The notes under the pieces: model-generated
Database searches by the model: none
Told to the model about the DNA's origin: nothing
The model's input: the letters and a program-made list of their open reading frames with translations, nothing else
Part shown: positions 1-64,000 of the stretch, one piece after another
Layout: each line of letters opens with the position of its first letter
How positions within the stretch are numbered: position 1 is the first letter of the stretch
Program-made: the position numbers and the translations under genes
From: Jiangellaceae bacterium
GTDB taxonomy: Bacteria; Actinomycetota; Actinomycetes; Jiangellales; Jiangellaceae
Assembly: GCA_036845485.1 (NCBI GenBank)
Contig: DAIUDS010000001.1
Location: forward strand, 3,574 to 67,573
Reading direction: 5' to 3'
Length of the DNA stretch: 64,000 nucleotides

Positions 1-789
1 CCCGATGATGATGGCGCACCAGAGCAGCGACGCGAGGACCGGCTGCTGCATCGGCCACGCATCCGACTCGACCAGGCTCTGATTGCCGAACAGCTCGCGG
101 CAGGCCTGCACGATCGCGCTCAGCGGGTTCCACTCGGCGAGGCTCTGTAGCCAGCTCGGCATGGTCTCTGGTGGCACGAACGCGTTGGAGATGAACGTGA
201 CCGGGAAGAGCCAGATCAGCCCTGCCGAAGCGGCGACCTGCGGGCTGCCCACGGACAGACCGATCAGCGCACCGACCCACAGCATGGCGAACGCGAGCAG
301 CAGCAGAAGCCCGACCGCAGCCAGGAACTGCAGGACGCCGTTGTGGAACCGCCAGCCCACGATGACACCGCAGATCATCATGATCACCAGGACGATCAGC
401 TGGTTGGACAGATCGGCCACGACCCGCCCGCCGATCACGCCGGAACGGGCCATGGGCAGTGAGCGGAACCGGTCGATCAGCCCCTTCTGCATGTCGTCGG
501 CTAGCCCGACGCTGGCCGGCGCGCAGGCGAAGGCCATGGTCTGGGCGAAGATTCCCGCCATCAGATACTCACGGTAGTTGACACCCTCGACCGGGATCGC
601 GCCGCCGAACACGTACGCGAACAGCAGCACGAACATGATCGGCTGGATGAACATGTAGACCTGGTTGTCGGGCACTCGCCAACCACCACGGATGTTGCGC
701 CACGCGACGACCAAAATGTCGCGCAGGGCCGAACCGCGGCCGACGCTTCCCGTGGTGGCGCCAGCGGCCTTGACCTCGGTCGTGGTCAC
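1..789 (-). CDS. ABC-2 type (DrrB-like) transporter permease; start inside the window, 3' end runs off the window
   Basis: Manual minus-strand translation from GTG 789 gives a continuous hydrophobic multi-TM protein (VTTTEVKAAGATTGS...YMFIQPIMFVLLFAYVFGGAI...). The GTG overlaps the TGA of the upstream ATPase (GTGA). It is absent from the ORF track because it runs off the edge. Confidence 0.75.
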   Translation of the reverse strand, partial: MTTTEVKAAGATTGSVGRGSALRDILVVAWRNIRGGWRVPDNQVYMFIQPIMFVLLFAYVFGGAIPVEGVNYREYLMAGIFAQTMAFACAPASVGLADDMQKGLIDRFRSLPMARSGVIGGRVVADLSNQLIVLVIMMICGVIVGWRFHNGVLQFLAAVGLLLLLAFAMLWVGALIGLSVGSPQVAASAGLIWLFPVTFISNAFVPPETMPSWLQSLAEWNPLSAIVQACRELFGNQSLVESDAWPMQQPVLASLLWCAIIIG

Positions 790-1793
790 TTGGCCCTCCC
801 TGATGTGAGCTCCTCCGCGGGAGCGGGGTTGTCGTCTGATGCCTCTTGGGCGTGATGCCCGGTGAGTTCGAGGAACACGTCGTCGAGAGTCGGCCGGCGC
901 AGCGCGATGTCGTCGATGGCGATGTTCGCCTCGTCGAGGTCGCGGATGACGAGGACCAGCCCCTTCGAACCCTGGCTCGTCGGCACGGTCAGCTTGCGCG
1001 TCTTGGTGTCGACGTCGCACTGACCGTCGCTGCCCCGGTGGAGGATCTCCTCGGCGTGTGCCAGTGCGACAGGGTCGTGGACAATGACCTCGATCCGTTC
1101 GCCGCCCACCTTGGCCTTGAGCTCGTCGGCGGTGCCTTCGGCGATGATCGAGCCCCTGTCGATGACCACGATCCGGTCGGCCAACGCATCGGCCTCCTCG
1201 AGGTACTGCGTGGTGAGCAGGATCGTCGCGCCTTCCTCCCGCCGCTCCCGGATGACGTCCCAGAGGTCGAGCCGGCTGCCCGGATCGAGACCGGTCGTGG
1301 GCTCGTCGAGGAACAGGACCTCCGGATGCACGATGAGGCTGCCGGCAAGGTCGAGGCGGCGACGCATGCCGCCCGAGTACGTCTTCGCGACCCGGTCGCC
1401 CGCATCGGCCAGGTCGAACTGCTCCAGCAGCTCGCCCGCGCGCCGGGCCGCCTCGGCACTCGAGAGCTGGTAGAGCCGGCCGAAGAGCCACAGATTCTCG
1501 CGACCGGTCAGGTTCTCGTCGATCGCGGCGAACTGTCCGGACAAGCCGATGCTGGACCGAACCGCCTGCGGCTCGGCGACGACATCGTGACCGGCCACGA
1601 CGGCCCTGCCGGCATCGGGCCGGAGCAGAGTCGTGAGCATGCGCACCGTCGTGGTCTTGCCAGCGCCGTTGGGCCCGAGCATGCCCACCACAGTGCCCTT
1701 CGGCACGACCAGGTCGATGCCACGCACGGCCTCGACGGCATCGTCGCCGGATCCGAAGGTCTTGACCAGGCCTTCCGCGATGATTGCGTTCAC
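786..1793 (-). CDS. ABC transporter ATP-binding protein (DrrA/daunorubicin-resistance type)
   Basis: Walker A GPNGAGKTT, signature YSGGMRRRL, Walker B LFLDEPTTGLD. 335 aa. ATGA overlap with the upstream gene. Confidence 0.9.
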   Translation of the reverse strand: MNAIIAEGLVKTFGSGDDAVEAVRGIDLVVPKGTVVGMLGPNGAGKTTTVRMLTTLLRPDAGRAVVAGHDVVAEPQAVRSSIGLSGQFAAIDENLTGRENLWLFGRLYQLSSAEAARRAGELLEQFDLADAGDRVAKTYSGGMRRRLDLAGSLIVHPEVLFLDEPTTGLDPGSRLDLWDVIRERREEGATILLTTQYLEEADALADRIVVIDRGSIIAEGTADELKAKVGGERIEVIVHDPVALAHAEEILHRGSDGQCDVDTKTRKLTVPTSQGSKGLVLVIRDLDEANIAIDDIALRRPTLDDVFLELTGHHAQEASDDNPAPAEELTSGRAK

Positions 1794-2248
1794 GATGTGT
1801 CCTCTCGTCCGCCTGTGTCGTCCGGGAGCCTGCCAGGCCGGGCCGACATCACCGCACCGGTCAGGTTCAGCAAGGCCGTGGCTTCGTCGAGGTCGAGTTC
1901 ACCAGTTGCCAGGCGGCGCAGGACTGCCTCCCGGCTCGGCTCAGGTTCAGCATGTGCCGTCGGGTGGGCCGATTCCTCCAGTCCGAGCTTGGCCAGCAGG
2001 TCGGCGAACCGCTGACGGGCCGTCGGGTAGCTGACCCCGAGGTCGCGGGCCAGATCCCTCATGTTCCCGCGAGAGACCAGGAAGGTGCGAAGGATTTGCC
2101 GATCGTGTTCACCCAGGGCGCAGTACTCGCATGACGAGAACTGCCCAGCCAGCTCGCTGCCGCACGACGGACAACCGAGCCGGGTGATCTGCAACTGGTC
2201 GCCACACACCGGGCAGTCGCGCGGCGGCTGGTGAGTCGACGGACTCAC
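1790..2248 (-). CDS. DUF2089-type zinc-ribbon plus HTH protein
   Basis: CPVCGDQL...CPSCGSEL zinc ribbon followed by an HTH (NMRDLARDLGVSYPTARQRF). The likely start is GTG 2248 (GTGA overlap with the upstream stop), not the track start at 2446. Confidence 0.75.
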   Translation of the reverse strand: MSPSTHQPPRDCPVCGDQLQITRLGCPSCGSELAGQFSSCEYCALGEHDRQILRTFLVSRGNMRDLARDLGVSYPTARQRFADLLAKLGLEESAHPTAHAEPEPSREAVLRRLATGELDLDEATALLNLTGAVMSARPGRLPDDTGGREDTS

Positions 2249-3078
2249 CGCGGCGCCTTGACGGTCACGCTGCCCATGACGACCTCCACGTCGATCTCGG
2301 CAGCGCCGGTACCGACGACGAGGTCGCGGTTCCGGTCGCGGCCGTGGCGCTCCGGCTCGGTGACGAACCGGCCCATCTGGACATCGGAGCGGACCCGTAC
2401 GTCGGAACCCGGCAGCAGCGTGAGCTGAAGCGAACCGGACTCGCACCGGAGCCGGGACCGGCCGTGGGTCTGAAGTGTCTCGACCTGCGCCGAGCCGGCC
2501 TGCACCAACAGGTCGAATGGCTGCTGCACACCGCGGACCCGCAGAGAGCCGGCTGTGACCCGGACGTGGTCAAGCCCTTTTGCGTCCTCGACCTGCAATG
2601 AGCCGGCGATGACCTCGACGCCCACCGCGAGGTCGGGTCGGACCCGGACCAGCAGTTCGAGGCCCTGCCCGAGGCCGTGCTGGAGCCGACCGGCGACCTC
2701 ACGCCAGCGGCCGCCGGACAGCAGCGTAAAGGCGTCGTCTGTCGGGATCGGCTCGACCTCCCCGGCCACCACGAGCGTGCTGCCCTCGCGTCGGACATGG
2801 TGTGGACCCTCGACGGCGTAAATGGTCACCGACGGGTCACCGACGATCCGGACCCTGCGCGACGTGGCCCGAACGAGAACCCTCTCGATGTCTGGCACAG
2901 CGGGCGGTGGCGCAGGCCCGCCGGCCGCCGCTCCGGAGGCGCTGGCGCCCTTAGCCTCGCGGCCGGTCGTCGCCGACGCCTCACCGGCGTCGTCGGCCAG
3001 CAGGCGGGCCGCCTGGGAAGGATCGAGCCGGCCCGCCGCAACGTCTTCCAGGATCTGACGCGTGCTCTGTTCGGTCAT
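2245..3078 (-). CDS. SHOCT-like N-terminal helix plus beta-strand-repeat (DUF4097-like) protein
   Basis: N-terminus MTEQSTRQILEDVAAGRLDPSQAARLL, Ala/Gly-rich linker, then repetitive beta-strand segments. The ATG at 3078 is preferred over 3141, which abuts the ilvA stop. First gene of a 4-gene overlapping operon. Confidence 0.6.
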   Translation of the reverse strand: MTEQSTRQILEDVAAGRLDPSQAARLLADDAGEASATTGREAKGASASGAAAGGPAPPPAVPDIERVLVRATSRRVRIVGDPSVTIYAVEGPHHVRREGSTLVVAGEVEPIPTDDAFTLLSGGRWREVAGRLQHGLGQGLELLVRVRPDLAVGVEVIAGSLQVEDAKGLDHVRVTAGSLRVRGVQQPFDLLVQAGSAQVETLQTHGRSRLRCESGSLQLTLLPGSDVRVRSDVQMGRFVTEPERHGRDRNRDLVVGTGAAEIDVEVVMGSVTVKAPR

Positions 3079-3141
3079 GGGCCCATCGTGGCGTCCATGT
3101 TCCAGTCCGTCAAGTTCGCTTTCCGTTATGACAAGAGACAC

Positions 3142-4350
3142 TTAATCTATTGACAATGGATAGCCCGCCTTGCGAAGGTGCGAGAGCACCTGAGTCCGGT
3201 GTTCCGTTCCCCGGGTCTCGACCTGGAGCGCCACCTCGACCTCGTCGACGTGCAGCCGCGGGCCGGTTCTCTCATGGACAACGTCGAGCACATTCGCGTC
3301 CACGGAGGCAAGCTCGCCCAACAGCCTGGCGAGCGCACCGGGATGATCGGGGATCCGAACCCGGAACGAGAGATAGCGGCCTGCAGCGGCCATGCCGTGC
3401 CGGATCACCCGCAGCAGCAGCAACGGATCGACGTTGCCGCCGGAGAGCACGGCGACGACGGGTGGTTCGAACGCCGGCGGTTCGGTGAGGAGCGCAGCCA
3501 CGCCGGCCGCACCCGCCGGCTCCACCACCAGCTTGGCTCGCTCCAGGAGCAGCACGAGAGCGCGTGAGAGCGCCTCCTCGGTGACCGTGACGATGTCGTC
3601 CACCAGGTCACGGACCAACCCGAAGGGCACCTCGCCCGGGCATGCGACGGCGATTCCGTCGGCCATCGTCTCCATGCTGGACAGAGTCACCGGCTCGTCG
3701 GCCGCGAGCGAGTCCGGATACGCGGCCGCGCCGGCAGCCTGCACGCCGACGACCCGGACGCCGGGCCGCGAGTCCTTGACCGCAAGCGCGATGCCCGCCA
3801 GCAGGCCGCCTCCACCGGTTCCCACGAGGACCGTGCGGACATCGGGGCACTCCTCGAGGATCTCCAGCCCCACCGTCGCCTGCCCAGCGATGATGTCCGG
3901 GTGGTCGAAGGGATGGATGAGCACTGCGCCGGTGGAGGCCGCGAACTCGGCCGCCGCGATCAGCGCCTCGTCAACCGTGCTTCCGGCGAACCGGACGTCC
4001 GCGCCGTATGCACGCGTCGCCTTCTCCTTGACGATTGGCGCACCCTCCGGCATGAAAACGGTGGCCTTGGCGCCGAGCATGTCGGCAGCCAACGCGACGC
4101 CTTGGGCATGGTTGCCGGCACTGGCCGCCACCACTCCACGGGCCCGCTCGTCGTCGGATAACCGTGAGATGCGCACGTACGCGCCCCGGATCTTGAACGA
4201 CCCGGCTCGCTGGAGGTTCTCGCATTTGAGGTAGACCGGACCGCCGACCCGACCGGCCAGCCAACGTGAGATTTCCAGCGGCGTGGGACGCACCACGTCG
4301 CGCAGGAGCTCGCGGGCCGCGTGCACGTCGGCCATCGACACCGTCGTCAT
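3142..4350 (-). CDS. ilvA: threonine ammonia-lyase (threonine dehydratase, short form with a single C-terminal ACT-like domain)
   Basis: PLP-lysine motif GSFKIRGA and glycine loop GTGGGGL. About 400 aa. The start may be 4350 (MTTVSM) or 4386. Confidence 0.9.
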   Translation of the reverse strand: MTTVSMADVHAARELLRDVVRPTPLEISRWLAGRVGGPVYLKCENLQRAGSFKIRGAYVRISRLSDDERARGVVAASAGNHAQGVALAADMLGAKATVFMPEGAPIVKEKATRAYGADVRFAGSTVDEALIAAAEFAASTGAVLIHPFDHPDIIAGQATVGLEILEECPDVRTVLVGTGGGGLLAGIALAVKDSRPGVRVVGVQAAGAAAYPDSLAADEPVTLSSMETMADGIAVACPGEVPFGLVRDLVDDIVTVTEEALSRALVLLLERAKLVVEPAGAAGVAALLTEPPAFEPPVVAVLSGGNVDPLLLLRVIRHGMAAAGRYLSFRVRIPDHPGALARLLGELASVDANVLDVVHERTGPRLHVDEVEVALQVETRGTEHRTQVLSHLRKAGYPLSID

Positions 4351-4420
4351 GACCGCGATCCTCCCACCAGGAGCTGCGCGCTTCACGAATGATCACCTGA
4401 GGTGGGCTTCCACCAAATGA

Positions 4421-4469
4421 ACTTGCGTTCTACAAGCAACCTGCTCATACTTGTGGGGTGCAAGCAACC
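4421..4469. promoter_or_regulatory. candidate MarR operator pair
   Basis: Two copies of ACTTG-N7-CAAGCAACC (4421-4441 and 4449-4469), each with an internal CTTG/CAAG inverted repeat. The second copy overlaps the marR GTG start at 4458. Confidence 0.45.
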
Positions 4470-4961
4470 AATCCGCTCGCCGCCCGGGACACCACTGGCG
4501 CTGCCACCGGGCCGCAGGACGACCTCCACGTCGCATTCATGCGGCTGTTCAGGCGGCTCAAGCGGCTATCGACGATGACCGGGCTCGATCCCGCGCTGGT
4601 CGCCGTCCTGCACGACCTCGGCTGGAGCGGTCCGACCCGCACCTCCGTACTGGCCGAGACCATGCGCCTGGACCAGTCGACCGTCAGCCGACACGTTCGG
4701 GCCCTCGAACAGCTTGGGTTGGTCGAGCGAGTGGGTGACCCGGAGGACCGCCGCGCGGCCCTGCTCTCGCTCACTCCGGCCGGTGAAGAGCGGCTCGCCG
4801 CGATCATCGCCGAGCGCCGCGCCATCTTCCGGTCCGCGACTGCCGGCTGGTCCGACGACGACCGTGCCCAGCTGGCGGGCCTCATCGACCGGATGGCCCG
4901 CTCGCTGGAGGCCGGGGATCGTCCCGAAATCGACCACGACAAGACCATGGAGAACTCGTGA
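4458..4961 (+). CDS. MarR family transcriptional regulator
   Basis: Winged-HTH MarR pattern (RTSVLAETMRLDQSTVSRHVRALEQLGLVERVGDPEDRRA). 4-nt overlap with the downstream MFS gene. Confidence 0.9.
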   Translation: MQATNPLAARDTTGAATGPQDDLHVAFMRLFRRLKRLSTMTGLDPALVAVLHDLGWSGPTRTSVLAETMRLDQSTVSRHVRALEQLGLVERVGDPEDRRAALLSLTPAGEERLAAIIAERRAIFRSATAGWSDDDRAQLAGLIDRMARSLEAGDRPEIDHDKTMENS

Positions 4962-6532
4962 GCATCTCCGACGCCACCAGGGCGCCCACCGCCGAAGAGC
5001 ACACCTACCTGTCGCACCGGCAGATCCTCGTGGTGCTTTCCGGAGTGATGGCCGGCATGTTCCTGGCCGCCCTCGACCAGAGCATCGTGGGTACTGCACT
5101 GCCGAGCATCGTCAGCGACCTCGGCGGGCTCAACCACCTGTCCTGGGTCGTCACTGCCTACCTGCTCACCTCGACCGCTTCGACACCGCTATGGGGCAAG
5201 ATCTCCGACCTCTACGGGCGGCGGCCGATCTTCCAGGCCGCGATCATCGTCTTCCTCGCCGGGTCACTGGTCGCCGGAGCGGCGGACAGCATGAGCGTGC
5301 TCATCGGCGGCCGGGCCATCCAGGGCCTTGGCGCCGGAGGGCTGATCGCCCTCGCGCTGTCGATCATCGGTGACGTCATTCCGCCCCGGGAGCGCGGCCG
5401 CTACCAGGGCTTTTTCGGCATCGTCTTCGGCGCTTCGAGCGTAGGCGGTCCGCTGCTCGGCGGCTGGTTCACCGACGGGCCGGGCTGGGAGTGGATCTTC
5501 TGGATCAACATCCCGATCGGCCTCGTTGCGCTGGTCGTCACGTCGCTCGCGTTGAAGATGCCGAAGGTCCGCCGCGACCACAAGATCGACTATATGGGCG
5601 CCGCCGTGATCGTCGCCTCGGTCACGTCGATCCTGCTCTACACCGCTTGGGCCGGGTCCGAGCTCGGCTGGGCCGACCCGCTTTCGCTGGCGCTGCTTGC
5701 GGGCGGCATCGTGCTCGCCGGTCTGTTCGTGCTGGTCGAGTTCCGCGCCGAGGAGCCGATCATCCCGATGCGGCTGTTCGAGAACCGCGTGTTCACGCCC
5801 ACGGTGATCTTCACGTTGATCACGGGCCTGGCGATGTTCGGCGGCATCATCTTCCTGCCGGTGTACCTCCAGGTCGTGCAGGGCATGTCTCCCACGGAGT
5901 CGGGGCTGGCGCTCCTGCCGATGATCATCGGACTGTTCGCCACGTCGATCTCGTCCGGTCAGATCGTGACCCGCACCGGCCGGTACAAGATCTTCCCGAT
6001 CCTCGGTGCGGGGGTGATCGCCGTCGGCGTGCTGCTGCTCTCCACGCTCGGAGTCGACACGCCGTACTGGCAGACTGCGATGTACTTCTTCGTCTTCGGT
6101 GCCGGACTCGGGTTCACGATGCAGATCGTCGTGACCGTCGTCCAGAACTCCGTCGAGCGGCGGGACATGGGCTCGGCCACGTCGAGCGTCACGTTCTTCC
6201 GCTCCATGGGCGGCGCGTTCGGCACGGCCATCTTCGGTGCGGTGCTCACCAGCCGGCTGGGTGTCTACCTCGCCGACGCCGCCGGGGGCGGGGGGCTGCC
6301 CGCGGACCTGAACGTGTCGGCCAACAACGTCCAGCAGATCCAGGCGCTGCCGGCCGACGCGCATGCCGTCGTCGTCGACGCGTGGGTGAAGGCGTTGCAC
6401 GACGTGTTCCTGGTGGCGCTCCCGTTCGTCGTCATCGCATTCGTGGCGGCCTTCTTCATCCCGGAGCTCACACTGAAGACCGGTGTGAGCGACGAGGATG
6501 CTACGGCCGAGCCGGCGCTCGCGATGGACTAG
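4958..6532 (+). CDS. MFS transporter, DHA2 (EmrB/QacA, 14-TMS) family
   Basis: 524 aa. Motif GKISDLYGRRP. About 14 hydrophobic segments. Coupled to marR. Confidence 0.9.
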   Translation: MSISDATRAPTAEEHTYLSHRQILVVLSGVMAGMFLAALDQSIVGTALPSIVSDLGGLNHLSWVVTAYLLTSTASTPLWGKISDLYGRRPIFQAAIIVFLAGSLVAGAADSMSVLIGGRAIQGLGAGGLIALALSIIGDVIPPRERGRYQGFFGIVFGASSVGGPLLGGWFTDGPGWEWIFWINIPIGLVALVVTSLALKMPKVRRDHKIDYMGAAVIVASVTSILLYTAWAGSELGWADPLSLALLAGGIVLAGLFVLVEFRAEEPIIPMRLFENRVFTPTVIFTLITGLAMFGGIIFLPVYLQVVQGMSPTESGLALLPMIIGLFATSISSGQIVTRTGRYKIFPILGAGVIAVGVLLLSTLGVDTPYWQTAMYFFVFGAGLGFTMQIVVTVVQNSVERRDMGSATSSVTFFRSMGGAFGTAIFGAVLTSRLGVYLADAAGGGGLPADLNVSANNVQQIQALPADAHAVVVDAWVKALHDVFLVALPFVVIAFVAAFFIPELTLKTGVSDEDATAEPALAMD

Positions 6533-6659
6533 CCCGGCTCGAGGTGCGGGGCTCGGCCTCGCCGGGTTCACGGTCCGCCAGCGCCTCGCGCGCTTCGCGC
6601 TCCTGTGCTGCAGCACTAGGTTTGACGATCGCGACCCATCCGAGTGGGGAGAGTCTGCC

Positions 6660-7658
6660 GTGAAGTTCGCCTGGCTGTGCAGCCATGAGTCGTACCAGCC
6701 TGAGGCCCTGCTGCGGCACGCCGTCCTCGCTGAAGAGGCCGGCTTCGACATGGTCACCGGCGCCGACCATTTCCACCCCTGGGTCGACGACCACGGTGCG
6801 GCGAGTTTCGTCTGGAGCTGGTTCGGAGCCGTCGCGCAGGCGACGTCCCGGGTTCAGCTCGCCACCAGCGTGTCCGCGCCGCTGTTCCGCTATCACCCCG
6901 CAGTGATCGCACAGGCTGCTGCCACTGTGGACCGGCTGTCCGGTGGCCGCTTCATCCTCGGTGTCGGAACCGGCGAGGCGATCAATGAGACTCCGCTGGG
7001 ACTCGAGTTTCCCGGCTACGGGGAGCGGATCGCCCGCATGGAGGAAGCGCTGCGGATCATCCACGGCCTGCTCGGCGGTCAGAAGCTGGACGTCGAGGGT
7101 GCGTACTACGCCACCCACGCCGCGAGGCTCTACAGCCCCCCGCTCGGCACGGTTCCGGTCTGGATGGCCGCGGGCGGGCCTCGATCCGCGACCTTCGCCG
7201 GCGAGGTCGCGGAGGGGCTCATCACCAGTGTCAAGGATCCCGCGCTGACGCTCGAGAAGGTCATCAACCCGTACCGCGAAGCGGCACGGTCCAGAGGCGC
7301 GACAACGACGATCATGGCCACGCGGTGGTGCGTCCTGGCTGGCGACGAGGACGAGGCATGGGAGGCATTGGCGCCGATGCGCGGGCTTCGCGCACCCGGC
7401 AGGCTCGAGGTGGCCGACCCGATGATCCTGCGCCAGCGGGCCGACGAGATGGACCGGTCGGAGATCCTCGGCCAGTACGCGATCGTGCGCGACCTGGACC
7501 AGCTCGCCGCGGCGTACCGGCCACTGGTGCAGGGCGTCGGCGCGGACTACGTGGCGGTCCAGGTCGCCAGCGTCGACCCGGAGCGCACGATCGGACTGAT
7601 CGGCTCCGAGGTCCTGCCCGAACTGCGGAGCCTTGCTATAGGCGCATCACACCCCTAG
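6660..7658 (+). CDS. LLM-class F420-dependent oxidoreductase (G6PDH-related family)
   Basis: VKFAWLCSHESYQPEALL...GGRFILGVGTGEAINE is typical of this luciferase-like family. GTG 6660 is preferred over the track start at 6498, whose N-terminus is Arg-rich junk. Confidence 0.8.
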   Translation: MKFAWLCSHESYQPEALLRHAVLAEEAGFDMVTGADHFHPWVDDHGAASFVWSWFGAVAQATSRVQLATSVSAPLFRYHPAVIAQAAATVDRLSGGRFILGVGTGEAINETPLGLEFPGYGERIARMEEALRIIHGLLGGQKLDVEGAYYATHAARLYSPPLGTVPVWMAAGGPRSATFAGEVAEGLITSVKDPALTLEKVINPYREAARSRGATTTIMATRWCVLAGDEDEAWEALAPMRGLRAPGRLEVADPMILRQRADEMDRSEILGQYAIVRDLDQLAAAYRPLVQGVGADYVAVQVASVDPERTIGLIGSEVLPELRSLAIGASHP

Positions 7659-7686
7659 TCGGATTCACCCGGCCGGCCTCGTCCGT

Positions 7687-8691
7687 TCAGCGCGGCGGCA
7701 GCCGCCAAGGGTCTGCGTCGTCGGATCGCTCGTCCGTCGACTGGTCACCGGCCTGTGCGACCTCCGTCGACTGGTCACCGGACGGCGCGGTCACCGTCGA
7801 CTGGTCACCGGACGGCGCGGCCTCCGTCGACTGGCCACGCATCGGATCGACCGCCTCCGCCGAGGTGCCGGTCCACGGCTGCGCAGCCGACGGTTGCCTC
7901 GTCCACGGTTGCGCCGGCGCGTTCCACGACGGCTGGCCCGAGGGTGCAGCACCGTAGCCCGGCGGGACCGCAGCCCTCGCGTCGAGCACCCGGTCCTGGC
8001 GGGTGGTCAACGATCGCACCATGACGATGCACAGGACCGCGGCGGCAATGAGCACCAGCATTGCGAATCCACCAATGACATCCGAGACCGCTGCCGCTTC
8101 GATGTCGGATGGTGTCGTCAGGAACTCGTCGGTCGGTGAGAGCCCGATTTGAACACCCCGCAGGACCCAGCCGAGACCGAACAGGATCGCCCAAGGGACG
8201 ACGACTGCCGGGCCTCGGCCCGCCCGCTCATCCGACACCCGCGACGACCGGAAGATCTGGACTGCCGGCAGCACGAAGTTGGCCAGCGGAACGAACCAGC
8301 CGCCGATCGCCCAGCCGGCGCCCAGACCGCCGCGCCGACCGAGGAGCTCGGCATTCTTGGCGTGCCTGTACTGCCAGACGATGAACACCACCGCGATGGC
8401 CAGGTAGAGCAGCGAGTGAAGCGCCGTCGTCGCGGCGACACCCGCGTCGGCGGACTCGGCCTCGGAGTTACCCGGGAACTCACCGTCGGCCGCCCCGAAC
8501 AGGAGTGAGGACCGGTAGAACAAGACGATCGCCGCGATCAACTCGACGACGGCCACGATGCACAGCAGGACCGTCAACGCGGTGGCGAGCCCGCGAAGCG
8601 ACTTCCGCGTGGTTGCGGACGGCGGGTAATTGCCGACGGCCGGGCTTTCCCACGGCGACGGGCCGCCGCCGACCGGCTGGGTGCCACTCAT
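7687..8691 (-). CDS. DUF4328 membrane protein with a repetitive acidic C-terminal tail
   Basis: WQYRHAKNAELLGRR...GWAIGGWFVPLANFVLP core. The tail contains 10-aa repeats (DQST..AxSG). Confidence 0.8.
   Translation of the reverse strand: MSGTQPVGGGPSPWESPAVGNYPPSATTRKSLRGLATALTVLLCIVAVVELIAAIVLFYRSSLLFGAADGEFPGNSEAESADAGVAATTALHSLLYLAIAVVFIVWQYRHAKNAELLGRRGGLGAGWAIGGWFVPLANFVLPAVQIFRSSRVSDERAGRGPAVVVPWAILFGLGWVLRGVQIGLSPTDEFLTTPSDIEAAAVSDVIGGFAMLVLIAAAVLCIVMVRSLTTRQDRVLDARAAVPPGYGAAPSGQPSWNAPAQPWTRQPSAAQPWTGTSAEAVDPMRGQSTEAAPSGDQSTVTAPSGDQSTEVAQAGDQSTDERSDDADPWRLPPR
7734..7853. repeat. 30-bp tandem repeat, about 3.5-4 copies, inside the DUF4328 gene
   Basis: The unit ccgtcgactggtcaccggacggcgcggtca starts at 7734, 7764, 7794 and 7824 (the last copy is degenerate). 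Confidence 0.9.
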
Positions 8692-10250
8692 GCAGACAGC
8701 GCCTGACCGAGGTCGGAGAGGAGGTCGTCGACGCTCTCGATTCCGACCGAGAGCCGCACCAAGTCGGCCGGAACCTCGAGCGGGCTCCCGGTCGCGCTGG
8801 CGTGGGTCATCCTGCCGGGGTGCTCGATCAATGACTCGACGCCACCCAGCGACTCACCGAGGGTGAAGAGGCGCGCCCGGTTGCAGACCTCGACCGCAGC
8901 CGCTTCGCCGCCGTCGACCCGGAACGAGACCATGCCACCGAACCGACGCATCTGCTTGGCGGCCACCTCGTGCCCGCGATGCCCCGGGAGCCCGGGGTAG
9001 AACACCTCGGTGACTCGGCGATGGGCCTGCAGCAGCGCCACGACGCGCTCGGCGTTGTCGCAATGTCGGTCCATCCTGACTCCGAGTGTGCGCAAGCCAC
9101 GCAGCACCAGCCAGGCGTCGAACGGGCCGGCCACGGCACCGATCGCGTTCTGGTGGTACGCCAGCTCGTCGCCCAGCCCATTGTCCGAGACGACGAGTGC
9201 TCCCCCGACCACGTCGGAGTGTCCACCGCAGTACTTCGTCGTCGAGTGCACGACCACGTCGGCCCCCAACGAGAGCGGCTGCTGGAGGTAGGGCGTCGCG
9301 AATGTGTTGTCGACCACCAGCAACGCCGCGGTGTCGTGCGCCATGCCGGCAAGCGTCGCGATGTCGGCGACCCCCAGCAGCGGGTTCGTCGGCGTCTCGA
9401 CCCACACCACCTTCGTCTCGGGCCGCAGCGCGGAGCGTACGGACTCCGGGTCGCTGACGTGGGCCGGCGTCCAGGACACGCCCCACCGCTCCACGACGTT
9501 GCTGACCAGCCGGTACGTGCCACCGTAGGCGTCGTCCGGGATCACGACGTGGTCGCCCGGACTCAGCACGGTGCGCAACAGCGTGTCCTCCGCAGCCATG
9601 CCACTGGCGAACGCCAGCCCGCGAGCACCGTCCTCCAGGGAGGCCAGGCACTCCTCGAGGGCCGTGCGGGTGGGGTTGGCGGTCCGGCTGTACTCGTAGC
9701 CGGCCCGGAGGCCGCCTATGCCGTCCTGCGCATACGTGCTCGTCGCGTAGATCGGCGGCACCACGGCGCCGGTGGTCGGGTCCGGCTCCTGGCCGGCGTG
9801 GATGGCGAGTGTCTCGAATCCGTGCACGACCCGGAACCATACGCATACGACGTCGGTCTCGCTGGTCAGGGACCAGTTCGGGTCCCCTGTGTGCTCTCGT
9901 ACGGGGCCGACTGTGTGGCGCTCCCAGAACCAGCGGTGCGACGCCCGCCAGTCGTCGACGTCGGCGAAGCCCTCGTCCTCGGAGTCCGCGAATTCCCATC
10001 TGACCTGGCCGAACGGCACGACGTCGACCCGGGTGACCTCGACCAGCGCGAGGCTCTCGTCGTCGTTGCCCACCAGGACCAGGCGCTCACCGACCCGCTC
10101 GACCTCCTCGCGGTCGACGGCGTACTCCGCCAGCAACCCGGCCGTCGCGCGCTTGTGTCCGTGGACGACGAGGTCGGTGAGCCGCTTGCGGAGTGGGCCC
10201 GGCACACCGAGCTCGAGCGTCCGCAACCCGCCCACCCGAGGCCAAGGCAC
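8688..10250 (-). CDS. metB: ASCH domain fused to cystathionine gamma-synthase/gamma-lyase (Cys/Met-metabolism PLP enzyme, Rv1079-like)
   Basis: The C-terminal ~380 aa resemble, as I recall it, M. tuberculosis MetB (FETLAIHAGQEPDPTTGAVVPPIYATSTY..., PLP site STTKYCGGHSD). The N-terminal ~140 aa are ASCH-like (LELGVPGPLRKRLTDLVVHGHKRATAGLL...FRVV). There is no stop codon between the two parts. Confidence 0.85.
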   Translation of the reverse strand: MPWPRVGGLRTLELGVPGPLRKRLTDLVVHGHKRATAGLLAEYAVDREEVERVGERLVLVGNDDESLALVEVTRVDVVPFGQVRWEFADSEDEGFADVDDWRASHRWFWERHTVGPVREHTGDPNWSLTSETDVVCVWFRVVHGFETLAIHAGQEPDPTTGAVVPPIYATSTYAQDGIGGLRAGYEYSRTANPTRTALEECLASLEDGARGLAFASGMAAEDTLLRTVLSPGDHVVIPDDAYGGTYRLVSNVVERWGVSWTPAHVSDPESVRSALRPETKVVWVETPTNPLLGVADIATLAGMAHDTAALLVVDNTFATPYLQQPLSLGADVVVHSTTKYCGGHSDVVGGALVVSDNGLGDELAYHQNAIGAVAGPFDAWLVLRGLRTLGVRMDRHCDNAERVVALLQAHRRVTEVFYPGLPGHRGHEVAAKQMRRFGGMVSFRVDGGEAAAVEVCNRARLFTLGESLGGVESLIEHPGRMTHASATGSPLEVPADLVRLSVGIESVDDLLSDLGQALSA

Positions 10251-10439
10251 GGCCCGAGCCGACCACTCGGGAGTGGCTTACGCAACTCTGGGCCGACATG
10301 CTCTCCCGTCTTGTGGCGGGTTCTGCACGTCATGTGGACGGGTTTGGCGTGCTCTTCCCGCCACAAGATGGTGCGCGCGCGAGGCGACGCCGCTCTAGCA
10401 CTCCGCTGCGAGCGCTTCGCGGGAGCCGGTTGGCGGGTG

Positions 10440-10940
10440 CGGACCGGCACCGTCAGCGGCGGCAGCAGCCCGTGGACCAGCGGGCCGATCGCCAGCGCGT
10501 ACACGACCGTGCCAATTCCAACGGTGCCGCCGAGCAGCCAGCCGGCCACAAGACGGTGACCTCGATCGACGTTCGAACCAGTCGCACTGACCGCCCGGTT
10601 CGGCGCACCAGCCCGGTCATGAGACCGTCACGTGGACCCGGCCCGAGCCGCGCGCCGATGTACGCCGCGGATGCGACACCGTTTATCCCGACGCCGGCCA
10701 GCAGGAAGCCGACCTGCAACGCCATCGCGTCCGGCGCGGGAATGGCTGCCAGCGTCGCGTCGGCGGCGAGGCCGATCACGACGACATTGCTCACCGTGCC
10801 GAACCCGGGCCACTGGCGCAGCGGTATCCAGGCCAGCAGCACCAGCGCACCCACCACGGTCGTCACCTCGCCAAACGACAGCGGCACCCGCTCGGCCAGG
10901 CCCTGGTGCAGGACGTCCCACGGGTCAAGGCCGAGCCTGG
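10440..10940 (-). pseudogene. YczE/YitT-like membrane protein, N-terminally truncated and frameshifted
   Basis: LGLDPWDVLHQGLAERVPLSFGEVTTVVGALVLLAWIPLRQWPGFGTV...IEVTV in one frame continues as VAGWLLGGTVGIGTVVYALAIGPLVH in another frame. The shift is near 10557. The first TM helix is missing. Confidence 0.6.
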
Positions 10941-10976
10941 CGCGGGGCGCCTGGTCGACGCGGGACACCACCGGCC

Positions 10977-12365
10977 CGGTGTACTCCCGGCTCGCCGCCG
11001 CTATGCGGCTTCTCGTTCTCGACGGACGGATTGCGCTGACCACAAGGCTGCCCGGCGAACGCGACCTGGCGGCTGCGCTCGGTCTCAGCCGGACGACTGT
11101 GACATCCGCGTACGACGTCCTGCGCGCCGCGGGGTATGTAGCCAGCCGGCACGGCTCCGGAACGTGGACCACACTGCCGCCGTCACGACTCGGGGACATG
11201 TCGGCCGCACCCTGGGCGCCGGCGGCGCCCGAGGGCGTCGACCTGCTCGACCTGGCGCATGCGGCACCCGAGGCGCCCGCCCACGTGCTGCGCGAGGCCT
11301 ACGACGCCGCGCTCGACCAGCTCCCCCGGCACCTGGCCGGACACGGGTACGGGCTCTTTGGCCTGCTCGAATTGCGGACGGTCGTCGCCGAACGATTCAC
11401 CAGCCGTGGCCTGCCGGCGACCCCGACCAGGTCCTCGTCACGGCCGGAGCCCAGCACGCCTTCTCCATGATGCTCGCGCTTGCCATCAGCCCCGGGGACC
11501 GGGTGCTGGTGGGGCATCCGACGTACCCGAACACTCTCGACGCCGCCCGTCGGGCCGGAGCCCGGCTCGTGCCGGTCGCCCTGACCGACGACGGTAGGGA
11601 CGTCGAGGCGACGGCGGCGGCGTTGCGGCAGACCGCGCCGCGGCTGGCCTACCTGATGCCCGACTTCCACAACCCGACCGGCGCTCCTCGCTACCGCCGA
11701 CGAGCGGGCCGCCCTGGCTCGGCAGCTCGCCAGGTCGCGCACCCTCACCGTCGTCGACGAGACGCTCGTCGCGCTCCGGCTGGACGGTGGCGACCAACCG
11801 CCCCCTTTCGCGACGTACATGCGAGATTCGCAGGTCGTCACCATCGGGACGGCCAGCAAGTCGTTCTGGGGTGGGTTGCGGGTCGGCTGGCTGCGCGCCG
11901 ACCGGGCCGCCGTGCAGCGTCTCGCAGCGGTTCGGGCCACGATCGACAACGCCTCTCCCGTCCTCGAGCAGCTCGCCGTCGCCTTTCTGCTCGCGCATGC
12001 CGAGCAGGTGCTCCCGGCTCGCCGCGGCGACCCTGCGCCTTCGCCGCGACGCCTTCCTGGCCGCCCTCGCACAACACCTGCCGCAGTGGAGCGTCCGTGT
12101 GCCCGGCGGCGGCCTGGTCCTGTGGTGCGACCTCGGCGCGCCGGTGAGCAGCGCGTTGGTCGGTGCGGCCGAGCGGCACGGCCTTCGCCTCGCCGCGGGG
12201 CCCCGGTTCGGCGTCGACGGTGCGTTCGAGCGCCGAGTTCGGCTGCCGTTCACCTACCCGGTCGACGTCCTCGTCGAGGCCGCCGGACGGCTCGCCGCGG
12301 CTTACCGATCGGTGACGGATGGCCGCGCGGCGGAACAGGACGCCCCGGTGGTGGCGTTTGCGTAA
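10977..12365 (+). pseudogene. MocR/GabR-type GntR-aminotransferase regulator with at least three frameshifts
   Basis: The HTH ([32 protein letters not shown]) and the aminotransferase domain are spread over frames 2, 1, 2 and 0. Switches lie near 11425 (..GLPATP | DQVLVTAGAQHAF), 11690 (DFHNPTGA | [11 protein letters not shown]) and 12025 (..VLPARR | [11 protein letters not shown]). Confidence 0.7.
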
Positions 12366-12385
12366 GCAGACACCCAGGAGGGTCC

Positions 12386-13051
12386 ATGTTCCTTTTCGAC
12401 CGCAGCACCAAATCCCGCCTCGTCTCGCCCGACCAGGCCCTGCCCGGCCGCGACATGCGGCCGTTCGCAGTCGCCGGCACGCACACCGTGTTGGGCACGC
12501 CGATCGAGGGCGCCGTCCCAACGGGCTACGAGGAGGTCGTCTTCGGTTTGGGCTGCTTCTGGGGCGCCGAGCGGATCTTCTGGAAGCTGCCTGGCGTCTG
12601 GACGACGGCCGTCGGGTACGCCGGGGGCCACACCCCTAACCCGACGTACGAGGAGGTCTGCTCGGGTGCCACGGCGCACACCGAGGTGGTCAGGGTCGTC
12701 TACGACCCCGCCCGCGTGACGTTCGCCGACCTGCTCAAGGCCTTCTGGGAGGGCCACGACCCGACTCAGGGCATGCGGCAGGGGAACGACGTCGGCACGC
12801 AGTACCGCTCGGCCATCTACTGGACGACGCCGGCGCAGCGCGACGCTGCCGAGGCCTCGCGCGAGGCGTACGCCCAGCGGCTGGCCGGCTCGGGATACGG
12901 GGCGATCACCACCGAGATCCTGCCGCGGCAGGAGTTCTGGTTTGCCGAGGACTACCACCAGCAGTACCTGCACAAGAACCCATGGGGCTACTGCGGCATC
13001 GGCGGCACCGGGGTCAGCTGCCCGGTCGGCCTCACCACCAGCGACGAGTGA
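12386..13051 (+). CDS. msrA: peptide-methionine (S)-S-oxide reductase
   Basis: Active-site [15 protein letters not shown] lies 5 nt upstream of ATG 12386. The 410-aa track ORF (11819..13051) is an artefactual fusion with a MocR frame. Confidence 0.95.
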
Positions 13052-13357
13052 CCGACGCGTCCCACTTGCGCAGATCAGGCCACGTGGCACGCCGGATGGC
13101 TGCATCTGGCACGCCAGACGGGTGCTAACGCGCCCGAGTTGCGCTGTTTGTGGAACCGCCTGGCGTGCCACGTCGGTTAACCGGCCCCATCGATCCGCGC
13201 CACCTCCTTCACCCTGACCGGTATCGACTCGAGGAACTGCTTCATCATGAAGACACCCGCCGCGTCGGCCGCGCGCGGCAGGACCAACCCCGAGGCCGAG
13301 TTGTACATCGCATCTGGTTGAGCACCAACAACTTCGCGATCAAGAGGTAGGACGAGC

Positions 13358-15424
13358 GTGAACCGCTATCCGGTGCTCCATGACCTGCTCGTCTGCCTAC
13401 AGGCGCCCACCCAGGCATGGTCCGGTCTCGACGGTCAAATCCGGTCAGCCGGAGCGCAGGGCGTCTACCAGGGCGACGTGCGGGTCCTGTCGCAAGCGCA
13501 GCTCACCCTCGCCGGCGTAGAGCCCGACGCGCTGATGTCCGCCACCGACGGCCCGGGATCCGTCGTGATCGTGTCGATCGCCCGCGACGTCGACGATCCG
13601 ACCCGGGATCCCCCGGTTCGGGTCGAGCGCCGCCGACATGTCGAGTCCGGAACGGTGACCGAGCAGATCACGTTGAGTGCCGCCACCGAGGTCCCGGTCC
13701 ACGCGGTCGTGCGGATCGAGCTGGCCAGCGACCTGGCACCCATGGACGGGGTGCGGGCCGGGCGCGCGAGCCCGGCGCTGCCCGCCGAACTGGCCGGCGA
13801 CGGCTCCCTGCAATGGAGCGACGACGCTGTGACGGTCCGCGTGTCCGGTGCCGAGGCCGGCGCCGACCTCGGTGATCCGAGCCGGCCGGCGCTGCTGTGG
13901 AACGTCACCGTCGAGCGGGACCCAGTGGTGCTGCGCTGGCGAACCGAGGCGACGGACGCCGCCGCTGTCGTCGCCGCCCCAGCGCAGCAACGACCGGAAT
14001 GGTCCCGCCCTGAGGTCCGCGCCGACGACTGGCGGCTCTCCGCGCTATTCGCCCAGGCCATGGACGACCTGGCCGGCCTGCGGCTCACCACGCCCGAACG
14101 CCCCGACCACACCTTCCTCGCGGCGGGCGCCCCTTGGTACTTCACGCTCTTCGGGCGTGACTCGCTCTGGTCAGCGCGGATGCTCCTGCCCCTGGGCACC
14201 GAGCTGGCCGCCGGAACGCTGCGGGTGCTGGCACACCGGCAGGGCCGGTCCACCAACGCAGACACCGCGGAGCAGCCCGGCAAGATCCTGCACGAGGTTC
14301 GGCGTACGGCCATTGCCCTCCGGGAGGGCGGCCGAGGACTGCCGCCGGTGTACTACGGCACCGTCGACGCGACTCCACTCTGGGTCTGTCTGCTGCACGA
14401 CGCGTGGCGCTGCGGGATGCCTGAGCACGAGGTGGCCGATCTCCTGCCGCACGCGGGTGCGGCGCTGGCCTGGATGTCCGACTACGGCGACGCCGACGGC
14501 GACGGATTCCTCGAGTACATCGACACGTCCGGACGGGGCCTGGCCAACCAGGGCTGGAAGGACTCCCCCGACTCCGTCCAGTGGCGCGACGGCCGGCTGG
14601 CCACGGGCCCCATAGCCCTGGCCGAGGTCCAGGGCTATGCGCACGAGGCGGCCCTGGCCGGGGCCGCCCTGCTCGAGGCATTCGACCTGTCCGGCGCCGA
14701 CCGCTGGCGCTCCTGGGCGGCGGAGATCGCCGACCGCTTCCGCAAACAGTTCTGGGCCGAGGACGATCTCGGCCCGTATCCTGCGATCGCCCTCGACGCG
14801 GACAAGCAGCGCGTCGACACAATGACCAGCAACGCCGGGCACCTGCTCGGTACGGGGATCCTGTCCGCCGACGAGAGCGCGGCAGTCGCGCGCCGACTCG
14901 GGTCGGCCGAGATGGACTCCGGTTTCGGACTGCGGACGATGGCCACCTCCTCTGCGGGGTACTGGCCGTTGAGCTACCACGGAGGCTCGGTCTGGGCGCA
15001 CGACACCGCAATCGTCGTGTCCGGCCTGGCTCGGTCGGGTCACACGGATGCTGCCGCTGCAATGGTCGAAGGGCTGCTCGCGGCCGCCGTCGCCTTCGAC
15101 TTCCGGTTGCCCGAGCTCTACGGAGGCGACGCCAGGTCGGCGACGCCGCGTCCGGTCCCGTACCCGGCGGCGTGCCGGCCGCAGGCATGGTCGGCGGCCG
15201 CGGCCGTGGCGTTGCTGGCGGCCGTCCTTGGTGTAGCGCCCGACGTGCCTGGGGCAACCCTCGCAATCCGGCCGATGGCGCCGTCGCCGGTGGGCGCGGT
15301 GACGGTCAACGGCCTGCGCGTCGCGGGCGAGCCGCTCAGCCTTAGCGTCGCCGCCGACGGCAGCCTCCGCACGATCGACGCGCCACCCGGTCTGACCGTC
15401 GGACCGGCTCAGCCGGCGAGGTAG
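13358..15424 (+). CDS. glycogen-debranching N-terminal domain plus amylo-alpha-1,6-glucosidase (GDE_C) family protein
   Basis: 688 aa. The central and C-terminal (alpha/alpha)6-barrel region shows FTLFGRDSLW, GKILHE, GFLEY...GLANQGWKDS and AEVQGY. Confidence 0.8.
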   Translation: MNRYPVLHDLLVCLQAPTQAWSGLDGQIRSAGAQGVYQGDVRVLSQAQLTLAGVEPDALMSATDGPGSVVIVSIARDVDDPTRDPPVRVERRRHVESGTVTEQITLSAATEVPVHAVVRIELASDLAPMDGVRAGRASPALPAELAGDGSLQWSDDAVTVRVSGAEAGADLGDPSRPALLWNVTVERDPVVLRWRTEATDAAAVVAAPAQQRPEWSRPEVRADDWRLSALFAQAMDDLAGLRLTTPERPDHTFLAAGAPWYFTLFGRDSLWSARMLLPLGTELAAGTLRVLAHRQGRSTNADTAEQPGKILHEVRRTAIALREGGRGLPPVYYGTVDATPLWVCLLHDAWRCGMPEHEVADLLPHAGAALAWMSDYGDADGDGFLEYIDTSGRGLANQGWKDSPDSVQWRDGRLATGPIALAEVQGYAHEAALAGAALLEAFDLSGADRWRSWAAEIADRFRKQFWAEDDLGPYPAIALDADKQRVDTMTSNAGHLLGTGILSADESAAVARRLGSAEMDSGFGLRTMATSSAGYWPLSYHGGSVWAHDTAIVVSGLARSGHTDAAAAMVEGLLAAAVAFDFRLPELYGGDARSATPRPVPYPAACRPQAWSAAAAVALLAAVLGVAPDVPGATLAIRPMAPSPVGAVTVNGLRVAGEPLSLSVAADGSLRTIDAPPGLTVGPAQPAR

Positions 15425-16776
15425 CCGAGCAGGTCGGCGCGGGTGAGGACGCCCACCGGCTTGCCGTCGTCGAGCACCAGGAGCGCGTCGGACGAGCCCA
15501 ACTCCCCGACGGCCGCCGCGACGGGTTCACCGGCGCCGACGACCGGCAACGCGCCGGACATGTGCCGCTCGACCGCGTCGGTCAAGTGCGCCCGCCCGGT
15601 GAACAGCGCGTCGAGGATGTCGCGCTCGACCACGGACCCCGCGACCTCGGCCGCCATGACCGGCGGCTCGGCGCGGACCACTGGCATCTGCGACACCGCG
15701 TACTCGCGCAGGATGGCGACGGCCTGGGCCACGGTCTCGTTCGGGTGGGTGTGAACGAGGGCAGGCAGCTCACCGCTCTTGCGACGCAGCACGTCGCCGA
15801 CCGTCGTTCCGTCCGCCGCGTGGTCACCGAAGCCGTACGACGCTATCCAGTCGTCGTCGAAGACCTTCGACAGATAGCCGCGGCCGCCGTCTGGCAACAG
15901 CACGACCACGACGTCGCCCTCCCTCGCGCGGGCCGCCACGTCGAGCGCCGCCACGACCGCCATGCCGCACGATCCGCCGACCAGCAGTCCCTCCTCGCGG
16001 GCAAGCCGCCGGGTCATGTCGAAGGAGTCCCGGTCGGAGACGGCGACGATCTCGTCGCAGATCCCCTGGTCGTACGTCTGCGGCCAGAAGTCCTCTCCCA
16101 CACCCTCGACGAGGTATGGCCGGCCGGTGCCGCCGGAGTACACCGAGCCCTCGGGATCGGCTCCGACCACGCGCACGCGACCGTCCGACACCTCCTTGAG
16201 GTAACGGCCGGCGCCGCTGATGGTGCCGCCTGTCCCGATGCCGGCCACGAAGTGCGTGATCTCGCCGTCGGTCTGGTCCCAGACCTCGGGGCCGGTCGTC
16301 TCGTAGTGCGAGCGCGGGTTGTCGGGGTTGGCGTACTGATCGGGCTTCCAAGCGCCGTCGATCTCACGCGCGATCCGATCGGACACCGTGTAGTACGAGT
16401 CCGGATGATCGGGCGGCACGGCCGTCGGGCAGACGACGACCTCGGCTCCGTACGCCTTGAGCACGTTGCGCTTGTCCTCGCTCACCTTGTCCGGGCAGAC
16501 GAACACGCAGCGATAACCCTTGCGCTGCGCCACCAGAGCGAGCCCGACGCCGGTGTTTCCGCTGGTCGGCTCGACGATGGTGCCGCCCGGCTTCATCCGG
16601 CCGTCGCTCTCGGCCTGCTCGACCATTCGAAGTGCGATGCGGTCCTTGACCGATCCGCCAGGGTTGAAGTACTCGACCTTGGCCAGGACGGTTGCCGGAA
16701 CCTTCCCAGCCACCCGGCCCAGGCGGACCAGCGGCGTGTTGCCGACGAGTTCGACCACGTTGTCGTAGTACTTCAC
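15409..16776 (-). CDS. cbs: cystathionine beta-synthase (PLP domain plus tandem CBS domains)
   Basis: MKYYDNVVELVGNTPLVRL...NPGGSVKDRIA...TSGNTG, with a C-terminal CBS pair. 455 aa. Confidence 0.9.
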   Translation of the reverse strand: MKYYDNVVELVGNTPLVRLGRVAGKVPATVLAKVEYFNPGGSVKDRIALRMVEQAESDGRMKPGGTIVEPTSGNTGVGLALVAQRKGYRCVFVCPDKVSEDKRNVLKAYGAEVVVCPTAVPPDHPDSYYTVSDRIAREIDGAWKPDQYANPDNPRSHYETTGPEVWDQTDGEITHFVAGIGTGGTISGAGRYLKEVSDGRVRVVGADPEGSVYSGGTGRPYLVEGVGEDFWPQTYDQGICDEIVAVSDRDSFDMTRRLAREEGLLVGGSCGMAVVAALDVAARAREGDVVVVLLPDGGRGYLSKVFDDDWIASYGFGDHAADGTTVGDVLRRKSGELPALVHTHPNETVAQAVAILREYAVSQMPVVRAEPPVMAAEVAGSVVERDILDALFTGRAHLTDAVERHMSGALPVVGAGEPVAAAVGELGSSDALLVLDDGKPVGVLTRADLLGYLAG

Positions 16777-16818
16777 GCGGCGAAGCCTAGGTGACGACGC
16801 CGGGTTAGAGTCCGGTGC

Positions 16819-17847
16819 GTGGCAGGCATGGTCAGCGCACGGACAGCACGGCGGATCGCCACGGCTGCCCTCTATGGCGGCGGGAGTCTCGGTCTGGCGG
16901 GCGCCGGGTTCTACGGCCTACTCCGGTTCGAAGCCCGCCAGGCCCGGCTGGCGATCGGCACACTGGACGACAGGCCGCCAACGGCCGACGGGCTCTACGG
17001 TCACTTTCCCGGCGAACCGATCTCGTTCGCGATCCTCGGTGACTCCTCAGCAGCCGGGCTCGGCGTCAGCACGCCGGACGAGACGCCAGGAGCACTGCTG
17101 GCCGCCGGACTGGCCGATATCGCCGAGCGGCCGATCCGGCTGACCATCGTCGCCAGGTCCGGCGCGCAGACATCCGACCTCGCCGAGCAGGTTCCGTCTG
17201 CCCTTGCCGCACGGCCGGACCTTGCCCTGGTCATCGTTGGCGGCAACGACGTCACCCACCGGACGAGCCCGACCACCTCGGTGCGGCTGCTCGACGAGGT
17301 GGTCCGCGAGCTCCGGGACGCCGGCTGCGCCGTCGTCGTAGGGACGTGTCCCGACCTCGGAACCGTCGAACCGATTCCCAGGCCGTTGCGATGGCTCGCG
17401 CGGCGCGCGAGCCGTCAGCTGGCCGCCGCCCAGACGGTGGCGGTCGTCGAGGCAGGGGGACGGACGGTATCCCTGGGCTCGATCCTGGGCCCGGAGTTCG
17501 CGGCGGCCCCCCGGCACATGTTCGCGGTCGACCGCTTTCACCCGTCGGCGGCCGGATATGCGGCAGCGGCCGCAGCCGTCCTGCCGTCGGTGGCCAGCGC
17601 GCTCGGCCTGTGGCCCGCCGAGGAGGAGCGGCCGGAACTGCTACGAGGCGACGACGTTCTGCCGGTCGCGGTCGCCGCGGCCGCTGCCGCCGAGGAGTCC
17701 GGCACCGAGGTCGCCGCCACCCAGGTTGCCGGGCACGACCGAGGCCCGCGCGGACGTTGGGCGCTGCTGCGGCACCGCCAGCGGCGTCCGCTGCCCGAGC
17801 CGGAGCGTGAGGAGACCGCGACGATCGCCGGCTCGCAGCCGACCTGA
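16819..17847 (+). CDS. SGNH/GDSL hydrolase family protein (Rv1075c-like) with an N-terminal TM anchor
   Basis: GDSSAAGLG block I, GGNDV block III, DRFHPS block V. Confidence 0.8.
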   Translation: MAGMVSARTARRIATAALYGGGSLGLAGAGFYGLLRFEARQARLAIGTLDDRPPTADGLYGHFPGEPISFAILGDSSAAGLGVSTPDETPGALLAAGLADIAERPIRLTIVARSGAQTSDLAEQVPSALAARPDLALVIVGGNDVTHRTSPTTSVRLLDEVVRELRDAGCAVVVGTCPDLGTVEPIPRPLRWLARRASRQLAAAQTVAVVEAGGRTVSLGSILGPEFAAAPRHMFAVDRFHPSAAGYAAAAAAVLPSVASALGLWPAEEERPELLRGDDVLPVAVAAAAAAEESGTEVAATQVAGHDRGPRGRWALLRHRQRRPLPEPEREETATIAGSQPT

Positions 17848-17894
17848 CCCAGGTACGCTGTAGCTACCTACCGGTAACTTCTCCAGGAGCCAGG

Positions 17895-19121
17895 ATGCCC
17901 GAGGCCGTCATAGTCGCCACCGCGCGGTCGCCGATCGGACGGGCACGCAAGGGCTCGCTGGTCGATGTCCGTCCGGACGACCTGGCAGCCGACATCATCC
18001 GCATGGCGCTGGACAAGGTGCCCGCCCTCCATCCGGCCACGATCGACGACATCTACGTCGGCTGCGCGGAACCGCGTGATGAGCACGGCGGCAACATGGC
18101 CCGCCGGATTGCCGTCCAGCTCGGTCTGGACAGCGTGCCGGCGGTAACCGTCAACCGGTTCTGCGCGTCGTCGTTGCAGACGGCCAGGATGGCCTTCCAC
18201 GCGATCAAGGTCGGCGAGGGCGACGTGTTCGTGTCGGCCGGCGTGGAGTGCGTCTCGCGCTACAGCGGCTTCGGCGGCGCCGGCGTGGACCCGTTCGACA
18301 CGCACAACCCGGTCTTCGCCGAGGCGGAGGCGCGCACCGACCGCTACGCCGAGACCAACGGGACGTGGCACGACCCACGGGCCGACGGTGAGCTGCCCGA
18401 CATCTACATCCAGATGGGCCAGACGGCGGAGAACGTCGCGACGGGGTTCGGGGTCACGCGGCACGACCAGGACGAGTTCGCCGTGCTCTCACAGAACCGG
18501 GCTGAACAATCGATCAAGGATGGCTTCTTCGCGCGCGAGATCTCGCCGGTCACGCTGCCCGACGGCCGGGTCGTCGACACCGACGACGGCCCTCGGCCGG
18601 GCACGACGTACGAGAAGGTCGCCGCGCTGCAGCCCGTGTTCCGTCCCGACGGCACCGTGACCGCGGGCAACTGTTGCCCGCTCAACGACGGCGCCGCGGC
18701 CGTCGTCATCATGTCCGACGTCCGAGCCCGAGACCTTGGACTGACGCCGCTCGCCCGGATCGTCGCGACGGCCGCATCGGCGCTGTCACCTGAGATCATG
18801 GGGCTCGGGCCGGTCGACGCGACCCGGCGGGTGTTGGCCCGTACGGCGATGACAATCGACGACATCGACCTGGTCGAGATCAACGAGGCGTTTGCCGCCC
18901 AGGTCGTGCCCAGCGCCCGCATGCTCGGCATCCCGTACGACAAGCTCAACGTCCACGGCGGCGCCATCGCGCTCGGTCATCCGTTCGGGATGACCGGTGC
19001 TCGGATCATGACCACGCTGCTCAACGGCTTGCAGTCGACCGGCGGCACGATCGGCCTGGAGACGATGTGCGTCGGGGGCGGCCAGGGCATGGCCGTCGTG
19101 CTGGAGCGATTGGGCGGCTGA
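17895..19121 (+). CDS. acetyl-CoA C-acyltransferase (thiolase)
   Basis: VNRFCASSLQ active-site Cys, and NVHGGAIALGHPFGMTGAR...CVGGGQG at the C-terminus. Confidence 0.9.
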   Translation: MPEAVIVATARSPIGRARKGSLVDVRPDDLAADIIRMALDKVPALHPATIDDIYVGCAEPRDEHGGNMARRIAVQLGLDSVPAVTVNRFCASSLQTARMAFHAIKVGEGDVFVSAGVECVSRYSGFGGAGVDPFDTHNPVFAEAEARTDRYAETNGTWHDPRADGELPDIYIQMGQTAENVATGFGVTRHDQDEFAVLSQNRAEQSIKDGFFAREISPVTLPDGRVVDTDDGPRPGTTYEKVAALQPVFRPDGTVTAGNCCPLNDGAAAVVIMSDVRARDLGLTPLARIVATAASALSPEIMGLGPVDATRRVLARTAMTIDDIDLVEINEAFAAQVVPSARMLGIPYDKLNVHGGAIALGHPFGMTGARIMTTLLNGLQSTGGTIGLETMCVGGGQGMAVVLERLGG

Positions 19122-19229
19122 ACCCCCGTGCCTCGTCATGGGGAATCGGTCCGGCTGATGGGCTTGTGCCGTCGGCGGCCGTCAGGCAGTCTCGTAAGAC
19201 GGAGCCCCTCGACGCCACCGGAGGCCACC

Positions 19230-19460
19230 ATGAGCCTGAATCACTCCGAGGAGACCCATCGGAACTTGGTCGCCAGAGTTCCCCAAGCGACCGGACGAGA
19301 GCTCCCAGAGTGGTTCCAGGCCCTCGAGGCCGGGCCGGCGTTCCTGCGCTTCGGCGACCGCGTTCGATGGCTGCGCGACGAACATGGGCTGGCCCATGGC
19401 CATGCCACGGCGATCGTGCACGAGCACGACCTGCGCCGGGCACAGCGCTCGTTCGAATAG
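19230..19460 (+). CDS. DUF4287 domain protein
   Basis: MSLNHSEETHRNLVARVPQATGRELPEWF...HGHATAIV. The internal ATG 19230 is preferred over the track start at 19128. Confidence 0.65.
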   Translation: MSLNHSEETHRNLVARVPQATGRELPEWFQALEAGPAFLRFGDRVRWLRDEHGLAHGHATAIVHEHDLRRAQRSFE

Positions 19461-19481
19461 GGCCGTCAAGAGGCTCGGGCG

Positions 19482-20285
19482 CTACTCGCCTCCGCGCAGG
19501 ATCGCGAGCAGCCGCAGGATCTCGACATAGAGCCAAACCAGCGTGACGGTCAGCCCGAACGCAGCCGTCCAGGCGAATTTGGCCGGGATGCCTTGCTGGA
19601 CGCCCTTCTCGACGAAGTCGAAGTCGAGGACCAGGCAGAACGCGGCCAGCCCGACCGCGAACAGCCCGATCAGCACTCCGAAGATGCCGGTGCGGAAGCC
19701 GAACACGCTGTCGCTGGACCCGAAGACCTGGAACAGCAGGTTGACCAGAACGAACACGAGGTAGCCGCCCAGCGCGATCATGACTCCGCGCCGGAACCTC
19801 GGCGTGACCCGGATCCGCTTGCTGCGGTACGCCCACAGGGAGACCGCGAAAACCGCCAGGGTGGCCAGGACGGCCTGCGCCACGATGCCGTCGAGGTCGT
19901 TGCCGTTGATCTGCATGCCCTCGAAGACGCTGCTGATGCCGCCGACGAACAGGCCCTCGAACGCCGCGTACGCCAGAATCAGCGCCGGGCTCGGATTCCG
20001 CTTGAACGCGTTGACCAGGCCCAGCACCAGGCCGACGATCGCACCGACGATGTAGAGCTGGGGTGTGAACCACCCCACCACGGCGCCCACGAGAAGCACG
20101 CCGAAGGTGAGGCCGGTCTTGACCACGACGTCGTCGTAGGTCATCCGCCCCGTCTGCACCGGCGTTGCCGACGGTGCCGTGTACATGTCCTCCAGCTGTT
20201 CGGCGCTCGGCGCGACGGATCCGTGGCCCGCCTGCCGGTCTCTGAATGCCTCGGTCCGGTTGAAGACCGGGTTCCTGCTCTCCAT
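19482..20285 (-). CDS. Bax inhibitor-1/YccA family membrane protein
   Basis: N-terminus MESRNPVFNRTEAF followed by about 7 TM helices. 267 aa. Confidence 0.8.
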   Translation of the reverse strand: MESRNPVFNRTEAFRDRQAGHGSVAPSAEQLEDMYTAPSATPVQTGRMTYDDVVVKTGLTFGVLLVGAVVGWFTPQLYIVGAIVGLVLGLVNAFKRNPSPALILAYAAFEGLFVGGISSVFEGMQINGNDLDGIVAQAVLATLAVFAVSLWAYRSKRIRVTPRFRRGVMIALGGYLVFVLVNLLFQVFGSSDSVFGFRTGIFGVLIGLFAVGLAAFCLVLDFDFVEKGVQQGIPAKFAWTAAFGLTVTLVWLYVEILRLLAILRGGE

Positions 20286-20445
20286 CGCTCTCCTTCACGC
20301 CGCCGGGCGTCGACCCTGGCGATCCGTTACCTCTCTCAACAGTACCGATCGGGACGAGGTTCCGGGCATTCGCCCACAGGAATGGGTCCAGCCGGGTGGG
20401 CCGCCAGGCGTAGACTGCGGCCCCACCGACCCCCGAGAGCCGACG

Positions 20446-22152
20446 ATGACCCTCGCGCCGCCCGCCGACCTGCCCCTGAGCCCGCTGGTGGACCGCATTC
20501 GCCAGGCCGTGATCGGCAACGACCACGTCATCGTGGGGCCGTTCGGGCCGCGGCAGATGGTCTACGCCGACTACACCGCGAGCGGCCGATCGTTGGCCTT
20601 CATCGAGGACTTCATCCGCGAGCGGGTGCTGCCTTCGTACGCGAACACGCACACGGAGTCGAGCGGCACCGGGCTGCAGACCACCCGGCTGCGTGAGGAC
20701 GCGCGTCGGATCATCCGCGACACGCTGGGCGGCCACGACGACACCGTCGTGGTTTTCTGCGGCTCCGGAGCCACTGGTGCGGTCGACAAGATGGTCGGCA
20801 TCCTGGGCCTTCGAGCCGGACGCCGCGGCGACATTCCCGCAGCGGAACGCCCGATCGTCTTCGTCGGGCCGTACGAGCACCACTCCAACGAGCTGCCGTG
20901 GCGGGAGTCGACAGCCGACGTCGTGGCGATTCCGGAGGACCGCGAGGGTCACATCGACGTCGCTGCGTTGCGCTCGCAACTCCTCCGCCATGCCGACCGC
21001 AGGCTTCGCATCGGCGCGTTCTCCGCCGCGTCGAACGTCACCGGAATCCTCACCGACGTCCATGGCGTCGCACGTGTGCTGCACGAGCACGGCGCCCTCT
21101 CGTTCTGGGACTACGCCGCCGCGGCGGCGTACGTCGAGATCGACATGAAACCGGCGGATGATCCGCTGGGCTACCTGGACGCGGTCTTCCTGTCCCCGCA
21201 CAAGTTCGTGGGCGGGCCAGGCACGCCTGGCGTTCTGGCCGCGCGGCGTGAGCTGTTCGACAACCCGGTGCCCGTCGTCGTCGGTGGAGGAACCGTCTCC
21301 TACGTCAACCCGGTCGAGCACAATTACGTCGCCGATCCCGCCCACCGCGAGGAGGGCGGCACACCGGCGATCGTCGAGTCCATTCGGGCCGGCCTGGTCT
21401 TCCAGCTCAAGGAGGCCGTCGGCACCGACGTCATCGCGGCTCACGAGGCTGACTTCGCGCGACGTGCGATCAGGTCGTGGTCACAGCATCCCGAGATCGA
21501 CATCCTCGGCAACCTCGACTCCGAGCGCCTGGCCATCGTTTCGTTCGAGGTGCGGCGACCGGGCGGCCGTCGGCTGCACCACAACTTCGTCGTCGGGGTG
21601 CTCAACGACCTGTTCGGCATCCAGGCGCGCGGCGGCTGTTCGTGCGCGGGACCGTATGGACACCGTCTGCTCGCCATCGATCTCGACACGTCACACGAGT
21701 TCGAGCGCGAGATCGAACACGGCCTGGAGGGGATCAAGCCGGGCTGGTCCCGGGTGAACTTCAACTACTTCATCGCTGAGAACACCTTCCGCTACATCGT
21801 CGAGGCCGTCGAGCTCGTCGCGACGTACGGTTACCGGCTGCTGCCCGAATACGTCTTCGACCCGGTCACGGCCCTGTGGCGGCATCGCGACAGTCCGGGC
21901 GCACCGCCGCTTAGCCTCGACGACGTGACCTATTCCGACGACGGCCCGCTGGTGGCCCCCGGGTTCACGCTGCCCGCTCCGATCACATTGAGCGACCAGT
22001 TCGAGGAGGCCGCCAAGATCCTCGAAGCACTGCCGGAGCCAGAGCCAGACGCTTCGGACGGCATGCCCCGCGTCTCGGCCGACTTCGAGCGGCTGCGCTG
22101 GTTCGAGCTGCCGACGGCCTGTGTGACGACCGCGAAGCCCATGCCCACGTAA
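20446..22152 (+). CDS. aminotransferase class V-fold PLP-dependent enzyme (cysteine-desulfurase-like)
   Basis: YADYTASGRSL...SYANTHTESSGTG...FLSPHKFVGGPGTPGVL. ATG 20446 is preferred; the upstream 89 codons of the track ORF lie antisense to the BI-1 gene. Confidence 0.8.
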   Translation: MTLAPPADLPLSPLVDRIRQAVIGNDHVIVGPFGPRQMVYADYTASGRSLAFIEDFIRERVLPSYANTHTESSGTGLQTTRLREDARRIIRDTLGGHDDTVVVFCGSGATGAVDKMVGILGLRAGRRGDIPAAERPIVFVGPYEHHSNELPWRESTADVVAIPEDREGHIDVAALRSQLLRHADRRLRIGAFSAASNVTGILTDVHGVARVLHEHGALSFWDYAAAAAYVEIDMKPADDPLGYLDAVFLSPHKFVGGPGTPGVLAARRELFDNPVPVVVGGGTVSYVNPVEHNYVADPAHREEGGTPAIVESIRAGLVFQLKEAVGTDVIAAHEADFARRAIRSWSQHPEIDILGNLDSERLAIVSFEVRRPGGRRLHHNFVVGVLNDLFGIQARGGCSCAGPYGHRLLAIDLDTSHEFEREIEHGLEGIKPGWSRVNFNYFIAENTFRYIVEAVELVATYGYRLLPEYVFDPVTALWRHRDSPGAPPLSLDDVTYSDDGPLVAPGFTLPAPITLSDQFEEAAKILEALPEPEPDASDGMPRVSADFERLRWFELPTACVTTAKPMPT

Positions 22153-22171
22153 GGCACGTCCGGCGACAGTG

Positions 22172-22735
22172 TCAGCCGGTCCGACCGTACATCGCGAGCA
22201 GCCGGGTCTGAGAATCGGCGTCGTCGGCGACCGGCGGGCGGTCCGCGATCGCGCCGCCGGCCCGGTATAAGTCTTCCGTGCTCTCGAACCACGCCGCGAC
22301 CGCGTCGACGAGCTCGCCGTCCAGCCTGGTGTCGCCACCGACGGCGATCGCGAGATCCCAGGCGTGAACGAGGTTGTCGGCACCGACCTGAAGGAGGTAC
22401 TCGCTGGCCGGCACATCGCCGGACGAGATGTGAACGAGCGTGTCGGAAGACTCCAGGGCGGCCGCCGCGTCGGTGGCGTTCTCGACGGCCCGCCGCGCCG
22501 CGGCCTGGGGGTCGTCGCCCAGCTGGTCGCCGTCGAAGCGGTCGCCCACCTCCTCGATGGTGCTGCCCTGCAGCAGCGGCGGAACCCAGAGGTTCTCGAC
22601 CGTGACGTGGTTGACCAAGGCCCGCACATCCCACTCGGAACAGGGCGTGAAGTGGGACCACTGGTCCGGCTGTACGACGGCCACCCGGCTGTCGAATTCC
22701 TTACATGCCCTGTCGAACAGGTCGACGGCGTCCAT
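22172..22735 (-). CDS. TIGR03086-family (mycothiol maleylpyruvate isomerase N-terminal / DinB-like) protein
   Basis: MDAVDLFDRACKEFDSRVAVVQPDQWSHFTPCSEWDVRALVNHV. Only the last 187 codons of the 419-aa track ORF look protein-like. Confidence 0.7.
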   Translation of the reverse strand: MDAVDLFDRACKEFDSRVAVVQPDQWSHFTPCSEWDVRALVNHVTVENLWVPPLLQGSTIEEVGDRFDGDQLGDDPQAAARRAVENATDAAAALESSDTLVHISSGDVPASEYLLQVGADNLVHAWDLAIAVGGDTRLDGELVDAVAAWFESTEDLYRAGGAIADRPPVADDADSQTRLLAMYGRTG

Positions 22736-22792
22736 GACCCCTCCAGCGAGCGGATGCCCGATTAGCCTCCGGCGCGTCCGTAGATTATCCGT

Positions 22793-24874
22793 GTGACCGA
22801 CGACTTTCCGCGCCAGTACGCCCGAACCCGCCGATTCACCGCGGGGGTGCCCCGACAGTTCACGGTCAGTCCGGACGGAGAGCGCGTGGTGTTCTGCCGG
22901 TCCGGCAGCGGCGCAGACCCGACGCAGTCGCTCTGGGTGCTCGACGTCGCCACCGGGGCCGAGCGCCTGGTCGCCGACCCGGCGGTGCTGATCCGGGTCG
23001 ATGCCGACGTTCCAGCCGAGGAACGGGCCCGCCGGGAACGGGCCCGGGATCGAGCGACCGGCATCACCACCTATGCCACCGACTGGGCGGTGCGGGTGGC
23101 AGCGTTCGGCTTGTCCGGCAGGGTCTGGCTGGTCGATCTCGAGAACGGCGGGCCGCGGGAACTGGCCGCCGCCCGTCCGGTCGTCGACCCACGGCCCAGC
23201 CCGTCCGGCGACTGCGTGGCGTATGTCTCGGGCGGCGCGCTCCGGGTGATCGCGGCGGACGGACGGGACGACCGGCTGCTCGCAGAGCCCGAGGACGCGG
23301 ATGTCACCTATGGGCTCGCCGAGTTCGTGGCGGCCGAGGAGATGGGCCGGCGGCGTGGCCACTGGTGGTCGCCCGACGGCGACCAGGTGCTGGTAGCCCG
23401 GGTCGACGAACGTGACGTGACCCGCGTGCACATCGCCGATCCGGCCGATCCGGCCAGACCGCCTACCGCTCTGCGCTATCCGTTGGCCGGCACGGCGAAC
23501 GCTCAGGTGACCCTTTGGCTACTCGGACTGGACGGGTCCCGTATGCCCGTCAGGTGGGACCGGGCCGGCTTCGAGTACGTCGTCACCGTGCACTGGAGTC
23601 GGGAGGGCCTGCTCGTGGTCGTTCAGAACCGTGCGCAGACGACGACCCGGGTCCTGGCCGTGAACTCCAGGACGGGCGACACGACGGTCGTCCGCGAGGA
23701 CCGCGACCCCGCGTGGGTGCCCGTCGTACCCGGCGTCCCTGACCTCACCTCGGACGGCAGCCTCGTGTGGGTCGCCGGAGGGGACGAAACCGACACCCGG
23801 CACCTGATGGTCGACGGCCGCCCCGTCACGCCTGCGGGACTCCAGGTCCGGGAGGTACTGGACGTCGACGGCGATGCCGTGCTGCTCGCCGCCTCCCAGG
23901 AGCCAACCGAGACCCATGTCTGGAGCTGGTCGGCGACGGGTGGCCTCACCCGGCTGTCCGGGACGCCCGGCGTGCATCGTGGCCGATCGGGCGGCGGCAC
24001 CGTGGTCATGGTGTCCGAGGCTCTCGACGCGTCCGGCGTGCGCGTCACGGCGCGGACATCGACGGAGGGCCAGGTTGCCATCGCGTCGAACGCCGAGACG
24101 CCGGTACTGGCGCCACGCGTCGCGATCCTCCATGCCGGCGAGCATGCGCTGAGGACGGCGGTGGTGTTCCCGACCGGTCATGTTCCAGGCTCGGCCGAGC
24201 TGCCGGTCCTCCTCGATCCGTACGGCGGGCCCGCCGCACAACGCGTCGTCGCCGCCTCGTCCGCGTATCTGGTGCCGCAGTGGTTCGCGGACCAGGGCTT
24301 CGCGGTCGTGGTCGCCGACGGCCGTGGGACACCGGGCCGCGGTCCGGCATGGGACCGCGCGATCCATCTCGAAAAGGCTGAGGTCGCCCTGGAGGACCAG
24401 GTGGTCGCATTGAACGCGGCCGCCGAGTTGTACCCGGATCTCGACCTGAGCCGAGTCGCGATCCGCGGCTGGTCTTACGGCGGCTACCTGGCGGCTCTGG
24501 CTGTTCTCCGCCGGCCGGACGTCTTCCACGCCGCCGTCGCCGGCGCCCCGGTGACCGACCAGCGCCTCTACGACACCCACTACCAGGAGCGATACCTGGG
24601 GCACCCCGACGAGCACCCCAAGGTCTACGACCAGTGCTCGTTGATCGCCGACGCCCCCGGCCTGCGCCGGCCCCTCATGCTCGTGCACGGGCTCGCCGAC
24701 GACAACGTTTTCGCTGCGCACACGCTGCGACTGTCAGCCGCGTTGACGGCCGCCGGCCGCCCGCACACAGTGCTACCGCTGGTCAGGGCCACCCACATGG
24801 CCGACGACGAGGCTGTCACGGCCAACCTGCTGGTCCTCCAGGCCGATTTCCTGCTGAACGCGCTCGGGGCGTAA
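22793..24874 (+). CDS. S9 family peptidase (DPP-IV/prolyl oligopeptidase type)
   Basis: N-terminal beta-propeller, C-terminal alpha/beta domain with nucleophile GWSYGG, and LVHGLADDNV near the Asp. Confidence 0.9.
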   Translation: MTDDFPRQYARTRRFTAGVPRQFTVSPDGERVVFCRSGSGADPTQSLWVLDVATGAERLVADPAVLIRVDADVPAEERARRERARDRATGITTYATDWAVRVAAFGLSGRVWLVDLENGGPRELAAARPVVDPRPSPSGDCVAYVSGGALRVIAADGRDDRLLAEPEDADVTYGLAEFVAAEEMGRRRGHWWSPDGDQVLVARVDERDVTRVHIADPADPARPPTALRYPLAGTANAQVTLWLLGLDGSRMPVRWDRAGFEYVVTVHWSREGLLVVVQNRAQTTTRVLAVNSRTGDTTVVREDRDPAWVPVVPGVPDLTSDGSLVWVAGGDETDTRHLMVDGRPVTPAGLQVREVLDVDGDAVLLAASQEPTETHVWSWSATGGLTRLSGTPGVHRGRSGGGTVVMVSEALDASGVRVTARTSTEGQVAIASNAETPVLAPRVAILHAGEHALRTAVVFPTGHVPGSAELPVLLDPYGGPAAQRVVAASSAYLVPQWFADQGFAVVVADGRGTPGRGPAWDRAIHLEKAEVALEDQVVALNAAAELYPDLDLSRVAIRGWSYGGYLAALAVLRRPDVFHAAVAGAPVTDQRLYDTHYQERYLGHPDEHPKVYDQCSLIADAPGLRRPLMLVHGLADDNVFAAHTLRLSAALTAAGRPHTVLPLVRATHMADDEAVTANLLVLQADFLLNALGA

Positions 24875-24996
24875 GGCCGGTGGCGAGCCCGCTCGGCGAG
24901 CCCCGTAGTCCGCTGTTCGTGGGGTCCTTCTCGGCATAGCTGAGCACCACCACGACCGGGCTCTGATGCGGATACCTGGCGTCGATGCTGGTGACG

Positions 24997-26217
24997 TCAG
25001 TGCCGTGCCGATGCCGGTATTCGCCGGGCGACCAGCATCGCCACGTCGTCGTGAGACGCGTGGTCGTCCAGCAACGCCGTCAGCACTGACCGGCAGACCA
25101 CCTCGGGGTGCGATGCAGTCATGACCTTGACCAACCGCGCGAGCGTCTCGTCCAGAGGGACATGCCGCCGCTCCACGAGGCCGTCGGTGAACATGCACAA
25201 GGACGCACCGGACGGCACGTCGACGGCGACGCGCTGTCGCCTCACGTCCGGTGCGACGCCGAGCGGCAGATCGACCTCTGCCTCGACCATGACGGCCTCC
25301 GCCTCGGGCAGCGCCAGCGTGGGCAGCAGGTGGCCGGCCGAGGACAGCTCCATCCGCCCCGTCGCGATCTCGAGCACGGTGTAGAGGACGGTCATCATCT
25401 GACCGGCTTCGAAATGCTGCGCCTTCCGGTCGAGCCGCTCGAGCACATCTGCCGGGTCCAGCGTCTCGATGGCGTAGGCCCGCAGCGCGCTGCGCAGCCG
25501 ACCCATGACCACCGCTGCCTGCAGGCCCCGGCCGACGACGTCGCCGATGACCAGCCCAACGCGACCCTCCGGCAGCCGGAACACGTCGTACCAGTCACCC
25601 CCGACGCCTCCCTCGTCCCCGGGCAGGTAGCGGGCGGCCAGCTCCAGACCGGGAACGTCGGGTAGCCGGGTGGGGACCAGGCTGCGCTGGAGGGCTGACG
25701 CTGCGGCGCGCTCCACATTCGTCCGGCGAGCCTCGGTGGCGAGGGCTACCCGGTCGGCCACCATCTGGAGGAGCTCGACGTCGGCACTGTCGAATCGGCG
25801 GGGAGTGAGCGTGCCGACGTGGAGGACGCCGATGACCCGCCCGGAGGCAACCAGCGGAGCGCCGAGCAGCGAGCAGATGCCCCGTTCCCTGAGGATGGGA
25901 TTGACGACGTTGGTCTCGTCGACGTGCTCGATGACGACAGGCTGGACTCGGACCGCGATCGTCCCCGCGAAGCCCTGGCCGACCGGGATACGCACTCGTT
26001 GGCGAACCTCCTCCTCGATGCCTCTGGCGGCGACCGCCACCAACTCGTTGGTGCCCTCGTCGAGCAGCAGCACGACGGCCGTGTCGACCTCGAGCAGGTC
26101 GGTGACCCGTACGAGGAGCTCGTCCAGAAGGGTTTCGACATCGAGGTGGGCAAGCGCGTTGTCGGTAACCGCCTGGATGCGCCGCAGCCGTTCGGCGTCG
26201 GTGTCCAGGTCGCTCAC
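24997..26217 (-). CDS. GAF domain plus PP2C/SpoIIE-type serine phosphatase (RsbU/RsbP-like)
   Basis: A GAF region followed by GGDWYDV...GDVVGRG...FTDGLVE motifs. The start at GTG 26217 forms a GTGA overlap with the upstream stop. Confidence 0.85.
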   Translation of the reverse strand: MSDLDTDAERLRRIQAVTDNALAHLDVETLLDELLVRVTDLLEVDTAVVLLLDEGTNELVAVAARGIEEEVRQRVRIPVGQGFAGTIAVRVQPVVIEHVDETNVVNPILRERGICSLLGAPLVASGRVIGVLHVGTLTPRRFDSADVELLQMVADRVALATEARRTNVERAAASALQRSLVPTRLPDVPGLELAARYLPGDEGGVGGDWYDVFRLPEGRVGLVIGDVVGRGLQAAVVMGRLRSALRAYAIETLDPADVLERLDRKAQHFEAGQMMTVLYTVLEIATGRMELSSAGHLLPTLALPEAEAVMVEAEVDLPLGVAPDVRRQRVAVDVPSGASLCMFTDGLVERRHVPLDETLARLVKVMTASHPEVVCRSVLTALLDDHASHDDVAMLVARRIPASARH

Positions 26218-26636
26218 GCGTGACCGACCTGCAAGGTCGAGTTCGAGCCGGCTGGGCGGATCGGCACCTCGGCCCACACCACTTTTCCGGCCCCAGCCCG
26301 TTCCGCTCCCCAGGCGTGGCTGAGTGACTCCACGATCAACAGTCCTCGCCCGACCGTGCTGCGCCGGTCAGGCCGCCTCACCTTCGGCATCACCGGGGAG
26401 CCGTCCTCCACCTCGACGCGCACCCGCGCTCGACCGACGTCCAGGTGCACGCGGATCGGTTCGGCTCCATGGGCGCACGCATTGGTGACCAACTCACTGA
26501 CCAGCAGCGCAAGGTCGACATTTCCCACGTCGACGTGCAGCGCAGCGCAGCGGGCTACCACCCAGCGCCGGGCAGCACGAGGCCGGTCTAACGCGCGACC
26601 GTTCAAGGAAAGGCTGAACCGGGACGGGCGGCGCAC
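26214..26636 (-). CDS. anti-sigma-factor-type serine kinase (RsbW/SpoIIAB-like HATPase)
   Basis: LVSELVTNACAHG (N-box) and GRGLLIVESLSHAWG (G-box). 140 aa. Confidence 0.8.
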   Translation of the reverse strand: MRRPSRFSLSLNGRALDRPRAARRWVVARCAALHVDVGNVDLALLVSELVTNACAHGAEPIRVHLDVGRARVRVEVEDGSPVMPKVRRPDRRSTVGRGLLIVESLSHAWGAERAGAGKVVWAEVPIRPAGSNSTLQVGHA

Positions 26637-26637
26637 G

Positions 26638-26970
26638 CTACGGCTCGTAGGTGAATGCGCCGGACAGGCCGCTGAGCTCGAACACCCGACGGAGGTCGTC
26701 GTTGGCGCCCACGATCACCATGTCGGCGCCACGCTCGTCGAGGGCGTTGCGGGTAACGACCAGCACCCGAAGGCCCGAGGAGTCCATGAACTCCACGTCG
26801 GCCAAGTCCACGATCAGACGGGTACAACGCTGGTCGAGCGCCGATGACAGGGCATCCTGGACGTGGTGTGCACTGCTCAGGTCGACCTCACCGCCCAGCC
26901 GGACGCGGACCGAGCTCCCGTCGCCGCTGACCTCGCGTTCGAGCCTCAGAAGACCCTCGGTTGCATCCAT
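26638..26970 (-). CDS. STAS domain anti-sigma-factor antagonist (RsbV/SpoIIAA-like)
   Basis: VDLADVEFMDSSGLRVLV has the conserved phosphorylatable Ser context. ATG 26970 is preferred over 27090. Confidence 0.8.
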   Translation of the reverse strand: MDATEGLLRLEREVSGDGSSVRVRLGGEVDLSSAHHVQDALSSALDQRCTRLIVDLADVEFMDSSGLRVLVVTRNALDERGADMVIVGANDDLRRVFELSGLSGAFTYEP

Positions 26971-27137
26971 TTCACCTGTCCCGATGCCCACTTCCCGGCG
27001 GATCGTAACACGGCAAAGATTAACGACTGCCGGCACCGACCGGAGGCGGTCGACCCCTGCCGCCCGCTTGCCAGCCGGCAAGCTCGTCACGGTCGGCTGT
27101 CCCCCCGGCGCACTGTTCCGGAAGTCGAGGAGGGAAA

Positions 27138-27657
27138 GTGCAGTACACCCAACTGGGGTCGTGCGGCCTCAACGTGTCGCGGATCTGCCTTGGCATGGCG
27201 GGGATCATCTTCTTCGACACCGCTGACGTCTATGACCGAGGCGCGAGTGAGGAGGTCACCGGCCGGCTCCTCGGCAAGCTCTTCGCCCGACGCAGCGACT
27301 ACGTGCTGGCCACAAAGGTCTTCTTCCCGATGGGTTCCGGGCCCAACGACGGGGGCCAGTCCCGCAAGCACATCATGGACAGCATCGACGCCTCCCTGCG
27401 GCGGCTCGGCACCGACTACGTCGACCTCTACCAGATTCACCGATGGGACCCCCGGACGCCAATCGAGGAGACCATGGGCGCGCTGAACGACGTGGTACGG
27501 GCGGGCAAGGCGCGTTACATCGGCGCCGTCATCGGCGCCACCAAGGGCCAACCACCTCGACGATGCGATCACCGCGGTGAACGTGACACTCAGCGAGGAA
27601 GAGACCGCCCACCTGGAGGCGCCGTACCGTCCCCACCGTGTCCTCGGCCACTCCTGA
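27138..27657 (+). pseudogene. aldo-keto reductase remnant (internal deletions plus a frameshift)
   Basis: The N-terminal and middle AKR blocks are present ([40 protein letters not shown]). They join directly to the extreme C-terminus in another frame ([29 protein letters not shown] 27655-27657). About 170 codons remain versus the ~330 typical of the family. Confidence 0.65.
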
Positions 27658-27734
27658 GTGACCGGCGGTCGCGTGGGCCGATGCCAAAACGGGCGCCCCT
27701 GTCCGGGACCTGGGCGCCCGAGCGCCCAGCGGTA

Positions 27735-29522
27735 TCAGCTCGGGATCACCACACCGGCGCTTCCCCCACCGCGACGTTGCGGCTCGGCGACCGCCTGCAA
27801 CAGCCCGCTGTCGAGGAACTCGATCCCAGTCGCGGCCCCGATTTCGGGGTTGTTGGCGAACAGGTGCCCGAGCGCGGCCAGTTCCGCGCGTGGGAAGCCC
27901 GGCTCGGCCTGCACCGAAGCGGTGTTGCGCTGGGTGGCCCGCGGCGCCGCGACAGCGTCGGGCAGCTCCATGCCGAGGTCCAGACGGTTCATGAGGATCT
28001 GCAGCACGGTTGTGATGATCGTCGATCCGCCCGGAGAACCGACGGCCAGCAGCGGCTCCCCGCCCTCGAGCACGATTGTCGGTGACATCGAGCTGCGCGG
28101 CCGCTTACCCGGTGCCGGCAGGTTGGGGTCGTTGCCCCCTTGTGTATCGGTGAAGTTGAAGTCGGTCAGCTCGTTGTTGAGCAGGAAGCCACGGTCGGGG
28201 ACGACGATGCCTGAGCCGCCTGTGGACTCGATGGTCAGCGTGTAGGCGACGACGTTGCCGAACCGGTCGGCGGTAGTGAGGTGTGTAGTGGACAGCCCCT
28301 CCTCGTCGGCCAGCGCGGCCGACGTCGCCGACCCACAGGTGGCGTCGTAGTCGCCGTCGGGCGACCCGGGAGCGACGGGCTTCGTCAGAGCGGTGAGTGA
28401 GATCTCGCACGCGCGCTCGGCCGCGAATCCGTCCGAGAGCAGTTCGTCCAGCGGCACGGCGACATGGTCGCTGTCGCCGACGTAACGGTTCCGGTCGGCG
28501 AAGGCCAGCGCGCTCGCCTCGAGATAGTGGTGCAGCGCCTGGGTCTCGCCGATCTCGGCGAGTGGGACGGCCTCCAGGATGTTCAACGCCTCGCCCACGG
28601 TCGATCCACCCGAGGATGGCGGCCCCATTCCGAAGACGTCCAGGCCGCGGTAAGTGACCGCGGTCGGTTCCCGCAGGAGGGCTTCGTACGACGCAAGGTC
28701 GCCGAGCTCCATCAGGCCTGGCCGGACGAGCCGGGTCACCCCGGGCGCGATCGGCGGCTCCTGCACCGCGTCGACGATCTCCTGCGCGAGCGGCCCGTTG
28801 TAGAGGGCTTGGACGCCCTGCTCGGCGAGCAGGTCGTAGGTCGCCGCCATGTCGCGGTTGCGGAACACGGTGCCCACCGCGGGGGGCTGCCCTCCCGGCA
28901 GGTAGAGCTCGGAGGTCGAGGTGAACTCCGCGAACCGCGCGGCGTTCGCGGCGGTCTGGTCGACGAAGGTCTGGTCGACGACGAAGCCCCTGAGGGCCAC
29001 CTGCGTGGCACCATGAAGCGCCTCGCCCAGGCTGATCGTTCCCCACTGGTCGAGCGCGACGTCCCAGGTCTGCGGCGTGCCGGGTACGCCGACGGACAGC
29101 CCGGAGGTGACGGCGTCGTTGAACGGGATCGGCGTGCCGTTCTCGACGAAGGCATCCTCTTGCATGGCCTGCGGCGCGGTCTCGCGCCCGTCGATCGTGT
29201 GCACCTCGCCGGTCGCCGCGTCGTAGTAGACGAAGAATCCGCCGCCGCCGATGCCCGCGGAGTAGGGCTCGGTCACACCGAGGGTCGCGGCCGCCGCTAC
29301 TGCCGCATCTACGGCGTTGCCACCCTTGCGCAGCACCTCGAGACCCACGCGGGTCGCCTCGGCATCGACCGTCGCGACCGCTCCACCGCTACCGACGGCG
29401 ACGGGATCTTTCTCGGTGGCCCGAGGCGCGCCGGCGGCCGGCGAGACGGGTGCAGCGACAAGCGCCATGGTCAGCGCGCCGCTGCCGAGAACGGCGCTCA
29501 GGCGGACTGGAGTACTGCGCAT
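27735..29522 (-). CDS. ggt: gamma-glutamyltransferase (secreted)
   Basis: Signal peptide, autoprocessing-site context ...[10 protein letters not shown], and [17 protein letters not shown] 29522 is preferred. Confidence 0.9.
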
Positions 29523-29600
29523 GAGAGGACCCCTCCTCGACAGGCGTGTTTCCGTCCTACCACAATCGGTCATGACTCCGCCGCCCTCACCGCCGAGACC

Positions 29601-30623
29601 TCATCGCACCGCGATGACGGCGTCCTCTCCGACAGAGCCTCGCGCCACCAGTTCGCCGATCACAGGAGCGCCTGGGATCTCGCCGGCGAGCAGGAGGCCG
29701 CCGGATGTCTGGGCGTCCGCGAGCAGCAGCAGTTCTCCCTCCCGCACCGATGCAGTCAGATGTGGTCGTACCCAATTGAGGTTCCGCCGCGTGCCGCCAC
29801 TCACGAAGCCGTCGCGCAGCGCATCGCGAGCACCGTCCAGGTAGGGAACGGCTGCGGCGTCGATGACGGCGGCGACGTCGCTAGCGCGCGCGAGCTTGTA
29901 GAGGTGGCCAAGGAGCCCAAAGCCCGTGACATCGGTGGCGGCCGTGATTCCGGCTGCGAGCGCGGCATGGCTGGCCTCCCGATTCAGCGTGATCATGGCC
30001 TCGACCGCCTGCGGGAAGACCTCGCCAGTCTGCCTGTGCCGGCTGTTGAGCACACCGATCCCGAGTGGCTTCGTGAGGCTGAGGGGCGTGCCGGCGCGAC
30101 CGTCGCGGATGCGCAGCAGGCGGTTGGCATCACCGATGCCGGAGATCGCCATCCCGTACTTGGGCTCGGGGTCGTCGACGCTGTGTCCACCAGCGACGTG
30201 GCAGCCGGCACTGCGCGCCACCTCGAAGCCGCCGCGGAGGACCTCCGCCGCGAGTTCAATCGGCAGCCGGTCGCGGGGCCAGCACAGGAGATTGATGGCG
30301 ACGAGCGGCTCTCCCGCCATGGCGTAGACGTCGGAAAGGGCGTTTGCGGCGGCGATGCGGCCCCAGTCGTACGGATCGTCGACGACGGGGGTGAAGAAGT
30401 CGACGGTGGCGATGATTGCGCGGCCGCCCTCGACACGGACGACGGCTGCGTCGTCCGCGTCGTCGAGGCCGACGATGAGCTCGCCCGGCGACTGGACATC
30501 TCGGCCAGCTCCGACGATGCCGGCAACGAGGTCCTCGAGCTCGCCGGGCGGGATCTTGCACGCACACCCGCTTCCGTGCGCGTAGGTCGTGAGCCGCTGC
30601 GGGATCTCCGAGAGGGTTACCAC
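29601..30623 (-). CDS. selD: selenide, water dikinase (selenophosphate synthetase), Cys form
   Basis: N-terminal HGSGCACKIPP motif and an AIR-synthase-like fold. The track start at 30713 would overlap the divergent tRNA-Sec, so GTG 30623 (VVTLSEIPQRLTTYAHGSGCACK) is preferred. Confidence 0.9.
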   Translation of the reverse strand: MVTLSEIPQRLTTYAHGSGCACKIPPGELEDLVAGIVGAGRDVQSPGELIVGLDDADDAAVVRVEGGRAIIATVDFFTPVVDDPYDWGRIAAANALSDVYAMAGEPLVAINLLCWPRDRLPIELAAEVLRGGFEVARSAGCHVAGGHSVDDPEPKYGMAISGIGDANRLLRIRDGRAGTPLSLTKPLGIGVLNSRHRQTGEVFPQAVEAMITLNREASHAALAAGITAATDVTGFGLLGHLYKLARASDVAAVIDAAAVPYLDGARDALRDGFVSGGTRRNLNWVRPHLTASVREGELLLLADAQTSGGLLLAGEIPGAPVIGELVARGSVGEDAVIAVR

Positions 30624-30671
30624 GGCCCGACCATAGACCCGCTCCGCGAGCGCCGCGCTAGCGTGGATGCC

Positions 30672-30767
30672 GGAGGCGTCTGGGTGCCTGGTGGCCCCCG
30701 CGGTCTTCAACACCGACGAGGCCGAGCACCTCGGCCTGGCGGGTTCGATTCCCGTCCGCCTCCGCCA
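30672..30767 (+). tRNA. selC: tRNA-Sec (anticodon UCA), 96 nt with encoded CCA
   Basis: The acceptor GGAGGCG pairs with CGCCTCC, followed by G-CCA. Anticodon loop is CUUCAAC (U33-UCA-A37). The long variable arm AGGCCGAG-CAC-CUCGGCCU is 8 bp. T-arm is GGCGGG-UUCGAUU-CCCGUC, giving 13 bp across acceptor plus T. It lies between selD and selA. Confidence 0.85.
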
Positions 30768-30779
30768 GTAGGATGAGCC

Positions 30780-32129
30780 ATGGTGGACGCCCGACGCGAT
30801 ACCCGTCGCCGTGTGCCCCGAACCAATGAGGTGTTAGCCGAGCCGCGGGTCGCTGCTGCCGCCGCGCGTCTCGGACGCCCGATCGTCAAAGCAGCCGTCG
30901 CACGCGGCCAGCAGGCGGTACGTGAGGGTCGCGCCGAGCCGGACGCGGTGGCCGACCTGGCTCTGGCCTCGCTGCCGCCCTTCGCTTCCTCGTTGCGGCC
31001 GGTGGTGAACGCGACGGGCGTGCTCTTGCACACCAATCTCGGGCGCGCGTCCCTGTCCGCCGCCGCGGTTGATGCCGTCACGGCTGCCTCGAGCACCACA
31101 GACATCGAGTTCGACCTCACTACGGGCGTGCGGGCGCGGCGCGGCCGCGGCGCTCTCGCCGCGCTGGCCGAGGCGGTGCCCGATGCCGAGGCCGTACACG
31201 TCGTCAACAATGGCGCCGCCGCCGTCGCGCTCGCGGCCTCCGCGCTCGCCGCAACGCCGCCGTCCGAGCCGCGGGAAGTCATCGTCAGCCGTGGCGAGAT
31301 GGTCGAGATCGGTGATGGCTTCCGCTTGCCTGATCTCGTTGCCTCCACTGGTGCGGTGCTGCGCGAGGTTGGTACGACGAACCGGACGGCGCTGCGGGAC
31401 TACGCGGACGCCGTTGGGCCATGCACGGCGATGGTGCTCAAGGTGCACCCCTCGAACTTTGTCGTTGAGGGGTTCACGTCGACGGTGCCGGTCGCCGAGC
31501 TGACGACGCTCGGATTGCCGGTCGTCGTCGACATCGGGTCAGGGCTCTTGACGGCCCATCCGCTGCTGCCGTCCGAGCCTGACGTGGCGAGTGCCCTTCG
31601 GGCCGGGGCGGCACTCGTGACAGCGAGCGGGGACAAGCTGCTTGGTGGCCCCCAGGCCGGCCTGCTGCTCGGCCGGGCGGACGTGGTCCTGCGGATACGC
31701 CGCCATCCGATGGCGCGGGCCGTCCGGGTCGACAAGCTCACCCTTGCCGCGCTCGAGGCGACATTGCGCGGCCATCGGCCTCCGGTACTTGCCGCGCTGG
31801 AGGCCGCGCCGGACAAAATATGGACGAGAGCAGAGCGGCTGGCTGGAAATCTCGTCACGGCGGGTCTTGACGCCGAGGCCGTGGCCAGCAATGCCGCGGT
31901 CGGCGGCGGCGGGGCGCCGGGCGTCGTACTTCCAAGTGCAGCGGTCGCCCTACCGACCGCGTTCGCAGAGACGTTGCGGACGCCGGCCGCAGCGGGGGTT
32001 CCGCCCGTCGTCGGACGGGTCGAGCGGGGCCGATGCCTGCTCGACCTTCGAACAGTTCCTCCGGAGCGCGACGATGACTTGCTGACGGCCGTTCTTGCCG
32101 CGGCTCACGCCTCCCGTCCTGACCGTTGA
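30780..32129 (+). CDS. selA: L-seryl-tRNA(Sec) selenium transferase
   Basis: Typical N-terminus (VPRTNEVL...) and PLP-lysine context ASGDKLLGGPQAG. Starts 13 nt after the tRNA-Sec. Confidence 0.9.
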   Translation: MVDARRDTRRRVPRTNEVLAEPRVAAAAARLGRPIVKAAVARGQQAVREGRAEPDAVADLALASLPPFASSLRPVVNATGVLLHTNLGRASLSAAAVDAVTAASSTTDIEFDLTTGVRARRGRGALAALAEAVPDAEAVHVVNNGAAAVALAASALAATPPSEPREVIVSRGEMVEIGDGFRLPDLVASTGAVLREVGTTNRTALRDYADAVGPCTAMVLKVHPSNFVVEGFTSTVPVAELTTLGLPVVVDIGSGLLTAHPLLPSEPDVASALRAGAALVTASGDKLLGGPQAGLLLGRADVVLRIRRHPMARAVRVDKLTLAALEATLRGHRPPVLAALEAAPDKIWTRAERLAGNLVTAGLDAEAVASNAAVGGGGAPGVVLPSAAVALPTAFAETLRTPAAAGVPPVVGRVERGRCLLDLRTVPPERDDDLLTAVLAAAHASRPDR

Positions 32130-33907
32130 TGCAGGTCATCGCCACCGCCGGCCACGTCGACCACGGGAAGTCGACGCTCGTCCGAGCGCTCACGGGGATG
32201 GAACCCGATCGCTTTGAGGAGGAGCGGCGCCGAGGACTGACGCTGGACCTGGGCTTCGCGTGGACGAGGCTCGACGGCGAGGACATCGCATTCGTCGATG
32301 TGCCCGGGCACGAGCGGTTCGTCCCGACGATGTTGTCCGGGGTTGGGCCGGTGCCGGCAGTGCTGTTCGTCGTCGCCGCCGACGACGGATGGAAGCCACA
32401 ATCGCAGGAGCACCTTGACATCCTCGACGCGCTCGGCGTTCGGCATGGGCTCCTCGTCATCTCACGATGCGATCTCGCCGAACCCGGCCCGGCGCTGGCC
32501 CAAGCGCGCGAACGGATGGCCGGCACCTCCTTGGCCGGCACCGAGTCCGTGGCCGTGAGCGGGGTGACAGGGGATCGCATGGTGGACCTGCGAGCGGCGC
32601 TGCTCCGGCTCGTGAGGACTTTGCCGACGCCGGATCGGGCTGCGGCTGTCCGGTTGTGGGTGGACCGATCGTTCACGATCCGGGGCGCCGGAACTGTTGT
32701 CACTGGCACGGTGCCGGCAGGAACGCTGCGGGTCGGCGACCGGCTCGCCCTGCCGTGGGGCCGCGAGGCAAGCATACGCAGCCTCCACGCGCTGGGGCAG
32801 CCGGCCCAAGTGGTGCCGGCGGTCGCGCGGGTGGGGGTGAACCTGCGAGGTGTAGCGCCCGATGATGTCAGGCGCGGCGACGCACTCACGACGCCGAGCA
32901 GTCACCTCGAGGTCGACGTCGTGGATGTCCGGCTGCGCCGACCCGTTGAGGGTGGCGCGCAGCGACAGCGGGTGCTGCACATCGGGACGGCACAGGTGCC
33001 CGTGCAGGTTCGGTCGCTTGGCGACGCGCACGCGCGCCTGTTGCTGCGGCGGCCGCTTCCGCTGAGGATCGGAGACCGGTGTCTGCTGCGCGACCCGGGA
33101 CGACACCGTGTCGACACAGGACTGGTGGTGCTCGACGTCGACCCGCCGAAGCTTGTGCGCCGCGGCGACGGCCGCCGCCGGGCGGATGCGCTCGCGTCTT
33201 ACAGCGAGCGCGCCGACCCAGCGGCCGAGCTGCGGCGGCGGCGGCTCGTCCAGCGCATTCGGCTCGTCACGATGGGGGTTCGCCCGGCCGAGGTCGACGC
33301 CGTGCGTAGCGCGGTCGACGACCCGGTCTGGCTACTGGACCCCGAGACGGCTGAGGACCTGCGTGCGCGGCTGTCGGCTCTGGCGACGGAGCATGCTGTT
33401 GCGTCGCCATTGCAGCCGGGGCTTCCGGTCGACGTCGCCTGCCAGAGGCTCGGCCTGCCGGAGGCCCGACTGGTGTCAAAACTCGTGGCCGAGCCACTCG
33501 TGGTGCGCCACGGGCAGGTGCACGCCGGACCTACGGTGCCTCCGCTTCCGCCCGAGGTCGACGAGGCTGTCCAAGCGGTGCTCGCCGATCTGGCCTCAGC
33601 GCCGTGGGCGGCGCTCGAGACCAACCGTCTACGCGAACTCGGACTCGGACCGCGCGAACTCGCCGCTACCGTGCGGACAGGCGCCCTCGTCCGCGTTGCC
33701 GACGGCATCTACTTGGCGCCTGGGGCCGTGGAGGCCGCGGCCCAGCGGCTGCGCGAATTGCCGCAACCGTTCGCGGTCACTGAGGCGCGCAAGACATGGC
33801 AGACAACCCGCCGCGTCGCCATCCCGCTCCTCGAACTGCTTGACCGACGGGCCTTCACGCGTCGTCTGCCGGACGGCCGTCGTGTCGTCACAGCCGAGCC
33901 CCGATGA
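32126..33907 (+). CDS. selB: selenocysteine-specific translation elongation factor
   Basis: G-domain IATAGHVDHGKSTL, DVPGHERF, and a long winged-helix C-terminal extension. TTG 32126 or ATG 32129 overlaps the selA stop. Confidence 0.9.
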   Translation: MMQVIATAGHVDHGKSTLVRALTGMEPDRFEEERRRGLTLDLGFAWTRLDGEDIAFVDVPGHERFVPTMLSGVGPVPAVLFVVAADDGWKPQSQEHLDILDALGVRHGLLVISRCDLAEPGPALAQARERMAGTSLAGTESVAVSGVTGDRMVDLRAALLRLVRTLPTPDRAAAVRLWVDRSFTIRGAGTVVTGTVPAGTLRVGDRLALPWGREASIRSLHALGQPAQVVPAVARVGVNLRGVAPDDVRRGDALTTPSSHLEVDVVDVRLRRPVEGGAQRQRVLHIGTAQVPVQVRSLGDAHARLLLRRPLPLRIGDRCLLRDPGRHRVDTGLVVLDVDPPKLVRRGDGRRRADALASYSERADPAAELRRRRLVQRIRLVTMGVRPAEVDAVRSAVDDPVWLLDPETAEDLRARLSALATEHAVASPLQPGLPVDVACQRLGLPEARLVSKLVAEPLVVRHGQVHAGPTVPPLPPEVDEAVQAVLADLASAPWAALETNRLRELGLGPRELAATVRTGALVRVADGIYLAPGAVEAAAQRLRELPQPFAVTEARKTWQTTRRVAIPLLELLDRRAFTRRLPDGRRVVTAEPR

Positions 33908-33987
33908 GGGTCAAGCCCACGGTCGTGTGGATGAAGGCCGTCACCACGTGATCTGGTGGCCAGCTCTCGAGCCCTAGCCTGACCGTC

Positions 33988-34593
33988 ATGACCGACAGTG
34001 ACTTTACCGACCTCCGCGGCAAGGAGTTCGAGCGCACGGAGATGACGGGGGCGCGGTTCACCACGGTGAGCGTCAACGGGGCGACGTTCCGGGCATGTGA
34101 GCTCAAACAGGTCGTGATGCGCGGCGTCGAAATTGTCGACACCACCATCGACGGCGAGATTCCCCCGGAGATGCTGCACGAGTCGGTCGACGGCGAGTGG
34201 TCATTGATCCAGACCCTGCGCCACCTCGCCTTCGCGACCGAGTCGTGGGTCGGCCGCTGCATCCTGGGCGATCCCAGTCCTTGGCACCCGCTGTCCCTGC
34301 CGTGGGACCAGATGGGTCACCGGCCCGGAGTGCCGCACGACCGTGACGCGCGCCCGTCGCTCGACGAGGCGCTCGCCTTGCGGCTGGAGGCGATGGCGAT
34401 GATGCGGCGGGTGGTCGACGGTCTGGCCGACGAGCAGCTCGACAGCCGGACCGAGCCGCTCGTGGGTCCCGGCTGGCCGGACGAGGGCGACACCTTCCCC
34501 GTCCGCGAGTGCCTGCTGATCGTCCTCAACGAGGAGTGGTGGCACCGCATGTACGCCCAGCGCGACCTGGCCGTCCTCGAGGAACGAGACTGA
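33988..34593 (+). CDS. DinB-family protein with an N-terminal pentapeptide-repeat-like segment
   Basis: The N-terminal ~45 aa look like pentapeptide repeats. The C-terminal part has DinB-like helices (TLRHLAFATESW...NEEWWH). Confidence 0.6.
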   Translation: MTDSDFTDLRGKEFERTEMTGARFTTVSVNGATFRACELKQVVMRGVEIVDTTIDGEIPPEMLHESVDGEWSLIQTLRHLAFATESWVGRCILGDPSPWHPLSLPWDQMGHRPGVPHDRDARPSLDEALALRLEAMAMMRRVVDGLADEQLDSRTEPLVGPGWPDEGDTFPVRECLLIVLNEEWWHRMYAQRDLAVLEERD

Positions 34594-34597
34594 CCTC

Positions 34598-34885
34598 GTG
34601 GAGCTCGTCTTCACCGGCCGGGTGATCGAATGGCGCGGGCCGTCGCCGTACTACTTCGTCCCCGTGCCGGACGAGGAGTCCGCCGACATCCGTGAGGTGG
34701 CCGCGATGGCCACGTACGGCTGGGGCGTGATCCCGGTCGAGGCCCGGATCGGCGAGGTCGCCTTCGAGACGTCGCTCTTCCCCAAGGACGGCGGCTACCT
34801 GCTGCCGCTCAAGGACGCTGTGCGCAAGCCGCGGAGCCTCTCGGCAGGTGACGAGGTGACTGTGGAGATGACCATCCGTCTCTAG
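34598..34885 (+). CDS. DUF1905 domain protein
   Basis: ELVFTGRVIEWRGPSPYYFVPVP...FETSLFPKDGGYLLPLK. Confidence 0.7.
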   Translation: MELVFTGRVIEWRGPSPYYFVPVPDEESADIREVAAMATYGWGVIPVEARIGEVAFETSLFPKDGGYLLPLKDAVRKPRSLSAGDEVTVEMTIRL

Positions 34886-34887
34886 CT

Positions 34888-34985
34888 CTACCACGTCGGT
34901 GCGGCGGCGGATCTCGCGGTTGAGCCACTTGGAGGGTTGCTGGACCAGATCCTGGCGCCAGATCTTCTTGGGAAGTGTGAGGTCG
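34888..34985 (-). mobile_element. IS256-family transposase C-terminal fragment (scar)
   Basis: Minus-strand translation LPKKIWRQDLVQQPSKWLNREIRRRTDVV matches the conserved IS256 block (..NP.ERLN.EI.RRTDVVGIFP). No remainder of the gene is present. Confidence 0.6.
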
Positions 34986-34990
34986 ATCGC

Positions 34991-35470
34991 TCACAGGGAG
35001 GCTAGGACCTCGAGTGCCTCCTCGATGTCAGGGGTCTCGAGTGCGTCGTCCGTCATCCACCGGTAGCGGATCGTGCCTTCGCGGTCGATCACGAAGAGTG
35101 AGCGCTTCGCCAGGCCGTCGTGCTCCTTCCAGACGTCGTACTTCACGCCGTACGCCGCGCATGTCTCCCGCCCCCAATCCGACAGCAGCGGGAACGGGAC
35201 GCCCAGATGCTTCGCGAACGCCATCTGGGAGAACGTCGCCGTGACGGCGATCGCCGCGATCCGTCCCCTCATCGCCTCGACCCGAGGCGCCTCCTGTCCC
35301 AACTGGGACAGCTCGGTGCTTCAAACGGAGCCGAAGTCGAAAACATAGAAAGCCAGGAGCAGCGGTCCCTTTGCGAGGAGGTCCTCGAGAGACACCCTCT
35401 CGTCGAACGTCTTGCGCAGCGAGAACGACGGCGCCGTATCGCCGACGCCCGGACCCGTCGTCTCAGTCAT
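34991..35470 (-). CDS. AhpE/Bcp-like peroxiredoxin with an in-frame UGA (predicted Sec) at the peroxidatic position
   Basis: From ATG 35470: MTETTGPGVGDTAPSFSLRKTFDERVSLEDLLAKGPLLLAFYVFDFGSV-TGA(35323..35321)-STELSQLGQEAPRVE... It continues in the same frame into track ORF 34991..35302 (..FPLLSDWGRETCAAYGV..SLFVIDREGTIRY). 159 codons in total. Confidence 0.8.
35282..35316 (-). promoter_or_regulatory. SECIS-like stem-loop immediately 3' of the UGA
   Basis: mRNA reads UGA AGCA-CCGAG-CUGUCCC-AGUU-GGGACAG-GAGGCGC-CUCGG. It has a 7-bp perfect upper stem, a GU-containing tetraloop starting 17 nt after the UGA, and a 5-bp lower stem. Confidence 0.65.
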
Positions 35471-36155
35471 CTAGCAGCGCCACCGCTCGGGTCGGGCCGC
35501 CATGCGCACCCTTCAGCTTCAGCGGCAGGCCGATGAAGGTGAAGCGGCGTCCGGCGACCTGGTCGAGGTTCGTCAGGTTCTCGTAGTGCGTGATGTGGTG
35601 CTTCCTCCCCATCATGTGGATCGGGTAGATCCTGCTGGACGGGTTGTCCGGCGTACAGGTGTCGATCCCGAAGGACTTCACGCCTCGTTCGACGATCCAG
35701 TCCGCCACGTCGGCGCCAAGCCCCGGGAACTCGATCAGGTATTCGGGCGTGCCGCCGAATTTCGTCGCCGTCCCCGTGTGGAAGAGGACGATATCGCCGG
35801 GCCGCAGCTCCTGTCCGGCGCCCGCCAACCCTTGCTCGACACGCGACACCGGGATGTCGGTCCGGGGCTCAGCGCCGGTCACGTCGATGCACACGGCGTC
35901 GCCGTAGAACAGCTCCAGAGGCATCTCGTCGATGGTCGGTGCCGACGGATCGGGGTCGAGGTGACTGAACGAGTCGACGTGCGTCGGCCCGTTGTCGTTC
36001 ATCAGAAAACCCTTCGTCTGGAACGAGAACCCGCTGTCGAATCGCGGCGCCGTCTCTGTGTGCGACACGTGGTCGAACAGCACGGTCTTCAGGTGGCCGG
36101 GGTAGACCATCATCCCCGTGTAGATCTCCTGCGAGAGGTCGACGATCCTCGACAT
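35463..36155 (-). CDS. cyclase family protein (kynurenine-formamidase-like fold)
   Basis: NGPTHVDSFSH metal-binding motif. 230 aa. Its stop overlaps the peroxiredoxin ATG (ATGACTGA). Confidence 0.75.
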   Translation of the reverse strand: MSRIVDLSQEIYTGMMVYPGHLKTVLFDHVSHTETAPRFDSGFSFQTKGFLMNDNGPTHVDSFSHLDPDPSAPTIDEMPLELFYGDAVCIDVTGAEPRTDIPVSRVEQGLAGAGQELRPGDIVLFHTGTATKFGGTPEYLIEFPGLGADVADWIVERGVKSFGIDTCTPDNPSSRIYPIHMMGRKHHITHYENLTNLDQVAGRRFTFIGLPLKLKGAHGGPTRAVALLDD

Positions 36156-36166
36156 CCGATCTCCTT

Positions 36167-36970
36167 TCAGTACATCACCATTCCGCCGCTCACGTTCAGG
36201 TCCACGCCCGTGACCGCCGAGAGCTCCCCCAGCGTGAGTGACACCACGGCATTCGCCACCTCAGGGGGCTCGACGAGCCTCCCGATCGGGATCTGCGCGA
36301 CCATCTCGGCGCGCGCCTCCTCGACCGGGATGCCGCGCCCTTCCGCCTGCGCTCGGAACACCCAATCCATGCGCTCACCCTCGACGGGTCCGGGCGAGAC
36401 GAGATTCACCCGCACCCCGGACGGCGCCGTCTCGAGGGCGAGTGTGCGGACCAGTCCGACCAACGCCAGCTTGCTCGCCGCGTACGGCGTTCGCCCCCAG
36501 AGGGGGCGCTTTCCTGTCATGGAACCGACTACCACCATCGAGCCACGGCGCCGCGCCAGCATTGCGGGCAGGAACGCGCGCGCACTGAGGAACACGCCGG
36601 TCACGTTCACGGCGAAGGTCTCGTCCCACGCCTTGCGGTCGAGCTCCCAGAGGGGACCACTCGGGCCACCGATGCCACTGTTGGCGACGACCGCGTCCAC
36701 GACACCGAACCGCTCGTACGAGACACGGCCGAGGACTGCCACGTCCTCCTCCGACGTCACGTCGGTCCGGACGCACAGGGTCGCGACGCCGGCGGTGGCG
36801 GCGGCCTCCGCGGTTGCCTCCAGCGTGGATAGGTCGCGGCCGGCGAGCACCACGTCGGCGCCGGCGCCGGCGAGCGCGAGCGCGATCGCGCGGCCGATCC
36901 CCCGCCCGGCACCAGTGACCACGGCCACGGGCGCCGGCAGTGGCCGGCTGTCACTCACCCTGGTCCTCAC
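36167..36970 (-). CDS. SDR family oxidoreductase
   Basis: VTGAGRGIGRAIA cofactor loop, NSGIGG, and YAASKLAL catalytic YxxxK. The start may be GTG 36958. Confidence 0.85.
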   Translation of the reverse strand: MRTRVSDSRPLPAPVAVVTGAGRGIGRAIALALAGAGADVVLAGRDLSTLEATAEAAATAGVATLCVRTDVTSEEDVAVLGRVSYERFGVVDAVVANSGIGGPSGPLWELDRKAWDETFAVNVTGVFLSARAFLPAMLARRRGSMVVVGSMTGKRPLWGRTPYAASKLALVGLVRTLALETAPSGVRVNLVSPGPVEGERMDWVFRAQAEGRGIPVEEARAEMVAQIPIGRLVEPPEVANAVVSLTLGELSAVTGVDLNVSGGMVMY

Positions 36971-38276
36971 CCTGTCCCGGCGGGACTGGCGGCAGCGCGT
37001 CCGGGTACCGTCCCGGGTCGAGCCGCAGCCTTGCCGTGAGCGCGTGACCGAACATCAACTCGGCGTCGGCAATCGCGGCGGTTGTCTCCGCCACCCGCGC
37101 CGATCCCTCGGCCGTCACGCGCTGGTACGTGACGGCCTTGAGAAACTTGCCGACCCAAAGACCGCCGGTGTAGCGAGCCGCGCGGCGCGTCGGCAGCACG
37201 TGGTTCGTGCCGATCGCCTTGTCGGAGAACGCCACCGTCGCGTGCGTCCCGAGGAAGAGAGTGCCGTAAGAACTCATCCGCTTGAGGTACCAGTCAGGGT
37301 CCTCGGTCTGGATCTCGAGGTGCTCGGGGGCGATGTCGTCGGCGACTTTCGCGGCCTCCTCGTCGTCCTCGCACACGATGATCGCGCCGTGGTCGCGCCA
37401 CGCGGCGCCTGCTATCTCCTTCGTCGGCCACTCCCCGTCGAGCCAAGCGTCCACCGCGTCGCTCACCTGACGCGCGAGTTCCTCAGACGTCGTGACCAGG
37501 GTGGCCGGTGAGTTCGGGCCGTGCTCGGCCTGACCGAGCAGGTCTGCGGCCACGATGTCGGGATCGGCGGAGTCGTCCGCGAGGACCATCACCTCGGTCG
37601 GCCCGGCGAGCAGGTCGATCCCGACGGCTCCGAACAGCTGCCGCTTCGCCTCGGCGACGTAGGCATTGCCGGCGCCGACGAGCATGTCGACCGGCGCCAG
37701 GTCTCCGAACCCGAACGCCATCGCGGCGAACGCCTGCACTCCGCCGATGCAGAGGATCTCGTCAGCGCCCGAGGTCGCCATAGCGTAGAGCTGTGGCGGG
37801 TGCATTCCGGCGGGGCCCCGCGGAGGCGCGCAGGCGACGACCCGGGGGACGCCGGCGACTTTCGGCGTCACGACTGTCATGATCGCCGACGCGATGAGCG
37901 GATACAGCCCGCCCGGTGAGTACGCGCCGACCGAGTCAACCCTGATGAAGCGCTGCCCGAGCGTGACACCGGGCAGGGTCTGCCACTCCCGGTCGACCAG
38001 GGTGGACCGCTGAAGCTCGGCGAACTTACGGACCTGCGCCTGGGCGAACGCCACGTGATCACGAAGCTCCTCGGAGAGAGCACCCTCTGCGGCGGAGACA
38101 TCCTCTGGGGAGACGCGGAACGAGGGCGGGCTCCACCCGTCGAACCGCTCGGAATAGCGACGCACCGCCGGCTCGCCTTCGCGCTCAACCGCCGACAGGA
38201 TCTCGCTCACCGTCGCGCGGATCTCGGCCCATGTCTCCGCAGAGATTCCCGTCCGCTCCTTCACATAACGGGCCAT
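36951..38276 (-). CDS. histidinol-dehydrogenase-family (HisD-like) NAD-dependent dehydrogenase, in a non-histidine context
   Basis: 441 aa. HisD-like blocks (GGVQAFAAMAFG, GAGNAYVAEAKR, GPTEV, QAEHGP, GDY-like region). No other his genes are nearby. Confidence 0.8.
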   Translation of the reverse strand: MARYVKERTGISAETWAEIRATVSEILSAVEREGEPAVRRYSERFDGWSPPSFRVSPEDVSAAEGALSEELRDHVAFAQAQVRKFAELQRSTLVDREWQTLPGVTLGQRFIRVDSVGAYSPGGLYPLIASAIMTVVTPKVAGVPRVVACAPPRGPAGMHPPQLYAMATSGADEILCIGGVQAFAAMAFGFGDLAPVDMLVGAGNAYVAEAKRQLFGAVGIDLLAGPTEVMVLADDSADPDIVAADLLGQAEHGPNSPATLVTTSEELARQVSDAVDAWLDGEWPTKEIAGAAWRDHGAIIVCEDDEEAAKVADDIAPEHLEIQTEDPDWYLKRMSSYGTLFLGTHATVAFSDKAIGTNHVLPTRRAARYTGGLWVGKFLKAVTYQRVTAEGSARVAETTAAIADAELMFGHALTARLRLDPGRYPDALPPVPPGQGEDQGE

Positions 38277-38306
38277 GGTGCCGCCCCTCTGTCCGCGGGA
38301 CCCGAG

Positions 38307-38333
38307 TAAAGTTCATATACTATATGTAACTAG
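38307..38333. promoter_or_regulatory. AT-rich box in the divergent promoter region (candidate GntR/FadR operator)
   Basis: gtaaagttCATATAcTATATGtaactag contains a 6-1-6 inverted repeat inside ~70% GC DNA. It shares ATATACTAT with the box at 40926-40943 (reverse strand). Confidence 0.45.
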
Positions 38334-38359
38334 CACCCGGAACCATCCCGGCTCCGAGC

Positions 38360-39460
38360 GTGGAAGGATCGACGATGCGGGCGATGGCCATCACCGGGTA
38401 CGGAGAACCTCTTGAGCGAATCGAGGTGCCCGAGCCCGAGCTCATCCCCGGATACGCGATCCTCGAGGTCCTGGCGTGCGGCGTGTGCTTCAGCGACGTG
38501 AAGACTTCGCGCGGGCACATGCCGTACAGCGCGAACCTCCCGCTACCTCACGTGCCCGGTCACGAGATATTCGGCCGAGTCCTGGCCGCTGACCCACCCG
38601 GCCTGGTCCCGGATGGGATGCGCGCCGTCGTCTACCACTACTGGCCCTGCGGCCGGTGCTTGGCTTGCCGGCGGGGCGATGAGACCCTCTGTCGGCAGAT
38701 GGTGGCCTGGACCGGATTCACGGATCCGGGCGGATTCACCGAACGGCTCGCGGTCCCCGTCGGCCGGCTCGTGCCGATCCCCGATGGCATCGACGCCGTC
38801 CAGGCGGCGCCGATGTCCTGTGCCCTCGGGACCTCGTACCGAGCGGTCGTGACGCGGGGCGGGGTGAGGGCGGGTATGACGGCGGCGATCGTGGGGCTCG
38901 GTGGCGTCGGCATCCACGCGGCGCAGGTCGGGCGTGCCTCGGGGGCCAGGATCGTGGGCTTCGACCTGCACGAGCCCACCCTCGCGGCTGCGCGAGACCT
39001 CGAACTCGACGCACGGGACGCCGCCGACGAAGACGCGATCCGGGCGCTGACCGGCGAGACGGATGGTGAAGGCGTGGACGTAGTCGTCGACACCGTCGGC
39101 CACGACGACACGCTCGAGCTCGCCCGTCGGCTCGTGCGACCCGGTGGCCGCGTCGTGGGCGTCGGGTACACGCCCACCTCGTCGCTCACCGTGCCGACGC
39201 CGCGGTTTGTTCTCGACGAGATCGACTACGTGGGATCGCGGTACGCGCATCGGGACGACCTCACTAAGGCCGTGTCTCTCGTCGAACGAGGCCTGATCTC
39301 CACGGTGGTCGGGCTGGTTCGGCCACTGGAGGAGGTGAACGACGTGTTCCAGGCGCTCGAGGCGGGATCGGTCGTGGGCAGGGCGGTGCTGGACGTGGCG
39401 GGGAAAGCTACGGCTGTCCCCCAGGACCGGAGAGTGTCCGGTACCGGTCGTGGAACCTGA
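38360..39460 (+). CDS. zinc-binding alcohol dehydrogenase (MDR family)
   Basis: ACGVCFSD...GHE (catalytic Zn), CGRCLACRRGDETLC (structural Zn), GLGGVG (Rossmann). Confidence 0.85.
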   Translation: MEGSTMRAMAITGYGEPLERIEVPEPELIPGYAILEVLACGVCFSDVKTSRGHMPYSANLPLPHVPGHEIFGRVLAADPPGLVPDGMRAVVYHYWPCGRCLACRRGDETLCRQMVAWTGFTDPGGFTERLAVPVGRLVPIPDGIDAVQAAPMSCALGTSYRAVVTRGGVRAGMTAAIVGLGGVGIHAAQVGRASGARIVGFDLHEPTLAAARDLELDARDAADEDAIRALTGETDGEGVDVVVDTVGHDDTLELARRLVRPGGRVVGVGYTPTSSLTVPTPRFVLDEIDYVGSRYAHRDDLTKAVSLVERGLISTVVGLVRPLEEVNDVFQALEAGSVVGRAVLDVAGKATAVPQDRRVSGTGRGT

Positions 39461-40130
39461 CGCCATGGCAAATCGACAGGCCACCATCGGGCGGGACACC
39501 ACCACCAGAATGGTTGCGGAGCGTCTCCGGGTTGACATTCAGCACGGGACGCTCGCGCCCGGAACCCGCCTTCGCCAGAACGACATCGCACAGCGCCTCG
39601 GCGTGAGCACGACCCCGGTCCGCGAGGCGTTTGCGCGGCTGCAGGCCGAGGGGCTCGTGCGGATCGATCCGCACCGAGGAGCCGTCGTTTTTCATCCCAG
39701 CGTCGACGACGTTCTCGAGTTCTACGAGATCCGCGAGGCCCTCGAGTCGCTTGCGGTCACCCATGCGATCCCCCGGCTGAAGGCGGAGGACGCCCGCGAC
39801 CTGGCTGCGCTGATCGACCGGATGCGGCGGACTGAGGACGCCAGGAAGTGGCTGAAGCTGAACGATCAGTTCCACCTGCGCATCTACGAGCGCGCCGCTC
39901 GTCCCCGTCTGTCGACGCTGATCGGCAACATCCGTGACGCGTCGGCTCCCTACATCCACATGTTCGTCGCTTCACGCCCGCTCTCCGAGCGGGCGAACGA
40001 GGAACACCAGGAGATCCTCGATGCGTGCGTGAGGGGGGACGCCACCGCCGCCAAACGCGCGATCCGCGCCCATCTGCGCAACGCCTCTCGGGATCTGACG
40101 GCATTTCTCGCCGCCAGAGGGGCCGACTGA
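39450..40130 (+). CDS. GntR family transcriptional regulator, FadR subfamily (FCD domain)
   Basis: LRQNDIAQRLGVSTTPVREAFARLQAEGLV wHTH, plus an all-helical C-terminal FCD-like domain (FHLRIYE...EEHQEILDA). Confidence 0.85.
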   Translation: MEPDAMANRQATIGRDTTTRMVAERLRVDIQHGTLAPGTRLRQNDIAQRLGVSTTPVREAFARLQAEGLVRIDPHRGAVVFHPSVDDVLEFYEIREALESLAVTHAIPRLKAEDARDLAALIDRMRRTEDARKWLKLNDQFHLRIYERAARPRLSTLIGNIRDASAPYIHMFVASRPLSERANEEHQEILDACVRGDATAAKRAIRAHLRNASRDLTAFLAARGAD

Positions 40131-40190
40131 TCGACCTCGCCATCCTTTGCTCCTGGCGGTACTCGCCGTGCTCGGAAGGAGGATCGAACC

Positions 40191-40904
40191 ATGGTCGAGG
40201 GACTACGACTCGAGACCTCGGGTCACACCCTGACGATCACCATCGACTCCGGCGAGGGCAACCTGTTCTCGCCCGAGATGATGGACGCCCTGGTCGACGG
40301 GATCCAGGAGGCCGGCCGCGGTGGGGAGGTGCGGTTCGTTCGACTACGAGCCGAGGGTGACGTGTTCTGCATGGGCCGGGCGAAGGGCGGCGCGTCGCCG
40401 GACGAGCTCCGGAGCACAGCTCGTCGGATCGTCACGGTGAACGAGACCCTTCGTACGACGCCCTTGACCGTGATCACCGAGGTGAACGGGAGCGCGGCCG
40501 GCTTCGGTGCCGGGATGATCGGTGCCAGCGACATCGCGGTCGCCGCCGAGACGGCCACGTTCGCGTTCCCAGAGATCAAGGCGGGCTTCGCCCCGGCCGT
40601 CGTGCTCAGCTGGGCGCGTTTCCAGATGCCGGTGCGTCTGCTCTACGACATGGTCTCCACGGGGGACGCGATCGACGCGCCGCGCGCACTCGCGGCCGGC
40701 CTCCTGACCGAGGTCGTCTCGCCCGACGCGGTAGCCGAGCGAGTAGACGAGCGGATCGAGCGGCTCGCGGCGGTCGATGCGTTCTCTCTCCGGGAGATGA
40801 AACGGTTCCTCGTGTCCACCCGGGCCATGGATCCGTGGACAGCGGCACAGGCATCGGTGGACACGCTGGTTTTCAGCGGGCTTCGCGCAATCGGGAAGTT
40901 CTGA
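40191..40904 (+). CDS. enoyl-CoA hydratase/isomerase (crotonase) family protein
   Basis: Crotonase-fold pattern (FCMGRA.., NGSAAGFGAGMIGASD, FPEIKAGF). Confidence 0.75.
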   Translation: MVEGLRLETSGHTLTITIDSGEGNLFSPEMMDALVDGIQEAGRGGEVRFVRLRAEGDVFCMGRAKGGASPDELRSTARRIVTVNETLRTTPLTVITEVNGSAAGFGAGMIGASDIAVAAETATFAFPEIKAGFAPAVVLSWARFQMPVRLLYDMVSTGDAIDAPRALAAGLLTEVVSPDAVAERVDERIERLAAVDAFSLREMKRFLVSTRAMDPWTAAQASVDTLVFSGLRAIGKF

Positions 40905-40925
40905 GTCTGCAACCTTTGCTGGGCT

Positions 40926-40943
40926 GCACATAGTATATAGTCG
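40926..40943. promoter_or_regulatory. AT-rich box upstream of the ABC importer genes (candidate operator)
   Basis: gcacatagtatatagtcg. Its reverse complement CTATATACTATGTGC shares ATATACTAT with the 38307-38333 box. Confidence 0.4.
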
Positions 40944-41030
40944 GCCAAGCATAGTCGACGACGCGGTTTCACGACGTGGAAGGCCTCGGATGAGGTCTGG
41001 GAGGTCCGGACCAGAGGAGGACGCGGGCCG

Positions 41031-42086
41031 ATGAGGATCAAGCGCAAGGCCGGGATCGTCCGCACGTTGACGATGATGAGCGTGCTCGCCCTCGTTGCGG
41101 CGGCATGCGGGGACGACGACGGTGGGGACGGTGCTTCCGGCGGCGGGGACACCGCAGAAGAGGGCATCATCCGCTTCACCTTCGCCCCCGACCCGGTGTG
41201 GGACTACCTGAAAGACTCGGGCATCCGCGAAGAGATGGAGTCCGAGTCCGGGATCAGGGTCGTCGAGCAGGCGAGCTGGGACGAGTTCGGGCTCTACGCC
41301 GGTGGGCACGCGGACGTCGTCTCGATCGCGTCGTTCGAGGTGCCGCTCCTCGAGGACGAGACCGGCAACCCAGCCACGGTATTCGGCAAGTACAACATCG
41401 ACCGGAGCATCCTCGTCGTGCCGGCCGACTCCGACGCGCAGACGCTCGAGGACCTGAAGGGCGAGAAGATCGCCGTCTGGGACTCGGTGTCCTCCACGGT
41501 GGTCTGGGGGGTGCTCGCCAACGAGATGTACGGCTTGGACTTCCGGACTGGCGGCGGCGACTTCGAGCTCGTGGTTGCCGACCTCACCAACACCGGGGCA
41601 CTGGCGGCTGATCATGAAGTGGCCGGCGCGCTGGTGCTGCCGGACTTCAACGTCCCACCGCTGCTGAACGGCGACGTCCGCGTCCTGTACGACGGGAGGA
41701 CAGCGGCCGATCTCTACGCGGAGGTGGCCGAGGCACCGGACCACGACGGACCGATGATCAACATCTTCATGGCGCCGACGGACTGGTACGACGACCACCC
41801 CGACGAGGTCGAGTTCTTCCTGTCGATGTGGGAGCGCGGCATCCAGGAGTGGCAGGCAAACCAGGACGAGATCATCGAGAGCTATCCGCAGCACTTCGCC
41901 GTCGAGACCCCCGAGGAGATCGCCTTCATCAAGGACTATCTCAGTCAGCACGACTGGTTCGTCGAGACCGTGTACCTCGACGACGAGTGGGTCGAGACCG
42001 AGTCGATGATCTTCCCGATGCTCGCCGACGCCGGTCTCTCCGAGTCTGACGAAAGCCCGCGGTTCGACGTGGTCGAAGCGCCTTAG
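41031..42086 (+). CDS. ABC transporter substrate-binding lipoprotein (NMT1/TauA/SsuA-like)
   Basis: Lipobox LVAAAC|GDDDG. 351 aa. Followed by NitT/TauT-type permeases and an ATPase. Confidence 0.7.
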   Translation: MRIKRKAGIVRTLTMMSVLALVAAACGDDDGGDGASGGGDTAEEGIIRFTFAPDPVWDYLKDSGIREEMESESGIRVVEQASWDEFGLYAGGHADVVSIASFEVPLLEDETGNPATVFGKYNIDRSILVVPADSDAQTLEDLKGEKIAVWDSVSSTVVWGVLANEMYGLDFRTGGGDFELVVADLTNTGALAADHEVAGALVLPDFNVPPLLNGDVRVLYDGRTAADLYAEVAEAPDHDGPMINIFMAPTDWYDDHPDEVEFFLSMWERGIQEWQANQDEIIESYPQHFAVETPEEIAFIKDYLSQHDWFVETVYLDDEWVETESMIFPMLADAGLSESDESPRFDVVEAP

Positions 42087-42131
42087 TGGTCGAACCCGAT
42101 CCGGGGACGTGAGCGGCAGGGAGAGCGGCGC

Positions 42132-42956
42132 ATGAGTTCGACGACCGGCGTGCGCGGCCCGCGAGGGAGTGCCCACCTGTCGCTCGCCGGGCGGCGCCGC
42201 GTGCGTGGGGTCGCCGGCCTGCTGATCGGTGTCGGCGGGTTCCTCCTGGTATGGAGCCTCCTCTCCGAGTTCGTCGTCGGCGAGTTCCTGCTCCCACCCC
42301 CGCTCGAGATCGGGCAGGAGATGTGGGAGATCGTCCGGTCGGGTGCTTTTGTCGAGCAATTCGTCCCCACGATCCTCCGGCTGGGCTACGGATTCGGGCT
42401 GGCGCTGCTGATCGGCTTCCCCGTCGGGTACCTGATGGGCACCAGCCGCTGGTGGCGAGCGTTCTTCCACGACATGGTGATGATCGCCGGCAGCATTCCT
42501 GGCATCACCTACGCGGTCATGGCTCTCGTGATCCTGGGCATCTCGATCCTGGGGCCGGTGATCTCCGTCGGCCTCGTGGCGATGCCCTACATCGCAATCA
42601 ACGTGGCGGAGGGGCTGGACTCCGTCGACCGCCAACTGGTGCAGATGAGCGATGCCTTCAGGCGCCGTCGCGCCCTGGTCGTCCGCCACGTGCTGATCCC
42701 GTCTGTGGCGCCCTTCGCCTTCGCCGGTGTCCGTCTCTCGTTCGCGCTCGCCTGGAAGGTGGAGCAACTCACGGAGGTCTTCGGCGCCTCCTCCGGCGTC
42801 GGATTCCAGATCCGCCGGGAATTCGAGGACTTCTCGATTTCCGGAACCCTCGCCTGGGTCCTGCTGTTCATCATCTTCATGATCCTGGTCGAGCGGTTCC
42901 TGCTCGCGCGGCTGGAGCGGTACCTCTTCCGCTGGCGGCTGGAGGAGAATCGGTGA
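42132..42956 (+). CDS. ABC transporter permease (NitT/TauT family)
   Basis: 6-TM BPD-type permease; EAA-like loop (VDRQLVQMSDAFRRRRALVVRHVLIPS). Confidence 0.85.
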   Translation: MSSTTGVRGPRGSAHLSLAGRRRVRGVAGLLIGVGGFLLVWSLLSEFVVGEFLLPPPLEIGQEMWEIVRSGAFVEQFVPTILRLGYGFGLALLIGFPVGYLMGTSRWWRAFFHDMVMIAGSIPGITYAVMALVILGISILGPVISVGLVAMPYIAINVAEGLDSVDRQLVQMSDAFRRRRALVVRHVLIPSVAPFAFAGVRLSFALAWKVEQLTEVFGASSGVGFQIRREFEDFSISGTLAWVLLFIIFMILVERFLLARLERYLFRWRLEENR

Positions 42957-43837
42957 GCCAGGCAATCGTGTCGCCGCCGCGGTCGGAGGGGCTGCTCGCC
43001 TCGATCGGCCGATTCCTGCGTTCCGACCTGGTCGCGCGACTGGCGAGCTACCTTTTCCTGCTCGCGCTCTGGCAGCTCGTGGCGCTCTACGAGGATCGCT
43101 TCCCCGGACCGGTCGAGGTGTTCCGCTTCCTCTGGATCGAGGTGACCGGCGGACGCCACGGCGGCATCGTGCGCGGCGAGTTCCTCGAGCCCTTCGCTGC
43201 AACCATTCCACGGTTCGCCCTGGGGATCGCGATCTCGATGGTCCTCGGCGTCGTGACCGGCGTCGTGATCGGCGGGTCGAAGCTCGCGGAAGCGCTGCTG
43301 AAGGACACGCTGCTGGTGCTGGTGGCCTTGCCCGCGATCATCTGGGCATTCCTCACCCAGATGTGGATGGGCCTAGGAGACGACGCCGTCGTGATCACCA
43401 CGTTCCTCTCCGCGTTTCCCTTCGTCGCCATCAACGTGGTCCAGGGGATCCAGGCGATCCCGAGGGATCTCAGGCGGATGTCGGGCGCCTATCACGTGTC
43501 CCGGTACCGGCGCTTGCGTCACCTGCAGATCCCGGCGGTGACCGGCTACCTGTTCGCCGGTTTCCGGTTCGCGGTTATCGTCGGCTGGAACGCGGTCCTG
43601 CTGGGAGAGTGGTTCTCCGCCAGCGATGGCGTCGGCTGGCGAAGCCGGTACTGGTACGACGCGAACCGGTACCGGGGGTTCGTCGGGTGGGTGATCTTGT
43701 TCATCGGGTTCATCGTGCTGTTGGACCGCCTGGTGCTTGTCCGGCTCCAACGCCGGGCCTTCCGCTGGCGCGACGCACAGCTGACCGTCACCGAGCGCCA
43801 GGCGGAGGAGATCGACGTTGGGGTCCGGGGCGCGTAG
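42953..43837 (+). CDS. ABC transporter permease (NitT/TauT family), second subunit
   Basis: GTG 42953 overlaps the upstream TGA (GTGA). Loop IPRDLRRMSGAYHVSRYRRLRHLQIPA. The track hides it inside the long ORF 42251..43837. Confidence 0.8.
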   Translation: MSQAIVSPPRSEGLLASIGRFLRSDLVARLASYLFLLALWQLVALYEDRFPGPVEVFRFLWIEVTGGRHGGIVRGEFLEPFAATIPRFALGIAISMVLGVVTGVVIGGSKLAEALLKDTLLVLVALPAIIWAFLTQMWMGLGDDAVVITTFLSAFPFVAINVVQGIQAIPRDLRRMSGAYHVSRYRRLRHLQIPAVTGYLFAGFRFAVIVGWNAVLLGEWFSASDGVGWRSRYWYDANRYRGFVGWVILFIGFIVLLDRLVLVRLQRRAFRWRDAQLTVTERQAEEIDVGVRGA

Positions 43838-43867
43838 GGAAAGATCGAGGCGAGAGGAGGGAACCGA

Positions 43868-44644
43868 GTGGCCACCCTGCAGGTGAAGCATCTGAGCAAG
43901 ACCTTCCCGGCGATCGAGCGCCGATCGCGGTCCACCACGGCGATCGAGGACTTGAGCTTCGAGATCGGCGGTCATGTCTTCGTCACGGTCGTCGGTCCCT
44001 CCGGGTGCGGCAAGAGCACACTGCTGAACATCCTGTCCCGGATCGAGGAGCCCACGGGCGGCAGTGTCTCGGTCTCCGAGGGCGAGCGGCCGGCTCGGCT
44101 CGGCTATGTTTTCCAGGAGCCGCGGCTGCTGCCGTGGCGGACCGTCATGCAGAACATGCTCTACGTGATCGAAGGGAGCCCCGCCGAGGCCCGGGACCGG
44201 GCAATTACCTATCTACGGATGGTGGGTCTGCCGAACGCGGCGGATCAGTTCCCTTCGCAGCTCTCCGGAGGCATGCAGCAACGGGTCGGCATCGCGCGGG
44301 CCTTCTCCGTCGAGCCGGACCTCCTGTTGATGGACGAGCCGTTCAGCCATCTCGACGCGATCACGGCTCGAGGGCTGCGCGAACAGCTCCAGGAGATCTG
44401 GGCTCAGAAAAAGAAGACCGTGCTCTTCGTGACCCACGACATCACCGAAGCGGTCCAGTTGTCGAACCGGGTGCTGATGCTGGCGCCGGGCGGCCGCCTC
44501 TACGCCGACGTCCCCATCGATCTCCCGCACCCACGGCGCGCCTCCGACACCGACGTCGCCATGGCGCAGGCCGAGCTCCTGCGCCAGTTCGAGACGATGC
44601 AGGAAGAGGTCGACGCCGCTCGGGCAGCGGAGATCGCGAGCTGA
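43868..44644 (+). CDS. ABC transporter ATP-binding protein (NitT/TauT family)
   Basis: GPSGCGKST, LSGGMQQRVGIARA, LLLMDEPFSHLD. Confidence 0.9.
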   Translation: MATLQVKHLSKTFPAIERRSRSTTAIEDLSFEIGGHVFVTVVGPSGCGKSTLLNILSRIEEPTGGSVSVSEGERPARLGYVFQEPRLLPWRTVMQNMLYVIEGSPAEARDRAITYLRMVGLPNAADQFPSQLSGGMQQRVGIARAFSVEPDLLLMDEPFSHLDAITARGLREQLQEIWAQKKKTVLFVTHDITEAVQLSNRVLMLAPGGRLYADVPIDLPHPRRASDTDVAMAQAELLRQFETMQEEVDAARAAEIAS

Positions 44645-44646
44645 CG

Positions 44647-46200
44647 ATGGCGATAGAACAGGAACGAGTGGCTGCGGAAAGCCGCGGCACGCAGGTCATT
44701 GCCAGGATCGACGTGCCCCGCGAGCTGCTGATCGGCGGCACGTGGAGGCACGCCGCGGACGGCAAGCGCCTGCCGGTGACCGATCCCTCCACTGGCCACC
44801 AGGTTTGCGACGTTGCCGCGGCTGGCGCTGCGGACATTGACGCCGCCGTCGCCGCCGGCCGTCGGGCCTTCGAGGACGGAACCTGGAGCCAGATGGTGCC
44901 CGCCGCAAGAGCGCGCGCCCTGAACACCTTCGCAGACGCGGTTGAAGCACGGATCGACGATCTCTACCAGATCGAGACGCTCTGCAACGGAAGGCCGATC
45001 GCCGAGACCCGGGCACAGCTCGGCCGGCTGCCCGAGTGGTACCGGTACAACGCCGCGCTGCTGATGGCCGACCGCACGGACGTGATCCCGATGCCAGGGC
45101 CGTACCACACATATACGTCGCGGTTCCCGATCGGGGTCGTGGGGATCCTCAGTTCGTTCAACCACCCGATGATGATCGGCTCGAAGGGCCTGGCGCCCGC
45201 GCTCGCCACGGGGAACAGCGTCGTCCTCAAGCCCTCCGAGCTCACTCCGCTCACCAGCCTGATGTTCGGCCGGATTGCTCTGGATTCAGGCATCCCCGCC
45301 GGCGTGCTGAACGTCGCTCCCGGCATCGGTGCCGTCGCGGGCGGCCGCCTCTCCGCCCACCCGGACGTCGGCAAGATCACGTTCACCGGTGGCACGGCGG
45401 CCGGGCGGGCGGTTTCCCGCGCGGCGGCCGAGCGCTTCGCCAAGGTCACCGTCGAGCTCGGCGGGAAGACGCCGGTGATGGTGTTCGACGACGTCGACAT
45501 CGAGGAAGCCGCGAAGGGGGTCGCCTTCGGGGCGTTCATCGCGGCCGGTCAGACGTGCATCTGCGGCAGCCGGCTGCTGGTACAGCGCTCGATACACGAC
45601 GACTTCGTCAATGCTCTGGCGGCGATCGCGCGGTCGATCCGGATAGGTGACCCGTTCGACCCCGACACACAGCTCGGTCCGCTGATCTCGCACGCGGCGC
45701 GAGAGCGCGTGTTGGGTTACATGGAGCTCGGCGGCGAGGAGGGCGGGACGATCGCGGCCGGTGGGGGTGTTCCCGAGATCGCCGGGCTCGAGGGCGGGTT
45801 CTTCGTCGAGCCCACCGTGATCGTGGGCCTCACCAACGAGAGCCGCTGCGCCAGGGAGGAGATCTTCGGTCCGGTCGCCACCGTCGTCCCGTTCGACGAC
45901 GAGGACGACGCGGTGCGCATGGCCAACGACTCCCCGTACGGCCTCGGGTCCTCGATCTGGACCCGCGACGTCGCGCGGGCGCACCGGGTCGCCGGGCGTT
46001 CGTCGCACGGGTTGGTGTGGGTGAACGACCATCACCGGCTGGACCCCGCGGCTCCGTGGGGCGGGGTTCGGGACAGCGGCAGTGGACGGGAGGGCGGATG
46101 GGAGTCCTTCCACGACTTCACGCACCTGCGGACGGTGACTGTGCGAGTGGCGCCCGAAGGTGTGGACTGGTACGGCGGTGACACCGGTCGCCTGAACTGA
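44647..46200 (+). CDS. NAD(P)-dependent aldehyde dehydrogenase
   Basis: ELGGKTPVMVFDD (catalytic Glu), GQTCICGSRL (catalytic Cys), EEIFGPV. Only the last 517 codons of the 945-aa track ORF are real. Confidence 0.9.
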   Translation: MAIEQERVAAESRGTQVIARIDVPRELLIGGTWRHAADGKRLPVTDPSTGHQVCDVAAAGAADIDAAVAAGRRAFEDGTWSQMVPAARARALNTFADAVEARIDDLYQIETLCNGRPIAETRAQLGRLPEWYRYNAALLMADRTDVIPMPGPYHTYTSRFPIGVVGILSSFNHPMMIGSKGLAPALATGNSVVLKPSELTPLTSLMFGRIALDSGIPAGVLNVAPGIGAVAGGRLSAHPDVGKITFTGGTAAGRAVSRAAAERFAKVTVELGGKTPVMVFDDVDIEEAAKGVAFGAFIAAGQTCICGSRLLVQRSIHDDFVNALAAIARSIRIGDPFDPDTQLGPLISHAARERVLGYMELGGEEGGTIAAGGGVPEIAGLEGGFFVEPTVIVGLTNESRCAREEIFGPVATVVPFDDEDDAVRMANDSPYGLGSSIWTRDVARAHRVAGRSSHGLVWVNDHHRLDPAAPWGGVRDSGSGREGGWESFHDFTHLRTVTVRVAPEGVDWYGGDTGRLN

Positions 46201-46221
46201 CCCGTAGCTGCTCGAATCGTC

Positions 46222-47238
46222 TCAGGGCTCGAGGCCGAGCAGTCTCGCGGCGTTGCCGCCCGCGATCAAGGTTCGTTCCCTGTCTGCGAGATCCTCGACC
46301 TTCGCCAGCAAGCCGAGCGGATCCGCCTCCCCCATGTCGTACGGATAGTCGGTGCCCAGGAGCACGTGGTCGGCGCCCCATCGCTTCACCAGCGTGGCGA
46401 TCATCGTGGGATCGAACACCATCGTGTCGAAGTACATCTGCGCGAGGTAGGAGCTGGGCTCCCGGGTGATGTGCTCGCGACAGTCGTCCCGGGCCTCGTA
46501 CGCGTGGTCGAAGCGCGCCGCGTAGAACGGCAGATATCCGCCACCGTGGGTCACGCAGACCTTGAGGTCTGGAAAGCGTTCCATGACCCCGCCGAAGATC
46601 ATCCGTGCAATGAACACGGTCGAGTCCATCGGCATGCCCAGGGTGTTGATCAGGTAGTAGTTGGCGAGCCGCTCGCCGTGTGTGAAGCCGTTCGGGTGGA
46701 CGACGAGGAGCAGATCATGCTCGACGACCTTCTCGAAGAAGGGAACGAACCGAGGGTGGTCGAAATCGATCCCGTTCACGTTGGTGCAGATCTCCAGGCC
46801 GGAGAACCGGAGTTCACCCACGACTCGTTCGAGCTCACCCAGCGCGAGATCGATGTCTTGCAGGGGAACCGTGCCAAGACCGACGAACCGATCCGGATGG
46901 CCCTGGACGATCTCGAACAACCGGTCGTTCACCATCCCGGACAGTCGCGCGCCGACGTCCGGCTCGGCCCAGTAGAAGTACTGTGGTGGCACCACGGAGA
47001 TCGCCTGGATGTCCACACCCATCCGGTCCATGTCCCGGAGCCGCTGCGACGGTTGTGTGAGGTTCGGCAGGATCTCCGCGAAGTGCATCCTGTTGTAGGC
47101 GTCGCTCACCGGGCCGGAATAGGCGATGAACGGGTCCCTTTCGGGGGTGAATAGCGGGGCAGCGATTTCCTCCGCCTCCGGCGTCATCACATGGGCGTGA
47201 ACGTCGATCACCACGCCGCCGCTGTTCCGGTCCGCCAT
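46222..47238 (-). CDS. amidohydrolase-2 family protein (ACMSD-type metal-dependent decarboxylase/hydrolase)
   Basis: VIDVHAHV N-terminal metal motif, ...VHPN.., THGGGYLP, GTDYPYD. ATG 47238 is preferred. Confidence 0.8.
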   Translation of the reverse strand: MADRNSGGVVIDVHAHVMTPEAEEIAAPLFTPERDPFIAYSGPVSDAYNRMHFAEILPNLTQPSQRLRDMDRMGVDIQAISVVPPQYFYWAEPDVGARLSGMVNDRLFEIVQGHPDRFVGLGTVPLQDIDLALGELERVVGELRFSGLEICTNVNGIDFDHPRFVPFFEKVVEHDLLLVVHPNGFTHGERLANYYLINTLGMPMDSTVFIARMIFGGVMERFPDLKVCVTHGGGYLPFYAARFDHAYEARDDCREHITREPSSYLAQMYFDTMVFDPTMIATLVKRWGADHVLLGTDYPYDMGEADPLGLLAKVEDLADRERTLIAGGNAARLLGLEP

Positions 47239-47303
47239 CCCATCCCCCCTGGTCATCGGCCCTGTCCCTGCCGGTTCACCGGGCGTCCGGAAGGTGGGTT
47301 GCC

Positions 47304-47332
47304 CATGCATGTATGCGACATTATGTACAACT
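47304..47332. promoter_or_regulatory. AT-rich box between the monooxygenase and amidohydrolase genes (candidate internal promoter or operator)
   Basis: catgcatgtatgcgacattatgtacaact. It is locally AT-rich and contains TATGTA/ATGTAT motifs related to the other two boxes. Confidence 0.35.
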
Positions 47333-47346
47333 TTGCCTCGGGCGGT

Positions 47347-48543
47347 CTAGCCTTGCACCGGGAAGTTCCCGTCTTTCGGCGCGTACAGGCCGAAGGCGAC
47401 CGCCGGATCGCCAGGGCGGAACGTACACATGATCTGGGCTTGCTCCCCCACCTCGCGCGCCCGGGCCGTGGTTGCCCGGCCGAGCGCCAGCTGCCCTGGC
47501 TCCCATGCCCGGAGGGCCGCCGGCACGGCGCCGCCCGCCTTATCGATCTCTTCCGCCAACGCCCGGGCATCGGCGGCAGCTTTCGCTGTGCCCGCGGCGA
47601 TGTGGGGCCGCAGTGCGAATGCGGCGTCACCCACCAGGCATACGCGGTCTCGCACCATCTCCGGCACTTCAAGATCGACGATCACCTGGACAAAGGGCGA
47701 AGGGGTCGCGCGCACGAGCTCCGTGAAAGCGGGAGGCAGGTCGCCCGCGGCTTCTCGCAGCTCCTCGATGTGGTCGTCCCCGACCGCGCCGGGAGGCAAC
47801 GAGAGGTCATGACTCAGCCCGGAGCGATCTTCGAGGAGCGCCTCCAACGGCCCACCGTCGGGCAGGTTGCGGTACCAGACCCAGTTCATCGAGCGGCCCC
47901 CGCCCTCGGTGGCGGGGATCTCGTAGGAGAGCACGTGCGTCCGCTCGCCGACGTGGTATGTGAGCACGTCGCGGAGCTCCTTCCGAGGACGAGCGGGAAG
48001 CCGGTCCTCCGGGAGCGTCCCGCGCCACCCGACGTAGCCGGCGTAGGAGGGCCGGAGATCTGGGAACAGCAGGCTCCGTATGGTCGAACGGATCCCGTCC
48101 GCGCCCACGAGCAGGTCGCAGGAGTAGGCGTCACCGTCGGCGAACCGTGCCACCACCTCCTCGCCGACATGGTCGAACCCGGCCAGGTCCTTGCCGAGGT
48201 GGTAGCGCTCCGGTTCGATGAAGTCGACAAGAGCCGCGTACAGGGTGGCGTAGGACGTGAAGCGGTAGACGATCGGCTCCTCGAGCAGGACATCGCCCGC
48301 CCGGGTCAGGTAGCGCAGGATCCGCGCCGAGGAGCTGACGCGACCGAGGTCGAGCAGACCGTGCTCCTCGAAATAGCGGATCGTCACCGGATGTAGCACG
48401 ATCCCGGCGCCGCGACCCTCGAGCGGCACGGTCGAGCGCTCGAAGACCTGGACGTCGCAGCCCACGTCGCCGAGCTGCAATGCGGTGATCAAGCCGCCGA
48501 GCGAGCCCCCGATGACGGCGACACGCGGCCCTTCGGACGGCAC
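47347..48543 (-). CDS. FAD-dependent aromatic/heteroaromatic-ring monooxygenase (2,6-dihydroxypyridine-3-hydroxylase-like)
   Basis: VAVIGGSLGGL dinucleotide fold, DLLVGADGIRS, and GDAAF near the C-terminus. 398 aa. Confidence 0.8.
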   Translation of the reverse strand: MPSEGPRVAVIGGSLGGLITALQLGDVGCDVQVFERSTVPLEGRGAGIVLHPVTIRYFEEHGLLDLGRVSSSARILRYLTRAGDVLLEEPIVYRFTSYATLYAALVDFIEPERYHLGKDLAGFDHVGEEVVARFADGDAYSCDLLVGADGIRSTIRSLLFPDLRPSYAGYVGWRGTLPEDRLPARPRKELRDVLTYHVGERTHVLSYEIPATEGGGRSMNWVWYRNLPDGGPLEALLEDRSGLSHDLSLPPGAVGDDHIEELREAAGDLPPAFTELVRATPSPFVQVIVDLEVPEMVRDRVCLVGDAAFALRPHIAAGTAKAAADARALAEEIDKAGGAVPAALRAWEPGQLALGRATTARAREVGEQAQIMCTFRPGDPAVAFGLYAPKDGNFPVQG

Positions 48544-48548
48544 GAGCG

Positions 48549-48929
48549 TCAGTGCTTCAGTTCGACGGTGACGAAGCGAAGCGTCGAGCTGCCGACGTTC
48601 TCCAGGTCGTGCACGAGCGCGTCGTCTTCCGAGTGCACCAGGTACGTCGTGTCACCGAGCGCGTAGTCACGGACCACGTAGGTGCCGTCCGCGAACCGCT
48701 GTAAGCCGCGGCCGGGCTCGACGACCGTCCAGAAGTAGGTGCAGTCGTGCACGTGGAAAGGCCCGCGCTCGCCCGGCTCCAGCCGTACCTCGAACACCCG
48801 GACGTGGTCGTTCTCGAACAACAGCGAGGTGCCGATCTCTCGGTTCGCGCCGGCGGCCGCGAGCTCGTCGGCGAAGTCGGCGACATCGAACGTTCCCCGC
48901 TTCTCCCCCGGTGCGGCGGAGGCCTGCAT
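48549..48929 (-). CDS. cupin domain protein
   Basis: Small beta-barrel with GERGPFHVHD...LVHDLENVG. ATG 48929 is preferred over 49097. Confidence 0.65.
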   Translation of the reverse strand: MQASAAPGEKRGTFDVADFADELAAAGANREIGTSLLFENDHVRVFEVRLEPGERGPFHVHDCTYFWTVVEPGRGLQRFADGTYVVRDYALGDTTYLVHSEDDALVHDLENVGSSTLRFVTVELKH

Positions 48930-49142
48930 CGCGTCCTCTTCCAATGCGTCAGCTGACCGACTCAGAGTGAAGACCCTAGTCTTCCCATTCCGGGCCAGGT
49001 CGACGTGTACGTCGACGTGGCCTCGCGCTCGCGCGGCCCAAGGCTTCGCCGCTGAACCCAACGCCGTGGTCCACACCTGGACCGGTTTTGCGGCCATGCC
49101 TTGGGGGTAAGGCCACCTTCGTCATTCTGAAGGAGGCAATAC

Positions 49143-49982
49143 ATGACTCCCCGACACGCCTTCAAGTCGCTGCTGACCGGTTTCCTTGCCTTCCTCATGG
49201 CCGCGGTGACAGCGGTGACAGTGCCGGTAACTGCGACGGCTAACCCCGTTCCTGATTCGATGGCATCGCTGGGCGACTCGATGACCCGCGGGTTCAACGC
49301 CTGCGGCTGGTATCTGGACTGCGTCAGCCGCTCGTGGTCGACAGGTAGCTATGGCCCGGTCAACAGTCACTACCTGCGCATCGTTGCCGCCAATCCGGCG
49401 ATGAGCGGCCATGCTCACAACGATGCGAGGAGCGGTGCCAGGGTTTCCGATCTGAATCGCCAGGCTCAGCTTGCCGTGTCGCAGAACGTCGAGTACGTGA
49501 CCATCCTCATCGGCGCCAACGACGCCTGCACCTCGGCCGAGTCGACGATGACCACCGTTGACGCGTTCGAGTCTCGCCTACGGACGGCGATGACCACGTT
49601 GGACACCGGCCTACCGCGCGCCAGCATCTTTGTGGCGAGCATCCCGGACATCAAGCGGCTCTGGTACGTCGGCAAGAATTCGTGGGCGGCCCGCACTGCA
49701 TGGGACCTGGGCAACATATGTCAGTCGATGCTCGCGAACCCTCTCTCGACCGCAGCAGCGGACGTCGACCGGCGGGATCGCGTACAGCAGCGAGTGATCG
49801 ATTTCAACGCGGTCCTGGCCGAAGTGTGCAGCGAGTACAGGCAATGCCTCTTCGACGGCAACGCGGTCTTCTCCTATCCGTTCACACTCAGTCAGGTCAG
49901 CAAGTGGGACTACTTCCACCCGAACACGGCGGGTCAGACTGTTCTGGCGGACGTGACCTACAGAGCCGGATACGGCTGGTGA
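49143..49982 (+). CDS. secreted SGNH/GDSL hydrolase (lipase/esterase)
   Basis: Signal peptide, SLGDSMTRG block I, IGANDAC block III, DYFHPN block V. Confidence 0.8.
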   Translation: MTPRHAFKSLLTGFLAFLMAAVTAVTVPVTATANPVPDSMASLGDSMTRGFNACGWYLDCVSRSWSTGSYGPVNSHYLRIVAANPAMSGHAHNDARSGARVSDLNRQAQLAVSQNVEYVTILIGANDACTSAESTMTTVDAFESRLRTAMTTLDTGLPRASIFVASIPDIKRLWYVGKNSWAARTAWDLGNICQSMLANPLSTAAADVDRRDRVQQRVIDFNAVLAEVCSEYRQCLFDGNAVFSYPFTLSQVSKWDYFHPNTAGQTVLADVTYRAGYGW

Positions 49983-50071
49983 TCCCTGACGGTTGGGCGC
50001 GGCATCGCCGGGTGTCGGCCCAGCGTGAGCCGGGGTTGGATGAGGATCAACCGAGCGCACACAAACGGTGA

Positions 50072-50234
50072 GGTGCCCCCGGTGGGGATCGAACCCACAC
50101 TGGGCGGATTTTAAGGCCGCAGCATAGCGGCGACTATGGCCTCTACCTGCGACTATGCTCACACCGCATCCCTCACCACCCCCACCTGCCAGCCGTGGTT
50201 GACGTCATTTCATGCCACGAACCATGCCACGTCC
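50072..50234 (-). repeat. repeat copy 1: tRNA 3'-half-like segment plus ~115 bp of flank
   Basis: Minus strand reads CTTAAAATCCGCCCAGT-GTGGG-TTCGATC-CCCAC-CGGGGGC-ACC (T-arm plus 3' acceptor). It is preceded by two CATAGTCGC direct repeats. No complementary 5' acceptor strand is present. Confidence 0.6.
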
Positions 50235-50781
50235 GCTGCTCTCGCCGTAGAGGGTTCATGTGGTTGCCGTCTTTGCTGCGGCTATCCGCTGGGCCTTGCT
50301 GTTAGACCCGCACATTCCCCCGGGGCGGACGTAGACCTCGATGGTCTCGGCGGGTCAACGCCGAAGCCATGTGACGCCGCCAGCACAGCCGCAGGCGTGG
50401 AGCTCGGCGAGTGGGACGACCTGATCCTGCGCTGGCTCGCCAAGTGGGAGTTCGAACAGAGCGGTCGTCGCCTCGTGGATTGTCCGACCGCGCAGTCCTG
50501 GACGGGCTGACAGATTCCGGGGCGTACCCGTCGTCGCGCTGCTCTGCTCGCGCTCGACAGCCTTGACGGGTGCAATCCAGAGTGGTAGGCCAAGGGGGCG
50601 ACGCCATGCGACGATCCAGCAGGTCCGGTGGACCGCCGAGCGCCCTTGGGGCGGCAGCGGCTGGGGAGGCTATACCGCCTACCGCGTGGCCAGCCGTCGC
50701 ATACGCACCTCAACAAGTCGAAGGGTATAAGCCCTGATCGGTGAGGGCCGTCATCGTCATCAGATTTGGAGGAACCCAACG

Positions 50782-52299
50782 ATGAGAAGACACCTCCTGA
50801 CCCGCGCCTCAATCGTCGGCGCGGTCGCGGTGGCTGTGGTCGGAACAACCGTCCCGGCCGTCAATGCGCAACCGGACCCGGACAGTTCGGCCTTGCGCGA
50901 TGCCGTCACTGTCGACGCGGTCTTTGGGCACATGGAAGCGCTCAACGACATCGCCACCGCCAACGACGGTGAGCGGGCCTCCGGCACGCCGGGGTATCAG
51001 GCCTCGGTGGACTATGTGGTCGGGCTGCTCGAGCCGCTGGGCTACGAGATCACCATCCAGCCGTTCGATTTCGCGTTCTTCGATGAGCTGAGCCCGTCCG
51101 AGCTGCAGCGGATATCGCCCGACCCGAAGGACTTCGTCAACGGCACCGACTTCCTGACGATGACCCAGTCGGGTTCCGGTGACGCGACCGCGGCGCTGCA
51201 GGCGGTGGACGTCACGATCCCACCCGGGGCGGCGGCCAACACGTCGACAAGCGGCTGCGAGGCCAGTGACTTCGCCGGATTCACGCCGGGGAACGTCGCT
51301 TTGATCCAGCGGGGGACGTGCACGTTCTTCATAAAGGCGACGAACGCCGAGGCAGCAGGCGCCAGCGCGGTGATCATCTTCAATGAGGGCCAGCCCGGCC
51401 GCGACGGGCTGCTCGCCGGCACCCTGGTCACGCCCGGCATAACCATCCCGGTCGTCGGCACGTCGTTCGCGGTCGGGGCAGAGCTCTACGCCAACACCCA
51501 GGCCGGGGAGACCATCGTCCGGGTGTTCACCGACACCATCTCGGAGATTCGTGAGACCTACAACGTCCTCGCCGAGACTCCCGAGGGCAACCCGCGAAGC
51601 GTCATGATGGCGGGCGCCCACCTGGACTCCGTGATCGACTCGCCGGGCATGAACGACAACGCGAGCGGCACGGCGGCGATCCTGGAGACCGCCATCCAGA
51701 TGGCCGAACTGGGGATCGAGCCGCCCAACAAGCTGCGCTTCGCGTTCTGGGGAGCCGAAGAGCTCGGCCTGCTCGGGTCCGCGCATTACGTGAGCACGCT
51801 CACCCAGTCCGAGCTCGACAAGATCAAGATGTACCTCAACTTCGACGTGATCGCGTCGATCAACGGCTACCCGTTCGTCTTCACCCCGCAGCCGGACGAC
51901 GGGACCCCGGCCGCGTCGGCGGAGGCGACCGAGGTCTTCAACGACTACTTCGACTCGGTCGGTCTGCCGCACGACCCGTCGCCGCTGGTCCCCGCCGGCT
52001 CCGACCACGGCTCGTTCCTCGATGCGGGCGTGCCCGCGGGCGGGCTGTTCAGCGGTGCCACCGGCATCAAGACCGAGGCACAAGCGGCCGCGTACGGCGG
52101 CACCGCCGGCGAACCGTACGACGACCTCATCAACTCCCCGGGAGACGTCATCGAACGGGTCAACCTTGACGTGCTCGACGACATGAGCGACGCCGCCGCC
52201 CACGGGATCTTCTGGTTCGCATTCCGAACACCGGCGCAAGACCGGCCGATGCCAGCACCGGAGATTTCGACGGCGGACCCGATGAGAGCGGTCGCGTAA
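50782..52299 (+). CDS. secreted M28 family aminopeptidase with a PA domain
   Basis: Signal peptide. PA-domain insertion (GNVALIQRGTCTFFIKATNA). Metal ligands in AHLDS, NDNASG and FAFWGAEELGLLGS. Confidence 0.85.
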   Translation: MRRHLLTRASIVGAVAVAVVGTTVPAVNAQPDPDSSALRDAVTVDAVFGHMEALNDIATANDGERASGTPGYQASVDYVVGLLEPLGYEITIQPFDFAFFDELSPSELQRISPDPKDFVNGTDFLTMTQSGSGDATAALQAVDVTIPPGAAANTSTSGCEASDFAGFTPGNVALIQRGTCTFFIKATNAEAAGASAVIIFNEGQPGRDGLLAGTLVTPGITIPVVGTSFAVGAELYANTQAGETIVRVFTDTISEIRETYNVLAETPEGNPRSVMMAGAHLDSVIDSPGMNDNASGTAAILETAIQMAELGIEPPNKLRFAFWGAEELGLLGSAHYVSTLTQSELDKIKMYLNFDVIASINGYPFVFTPQPDDGTPAASAEATEVFNDYFDSVGLPHDPSPLVPAGSDHGSFLDAGVPAGGLFSGATGIKTEAQAAAYGGTAGEPYDDLINSPGDVIERVNLDVLDDMSDAAAHGIFWFAFRTPAQDRPMPAPEISTADPMRAVA

Positions 52300-52592
52300 C
52301 ACGCTCCGCCGGAGCAATTGGTGGTGGAGGCGGCGGTGCAGCGACACCGCCGCCTCCGCAAGCGCGTCGGCGGCTGCCCTCGGCGGTGGTCTGGATCCGG
52401 ACCACCGACGGCGCCAGCCGTTTCTGCCCGTACCCTTCTGACTCGTTGCGAAGTGGATGCGTTGCGCGCGTACGGAACCAGCCCCAGCGTTCGACCGTCC
52501 AGATTGGTGCGCTGCAGCAGTTCCGCGCATTGTGGCTGAAATCCATGGGCAGCGCGGCATGAGCCCCGCGCTTCCGGGGACAGGGAGTCGTC

Positions 52593-53315
52593 GTGACCGA
52601 CGCACCGCACGACCACGGACACGGACACAACCACGAGCACGGCTCCGGGCACGGACGTTCGTCTGGGTTGCTTGCTTGGGCGGGCGAACTGTTCCGTCCG
52701 CACAGCCATAACGCGTCGGACTCGGTCGACTCCGCTTTGGAGACCAGCGGGCAGGGCATCCGCACGGTCAAGATCAGCCTGGTCGCGCTGGGCCTGACCG
52801 CCGCGGTGCAGGCGGTGATCGTCTGGCTCACCGGTTCGGTCGCGCTGCTGGCGGACACGATCCACAACTTCTCCGACGCGCTGACCGCGGTGCCGCTGTG
52901 GGTGGCGTTCGCGCTCGGGTCACGTCGCCCGTCGCGCCGCTACACCTATGGGTATGGCCGTGCCGAGGATCTGGCGGGCGTGTTCATCGTCGCCGTGATC
53001 GCCTTGTCGGCGGTGCTCGCGGGGTGGGAGTCGCTGCGCCGGCTGGCCGACCCGCAACCGTTGACGCACGCGTGGGTCGTGGTGGCCGCCGGGCTGGTCG
53101 GGTTTGCCGGCAACGAGCTGGTCGCCGTCTATCGGATTCGGGTGGGCCGGGAGATCGGGTCGGCCGCCCTGGTGGCGGACGGGCTGCACGCCCGCACCGA
53201 CGGGTTCACGTCGCTGGCGGTAGTGCTGGGCGCCCTGCAGGCCTGGACGTTTCCCGTTCACGAGCCGATGGACGTCCGCTGGCACGACTTCTCGGTCCAC
53301 CGCCCCGCAGCTTAG
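52593..53315 (+). pseudogene. cation diffusion facilitator (CDF) transporter, C-terminally truncated
   Basis: His-rich N-terminus (DHGHGHNHEHGSGHG) and TM domain with ADTIHNFSDAL and ADGLHARTD motifs. Similarity ends near aa 215 (about 53240), and the cytoplasmic C-terminal domain is missing. Confidence 0.6.
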
Positions 53316-53668
53316 GTGGGCCGAGGGCCCGCTCCATCACTGCGTTGCGTTCGGCCTCTGTCGAGACGCCATCCAACCCGAAGCCGAGCAGCAGCGAGTG
53401 CGGAGTCGCGATGGCATTGCCGACAGGGAAGCCGGACGCGTCGGTTCGGATGAAGTTGTTGACGTTGGGTGCGCTGCCCGCGGGCGGTCCGGTAATCGCC
53501 TGGCCTCGCTCAATGCAACAGATCCGTCCCAGCAGCCGCGACGGCATCAGCCCACAGCGGCGTCCCAGGGACTGTCGGCCCCAGAGCACCGCCAACCCAC
53601 GGCCGCCACAACCGTGCCCCGCGTGGTCGGAGCATGTCGGTACGCCCAGAGCTGACCGATGGCCTGTT

Positions 53669-53926
53669 GTGAATCAGTTCTGGCCCGGCCAGTCCCAGTC
53701 CGAGGTTGCCCGCAGCTTCGGCGTCTGCCAGGGCTGGATCAGCCGGCTGATGGCCCGCTACCGACTCGAGGGCGAGGCGGCCTTCGAGCTCCGCTCAAGG
53801 CGTCCGAAGACCTGCTCCCAAGCGACCCCGCCGCCGGTAGTCGACCTGGTGGTGCGGCTGCGCAAGGAGCTCACCGGGCAGGGCGGGCCCCCGGTGCGAC
53901 TCGAACGCACACTGAGCGGATTTTAA
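53669..53926 (+). pseudogene. IS481-like transposase N-terminal HTH fragment
   Basis: GQSQSEVARSFGVCQGWISRLMARYRLEGEAAFELRSRRPKTCSQATPPPVVDLVVRLRKELTGQG, then cut off by repeat copy 2. Confidence 0.6.
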
Positions 53927-54045
53927 GGAGGTGCCATCCGTCTCATCTGGCCCCTACCAGCGACTATGGTTATGCTGCCGGCCCCTCCAGGCGCCTGCAA
54001 CCCCATGGTTTACTCCATTTCGCGTCACGAATGATGTCACGCCCG
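53886..54045 (-). repeat. repeat copy 2: tRNA 3'-half-like segment plus flank
   Basis: Minus strand reads CTTAAAATCCGCTCAGT-GTGCG-TTCGAGT-CGCAC-CGGGGGC. T-stem differences from copy 1 are compensatory. Roughly 75% identity to copy 1 over ~160 bp by eye. Confidence 0.6.
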
Positions 54046-54169
54046 ACCGCACGACACAGGGTCAGCACTAGTGGTTCGCGCCTGGGCGTCTTTCGCGACA
54101 ATGTTTGGTTCAGATGTCCTCCCCGGCGTTTGGAGAGGGCTGCGGCGGCCCATCAACCCCGACGATCAT

Positions 54170-54700
54170 GCCGCCACGTCGGCGGACCACCCACGTGCCA
54201 GACACTGGTACCGGCAGGTCGAGGCCCAGACCTCGATGCGGACGGCCCGGTTGTAGTGCGCCAAGTAGGCGGTGAGCGCGCGGTGCAGGTGCCGATTGTT
54301 CCAGATCAGCAGCCGGTCCAGGCACTCGGTCCGTACGGTGCGCACCCACCGCTCGGCGAACGCGTTCGCGAGGCGAGCGCGGCGGGATCTTCAGGACCTC
54401 CACCCCGACGCCGGCAAACACCGCGTCGAAGCAAGCCGTGAACTTCACGTCCCGGTCCCAGACCAGGAAGCGGAAGCGGTCCCGGGTCGCCGAGGCCCAT
54501 CATCATGTTCCTCCCGGCCTGGATGACCCACCCGCCGGTGGGGTGGGCGGTGATCCCGGCCAGATGCACCCGCCGCCGTCCACCTCCATGAAGAACAGGA
54601 CGTAGAGCCGGAAACTCCACCCAACTCGGGGTCAACCTGGTCTTCAAGTGGGAGGACTTCGGGCACGCCGATGTGGCGCCTGCCATCCCGACCGATTGAT
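54170..54700 (-). pseudogene. rve (integrase-core) transposase remnant with several frameshifts
   Basis: The pieces [28 protein letters not shown] / [36 protein letters not shown] / [40 protein letters not shown] lie in three different minus-strand frames. The N-terminus is absent. Confidence 0.65.
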
Positions 54701-54765
54701 CGAAGGCGGCAGCCGTCTCACGTTTGAGATACACCGATGGAACGCACCCAGATTTCGTCGGGCTG

Positions 54766-55614
54766 TCAGGGACGAGCCTCGTCGGCAAGGTCGACAACTG
54801 CCTCGACGAGTTGCCTGCCGTTGAGCAGGGCGAGGTCGTTGTGGTCGGCACCGGCGACCTCGACCAGCCGCTGCAGCCCTGGCGCCGCCTCCGCGACGGC
54901 GCGGCTTTGCTCCGGCGGCACGATGCTGTCGGACGTGCCGAGCACGACTACCGTCGGCACGTCGATCCGGGACACCGCCTCGAGCACGGGGTAGCGGTCC
55001 CGCAGCAGCGCGCGGACCGGGAGGAACGGGTAGTGCACCTGGCCCACGTCGGCCAGGGAAGTAAACGGTGACCGTAGAACGAGGCCGGCCGGTGGATGCT
55101 CCCCCGCGAGGCGCATAACGACCCCAGCGCCCAGGCTCTCGCCGTAGTAGATCAACGCCTCGGGTCGGACGCTGGCCTCCTCGACAAGGAACGTCCTCGC
55201 TGCACGCGCGTCCTCGGCCAGCCCGTCCTCACTGGGACTGCCCGGGTTGCCAGCGTATCCGCGGTAGTCGAACAGCAGGACCCCCAGGCCGTGCCGGGCC
55301 AGGGCGGCGGCCAGAGGGGCGCGCAACCCGCGGTGCCCCGCGTTGCCGTTGGCCACCAGCACCGTGGGGCGCCCCTCCCGGGCCGGTACGTACCAGGCGG
55401 CTATCTCAAGGCCATCCGCCGTCGTGAGGGTGATGTCCTCAGCGCCCGCGACAACATCGGCTGCGGGCCGGTCAGGCGAACCCTGCGGCAGGTAGATCAG
55501 TGAGCGCTGCACGGTCCAGAACAGCCCGACAACCACAACAACCACCACCCCGACCACGAGCACGCCGAGCACCACTCGGCTCACCAGCGGACGGTGCCCG
55601 CCCACGTCTATCAC
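54766..55614 (-). CDS. alpha/beta hydrolase with an N-terminal TM anchor
   Basis: Nucleophile elbow GESLGAG. LGTSDSIVP near the Asp, and ADHND near the His. Confidence 0.75.
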   Translation of the reverse strand: MIDVGGHRPLVSRVVLGVLVVGVVVVVVVGLFWTVQRSLIYLPQGSPDRPAADVVAGAEDITLTTADGLEIAAWYVPAREGRPTVLVANGNAGHRGLRAPLAAALARHGLGVLLFDYRGYAGNPGSPSEDGLAEDARAARTFLVEEASVRPEALIYYGESLGAGVVMRLAGEHPPAGLVLRSPFTSLADVGQVHYPFLPVRALLRDRYPVLEAVSRIDVPTVVVLGTSDSIVPPEQSRAVAEAAPGLQRLVEVAGADHNDLALLNGRQLVEAVVDLADEARP

Positions 55615-55738
55615 CGTAAGGAAGGCCTTCGCGTCGTTTCGTTCTTCCCCAAGCCGGACAGTCAGAGTACCGGCTGGACAGGAACGAACGGTCGTGCCAT
55701 TTCTAATCTAGGGGCAACGGCGAGGTCACTCGACACAC

Positions 55739-55880
55739 GTGGTTCTCGAGCAGGCTGCGCGCACGGCGAGCGAGGTCGGGTTACCGGGGGTGACGATCGG
55801 GACTCTCGCCGAGCTGACGGATGTCGAAGAGCGGGCTGTTCGCGCACTTCGCTCGTGGCGGCCGACGAGTATCCCAACCT
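55739..55880 (+). pseudogene. TetR-family HTH fragment (frameshifted)
   Basis: VLEQAARTASEVGLPGVTIGTLAELT then, in the +1 frame, MSKSGLFAHFA. No ligand-binding domain follows. Confidence 0.45.
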
Positions 55881-56397
55881 TCTCGATATGCGGTATCCAG
55901 TTCCTAGTCTCAGGAGACGTCCGCGACTGGCGCATGCTTGCGCACCGCAGCATGGCCGACCTCGAGGCCGCAGGCGTGCGGCTGCTCCTCAACACCACAG
56001 CGAACGACGTCGAAGTCGACGCGCGGCGGCTTTCCGTGGCCGACGGGGACGGGCGCGAGGTCGGGGCCCGATGACGAGCTCGCCATCGCTACAGGTGCCA
56101 CACCGGAAGCCATCCGATTGGCGGCGTCGACGCGCCGGGCCAGGACGACGGCGTATTCCTCCTGCACACGATGATCTACTCCTGGCGGTACCCGGAGAGC
56201 ATCCACCGCTCGGTGATGATCGGCGTCAACCCGTCCGGGCCCTTCGTGCGGGATCCGGAAACGACGGACGAACAGATCCAGCACTACGCAGACCCCTGCT
56301 CCAAGGATGCCGGTTGCCGCAACCGGACCGACGACCGAGCGCACCTGCGGATGATTTGATGCGCCGGACGTGTGGCCCGCGCCTCCAGCGGCGGTGA

Positions 56398-56592
56398 TCA
56401 GCCGGTGCGGGCCGCCTTGAACAGCCGGAGAACCTCCTCAAGGACGAGGTCAGGCTCGTTCACCGGTAGGTCCCGTCCGCCGGTCACGACGACTTGGCGG
56501 GCCTGCGGGCTCAGCACCAGCCAGCCCTTCTGACCCTGCACGTTGGTGCGCTGCTCCTCAGTGCTGTAGTAGTCGTTGGAGATCACCGTCAT
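56398..56592 (-). pseudogene. alpha/beta hydrolase C-terminal fragment
   Basis: ...WLVLSPQARQVVVTGGRDLPVNEPDLVLEEVLRLFKAA resembles the His-loop end of an alpha/beta hydrolase. No upstream domain is present. Confidence 0.4.
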
Positions 56593-56925
56593 CGGGATAT
56601 CACCGATCTGGTGCCGGTGGTCCCAGCCTCGTACTCAACCGTGACGTCGTCACGCCGCTCCTGGTTTGAAGACCGTCGGCGACGTCTTCCCGTTGCTGAT
56701 CAAGGCCGATGCGGCCTGCGCGGCCGACGGCACCTGGCCGATCACCTCCGACCACCCATGGGCCGGCCCGGTGTCCGAGCGCGCGCCACCACCGCTGAAG
56801 CCGACTGCACGCGCCCCCGAACATCATCGCCGCAGGATGAGTCAGCGACTCCCCCTACGCGGGCATCTTCGATGAGTCAACGCGACACTTTGACGGCTCC
56901 AGGGTCCGTGCCTACGCTCCCCTGA

Positions 56926-59241
56926 GTGGCGCGATCCACCGCTTCGCCTCGTGCGGAGGGCCTCCCACGTGAACTCACGAGCTTCGTGGGGCGCCGGCGA
57001 GAGCTCCGTGAGGTCAAGGCGGCATTGTCGTCCACGCCCCTGCTCACACTTGTCGGCCCAGCCGGCGTAGGCAAGACTCGCCTCGCTCTTCGGGCGGCGG
57101 CCGATCTCAGACGGGCATTCCCCGACGGCGTGTGCGTGGCTGAGCTCGGCGACCTGCGTGATCCCGCCCTCCTCGCTGAGACGGTGGCCAGCGCCCTGGG
57201 GCTTCGGGATGTGTCCACGCGGTGGCTGGTGGGCACGTTGGCGGACTTCCTGGCGACTAAGCGCCTGTTCCTGATCCTCGACAACTGCGAGCACCTCCTC
57301 GATGCCTGTGCGGTGCTTGCCGATGCGCTTCTGCGGATATGCCCTGGGCTGAAGATCCTTTCCACCAGCCGGGAAGCCCTGGGTATCGGCGGAGAGACCG
57401 TCATGCAGGTGCCACCCTTGCCACTTCCTGAGGACGATCGATTCCCTCCGGCGGAAGCGCTCCTCAAGTACGACGCCGTGTGCCTGTTCATCGAGCGAGC
57501 CCGCGCCGCCTGGTCGCAGTTCGAACTCACCCCGTCGAACAGCGCAGACGTGTGCACACTGTGCCGTCGTCTGGACGGCCTGCCTCTGGCGCTCGAGCTG
57601 GCCGCAGTTCGGCTGCGGGCCTTCACCGTCGGTCAGATCCTGGAGCAGATGGATCGGCGGTTCCGGCTCCTCTCGTCCGGTAGCCGTGCGGGGTGTGCGC
57701 GTCATCAAAGCCTGAGGGCGGCGATCGATTGGAGCTTCGGCTTGCTGTCGATCGAGGAACAAGTCGCGTGGCGGCGACTGTCGATCTTCGCCGGCAGCTT
57801 CGATCTTGAGGCCGCTGAAGCGATCTGCGGCGGCGACGGCCTACCCGTTGGGGCGGCGGATCTGGTGGCCAGTCTGGTCGACAAGTCCATCCTGAAGAGG
57901 GAGCTACACGGGCCGACTTCGCGGTACCGGATGCTGGAGACGATCCGGGAATACGGCCGGGAGCGCCTGCGCGAATCGGGCGAGGAGGCCCGCATCAGCA
58001 GCCAGCACCGAGGCTGGTACGCCGATCTGGCGGCAGGAGTGTTCGAGCACAGCTGGGGTCCGCGTCAGGTGGAATGGTGGGACCGGGCGCATCTCGAGCT
58101 CAGCAACCTGCGAGAAGCGATCCGTCTCTGCCTGGCCGAGCCCGGCGAGGCGGAACAGGGCCTCACGATGGCGGCGAACCTCGTCTACTACTGGTTGACG
58201 AGAGGAAACATCAGGGAGGGCCGCCGCTTGTTGGATGCGCTTCTCCAAGCAAGCCCACGGCCCACGAGGGCGCGAGCGATGGCTCTCGGGATCGACGGAT
58301 GGCTGGCGCAGCTGGAGGGAGACGTCGGCGGGGGGATGGAACTCTTCGTGGAGTGCGAGCGGGCGGCGGCCGATCTCGGCGACGAGGCGACCTCGAGCTT
58401 GGCCTCGGTTGCGCTGGGCGGGGCCCTCTTAGGGACGGGGGAGCTTGACCGGGCCGAACAACTGCTCGGGCGATGCCTCGAGCTTCAGAAGGGGTTGCCC
58501 GACCGGCGGTGGGCTGTGAACGCGCTAGGTGCGCTGGGGGCCGTCTGGTCACTGCGGGGTGACCACGTCCGAGCGTTCGATGTGTTCGGGCGGGCTATCG
58601 ATCTGTGTCGCGAGGCCGGTGATCGGTACTTCCTGACCTGGATGTTGGAGGGCCAGGGCCTGGAGGCCTGGCACATGGGCGACCGGGATCGCGCCGACAG
58701 CGTCTTGGCCGAGACGCTTCGTCTCAGCCACGCCGTCGACAACAAGGTTGGTATGGCTCTCGCGATCGAGGGCTTTGCTTGGATCGGCGCCTCGACGGGT
58801 CGAGCAGAGCGGGCTGCGCGACTCCTCGGGGGTGTACAAACCCTGTGGGAGGGGATCCCGGCCACCCTCAACCCGCATGTTGGCTCGTATCACGACTCCT
58901 GCGTCGCCGACGCCCGGTCGGCCCTCGGGGACCGCGAGTTCGACCGCGTCTACCGGGACGGAACGGGGATGAGTGCCGAAGAGCTGATCTCACTGGCCCT
59001 GGAGGAGAAGAGGCCTGCCGTTCCCAGCTCGGCGGAGAAGCGTTCCTCGGCGGCGCTCACTCCCCGCGAGGGCGAGATCGCCGCCCTGGTCGCCAAGGGC
59101 CTCAGCAACAGGAACATCGCCTCCAAGCTCGTCATCTCGCAACGAACCGCCGAGACCCACGTCGAACACATCCTCACGAAGCTTGGCTTCACTTCCCGAG
59201 CACAGATCGCTGCCTGGGTTGTCGAGGAGAAATCCGAATAG
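56926..59241 (+). CDS. large ATPase-TPR-LuxR transcriptional regulator (NB-ARC/AAA N-terminus, C-terminal LuxR HTH)
   Basis: FVGRRRELREVK...LVGPAGVGKTRLAL (P-loop), LILDNCEH (Walker B), TPR-like middle. The C-terminus has LTPREGEIAALVAKGLSNRNIASKLVISQRTAETHVEHIL. Confidence 0.85.
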   Translation: MARSTASPRAEGLPRELTSFVGRRRELREVKAALSSTPLLTLVGPAGVGKTRLALRAAADLRRAFPDGVCVAELGDLRDPALLAETVASALGLRDVSTRWLVGTLADFLATKRLFLILDNCEHLLDACAVLADALLRICPGLKILSTSREALGIGGETVMQVPPLPLPEDDRFPPAEALLKYDAVCLFIERARAAWSQFELTPSNSADVCTLCRRLDGLPLALELAAVRLRAFTVGQILEQMDRRFRLLSSGSRAGCARHQSLRAAIDWSFGLLSIEEQVAWRRLSIFAGSFDLEAAEAICGGDGLPVGAADLVASLVDKSILKRELHGPTSRYRMLETIREYGRERLRESGEEARISSQHRGWYADLAAGVFEHSWGPRQVEWWDRAHLELSNLREAIRLCLAEPGEAEQGLTMAANLVYYWLTRGNIREGRRLLDALLQASPRPTRARAMALGIDGWLAQLEGDVGGGMELFVECERAAADLGDEATSSLASVALGGALLGTGELDRAEQLLGRCLELQKGLPDRRWAVNALGALGAVWSLRGDHVRAFDVFGRAIDLCREAGDRYFLTWMLEGQGLEAWHMGDRDRADSVLAETLRLSHAVDNKVGMALAIEGFAWIGASTGRAERAARLLGGVQTLWEGIPATLNPHVGSYHDSCVADARSALGDREFDRVYRDGTGMSAEELISLALEEKRPAVPSSAEKRSSAALTPREGEIAALVAKGLSNRNIASKLVISQRTAETHVEHILTKLGFTSRAQIAAWVVEEKSE

Positions 59242-59348
59242 GCTCGTCCGCTCGGGCCGACAAATGCCGCAGCGAGGCGCTCCTGCCGGTTATGTCGGAG
59301 CGCGCCGCAACGGAGGCCTTCGAGGTCCGAACGCGGCTCCCACACCGT

Positions 59349-59630
59349 TCACAGGGGGCCGCGACCCGGCTCCTCAAAATTGACCGCTTCATCGATGCTC
59401 TCGAACGGGACCTGAGCCACCTCGTTGACCCGTCTGACGAGATCCCTGCTGGTGGCCTCGAACACGCACAGGCACCGGGCCCGTGCCGGGGCGAACGTGC
59501 TTCGCAGATACCGGACCCAGTCCTCGCCTACGGAGAGCCTTCGGGCGCTTTCCGCCAGTGCCCGATGGGCGGCGGCCAGATGCTCGAGGCTCAGCCCCGG
59601 CAGGCTGCGTTGCACGATGAAGATGGCCAC
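59349..59630 (-). CDS. DUF4242 domain protein
   Basis: MAIFIVQRSLPGLSLEHLAAAHRALAE...VRYLRSTF..ARCLCVFEA pattern. 93 aa. Confidence 0.6.
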   Translation of the reverse strand: MAIFIVQRSLPGLSLEHLAAAHRALAESARRLSVGEDWVRYLRSTFAPARARCLCVFEATSRDLVRRVNEVAQVPFESIDEAVNFEEPGRGPL

Positions 59631-59880
59631 AGGTGTGCTCCCTTCTCCTCTACCAAGGCCCGGTCCGAGATCGCCTCATCGTCGCCGCCGGCCGGTGAAA
59701 GCGCATCGGGAGGAACCCGTAGAGGGCTGCGTATCTGTTCCGGCGGTTCAAGTCCGAGAAATACGTGTGGCCCTACGTACTTGTCCCGACGCGTCGAGGG
59801 GTGGCATGCCCAAGGATCGCGTCAACGGCAGGAAGGGGCCGACGTCGAGGCCTCGATAGGGCGCGTCCAAGCGTCGAGGC

Positions 59881-60696
59881 ATGGAATCGACCAGCGAAGG
59901 AGTGATCCAGATGGACGCCTCGGTTCGCGACCAAGAAGTTGATCGGTATGAAACCGTAAGGCAGTACTCCCTCGCCCAGATCCTTGCGGTGTGGGCGGCG
60001 GCGGCCGTCCCGATGGGCGTCCTGGCCTGGCTCGTCGCTCCCTGGCTCGGGGATCAACTCGGGGGCCGTGACCCGTTCATCGAAGCGCTCTTGATCTGCT
60101 TCAACGTCGGGCTCATCTGGCAACTCGTCTTGGTCCTGATCCTCATCAGGCGCGAGCAGGGCGGACTCGAATGGTCGCGCGTGCGCGACGCCCTCTGGCT
60201 GCGGCCGCCCCGGGATCCGAAGACCCGACGGGTGGGCGGAAGGGTCTGGTGGTGGGTGCTTCCCTTCGTCGTCCTCTCTGCCGCCGTGAATGCGGTACCG
60301 GCACCGATCAATCCAGCAGGGCCCCTGCCCAGGGATCTCCCCCGCGCCATCGAGACCGACCGTGTCGAGCACTTCTTCAGTAGCAACTGGGGCGGGTTCG
60401 CGCTGCTCGTGGCGGTTGCCCTCTTGGCCCCTGTGGTCGAGGAACTGGTCTTCCGCGGGCTGCTGCTGCCGCGCATGCGAGCTGTCTTCGGACGGGGCGA
60501 CTTCGTCGCGAGCGGGACACTCTTCGCCGTCTACCACGTGCACCAGCCGTGGACCATCCCGGCCAGCCTGATCGACGGCATCGTCAATCAGGCCTATCCC
60601 ACGCGGCGGTTCCAAAGCACGTGGATGGGGCTCATCACGCACACGGTTCCGAGCTTCCTCATCATCGGTGTCGTCCTCAGCCTCGTGCTCAAGTAG
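59881..60696 (+). CDS. CPBP family intramembrane glutamic endopeptidase (CAAX/Abi-type)
   Basis: APVVEELVFRGLLLPRM (EExxxR) and FAVYHV motifs. Multiple TM helices. Confidence 0.8.
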   Translation: MESTSEGVIQMDASVRDQEVDRYETVRQYSLAQILAVWAAAAVPMGVLAWLVAPWLGDQLGGRDPFIEALLICFNVGLIWQLVLVLILIRREQGGLEWSRVRDALWLRPPRDPKTRRVGGRVWWWVLPFVVLSAAVNAVPAPINPAGPLPRDLPRAIETDRVEHFFSSNWGGFALLVAVALLAPVVEELVFRGLLLPRMRAVFGRGDFVASGTLFAVYHVHQPWTIPASLIDGIVNQAYPTRRFQSTWMGLITHTVPSFLIIGVVLSLVLK

Positions 60697-61302
60697 TGCG
60701 GGTCGAGACCGAGCGCCGGAAACCGGCGCATCTGCAGGCACGCAGGGCAAGTTCCCGAACGGTAACACCACCATCGAAACCCTCGCGCGCACGAACCTGC
60801 GTCCGCTGCTGTCGGGCGGCATCTTCCTCGCCGACCCGGCCAGTCGCTGGCAGCGCGGAAGCAACGAGAACACTGTGAGTATCTGAGCGGCCGGGTGAGG
60901 GCGTTCGCCAGGCTGGGGCCGGCAACGCGAGGTGACTCTCGAGAACCGCGCCGATGAGGTGGAACCAGCCGGTGCCCAATGCCGGCCCCCACTCCTCGCC
61001 GATGCCGTATTGCCGGTAGGTCACGCGTGCGCCCAGCGCCGCGGACGACGGTACGGGTTCGCCTGCCCTTCGTCGACATGCCACACCTGCGCCTGCAGCG
61101 GGCCGGTGGTCCCTGCGGTGGTCGTGGACGGTTGCTCCTCAACGGTCGCGCCTCTGGTTGCCGCCCACGACTCGTCGACATCGGCGGTCCACGCACTCGT
61201 TCACATCATCCAGGTGGGCCAGCGGCTCCCGGACGGCGACCGCGTACGCCTTTTCGGCAGCGAAGGTCCTGGGCGTTGCGCTATCATGTGATATCGGAGG
61301 TG

Positions 61303-61530
61303 ATGAGCATGCCAGACCTACTCATTCGGAACTTCCCCGCCGACGACCTCGAGCGCTTGGACGCTCGCGCTGCCGCCCTCGGACTGTCACGCAGCGAATA
61401 CCTTCGTCGTCGGCTGAGACAGGATGCCCGAAGCAGCTCTGGGCCGGTCAGCGTGACCGACCTGCAGCGTTTCGCCGCCACATTCTCTGACCTGGCCGAC
61501 GACGCCATCATGTCCCAGGCATGGCGGTGA
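61303..61530 (+). CDS. vapB: ribbon-helix-helix antitoxin (VapB/FitA-like)
   Basis: [41 protein letters not shown] lies upstream. 10-nt overlap with the PIN gene. Confidence 0.75.
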
Positions 61531-61961
61531 CATCCGATGCCGGCACCACCTCGTGGCTGATCGACAAGTCGGCCCTGGTGCGACTGGCCACCAGCCCAGA
61601 TGCTGACCAGTGGGCCAACCGAATCGACCGGAGCCTGGTCCGGATCACGACTCTGACACTGCTCGAAGTCGGTTACTCGGCACGCTCGGCTGCCGATCTG
61701 CGGACTGGGTTGAGATCACCGCCTCTCGGCTCCATGCCGGTCGAGTACGCGACGCCTGCGATCGAAGATCGAGCCATCGAGGTGCAGGCACTACTGGCAG
61801 ACCACGGCCAGCACCGCGCGCCATCCATCCCGGATCTGCTGATCGCGGCCACCGCAGAACTCAACGGGATGGTCGTTCTTCATGTCGACAAGGACTTCGA
61901 CCTGATCGCGAAAATCACCGGCCAACCACTCGAGGCTCTCGAGGTGCCCGCCACCCCGTAA
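61521..61961 (+). CDS. vapC: PIN-domain toxin (VapC family ribonuclease)
   Basis: WLIDKSA (Asp1), LLEVGYSA (Glu), [10 protein letters not shown] (Asp), VLHVDKDFD (Asp). 146 aa. Confidence 0.85.
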
Positions 61962-61994
61962 CAGCCGTGAACAGATCCGCCTGGCTGGGCGTTG

Positions 61995-62135
61995 TCAGAC
62001 TAGAACCGCGGCGTAGCGGAAGCCGGTATTGGCGGTGGAGCTGTCCGCTGTGTTGCCGGTGCAGGCGGCGACCCGGTAGCGGTTGCAGTACGACTCGTGG
62101 CACGGGTAATTGCCGCCGCGGATCACGCGCGAGGG
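61995..62135 (-). pseudogene. formylglycine-generating-enzyme (SUMF1/FGE-sulfatase) C-terminal fragment
   Basis: [42 protein letters not shown] matches only the last ~45 aa of the FGE fold. Confidence 0.5.
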
Positions 62136-62635
62136 CCTTCCTTCCACGCCGTCATGGCAGGGGCAACGGTGTCGTCCGGGGGCAGCCGCCGTGCTCGGTG
62201 TCGTGTACCGGCGACGGCACGTGCTCGTGCGCCGGGCCCGAACGCCGTGGTCAGTCACGCAGTCCGTCACCGCGCTGGTCGTGATCGTTGTAGTGATTGC
62301 ACTCGGCACGGTCCTGACCTTCGTCTCGCCGGTCGACCGGAACGCGCTGTTCCTATTCTTCGGGCTGTCCATGCTGCTCGCGGCCGCCCGCGAGTACGAC
62401 GGCTGCGAGATCCTCGCACTACCCAACTTCGTCCTGCGCCGCGACGACGCCATCTGGTGCCCGCTCTACACACCCATCGACGGCTCGCCCGGCTCGCCGA
62501 CCCGAACCACGGAAGACCCGCGAGTAGTAGTGATGGATCGTGTCCGCGCACGGGTGGCGCTACACCGAACGAAGTCAAACTGGCTGAGGAACAGGCCGCG
62601 GCGGACTAACGTCCCTGGCAGGATCCGCCGGGTGA

Positions 62636-63595
62636 TTGGGTGGTTTCATGGGATCCGAATCGGTGGCCGTGGAACCTCTGGTGAGTGGTCATCTCGACGT
62701 CGGCGATGGTCATCGTTTGTACTGGGAAACGGTCGGAAACCCTGGCGGGGCCCCTGCCCTTTACTTGCATGGTGGACCGGGCAGCGGGTGCACGACGAGG
62801 GCTCGTCAGTACTTCGGTCCGGAATTCCATGGAGTCCTGTTCGACCAGCGCGGATGTGGTCGCAGCCAGCCTCTGGCTGACTCACCCTCCTACGACCTGA
62901 CGGTGAACACTACCCAGCATCAGATCGTCGACATTGAGGCGCTGCGCGAGCATTTGGGCATCGACCGCTGGATCGTCATGGGCATGTCCTGGGGAGTGAC
63001 CCTGGCACTGGCGTATGCCGAGACATATCCAGATCGAGTGTCTGCGATGGTGTTGGGTGCGGTGACTGCCGGCACCAGGCGCGAGATTGAGTGGATCACG
63101 CGGGACATGGGCCGGGTGTTCCCCGAGGAGTTCGCCCGCTTCGTCGACGTGCTGCCGCCGGATGCGCGCGCAGGCAATCTCGCGGCCGGCTATGCCGCGC
63201 TGATGGCCGGCACAGATCAGCAGGAGCGGGCTCGGGCGGCTCGCGCGTGGTGCCGGTGGGAGGACACACATGTGTCGCTCGCGCCTGGGTGGACGCCCTC
63301 GTCGCGGTACGAGGATCCCACCTTCGCCGCAGTGTTCACCCGCCTCGTCACTCATTACTGGTCCCACGCCTGCTTTCTCGAGGAGGGGCAACTCATGACC
63401 GGTCTGCCGCGGATCGCTGGCATCCCCGCGACCCTGATTCACGGCCGCTACGACGTCTCAGGCCCTCTAGACACCGCATGGCACCTGCACCAAGCCTGGC
63501 CAGGAAGTGCACTGCGTGTCCTCGGCGACGCCGGCCACGGGGGCGGCAGCTTCACCGACGAGATGCGCAACGCCCTGGCAGCGACTCGCCCCTGA
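62636..63595 (+). CDS. pip: prolyl aminopeptidase (proline iminopeptidase, S33)
   Basis: LYWETVGNPGG.PALYLHGGPGSG, nucleophile GMSWGVTLALAY, and HGRYDV...GHG at the C-terminus. Confidence 0.9.
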   Translation: MGGFMGSESVAVEPLVSGHLDVGDGHRLYWETVGNPGGAPALYLHGGPGSGCTTRARQYFGPEFHGVLFDQRGCGRSQPLADSPSYDLTVNTTQHQIVDIEALREHLGIDRWIVMGMSWGVTLALAYAETYPDRVSAMVLGAVTAGTRREIEWITRDMGRVFPEEFARFVDVLPPDARAGNLAAGYAALMAGTDQQERARAARAWCRWEDTHVSLAPGWTPSSRYEDPTFAAVFTRLVTHYWSHACFLEEGQLMTGLPRIAGIPATLIHGRYDVSGPLDTAWHLHQAWPGSALRVLGDAGHGGGSFTDEMRNALAATRP

Positions 63596-64000
63596 CGGAA
63601 CCGACTACAACGGCAGCAAAGCGGTCGGGGCGACGCTGCCGATCGACGAGGTCCACCGGCCATGCAACGCACTCCAGCCTGGCCGGACCGCGCCATCGGC
63701 GGCTAGATCCGGTTGGCCGCTCCGCTCTTCCTGTCGGCGGCATTTGCGGATGCCCCGGGCGCTCTCATCGAACGTCAGATCACCGGCGACGCCGAGGTCA
63801 GCTGGTCGCGACACCCGATCACTTCCCGTAACGCCTCGTCCGCCAGGCAACCGTGCTCCCCAGTCTCCAGACGTCGTTTAGGGCCCGGCGGCAAGCTCAA
63901 GTCACGACGGGTCGTACCGCCTGACAAGGACGATGGCTGGCGCGGCGACTCGCTGTAACTGGCGCGCACGTCGAGGCGACCACGGGTCGATGCGGACCAC

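What the first reader, a model, noticed from the sequence alone, without database searches (positions are those of the whole stretch)
34991..35470. Predicted selenocysteine peroxiredoxin: an in-frame TGA at the peroxidatic position plus a SECIS-like hairpin, missed by the ORF track
The track shows only a 103-aa ORF (34991..35302, minus strand) that starts in the middle of a thioredoxin-fold peroxiredoxin. Reading upstream in the same frame, the only interruption is one TGA at 35323..35321. Before it lie 49 further sense codons, starting from an ATG at 35470. The joined 159-codon product reads GDTAPSFSL...GPLLLAFYVFDFGSV[TGA]STELSQL...FPLLSDWGRETCAAYGV...SLFVIDREGTIRY. The stop therefore sits exactly where AhpE/Bcp-type peroxiredoxins carry the peroxidatic Cys (F-x-x-F-T-x-x-C-x-x-E). 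Ten nucleotides after the UGA the mRNA can form CUGUCCC-AGUU-GGGACAG, a 7-bp perfect stem with a GU-containing apical loop, extended by a CCGAG/CUCGG lower stem. That position and shape are what a bacterial SECIS is expected to have. A full Sec-decoding gene set lies about 1.1 kb away. Sec-containing peroxiredoxins are known from a few anaerobes (PrxU of Eubacterium acidaminophilum). As far as I recall, an AhpE-like one in a high-GC actinobacterium, next to its own sel genes, is not a described arrangement.
Basis: partly seen in the sequence, partly recalled or inferred. Interest (0 to 1): 0.9.

Follow-up and report, generated by a model that had tools for sequence, protein, structure and literature searches.

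The report
Selenocysteine peroxiredoxin gene miscalled as truncated
This is a real gene for a small antioxidant-type enzyme whose catalytic residue is the rare amino acid selenocysteine; gene finders cut it in half here and in many related soil bacteria because the codon looks like a stop, but enzymes of this general kind are already known.

Summary
Minus-strand ORF 35470..34991 has one in-frame TGA (35323..35321), and the joined 159-aa product is a PrxQ/BCP-type peroxiredoxin with the stop at the peroxidatic-Cys position. The selenocysteine reading is strongly supported. All 61 species-level relatives fetched carry a stop at that column, between conserved coding sequence. Almost all database homologues are 100-110-aa truncated calls. 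More distant full-length relatives have Cys there. An 18-nt hairpin (35311..35294, loop AGUU) meets all published bacterial SECIS rules, shows compensatory changes, and suppresses synonymous variation. selD, tRNA-Sec, selA and selB lie in the window. All six Geodermatophilus genomes examined carry TAG instead of TGA, and that family is reported to have tRNA-Sec with a CUA anticodon. The CCGAG/CUCGG lower stem is not conserved. The sel-gene adjacency is found only in this window. The claim of novelty in actinobacteria is weakened, because a Sec-TAG "AhpC" was reported in Blastococcus in 2017. The clade does replace the canonical PxxxTxxC motif with an invariant VxxxGxxU, and no Cys form was found within it. 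Verdict: a well-supported new member of a known selenoprotein kind, widely misannotated; moderate interest.

The parts
34991..35470 (-). Complete coding sequence of the selenoprotein: 159 residues plus a terminal TGA stop at 34993..34991. The ATG at 35470 overlaps the stop of the upstream cyclase gene (ATGACTGA).
   Evidence: Pfam AhpC-TSA 89.2 bits, profile positions 1-123 of 124. tblastn matches to residues 1-159 in 61 genomes.
35321..35323 (-). Sec codon (UGA) at the peroxidatic-Cys column.
   Evidence: A stop at this column in 62 of 62 sequences: 60 TGA and 2 TAG. Four more Geodermatophilus loci have TAG. Cys is here in 105 of 120 more distant full-length relatives.
35294..35311 (-). Bacterial SECIS core hairpin: 7-bp stem CUGUCCC/GGGACAG with a 4-nt apical loop.
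   Evidence: MFE -11.3 kcal/mol. 84% of cells paired, covariation 0.221 against 0.129 in shuffles (0 of 500), pair 16-27 seen as UA/UG/AU/GC/GU. A 5-8 bp hairpin in 62 of 62 sequences.
35301..35304 (-). Apical loop AGUU, with invariant G and U. The UUG at 35302..35300 is both the loop/closing nucleotides and the false TTG start of the 103-aa ORF call.
   Evidence: Alignment columns 20-23 are invariant in 62 sequences. Leu codon UUG in 53 of 53, against 7.4% of Leu codons elsewhere in the same genes.
35282..35316 (-). It is present here and in close relatives only, and is probably not part of the functional element.
   Evidence: 36.9% paired across 62 sequences, the same as slid controls.
35463..36155 (-). 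Upstream gene in the same transcription direction: putative cyclase/arylformamidase family. Its stop overlaps the selenoprotein start.
   Evidence: Pfam PF04199, E 1.1e-29. A homologue is present in 24 of 61 related loci and ends at the start of the selenoprotein match in at least 13 of them (L001-L012, L040).
36167..36970 (-). Short-chain dehydrogenase gene of the same gene string.
   Evidence: Pfam adh_short_C2, E 2.3e-53. Homologues at 50% identity or more in about 16 related loci.
36951..38276 (-). Histidinol-dehydrogenase-family gene at the head of the gene string.
   Evidence: Pfam PF00815, E 2.1e-131, and TIGR00069 at 431.7 bits. Homologues at 64% identity or more in 15 related loci.
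30672..30767 (+). tRNA-Sec (selC), anticodon UCA, which matches the UGA codon.
   Evidence: ARAGORN. Rfam RF01852, 69.8 bits, E 5.1e-13.
30780..32129 (+). selA, selenocysteine synthase.
   Evidence: TIGR00474, 414.3 bits against a cutoff of 267.9.
32126..33907 (+). selB, the Sec-specific elongation factor, including the C-terminal winged-helix domain that binds SECIS.
   Evidence: TIGR00475, 258.1 bits against a cutoff of 242.25. Pfam SelB-wing_3, E 2.4e-13.
29601..30713 (-). selD, selenophosphate synthetase. The ORF as listed runs into tRNA-Sec, so the true start is probably further in.
   Evidence: TIGR00476, 371.4 bits against a cutoff of 125. The HMM match begins at residue 40.

Best explanation
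The region encodes one 159-residue selenoprotein, a 1-Sec peroxiredoxin of the PrxQ/BCP-AhpE type. It is not a 103-residue fragment. Shown by comparison: the UGA at 35323..35321 is a conserved sense position, and an 18-nt hairpin with an invariant AGUU loop begins nine nucleotides after it and is maintained at the RNA level. Inferred from the established bacterial mechanism (E. coli and Moorella SelB-SECIS, summarised in PMC1794560 and PMC13188914): SelB-GTP carrying Sec-tRNA(Sec, anticodon UCA) binds the loop through its C-terminal winged helix while the ribosome has the UGA in the A site, and delivers selenocysteine instead of terminating. SelD makes selenophosphate, and SelA converts Ser-tRNA(Sec) to Sec-tRNA(Sec); all four genes are in the window. 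Inferred from family membership: the selenolate, at the first turn of helix alpha-2 and next to the conserved Arg123, attacks a hydroperoxide to give a selenenic acid. An external thiol reductant regenerates it, because no resolving Cys is conserved. The gene is probably co-transcribed and translationally coupled with the upstream cyclase, SDR and HisD-like genes.
For: Frame and product. Family: Pfam AhpC-TSA E 2.5e-25 over the whole profile. Best solved relatives are S. tokodaii PrxQ 2ywn (E 3.4e-22), A. pernix BCP and S. solfataricus Bcp4, then M. tuberculosis AhpE, with Cp aligned to the UGA. The AF2 model of orthologue P0068 (pLDDT 79.5) matches those structures at TM 0.78-0.87, and the Sec column is at the start of helix alpha-2. 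Conserved stop: 62 of 62, with AFYVFDFG upstream and E, L, Q, G downstream invariant. Homologues in the 5.8-billion-protein set are nearly all 100-110-aa truncated calls. One of the only two 'full-length' entries is a TGA read as Trp by the gene caller. Cys lies opposite the stop in 105 of 120 relatives at 25-43% identity. SECIS: all four published rules are met (PMC13188914). There is covariation. Synonymous entropy drops to 0-0.24 bits at codons +5 to +7, against 1.3-1.6 bits at comparable sites. In L062 the stem is kept although the peptide changes to LRD. Machinery. Natural codon swap: 6 of 6 Geodermatophilus genomes have TAG with the same hairpin and 60 of 60 others have TGA; Geodermatophilaceae tRNA-Sec is reported to have anticodon CUA (PMC5330540, section 17). 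TGA is an ordinary stop in this organism: the cyclase gene and this gene itself both end in TGA.
Against: There is no experimental evidence of selenium incorporation or of a full-length product. The window hairpin alone is not significantly more stable than shuffles, and Rfam has no model that detects it. The canonical catalytic Pro and Thr/Ser of peroxiredoxins are replaced by Val and Gly, so peroxidase activity is an inference that could be wrong. The CUA anticodon was not verified in the six Geodermatophilus genomes used here, because no tRNA-Sec lay within the loci fetched. Presence of sel genes in the other 61 genomes was not checked. One orthologue (L063) has CGA at the column.
Confidence: 0.88

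Rival explanations
1. It is a genuine selenoprotein with a peroxiredoxin fold, but it is not a peroxidase. Having lost the Pro and Thr that position and activate peroxide, it would act as a thiol/selenol-disulfide oxidoreductase, or on a specific substrate connected with the neighbouring HisD-like, SDR and cyclase enzymes.
For: VxxxGxxU is invariant in 62 of 62 sequences where Prx enzymes have PxxxT/SxxC. The review calls PxxxTxxU crucial for peroxide binding (PMC13188914). The gene sits in a conserved string with catabolic-type enzymes in about a third of genomes. In Geodermatophilus it sits between an FAA-hydrolase gene and molybdenum hydroxylase genes.
Against: The Arg of the catalytic site is conserved (115 of 120 relatives and the whole clade), and so is the Glu at +3. 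The fold and the position of the catalytic residue are those of PrxQ. Val and Gly at these positions also occur sporadically in Cys-containing relatives (17 and 15 of 120). There is no CxxC/UxxC redox motif; position +3 is always Glu. The gene neighbourhood is not uniform.
Confidence: 0.22
2. The UGA is read through with a standard amino acid (Trp, Cys or Arg by near-cognate tRNA, or a reassigned code), so the full-length protein exists but contains no selenium.
For: A JGI gene call translated the orthologous TGA as Trp. One orthologue has CGA (Arg) at the column.
Against: TGA terminates the neighbouring cyclase gene and this gene itself, so the code is not reassigned. A complete Sec machinery is present. 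The hairpin fits the SelB-binding SECIS consensus and is selected at synonymous sites. The switch to TAG exactly in the lineage reported to have tRNA-Sec(CUA) is not expected under near-cognate readthrough (PMC5330540). Trp or Arg at the catalytic position would give an inactive enzyme.
Confidence: 0.04
3. The gene is broken or split. The TGA is a nonsense mutation (pseudogene), or the functional product is the 103-aa C-terminal fragment started at TTG 35302, as annotated in public databases.
For: Gene callers and RefSeq annotate 100-110-aa 'redoxin domain-containing proteins', and in Geodermatophilus a separate 49-50-aa ORF as well.
Against: The same stop is kept in 66 genomes spanning about 50% protein divergence, with the upstream 49 codons conserved at protein level (invariant AFYVFDFG). 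A 103-aa product would lack beta-strands 1-3 and the catalytic residue. The TTG 'start' is the invariant UUG of the hairpin loop.
Confidence: 0.02

Closest known systems
[quoted passage not shown] 2017, PMC5330540, section 17 and S4 Fig)
   Same: An actinobacterial AhpC/TSA-family protein with Sec at the catalytic Cys column and a bSECIS directly after the codon, in the family Geodermatophilaceae. Six Geodermatophilus orthologues of the window gene also use TAG.
   Different: The window gene uses the standard UGA and comes from an uncultured Actinomycetota lineage. Identity of the Blastococcus gene with this clade could not be checked, because the sequence is only in a figure. That paper reported one gene, not the clade, its SECIS covariation or the VxxxGxxU motif.
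Bacterial Sec-containing peroxiredoxins (Prx selenoprotein family, PF00578, TxxU; PrxU of Eubacterium/Peptoclostridium acidaminophilum, NCBIfam NF040737)
   Same: The same Pfam family, Sec at the peroxidatic position, and a SECIS in the coding region after the UGA (PMC1794560, PMC13188914).
   Different: The match to the PrxU model is 48 bits against a cutoff of 270. The defining PxxxTxxU motif is VxxxGxxU here. PrxU and most listed Sec-Prx are from anaerobes, whereas this clade is in high-GC Actinomycetota (window GC 68.5%). No Cys form was found within the clade.
PrxQ/BCP peroxiredoxins of Sulfolobus and Aeropyrum (PDB 2ywn/4g2e, 3hjp, 2cx3) and M. tuberculosis AhpE (1xxu/1xvw)
   Same: These are the closest solved structures by sequence (E 3.4e-22 to 2.8e-16) and by fold (TM 0.78-0.87). 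They have the same length, the same position of the catalytic residue and the same conserved Arg.
   Different: They use Cys with the canonical P...T/S...C motif; the window protein uses Sec with V...G...U. Identity is only 32-35%.
E. coli fdhF-type bacterial SECIS (consensus model of Zhang and Gladyshev, as given in PMC13188914)
   Same: A stem-loop immediately 3' of the UGA, a small apical loop with G then U, 16 nt of spacing, and a stem of 5-8 bp.
   Different: The sequence is unrelated. The spacing is at the minimum of the allowed range. No bulged U was identified. The lower stem is not conserved.

Membership tests
Bacterial selenoprotein gene (Sec-UGA plus bSECIS) | In-frame UGA with conserved coding sequence on both sides, kept across species | tested here: met
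   A stop at the same column in 62 of 62 sequences, plus 4 further Geodermatophilus loci and L062. Flanking residues are invariant.
Bacterial selenoprotein gene (Sec-UGA plus bSECIS) | bSECIS rule i: apical loop of 3-9 nt and upper stem of 4-16 bp (PMC13188914) | tested here: met
   Loop of 4 nt in 48 sequences and 5 nt in 14 (6 nt in L062). Stem of 5-8 bp in 62 of 62.
Bacterial selenoprotein gene (Sec-UGA plus bSECIS) | bSECIS rule ii: G in one of the first two loop positions, usually followed by G or U | tested here: met
   The loop is AGUU(N), and A, G, U, U are invariant in 62 of 62.
Bacterial selenoprotein gene (Sec-UGA plus bSECIS) | bSECIS rule iii: 16-37 nt between the UGA and the apical loop | tested here: met
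   Exactly 16 nt (alignment columns 4-19) in all sequences.
Bacterial selenoprotein gene (Sec-UGA plus bSECIS) | bSECIS rule iv: MFE of -7.5 kcal/mol or lower | tested here: met
   Window core hairpin -11.3 kcal/mol. 61 of 62 sequences are at or below -7.5.
Bacterial selenoprotein gene (Sec-UGA plus bSECIS) | Hairpin maintained by selection on the RNA (compensatory changes, suppressed synonymous variation) | tested here: met
Bacterial selenoprotein gene (Sec-UGA plus bSECIS) | selA, selB, selC and selD in the same genome | tested here: met
   All four are in the window, above the curated cutoffs. This was not checked in the other genomes.
Bacterial selenoprotein gene (Sec-UGA plus bSECIS) | Cys-containing homologues with Cys aligned to the UGA | tested here: met
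   Cys in 105 of 120 nearest full-length relatives.
Bacterial selenoprotein gene (Sec-UGA plus bSECIS) | The codon matches the anticodon of the genome's tRNA-Sec | tested here: inconclusive
   In the window, UGA matches anticodon UCA. TAG is found in 6 of 6 Geodermatophilus genomes, but the CUA anticodon rests on PMC5330540, because no tRNA-Sec lay in the loci fetched.
Bacterial selenoprotein gene (Sec-UGA plus bSECIS) | Selenium actually incorporated into the protein | not testable with these tools
   This needs 75Se labelling or MS.
Peroxiredoxin (Pfam PF00578 AhpC-TSA; PrxQ/BCP-AhpE type) | Match to the family model above the curated threshold | tested here: met
   89.2 bits against a gathering score of 26, covering profile positions 1-123 of 124.
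Peroxiredoxin (Pfam PF00578 AhpC-TSA; PrxQ/BCP-AhpE type) | Thioredoxin-type Prx fold with the peroxidatic residue in the first turn of helix alpha-2 | tested here: met
   The model of orthologue P0068 matches 2ywn, 3hjp and 4g2e at TM 0.78-0.87. The Sec column is residue 48, between strand 35-41 and helix 50-64. Local pLDDT is only about 60.
Peroxiredoxin (Pfam PF00578 AhpC-TSA; PrxQ/BCP-AhpE type) | Catalytic Pro of PxxxT/SxxC | tested here: not met
   Val in 62 of 62 clade members. Pro in 85 of 120 relatives and Val in 17.
Peroxiredoxin (Pfam PF00578 AhpC-TSA; PrxQ/BCP-AhpE type) | Catalytic Thr/Ser of PxxxT/SxxC | tested here: not met
   Gly in 62 of 62 clade members. Ser or Thr in 89 of 120 relatives and Gly in 15.
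Peroxiredoxin (Pfam PF00578 AhpC-TSA; PrxQ/BCP-AhpE type) | Conserved active-site Arg | tested here: met
   R123 in the motif GLAKRSLFVID. Arg in 115 of 120 relatives and throughout the clade.
Peroxiredoxin (Pfam PF00578 AhpC-TSA; PrxQ/BCP-AhpE type) | Peroxide reduction activity | not testable with these tools
   This needs an enzyme assay.
PrxU (NCBIfam NF040737, equivalog) | Score at or above the curated cutoff | tested here: not met
   48 bits against a cutoff of 270.
Prx-like thiol:disulfide oxidoreductase selenoproteins (UxxC/UxxU) and Prx-like2 (UxxS) | Second redox residue three positions after Sec | tested here: not met
   Position +3 is Glu in 62 of 62. NF040769 SelL-related scores 29.5 bits against a cutoff of 120.

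The most novel reading that the evidence does not exclude
This is an obligately selenocysteine-dependent clade of PrxQ-like proteins, widespread in high-GC Actinomycetota, many of them soil MAGs. Sec has made the otherwise near-universal catalytic Pro and Thr dispensable (VxxxGxxU), or has accompanied a shift to a non-peroxide substrate tied to the HisD-like/SDR/cyclase gene string. The same gene has followed the tRNA-Sec anticodon from UGA to UAG in Geodermatophilaceae, and possibly to the sense codon CGA in one uncultured relative (L063).
Probability: 0.2. Interest if true: 0.65.

Novelty: new member of a known kind. Interest (0 to 1): 0.45.

Why it matters
Practically, public annotation cuts this gene in two: in the window, in RefSeq records of cultured Geodermatophilus strains, and in most of the 240 closest database entries listed. 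No NCBIfam model scores it above its curated cutoff. A family model with the Sec column marked would correct many records and would add a selenoprotein to the count for Actinomycetota lineages in which it is currently called as a fragment. Scientifically, the clade offers three things: (1) a compact, invariant-loop SECIS with natural compensatory variants; (2) a natural UGA-to-UAG swap in cultured, tractable strains, which is a ready-made test of SECIS-directed decoding; (3) a Sec enzyme lacking the Pro/Thr activation motif, which bears on what Sec buys a peroxiredoxin. None of this overturns current understanding.

Tried and rejected
(1) Single-sequence folding of the window hairpin gave z = -1.54, uninformative in 68.5% GC DNA, so I used comparative tests instead. 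(2) Rfam with permissive thresholds over 27000..37000 found only tRNA-Sec; Rfam lacks a usable bSECIS model. (3) A window-wide scan for other in-frame TGA genes, using GC3 plus a downstream hairpin, returned 31 candidates and missed the target gene itself. It does not discriminate in a high-GC genome and was abandoned. (4) A scan for UGSC-motif selenoproteins found nothing. (5) Six-frame ORF clustering of neighbourhoods was swamped by spurious high-GC ORFs, so I relied on tblastn with the window's proteins. (6) A search for tRNA-Sec near the gene in 16 other loci found none, so the CUA anticodon could not be confirmed directly. (7) The Mukai et al. 2016 paper (PMC4833512) is not held; its result is taken second-hand from PMC5330540. 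(9) The idea that VxxxG is unique to the Sec clade was rejected: Val or Gly occur in some Cys relatives, and V..G..C forms exist at 25-31% identity. (10) No sigma-70 promoter or intrinsic terminator pattern was found in 34400..35600.
Full report
OBSERVATION. The sequence is as described. The ORF listing reports a 103-aa ORF at 34991..35302 on the minus strand, starting at TTG. Translating 35470..34991 (-) gives MTETTGPGVGDTAPSFSL...LLAFYVFDFGSV*STELSQLGQEAPR...SLFVIDREGTIRY...LASL*. The single internal stop is a TGA at 35323..35321. The ATG at 35470 overlaps the TGA stop of the upstream gene (ATGACTGA), an arrangement typical of translational coupling. The hairpin CUGUCCC-AGUU-GGGACAG lies at 35311..35294, nine nucleotides after the UGA.

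WHAT THE PROTEIN IS. With Cys in place of the stop, the 159-aa product matches Pfam AhpC-TSA at E 2.5e-25 over profile positions 1-123 of 124, and also matches Redoxin. No NCBIfam model reaches its curated cutoff; PrxU scores 48 bits against 270. The closest solved structures by sequence are Sulfolobus tokodaii PrxQ (2ywn/4g2e, E 3.4e-22), Aeropyrum pernix BCP (2cx3) and S. solfataricus Bcp4 (3hjp), followed by M. tuberculosis AhpE (E 2.8e-16). In those alignments the stop column faces the peroxidatic Cys: query FYVFDFGSV-C against FYPAAFTQV-C. An AlphaFold2 model of the orthologue P0068 (mean pLDDT 79.5, pTM 0.80) matches the same structures at TM 0.78-0.87. It puts the column at the first turn of helix alpha-2, after strand 35-41.

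IS THE STOP A SENSE CODON? Four independent lines of evidence say yes.

(a) In the 5.8-billion-protein collection, 468 homologues pass E 1e-5. Of the 120 best, all but one are 93-110-aa calls covering only the C-terminal 55-67% of the query. A second search with the Geodermatophilus version gives the same picture, including RefSeq 'redoxin domain-containing protein' entries of 106-110 aa.

(b) In one genome per species (GTDB), 61 loci encode a relative whose tblastn match runs across the stop. All 61 have a stop at the same column, flanked by invariant AFYVFDFG upstream and E-L-x-Q-x-G downstream.

(c) The only two 'full-length' database entries are special cases. P0272 is a TGA that a gene caller translated as Trp. 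P0068 really has CGA.

(d) An exhaustive HMMER search of 1.84 billion representatives finds no full-length protein closer than 40% identity to P0068. Of the 120 nearest full-length relatives, 105 have Cys at the column. So the clade has no detectable Cys form, while its outgroups use Cys there.

THE HAIRPIN. I aligned 48 nt starting at the stop codon from all 62 sequences; the alignment is ungapped.

- For the 7-bp stem, 84% of cells are standard pairs. Pair 16-27 occurs as UA, UG, AU, GC and GU, and pair 15-28 as GC, GU and CG. The covariation score is 0.221 against 0.129 in shuffles (0 of 500 reach it), and every slid register scores lower.
- Column 27 is the wobble base of a Gly codon, so its co-variation with the first base of the Ser/Ile/Thr/Ala codon cannot be a protein effect.
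- Scoring each sequence in its own register, all 62 form a 5-8 bp stem closed on AGUU (48 sequences) or AGUU+N (14 sequences). L062 keeps the stem with a 6-nt loop, although the peptide changes from LGQ to LRD.
- Synonymous variation collapses in the loop region: Ser TCC in 49 of 51, Gln CAG in 62 of 62, Leu TTG in 53 of 53. TTG is only 7.4% of Leu codons elsewhere in these same genes, and four-fold sites elsewhere carry 1.3-1.6 bits of entropy.
- The published bSECIS rules are a loop of 3-9 nt, a stem of 4-16 bp, G in the first two loop positions usually followed by G or U, 16-37 nt from the UGA to the loop, and MFE at or below -7.5 kcal/mol (PMC13188914). All are met: AGUU, 5-8 bp, exactly 16 nt, -11.3 kcal/mol here, and at or below -7.5 in 61 of 62.
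- The stability of the window sequence alone is not significant (z = -1.54), and Rfam detects nothing there. The case rests on comparison.

MACHINERY AND A NATURAL CODON SWAP. The window holds selD (TIGR00476, 371 bits), tRNA-Sec with anticodon UCA, selA (414 bits) and selB (258 bits, with the SECIS-binding winged helix). TGA is otherwise a normal stop here, since both the cyclase gene and this gene end in TGA. Two of the 61 genomes have TAG instead of TGA, and both are cultured Geodermatophilus. Four more Geodermatophilus strains fetched afterwards also have TAG, followed by the same hairpin. Their annotation splits the gene into a 49-50-aa ORF and a 106-110-aa ORF. That makes 6 of 6 Geodermatophilus with TAG against 60 of 60 others with TGA. 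PMC5330540 (section 17, citing Mukai et al. 2016) states that tRNA-Sec of Geodermatophilaceae carries anticodon CUA and that their selenoprotein genes carry a matching codon. I could not confirm the anticodon in these six genomes, because no tRNA lay in the loci fetched, so this step rests on the literature. Even so, it is the pattern expected only if the codon is read by tRNA-Sec.

MECHANISM. Shown: a conserved sense UGA, an RNA-selected hairpin of SECIS form at the minimum allowed spacing, a complete sel gene set, a Prx fold, the catalytic-position match and a conserved Arg123. Inferred from the established bacterial pathway: SelB carrying Sec-tRNA(Sec) binds the loop and inserts Sec at the UGA. 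Inferred from family: the selenolate reduces a hydroperoxide and is recycled by an external thiol system. There is no conserved resolving Cys, because Cys104 of the window protein is Ala, Ser, Val or Thr in many orthologues.

A DEPARTURE FROM THE FAMILY. The canonical PxxxT/SxxC motif is VxxxGxxU in 62 of 62 sequences. The review describes PxxxTxxU as crucial in Sec-peroxiredoxins (PMC13188914). Among the 120 nearest Cys relatives, Pro is present in 85 and Val in 17, and Ser or Thr in 89 and Gly in 15. V..G..C proteins exist but are distant, at 25-31% identity. The substitutions are therefore not unique to the Sec clade, but they are fixed in it. This keeps open a rival in which the protein is not a classical peroxidase.

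CONTEXT. The HisD-family, SDR and cyclase genes lie upstream on the same strand, and the cyclase overlaps the start of the selenoprotein gene. Homologues of these three lie near the gene in 15-24 of the 61 genomes. In Geodermatophilus the neighbours are different: an FAA hydrolase upstream and molybdenum hydroxylase subunits downstream. selA and selB are not within 6 kb of the gene in any of the 61 other genomes, not even in relatives at 78-86% identity. No tRNA-Sec was found in the 16 loci scanned.

COMPARISON AND NOVELTY. Sec-peroxiredoxins are one of the commoner bacterial selenoprotein families: 12 proteins in the 2006 survey and 91 proteins in 78 organisms in the 2016 survey (PMC1794560, PMC5029168). 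An AhpC selenoprotein with Sec-TAG and a bSECIS was reported for Blastococcus saxobsidens DD2 in 2017 (PMC5330540). It is probably this same clade, but I could not compare sequences. Full-text searches found no other description of the clade. I rate it a new member of a known kind. What is worth recording is its breadth (61 species-level genomes, mostly Acidimicrobiia and other Actinomycetota, and hundreds of metagenomic clusters), the absence of a Cys form, the fixed VxxxGxxU motif, the UGA/UAG partition, and the systematic misannotation.

VERDICT. Confidence that this is a Sec-decoded full-length Prx-fold protein is about 0.88; confidence that it is a peroxidase is lower, about 0.65. Interest is 0.45.

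Noticed in passing
L063:1220-1320 (Logan SRR33880243 contig, protein P0068): One orthologue has CGA (Arg) where all others have TGA or TAG, yet the downstream hairpin CTGTCCCAGTTGGGACAG is intact. It could be a read or assembly error, a dead allele, or Sec recoding of a sense codon. The contig is too short to hold a tRNA-Sec.
   Followed up: partly
L062:268-738 (JGI 3300071300, protein P0272): The gene caller translated the orthologous TGA as Trp, presumably under an alternative code, which produced a false 'full-length' protein. The hairpin here has a 6-nt loop and encodes LRD instead of LGQ, so the stem is kept although the peptide changes.
   Followed up: yes
Proteins P0200, P0208, P0174: More distant AhpC-TSA relatives (31-34% identity, canonical P..T or P..G) also show Trp at the peroxidatic column. 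They are probably further Sec-peroxiredoxin lineages whose TGA was read as Trp by gene callers.
   Followed up: no
L064-L067, positions about 9839-10333 (cultured Geodermatophilus spp.): The assemblies annotate the gene as two ORFs, 49-50 aa and 106-110 aa, separated by TAG. The neighbours differ from the window: an FAA-hydrolase gene upstream and FAD/2Fe-2S/molybdopterin hydroxylase subunit genes downstream.
   Followed up: partly
window 30672-30713: The selD ORF as listed (29601..30713, minus strand) overlaps tRNA-Sec (30672..30767, plus strand) by 42 nt. The SelD model match starts at residue 40, so the real start is probably about 40 codons further in, and selD and selC are divergently arranged.
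   Followed up: partly
window 28464-30776 (+) and 40344-43211 (-): Very long ORFs (770 and 955 aa) with no Pfam match. The first lies antisense to the gamma-glutamyltranspeptidase and selD genes. They are typical spurious ORFs of a 68.5% GC genome, not genes.
   Followed up: partly
window 35300-35302: The TTG that the ORF track uses as the start of the 103-aa ORF is the invariant UUG Leu codon that forms the end of the SECIS loop and the first closing base. This explains why gene callers pick starts just after the hairpin in many genomes.
   Followed up: yes
L055 (Chthoniobacterales MAG) and L061 (Acidobacteriota MAG): Two carriers are labelled as non-actinobacterial MAGs. L055 is very similar to L051 (Acidimicrobiales) around the stop. 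This may be binning contamination or horizontal transfer.
   Followed up: no
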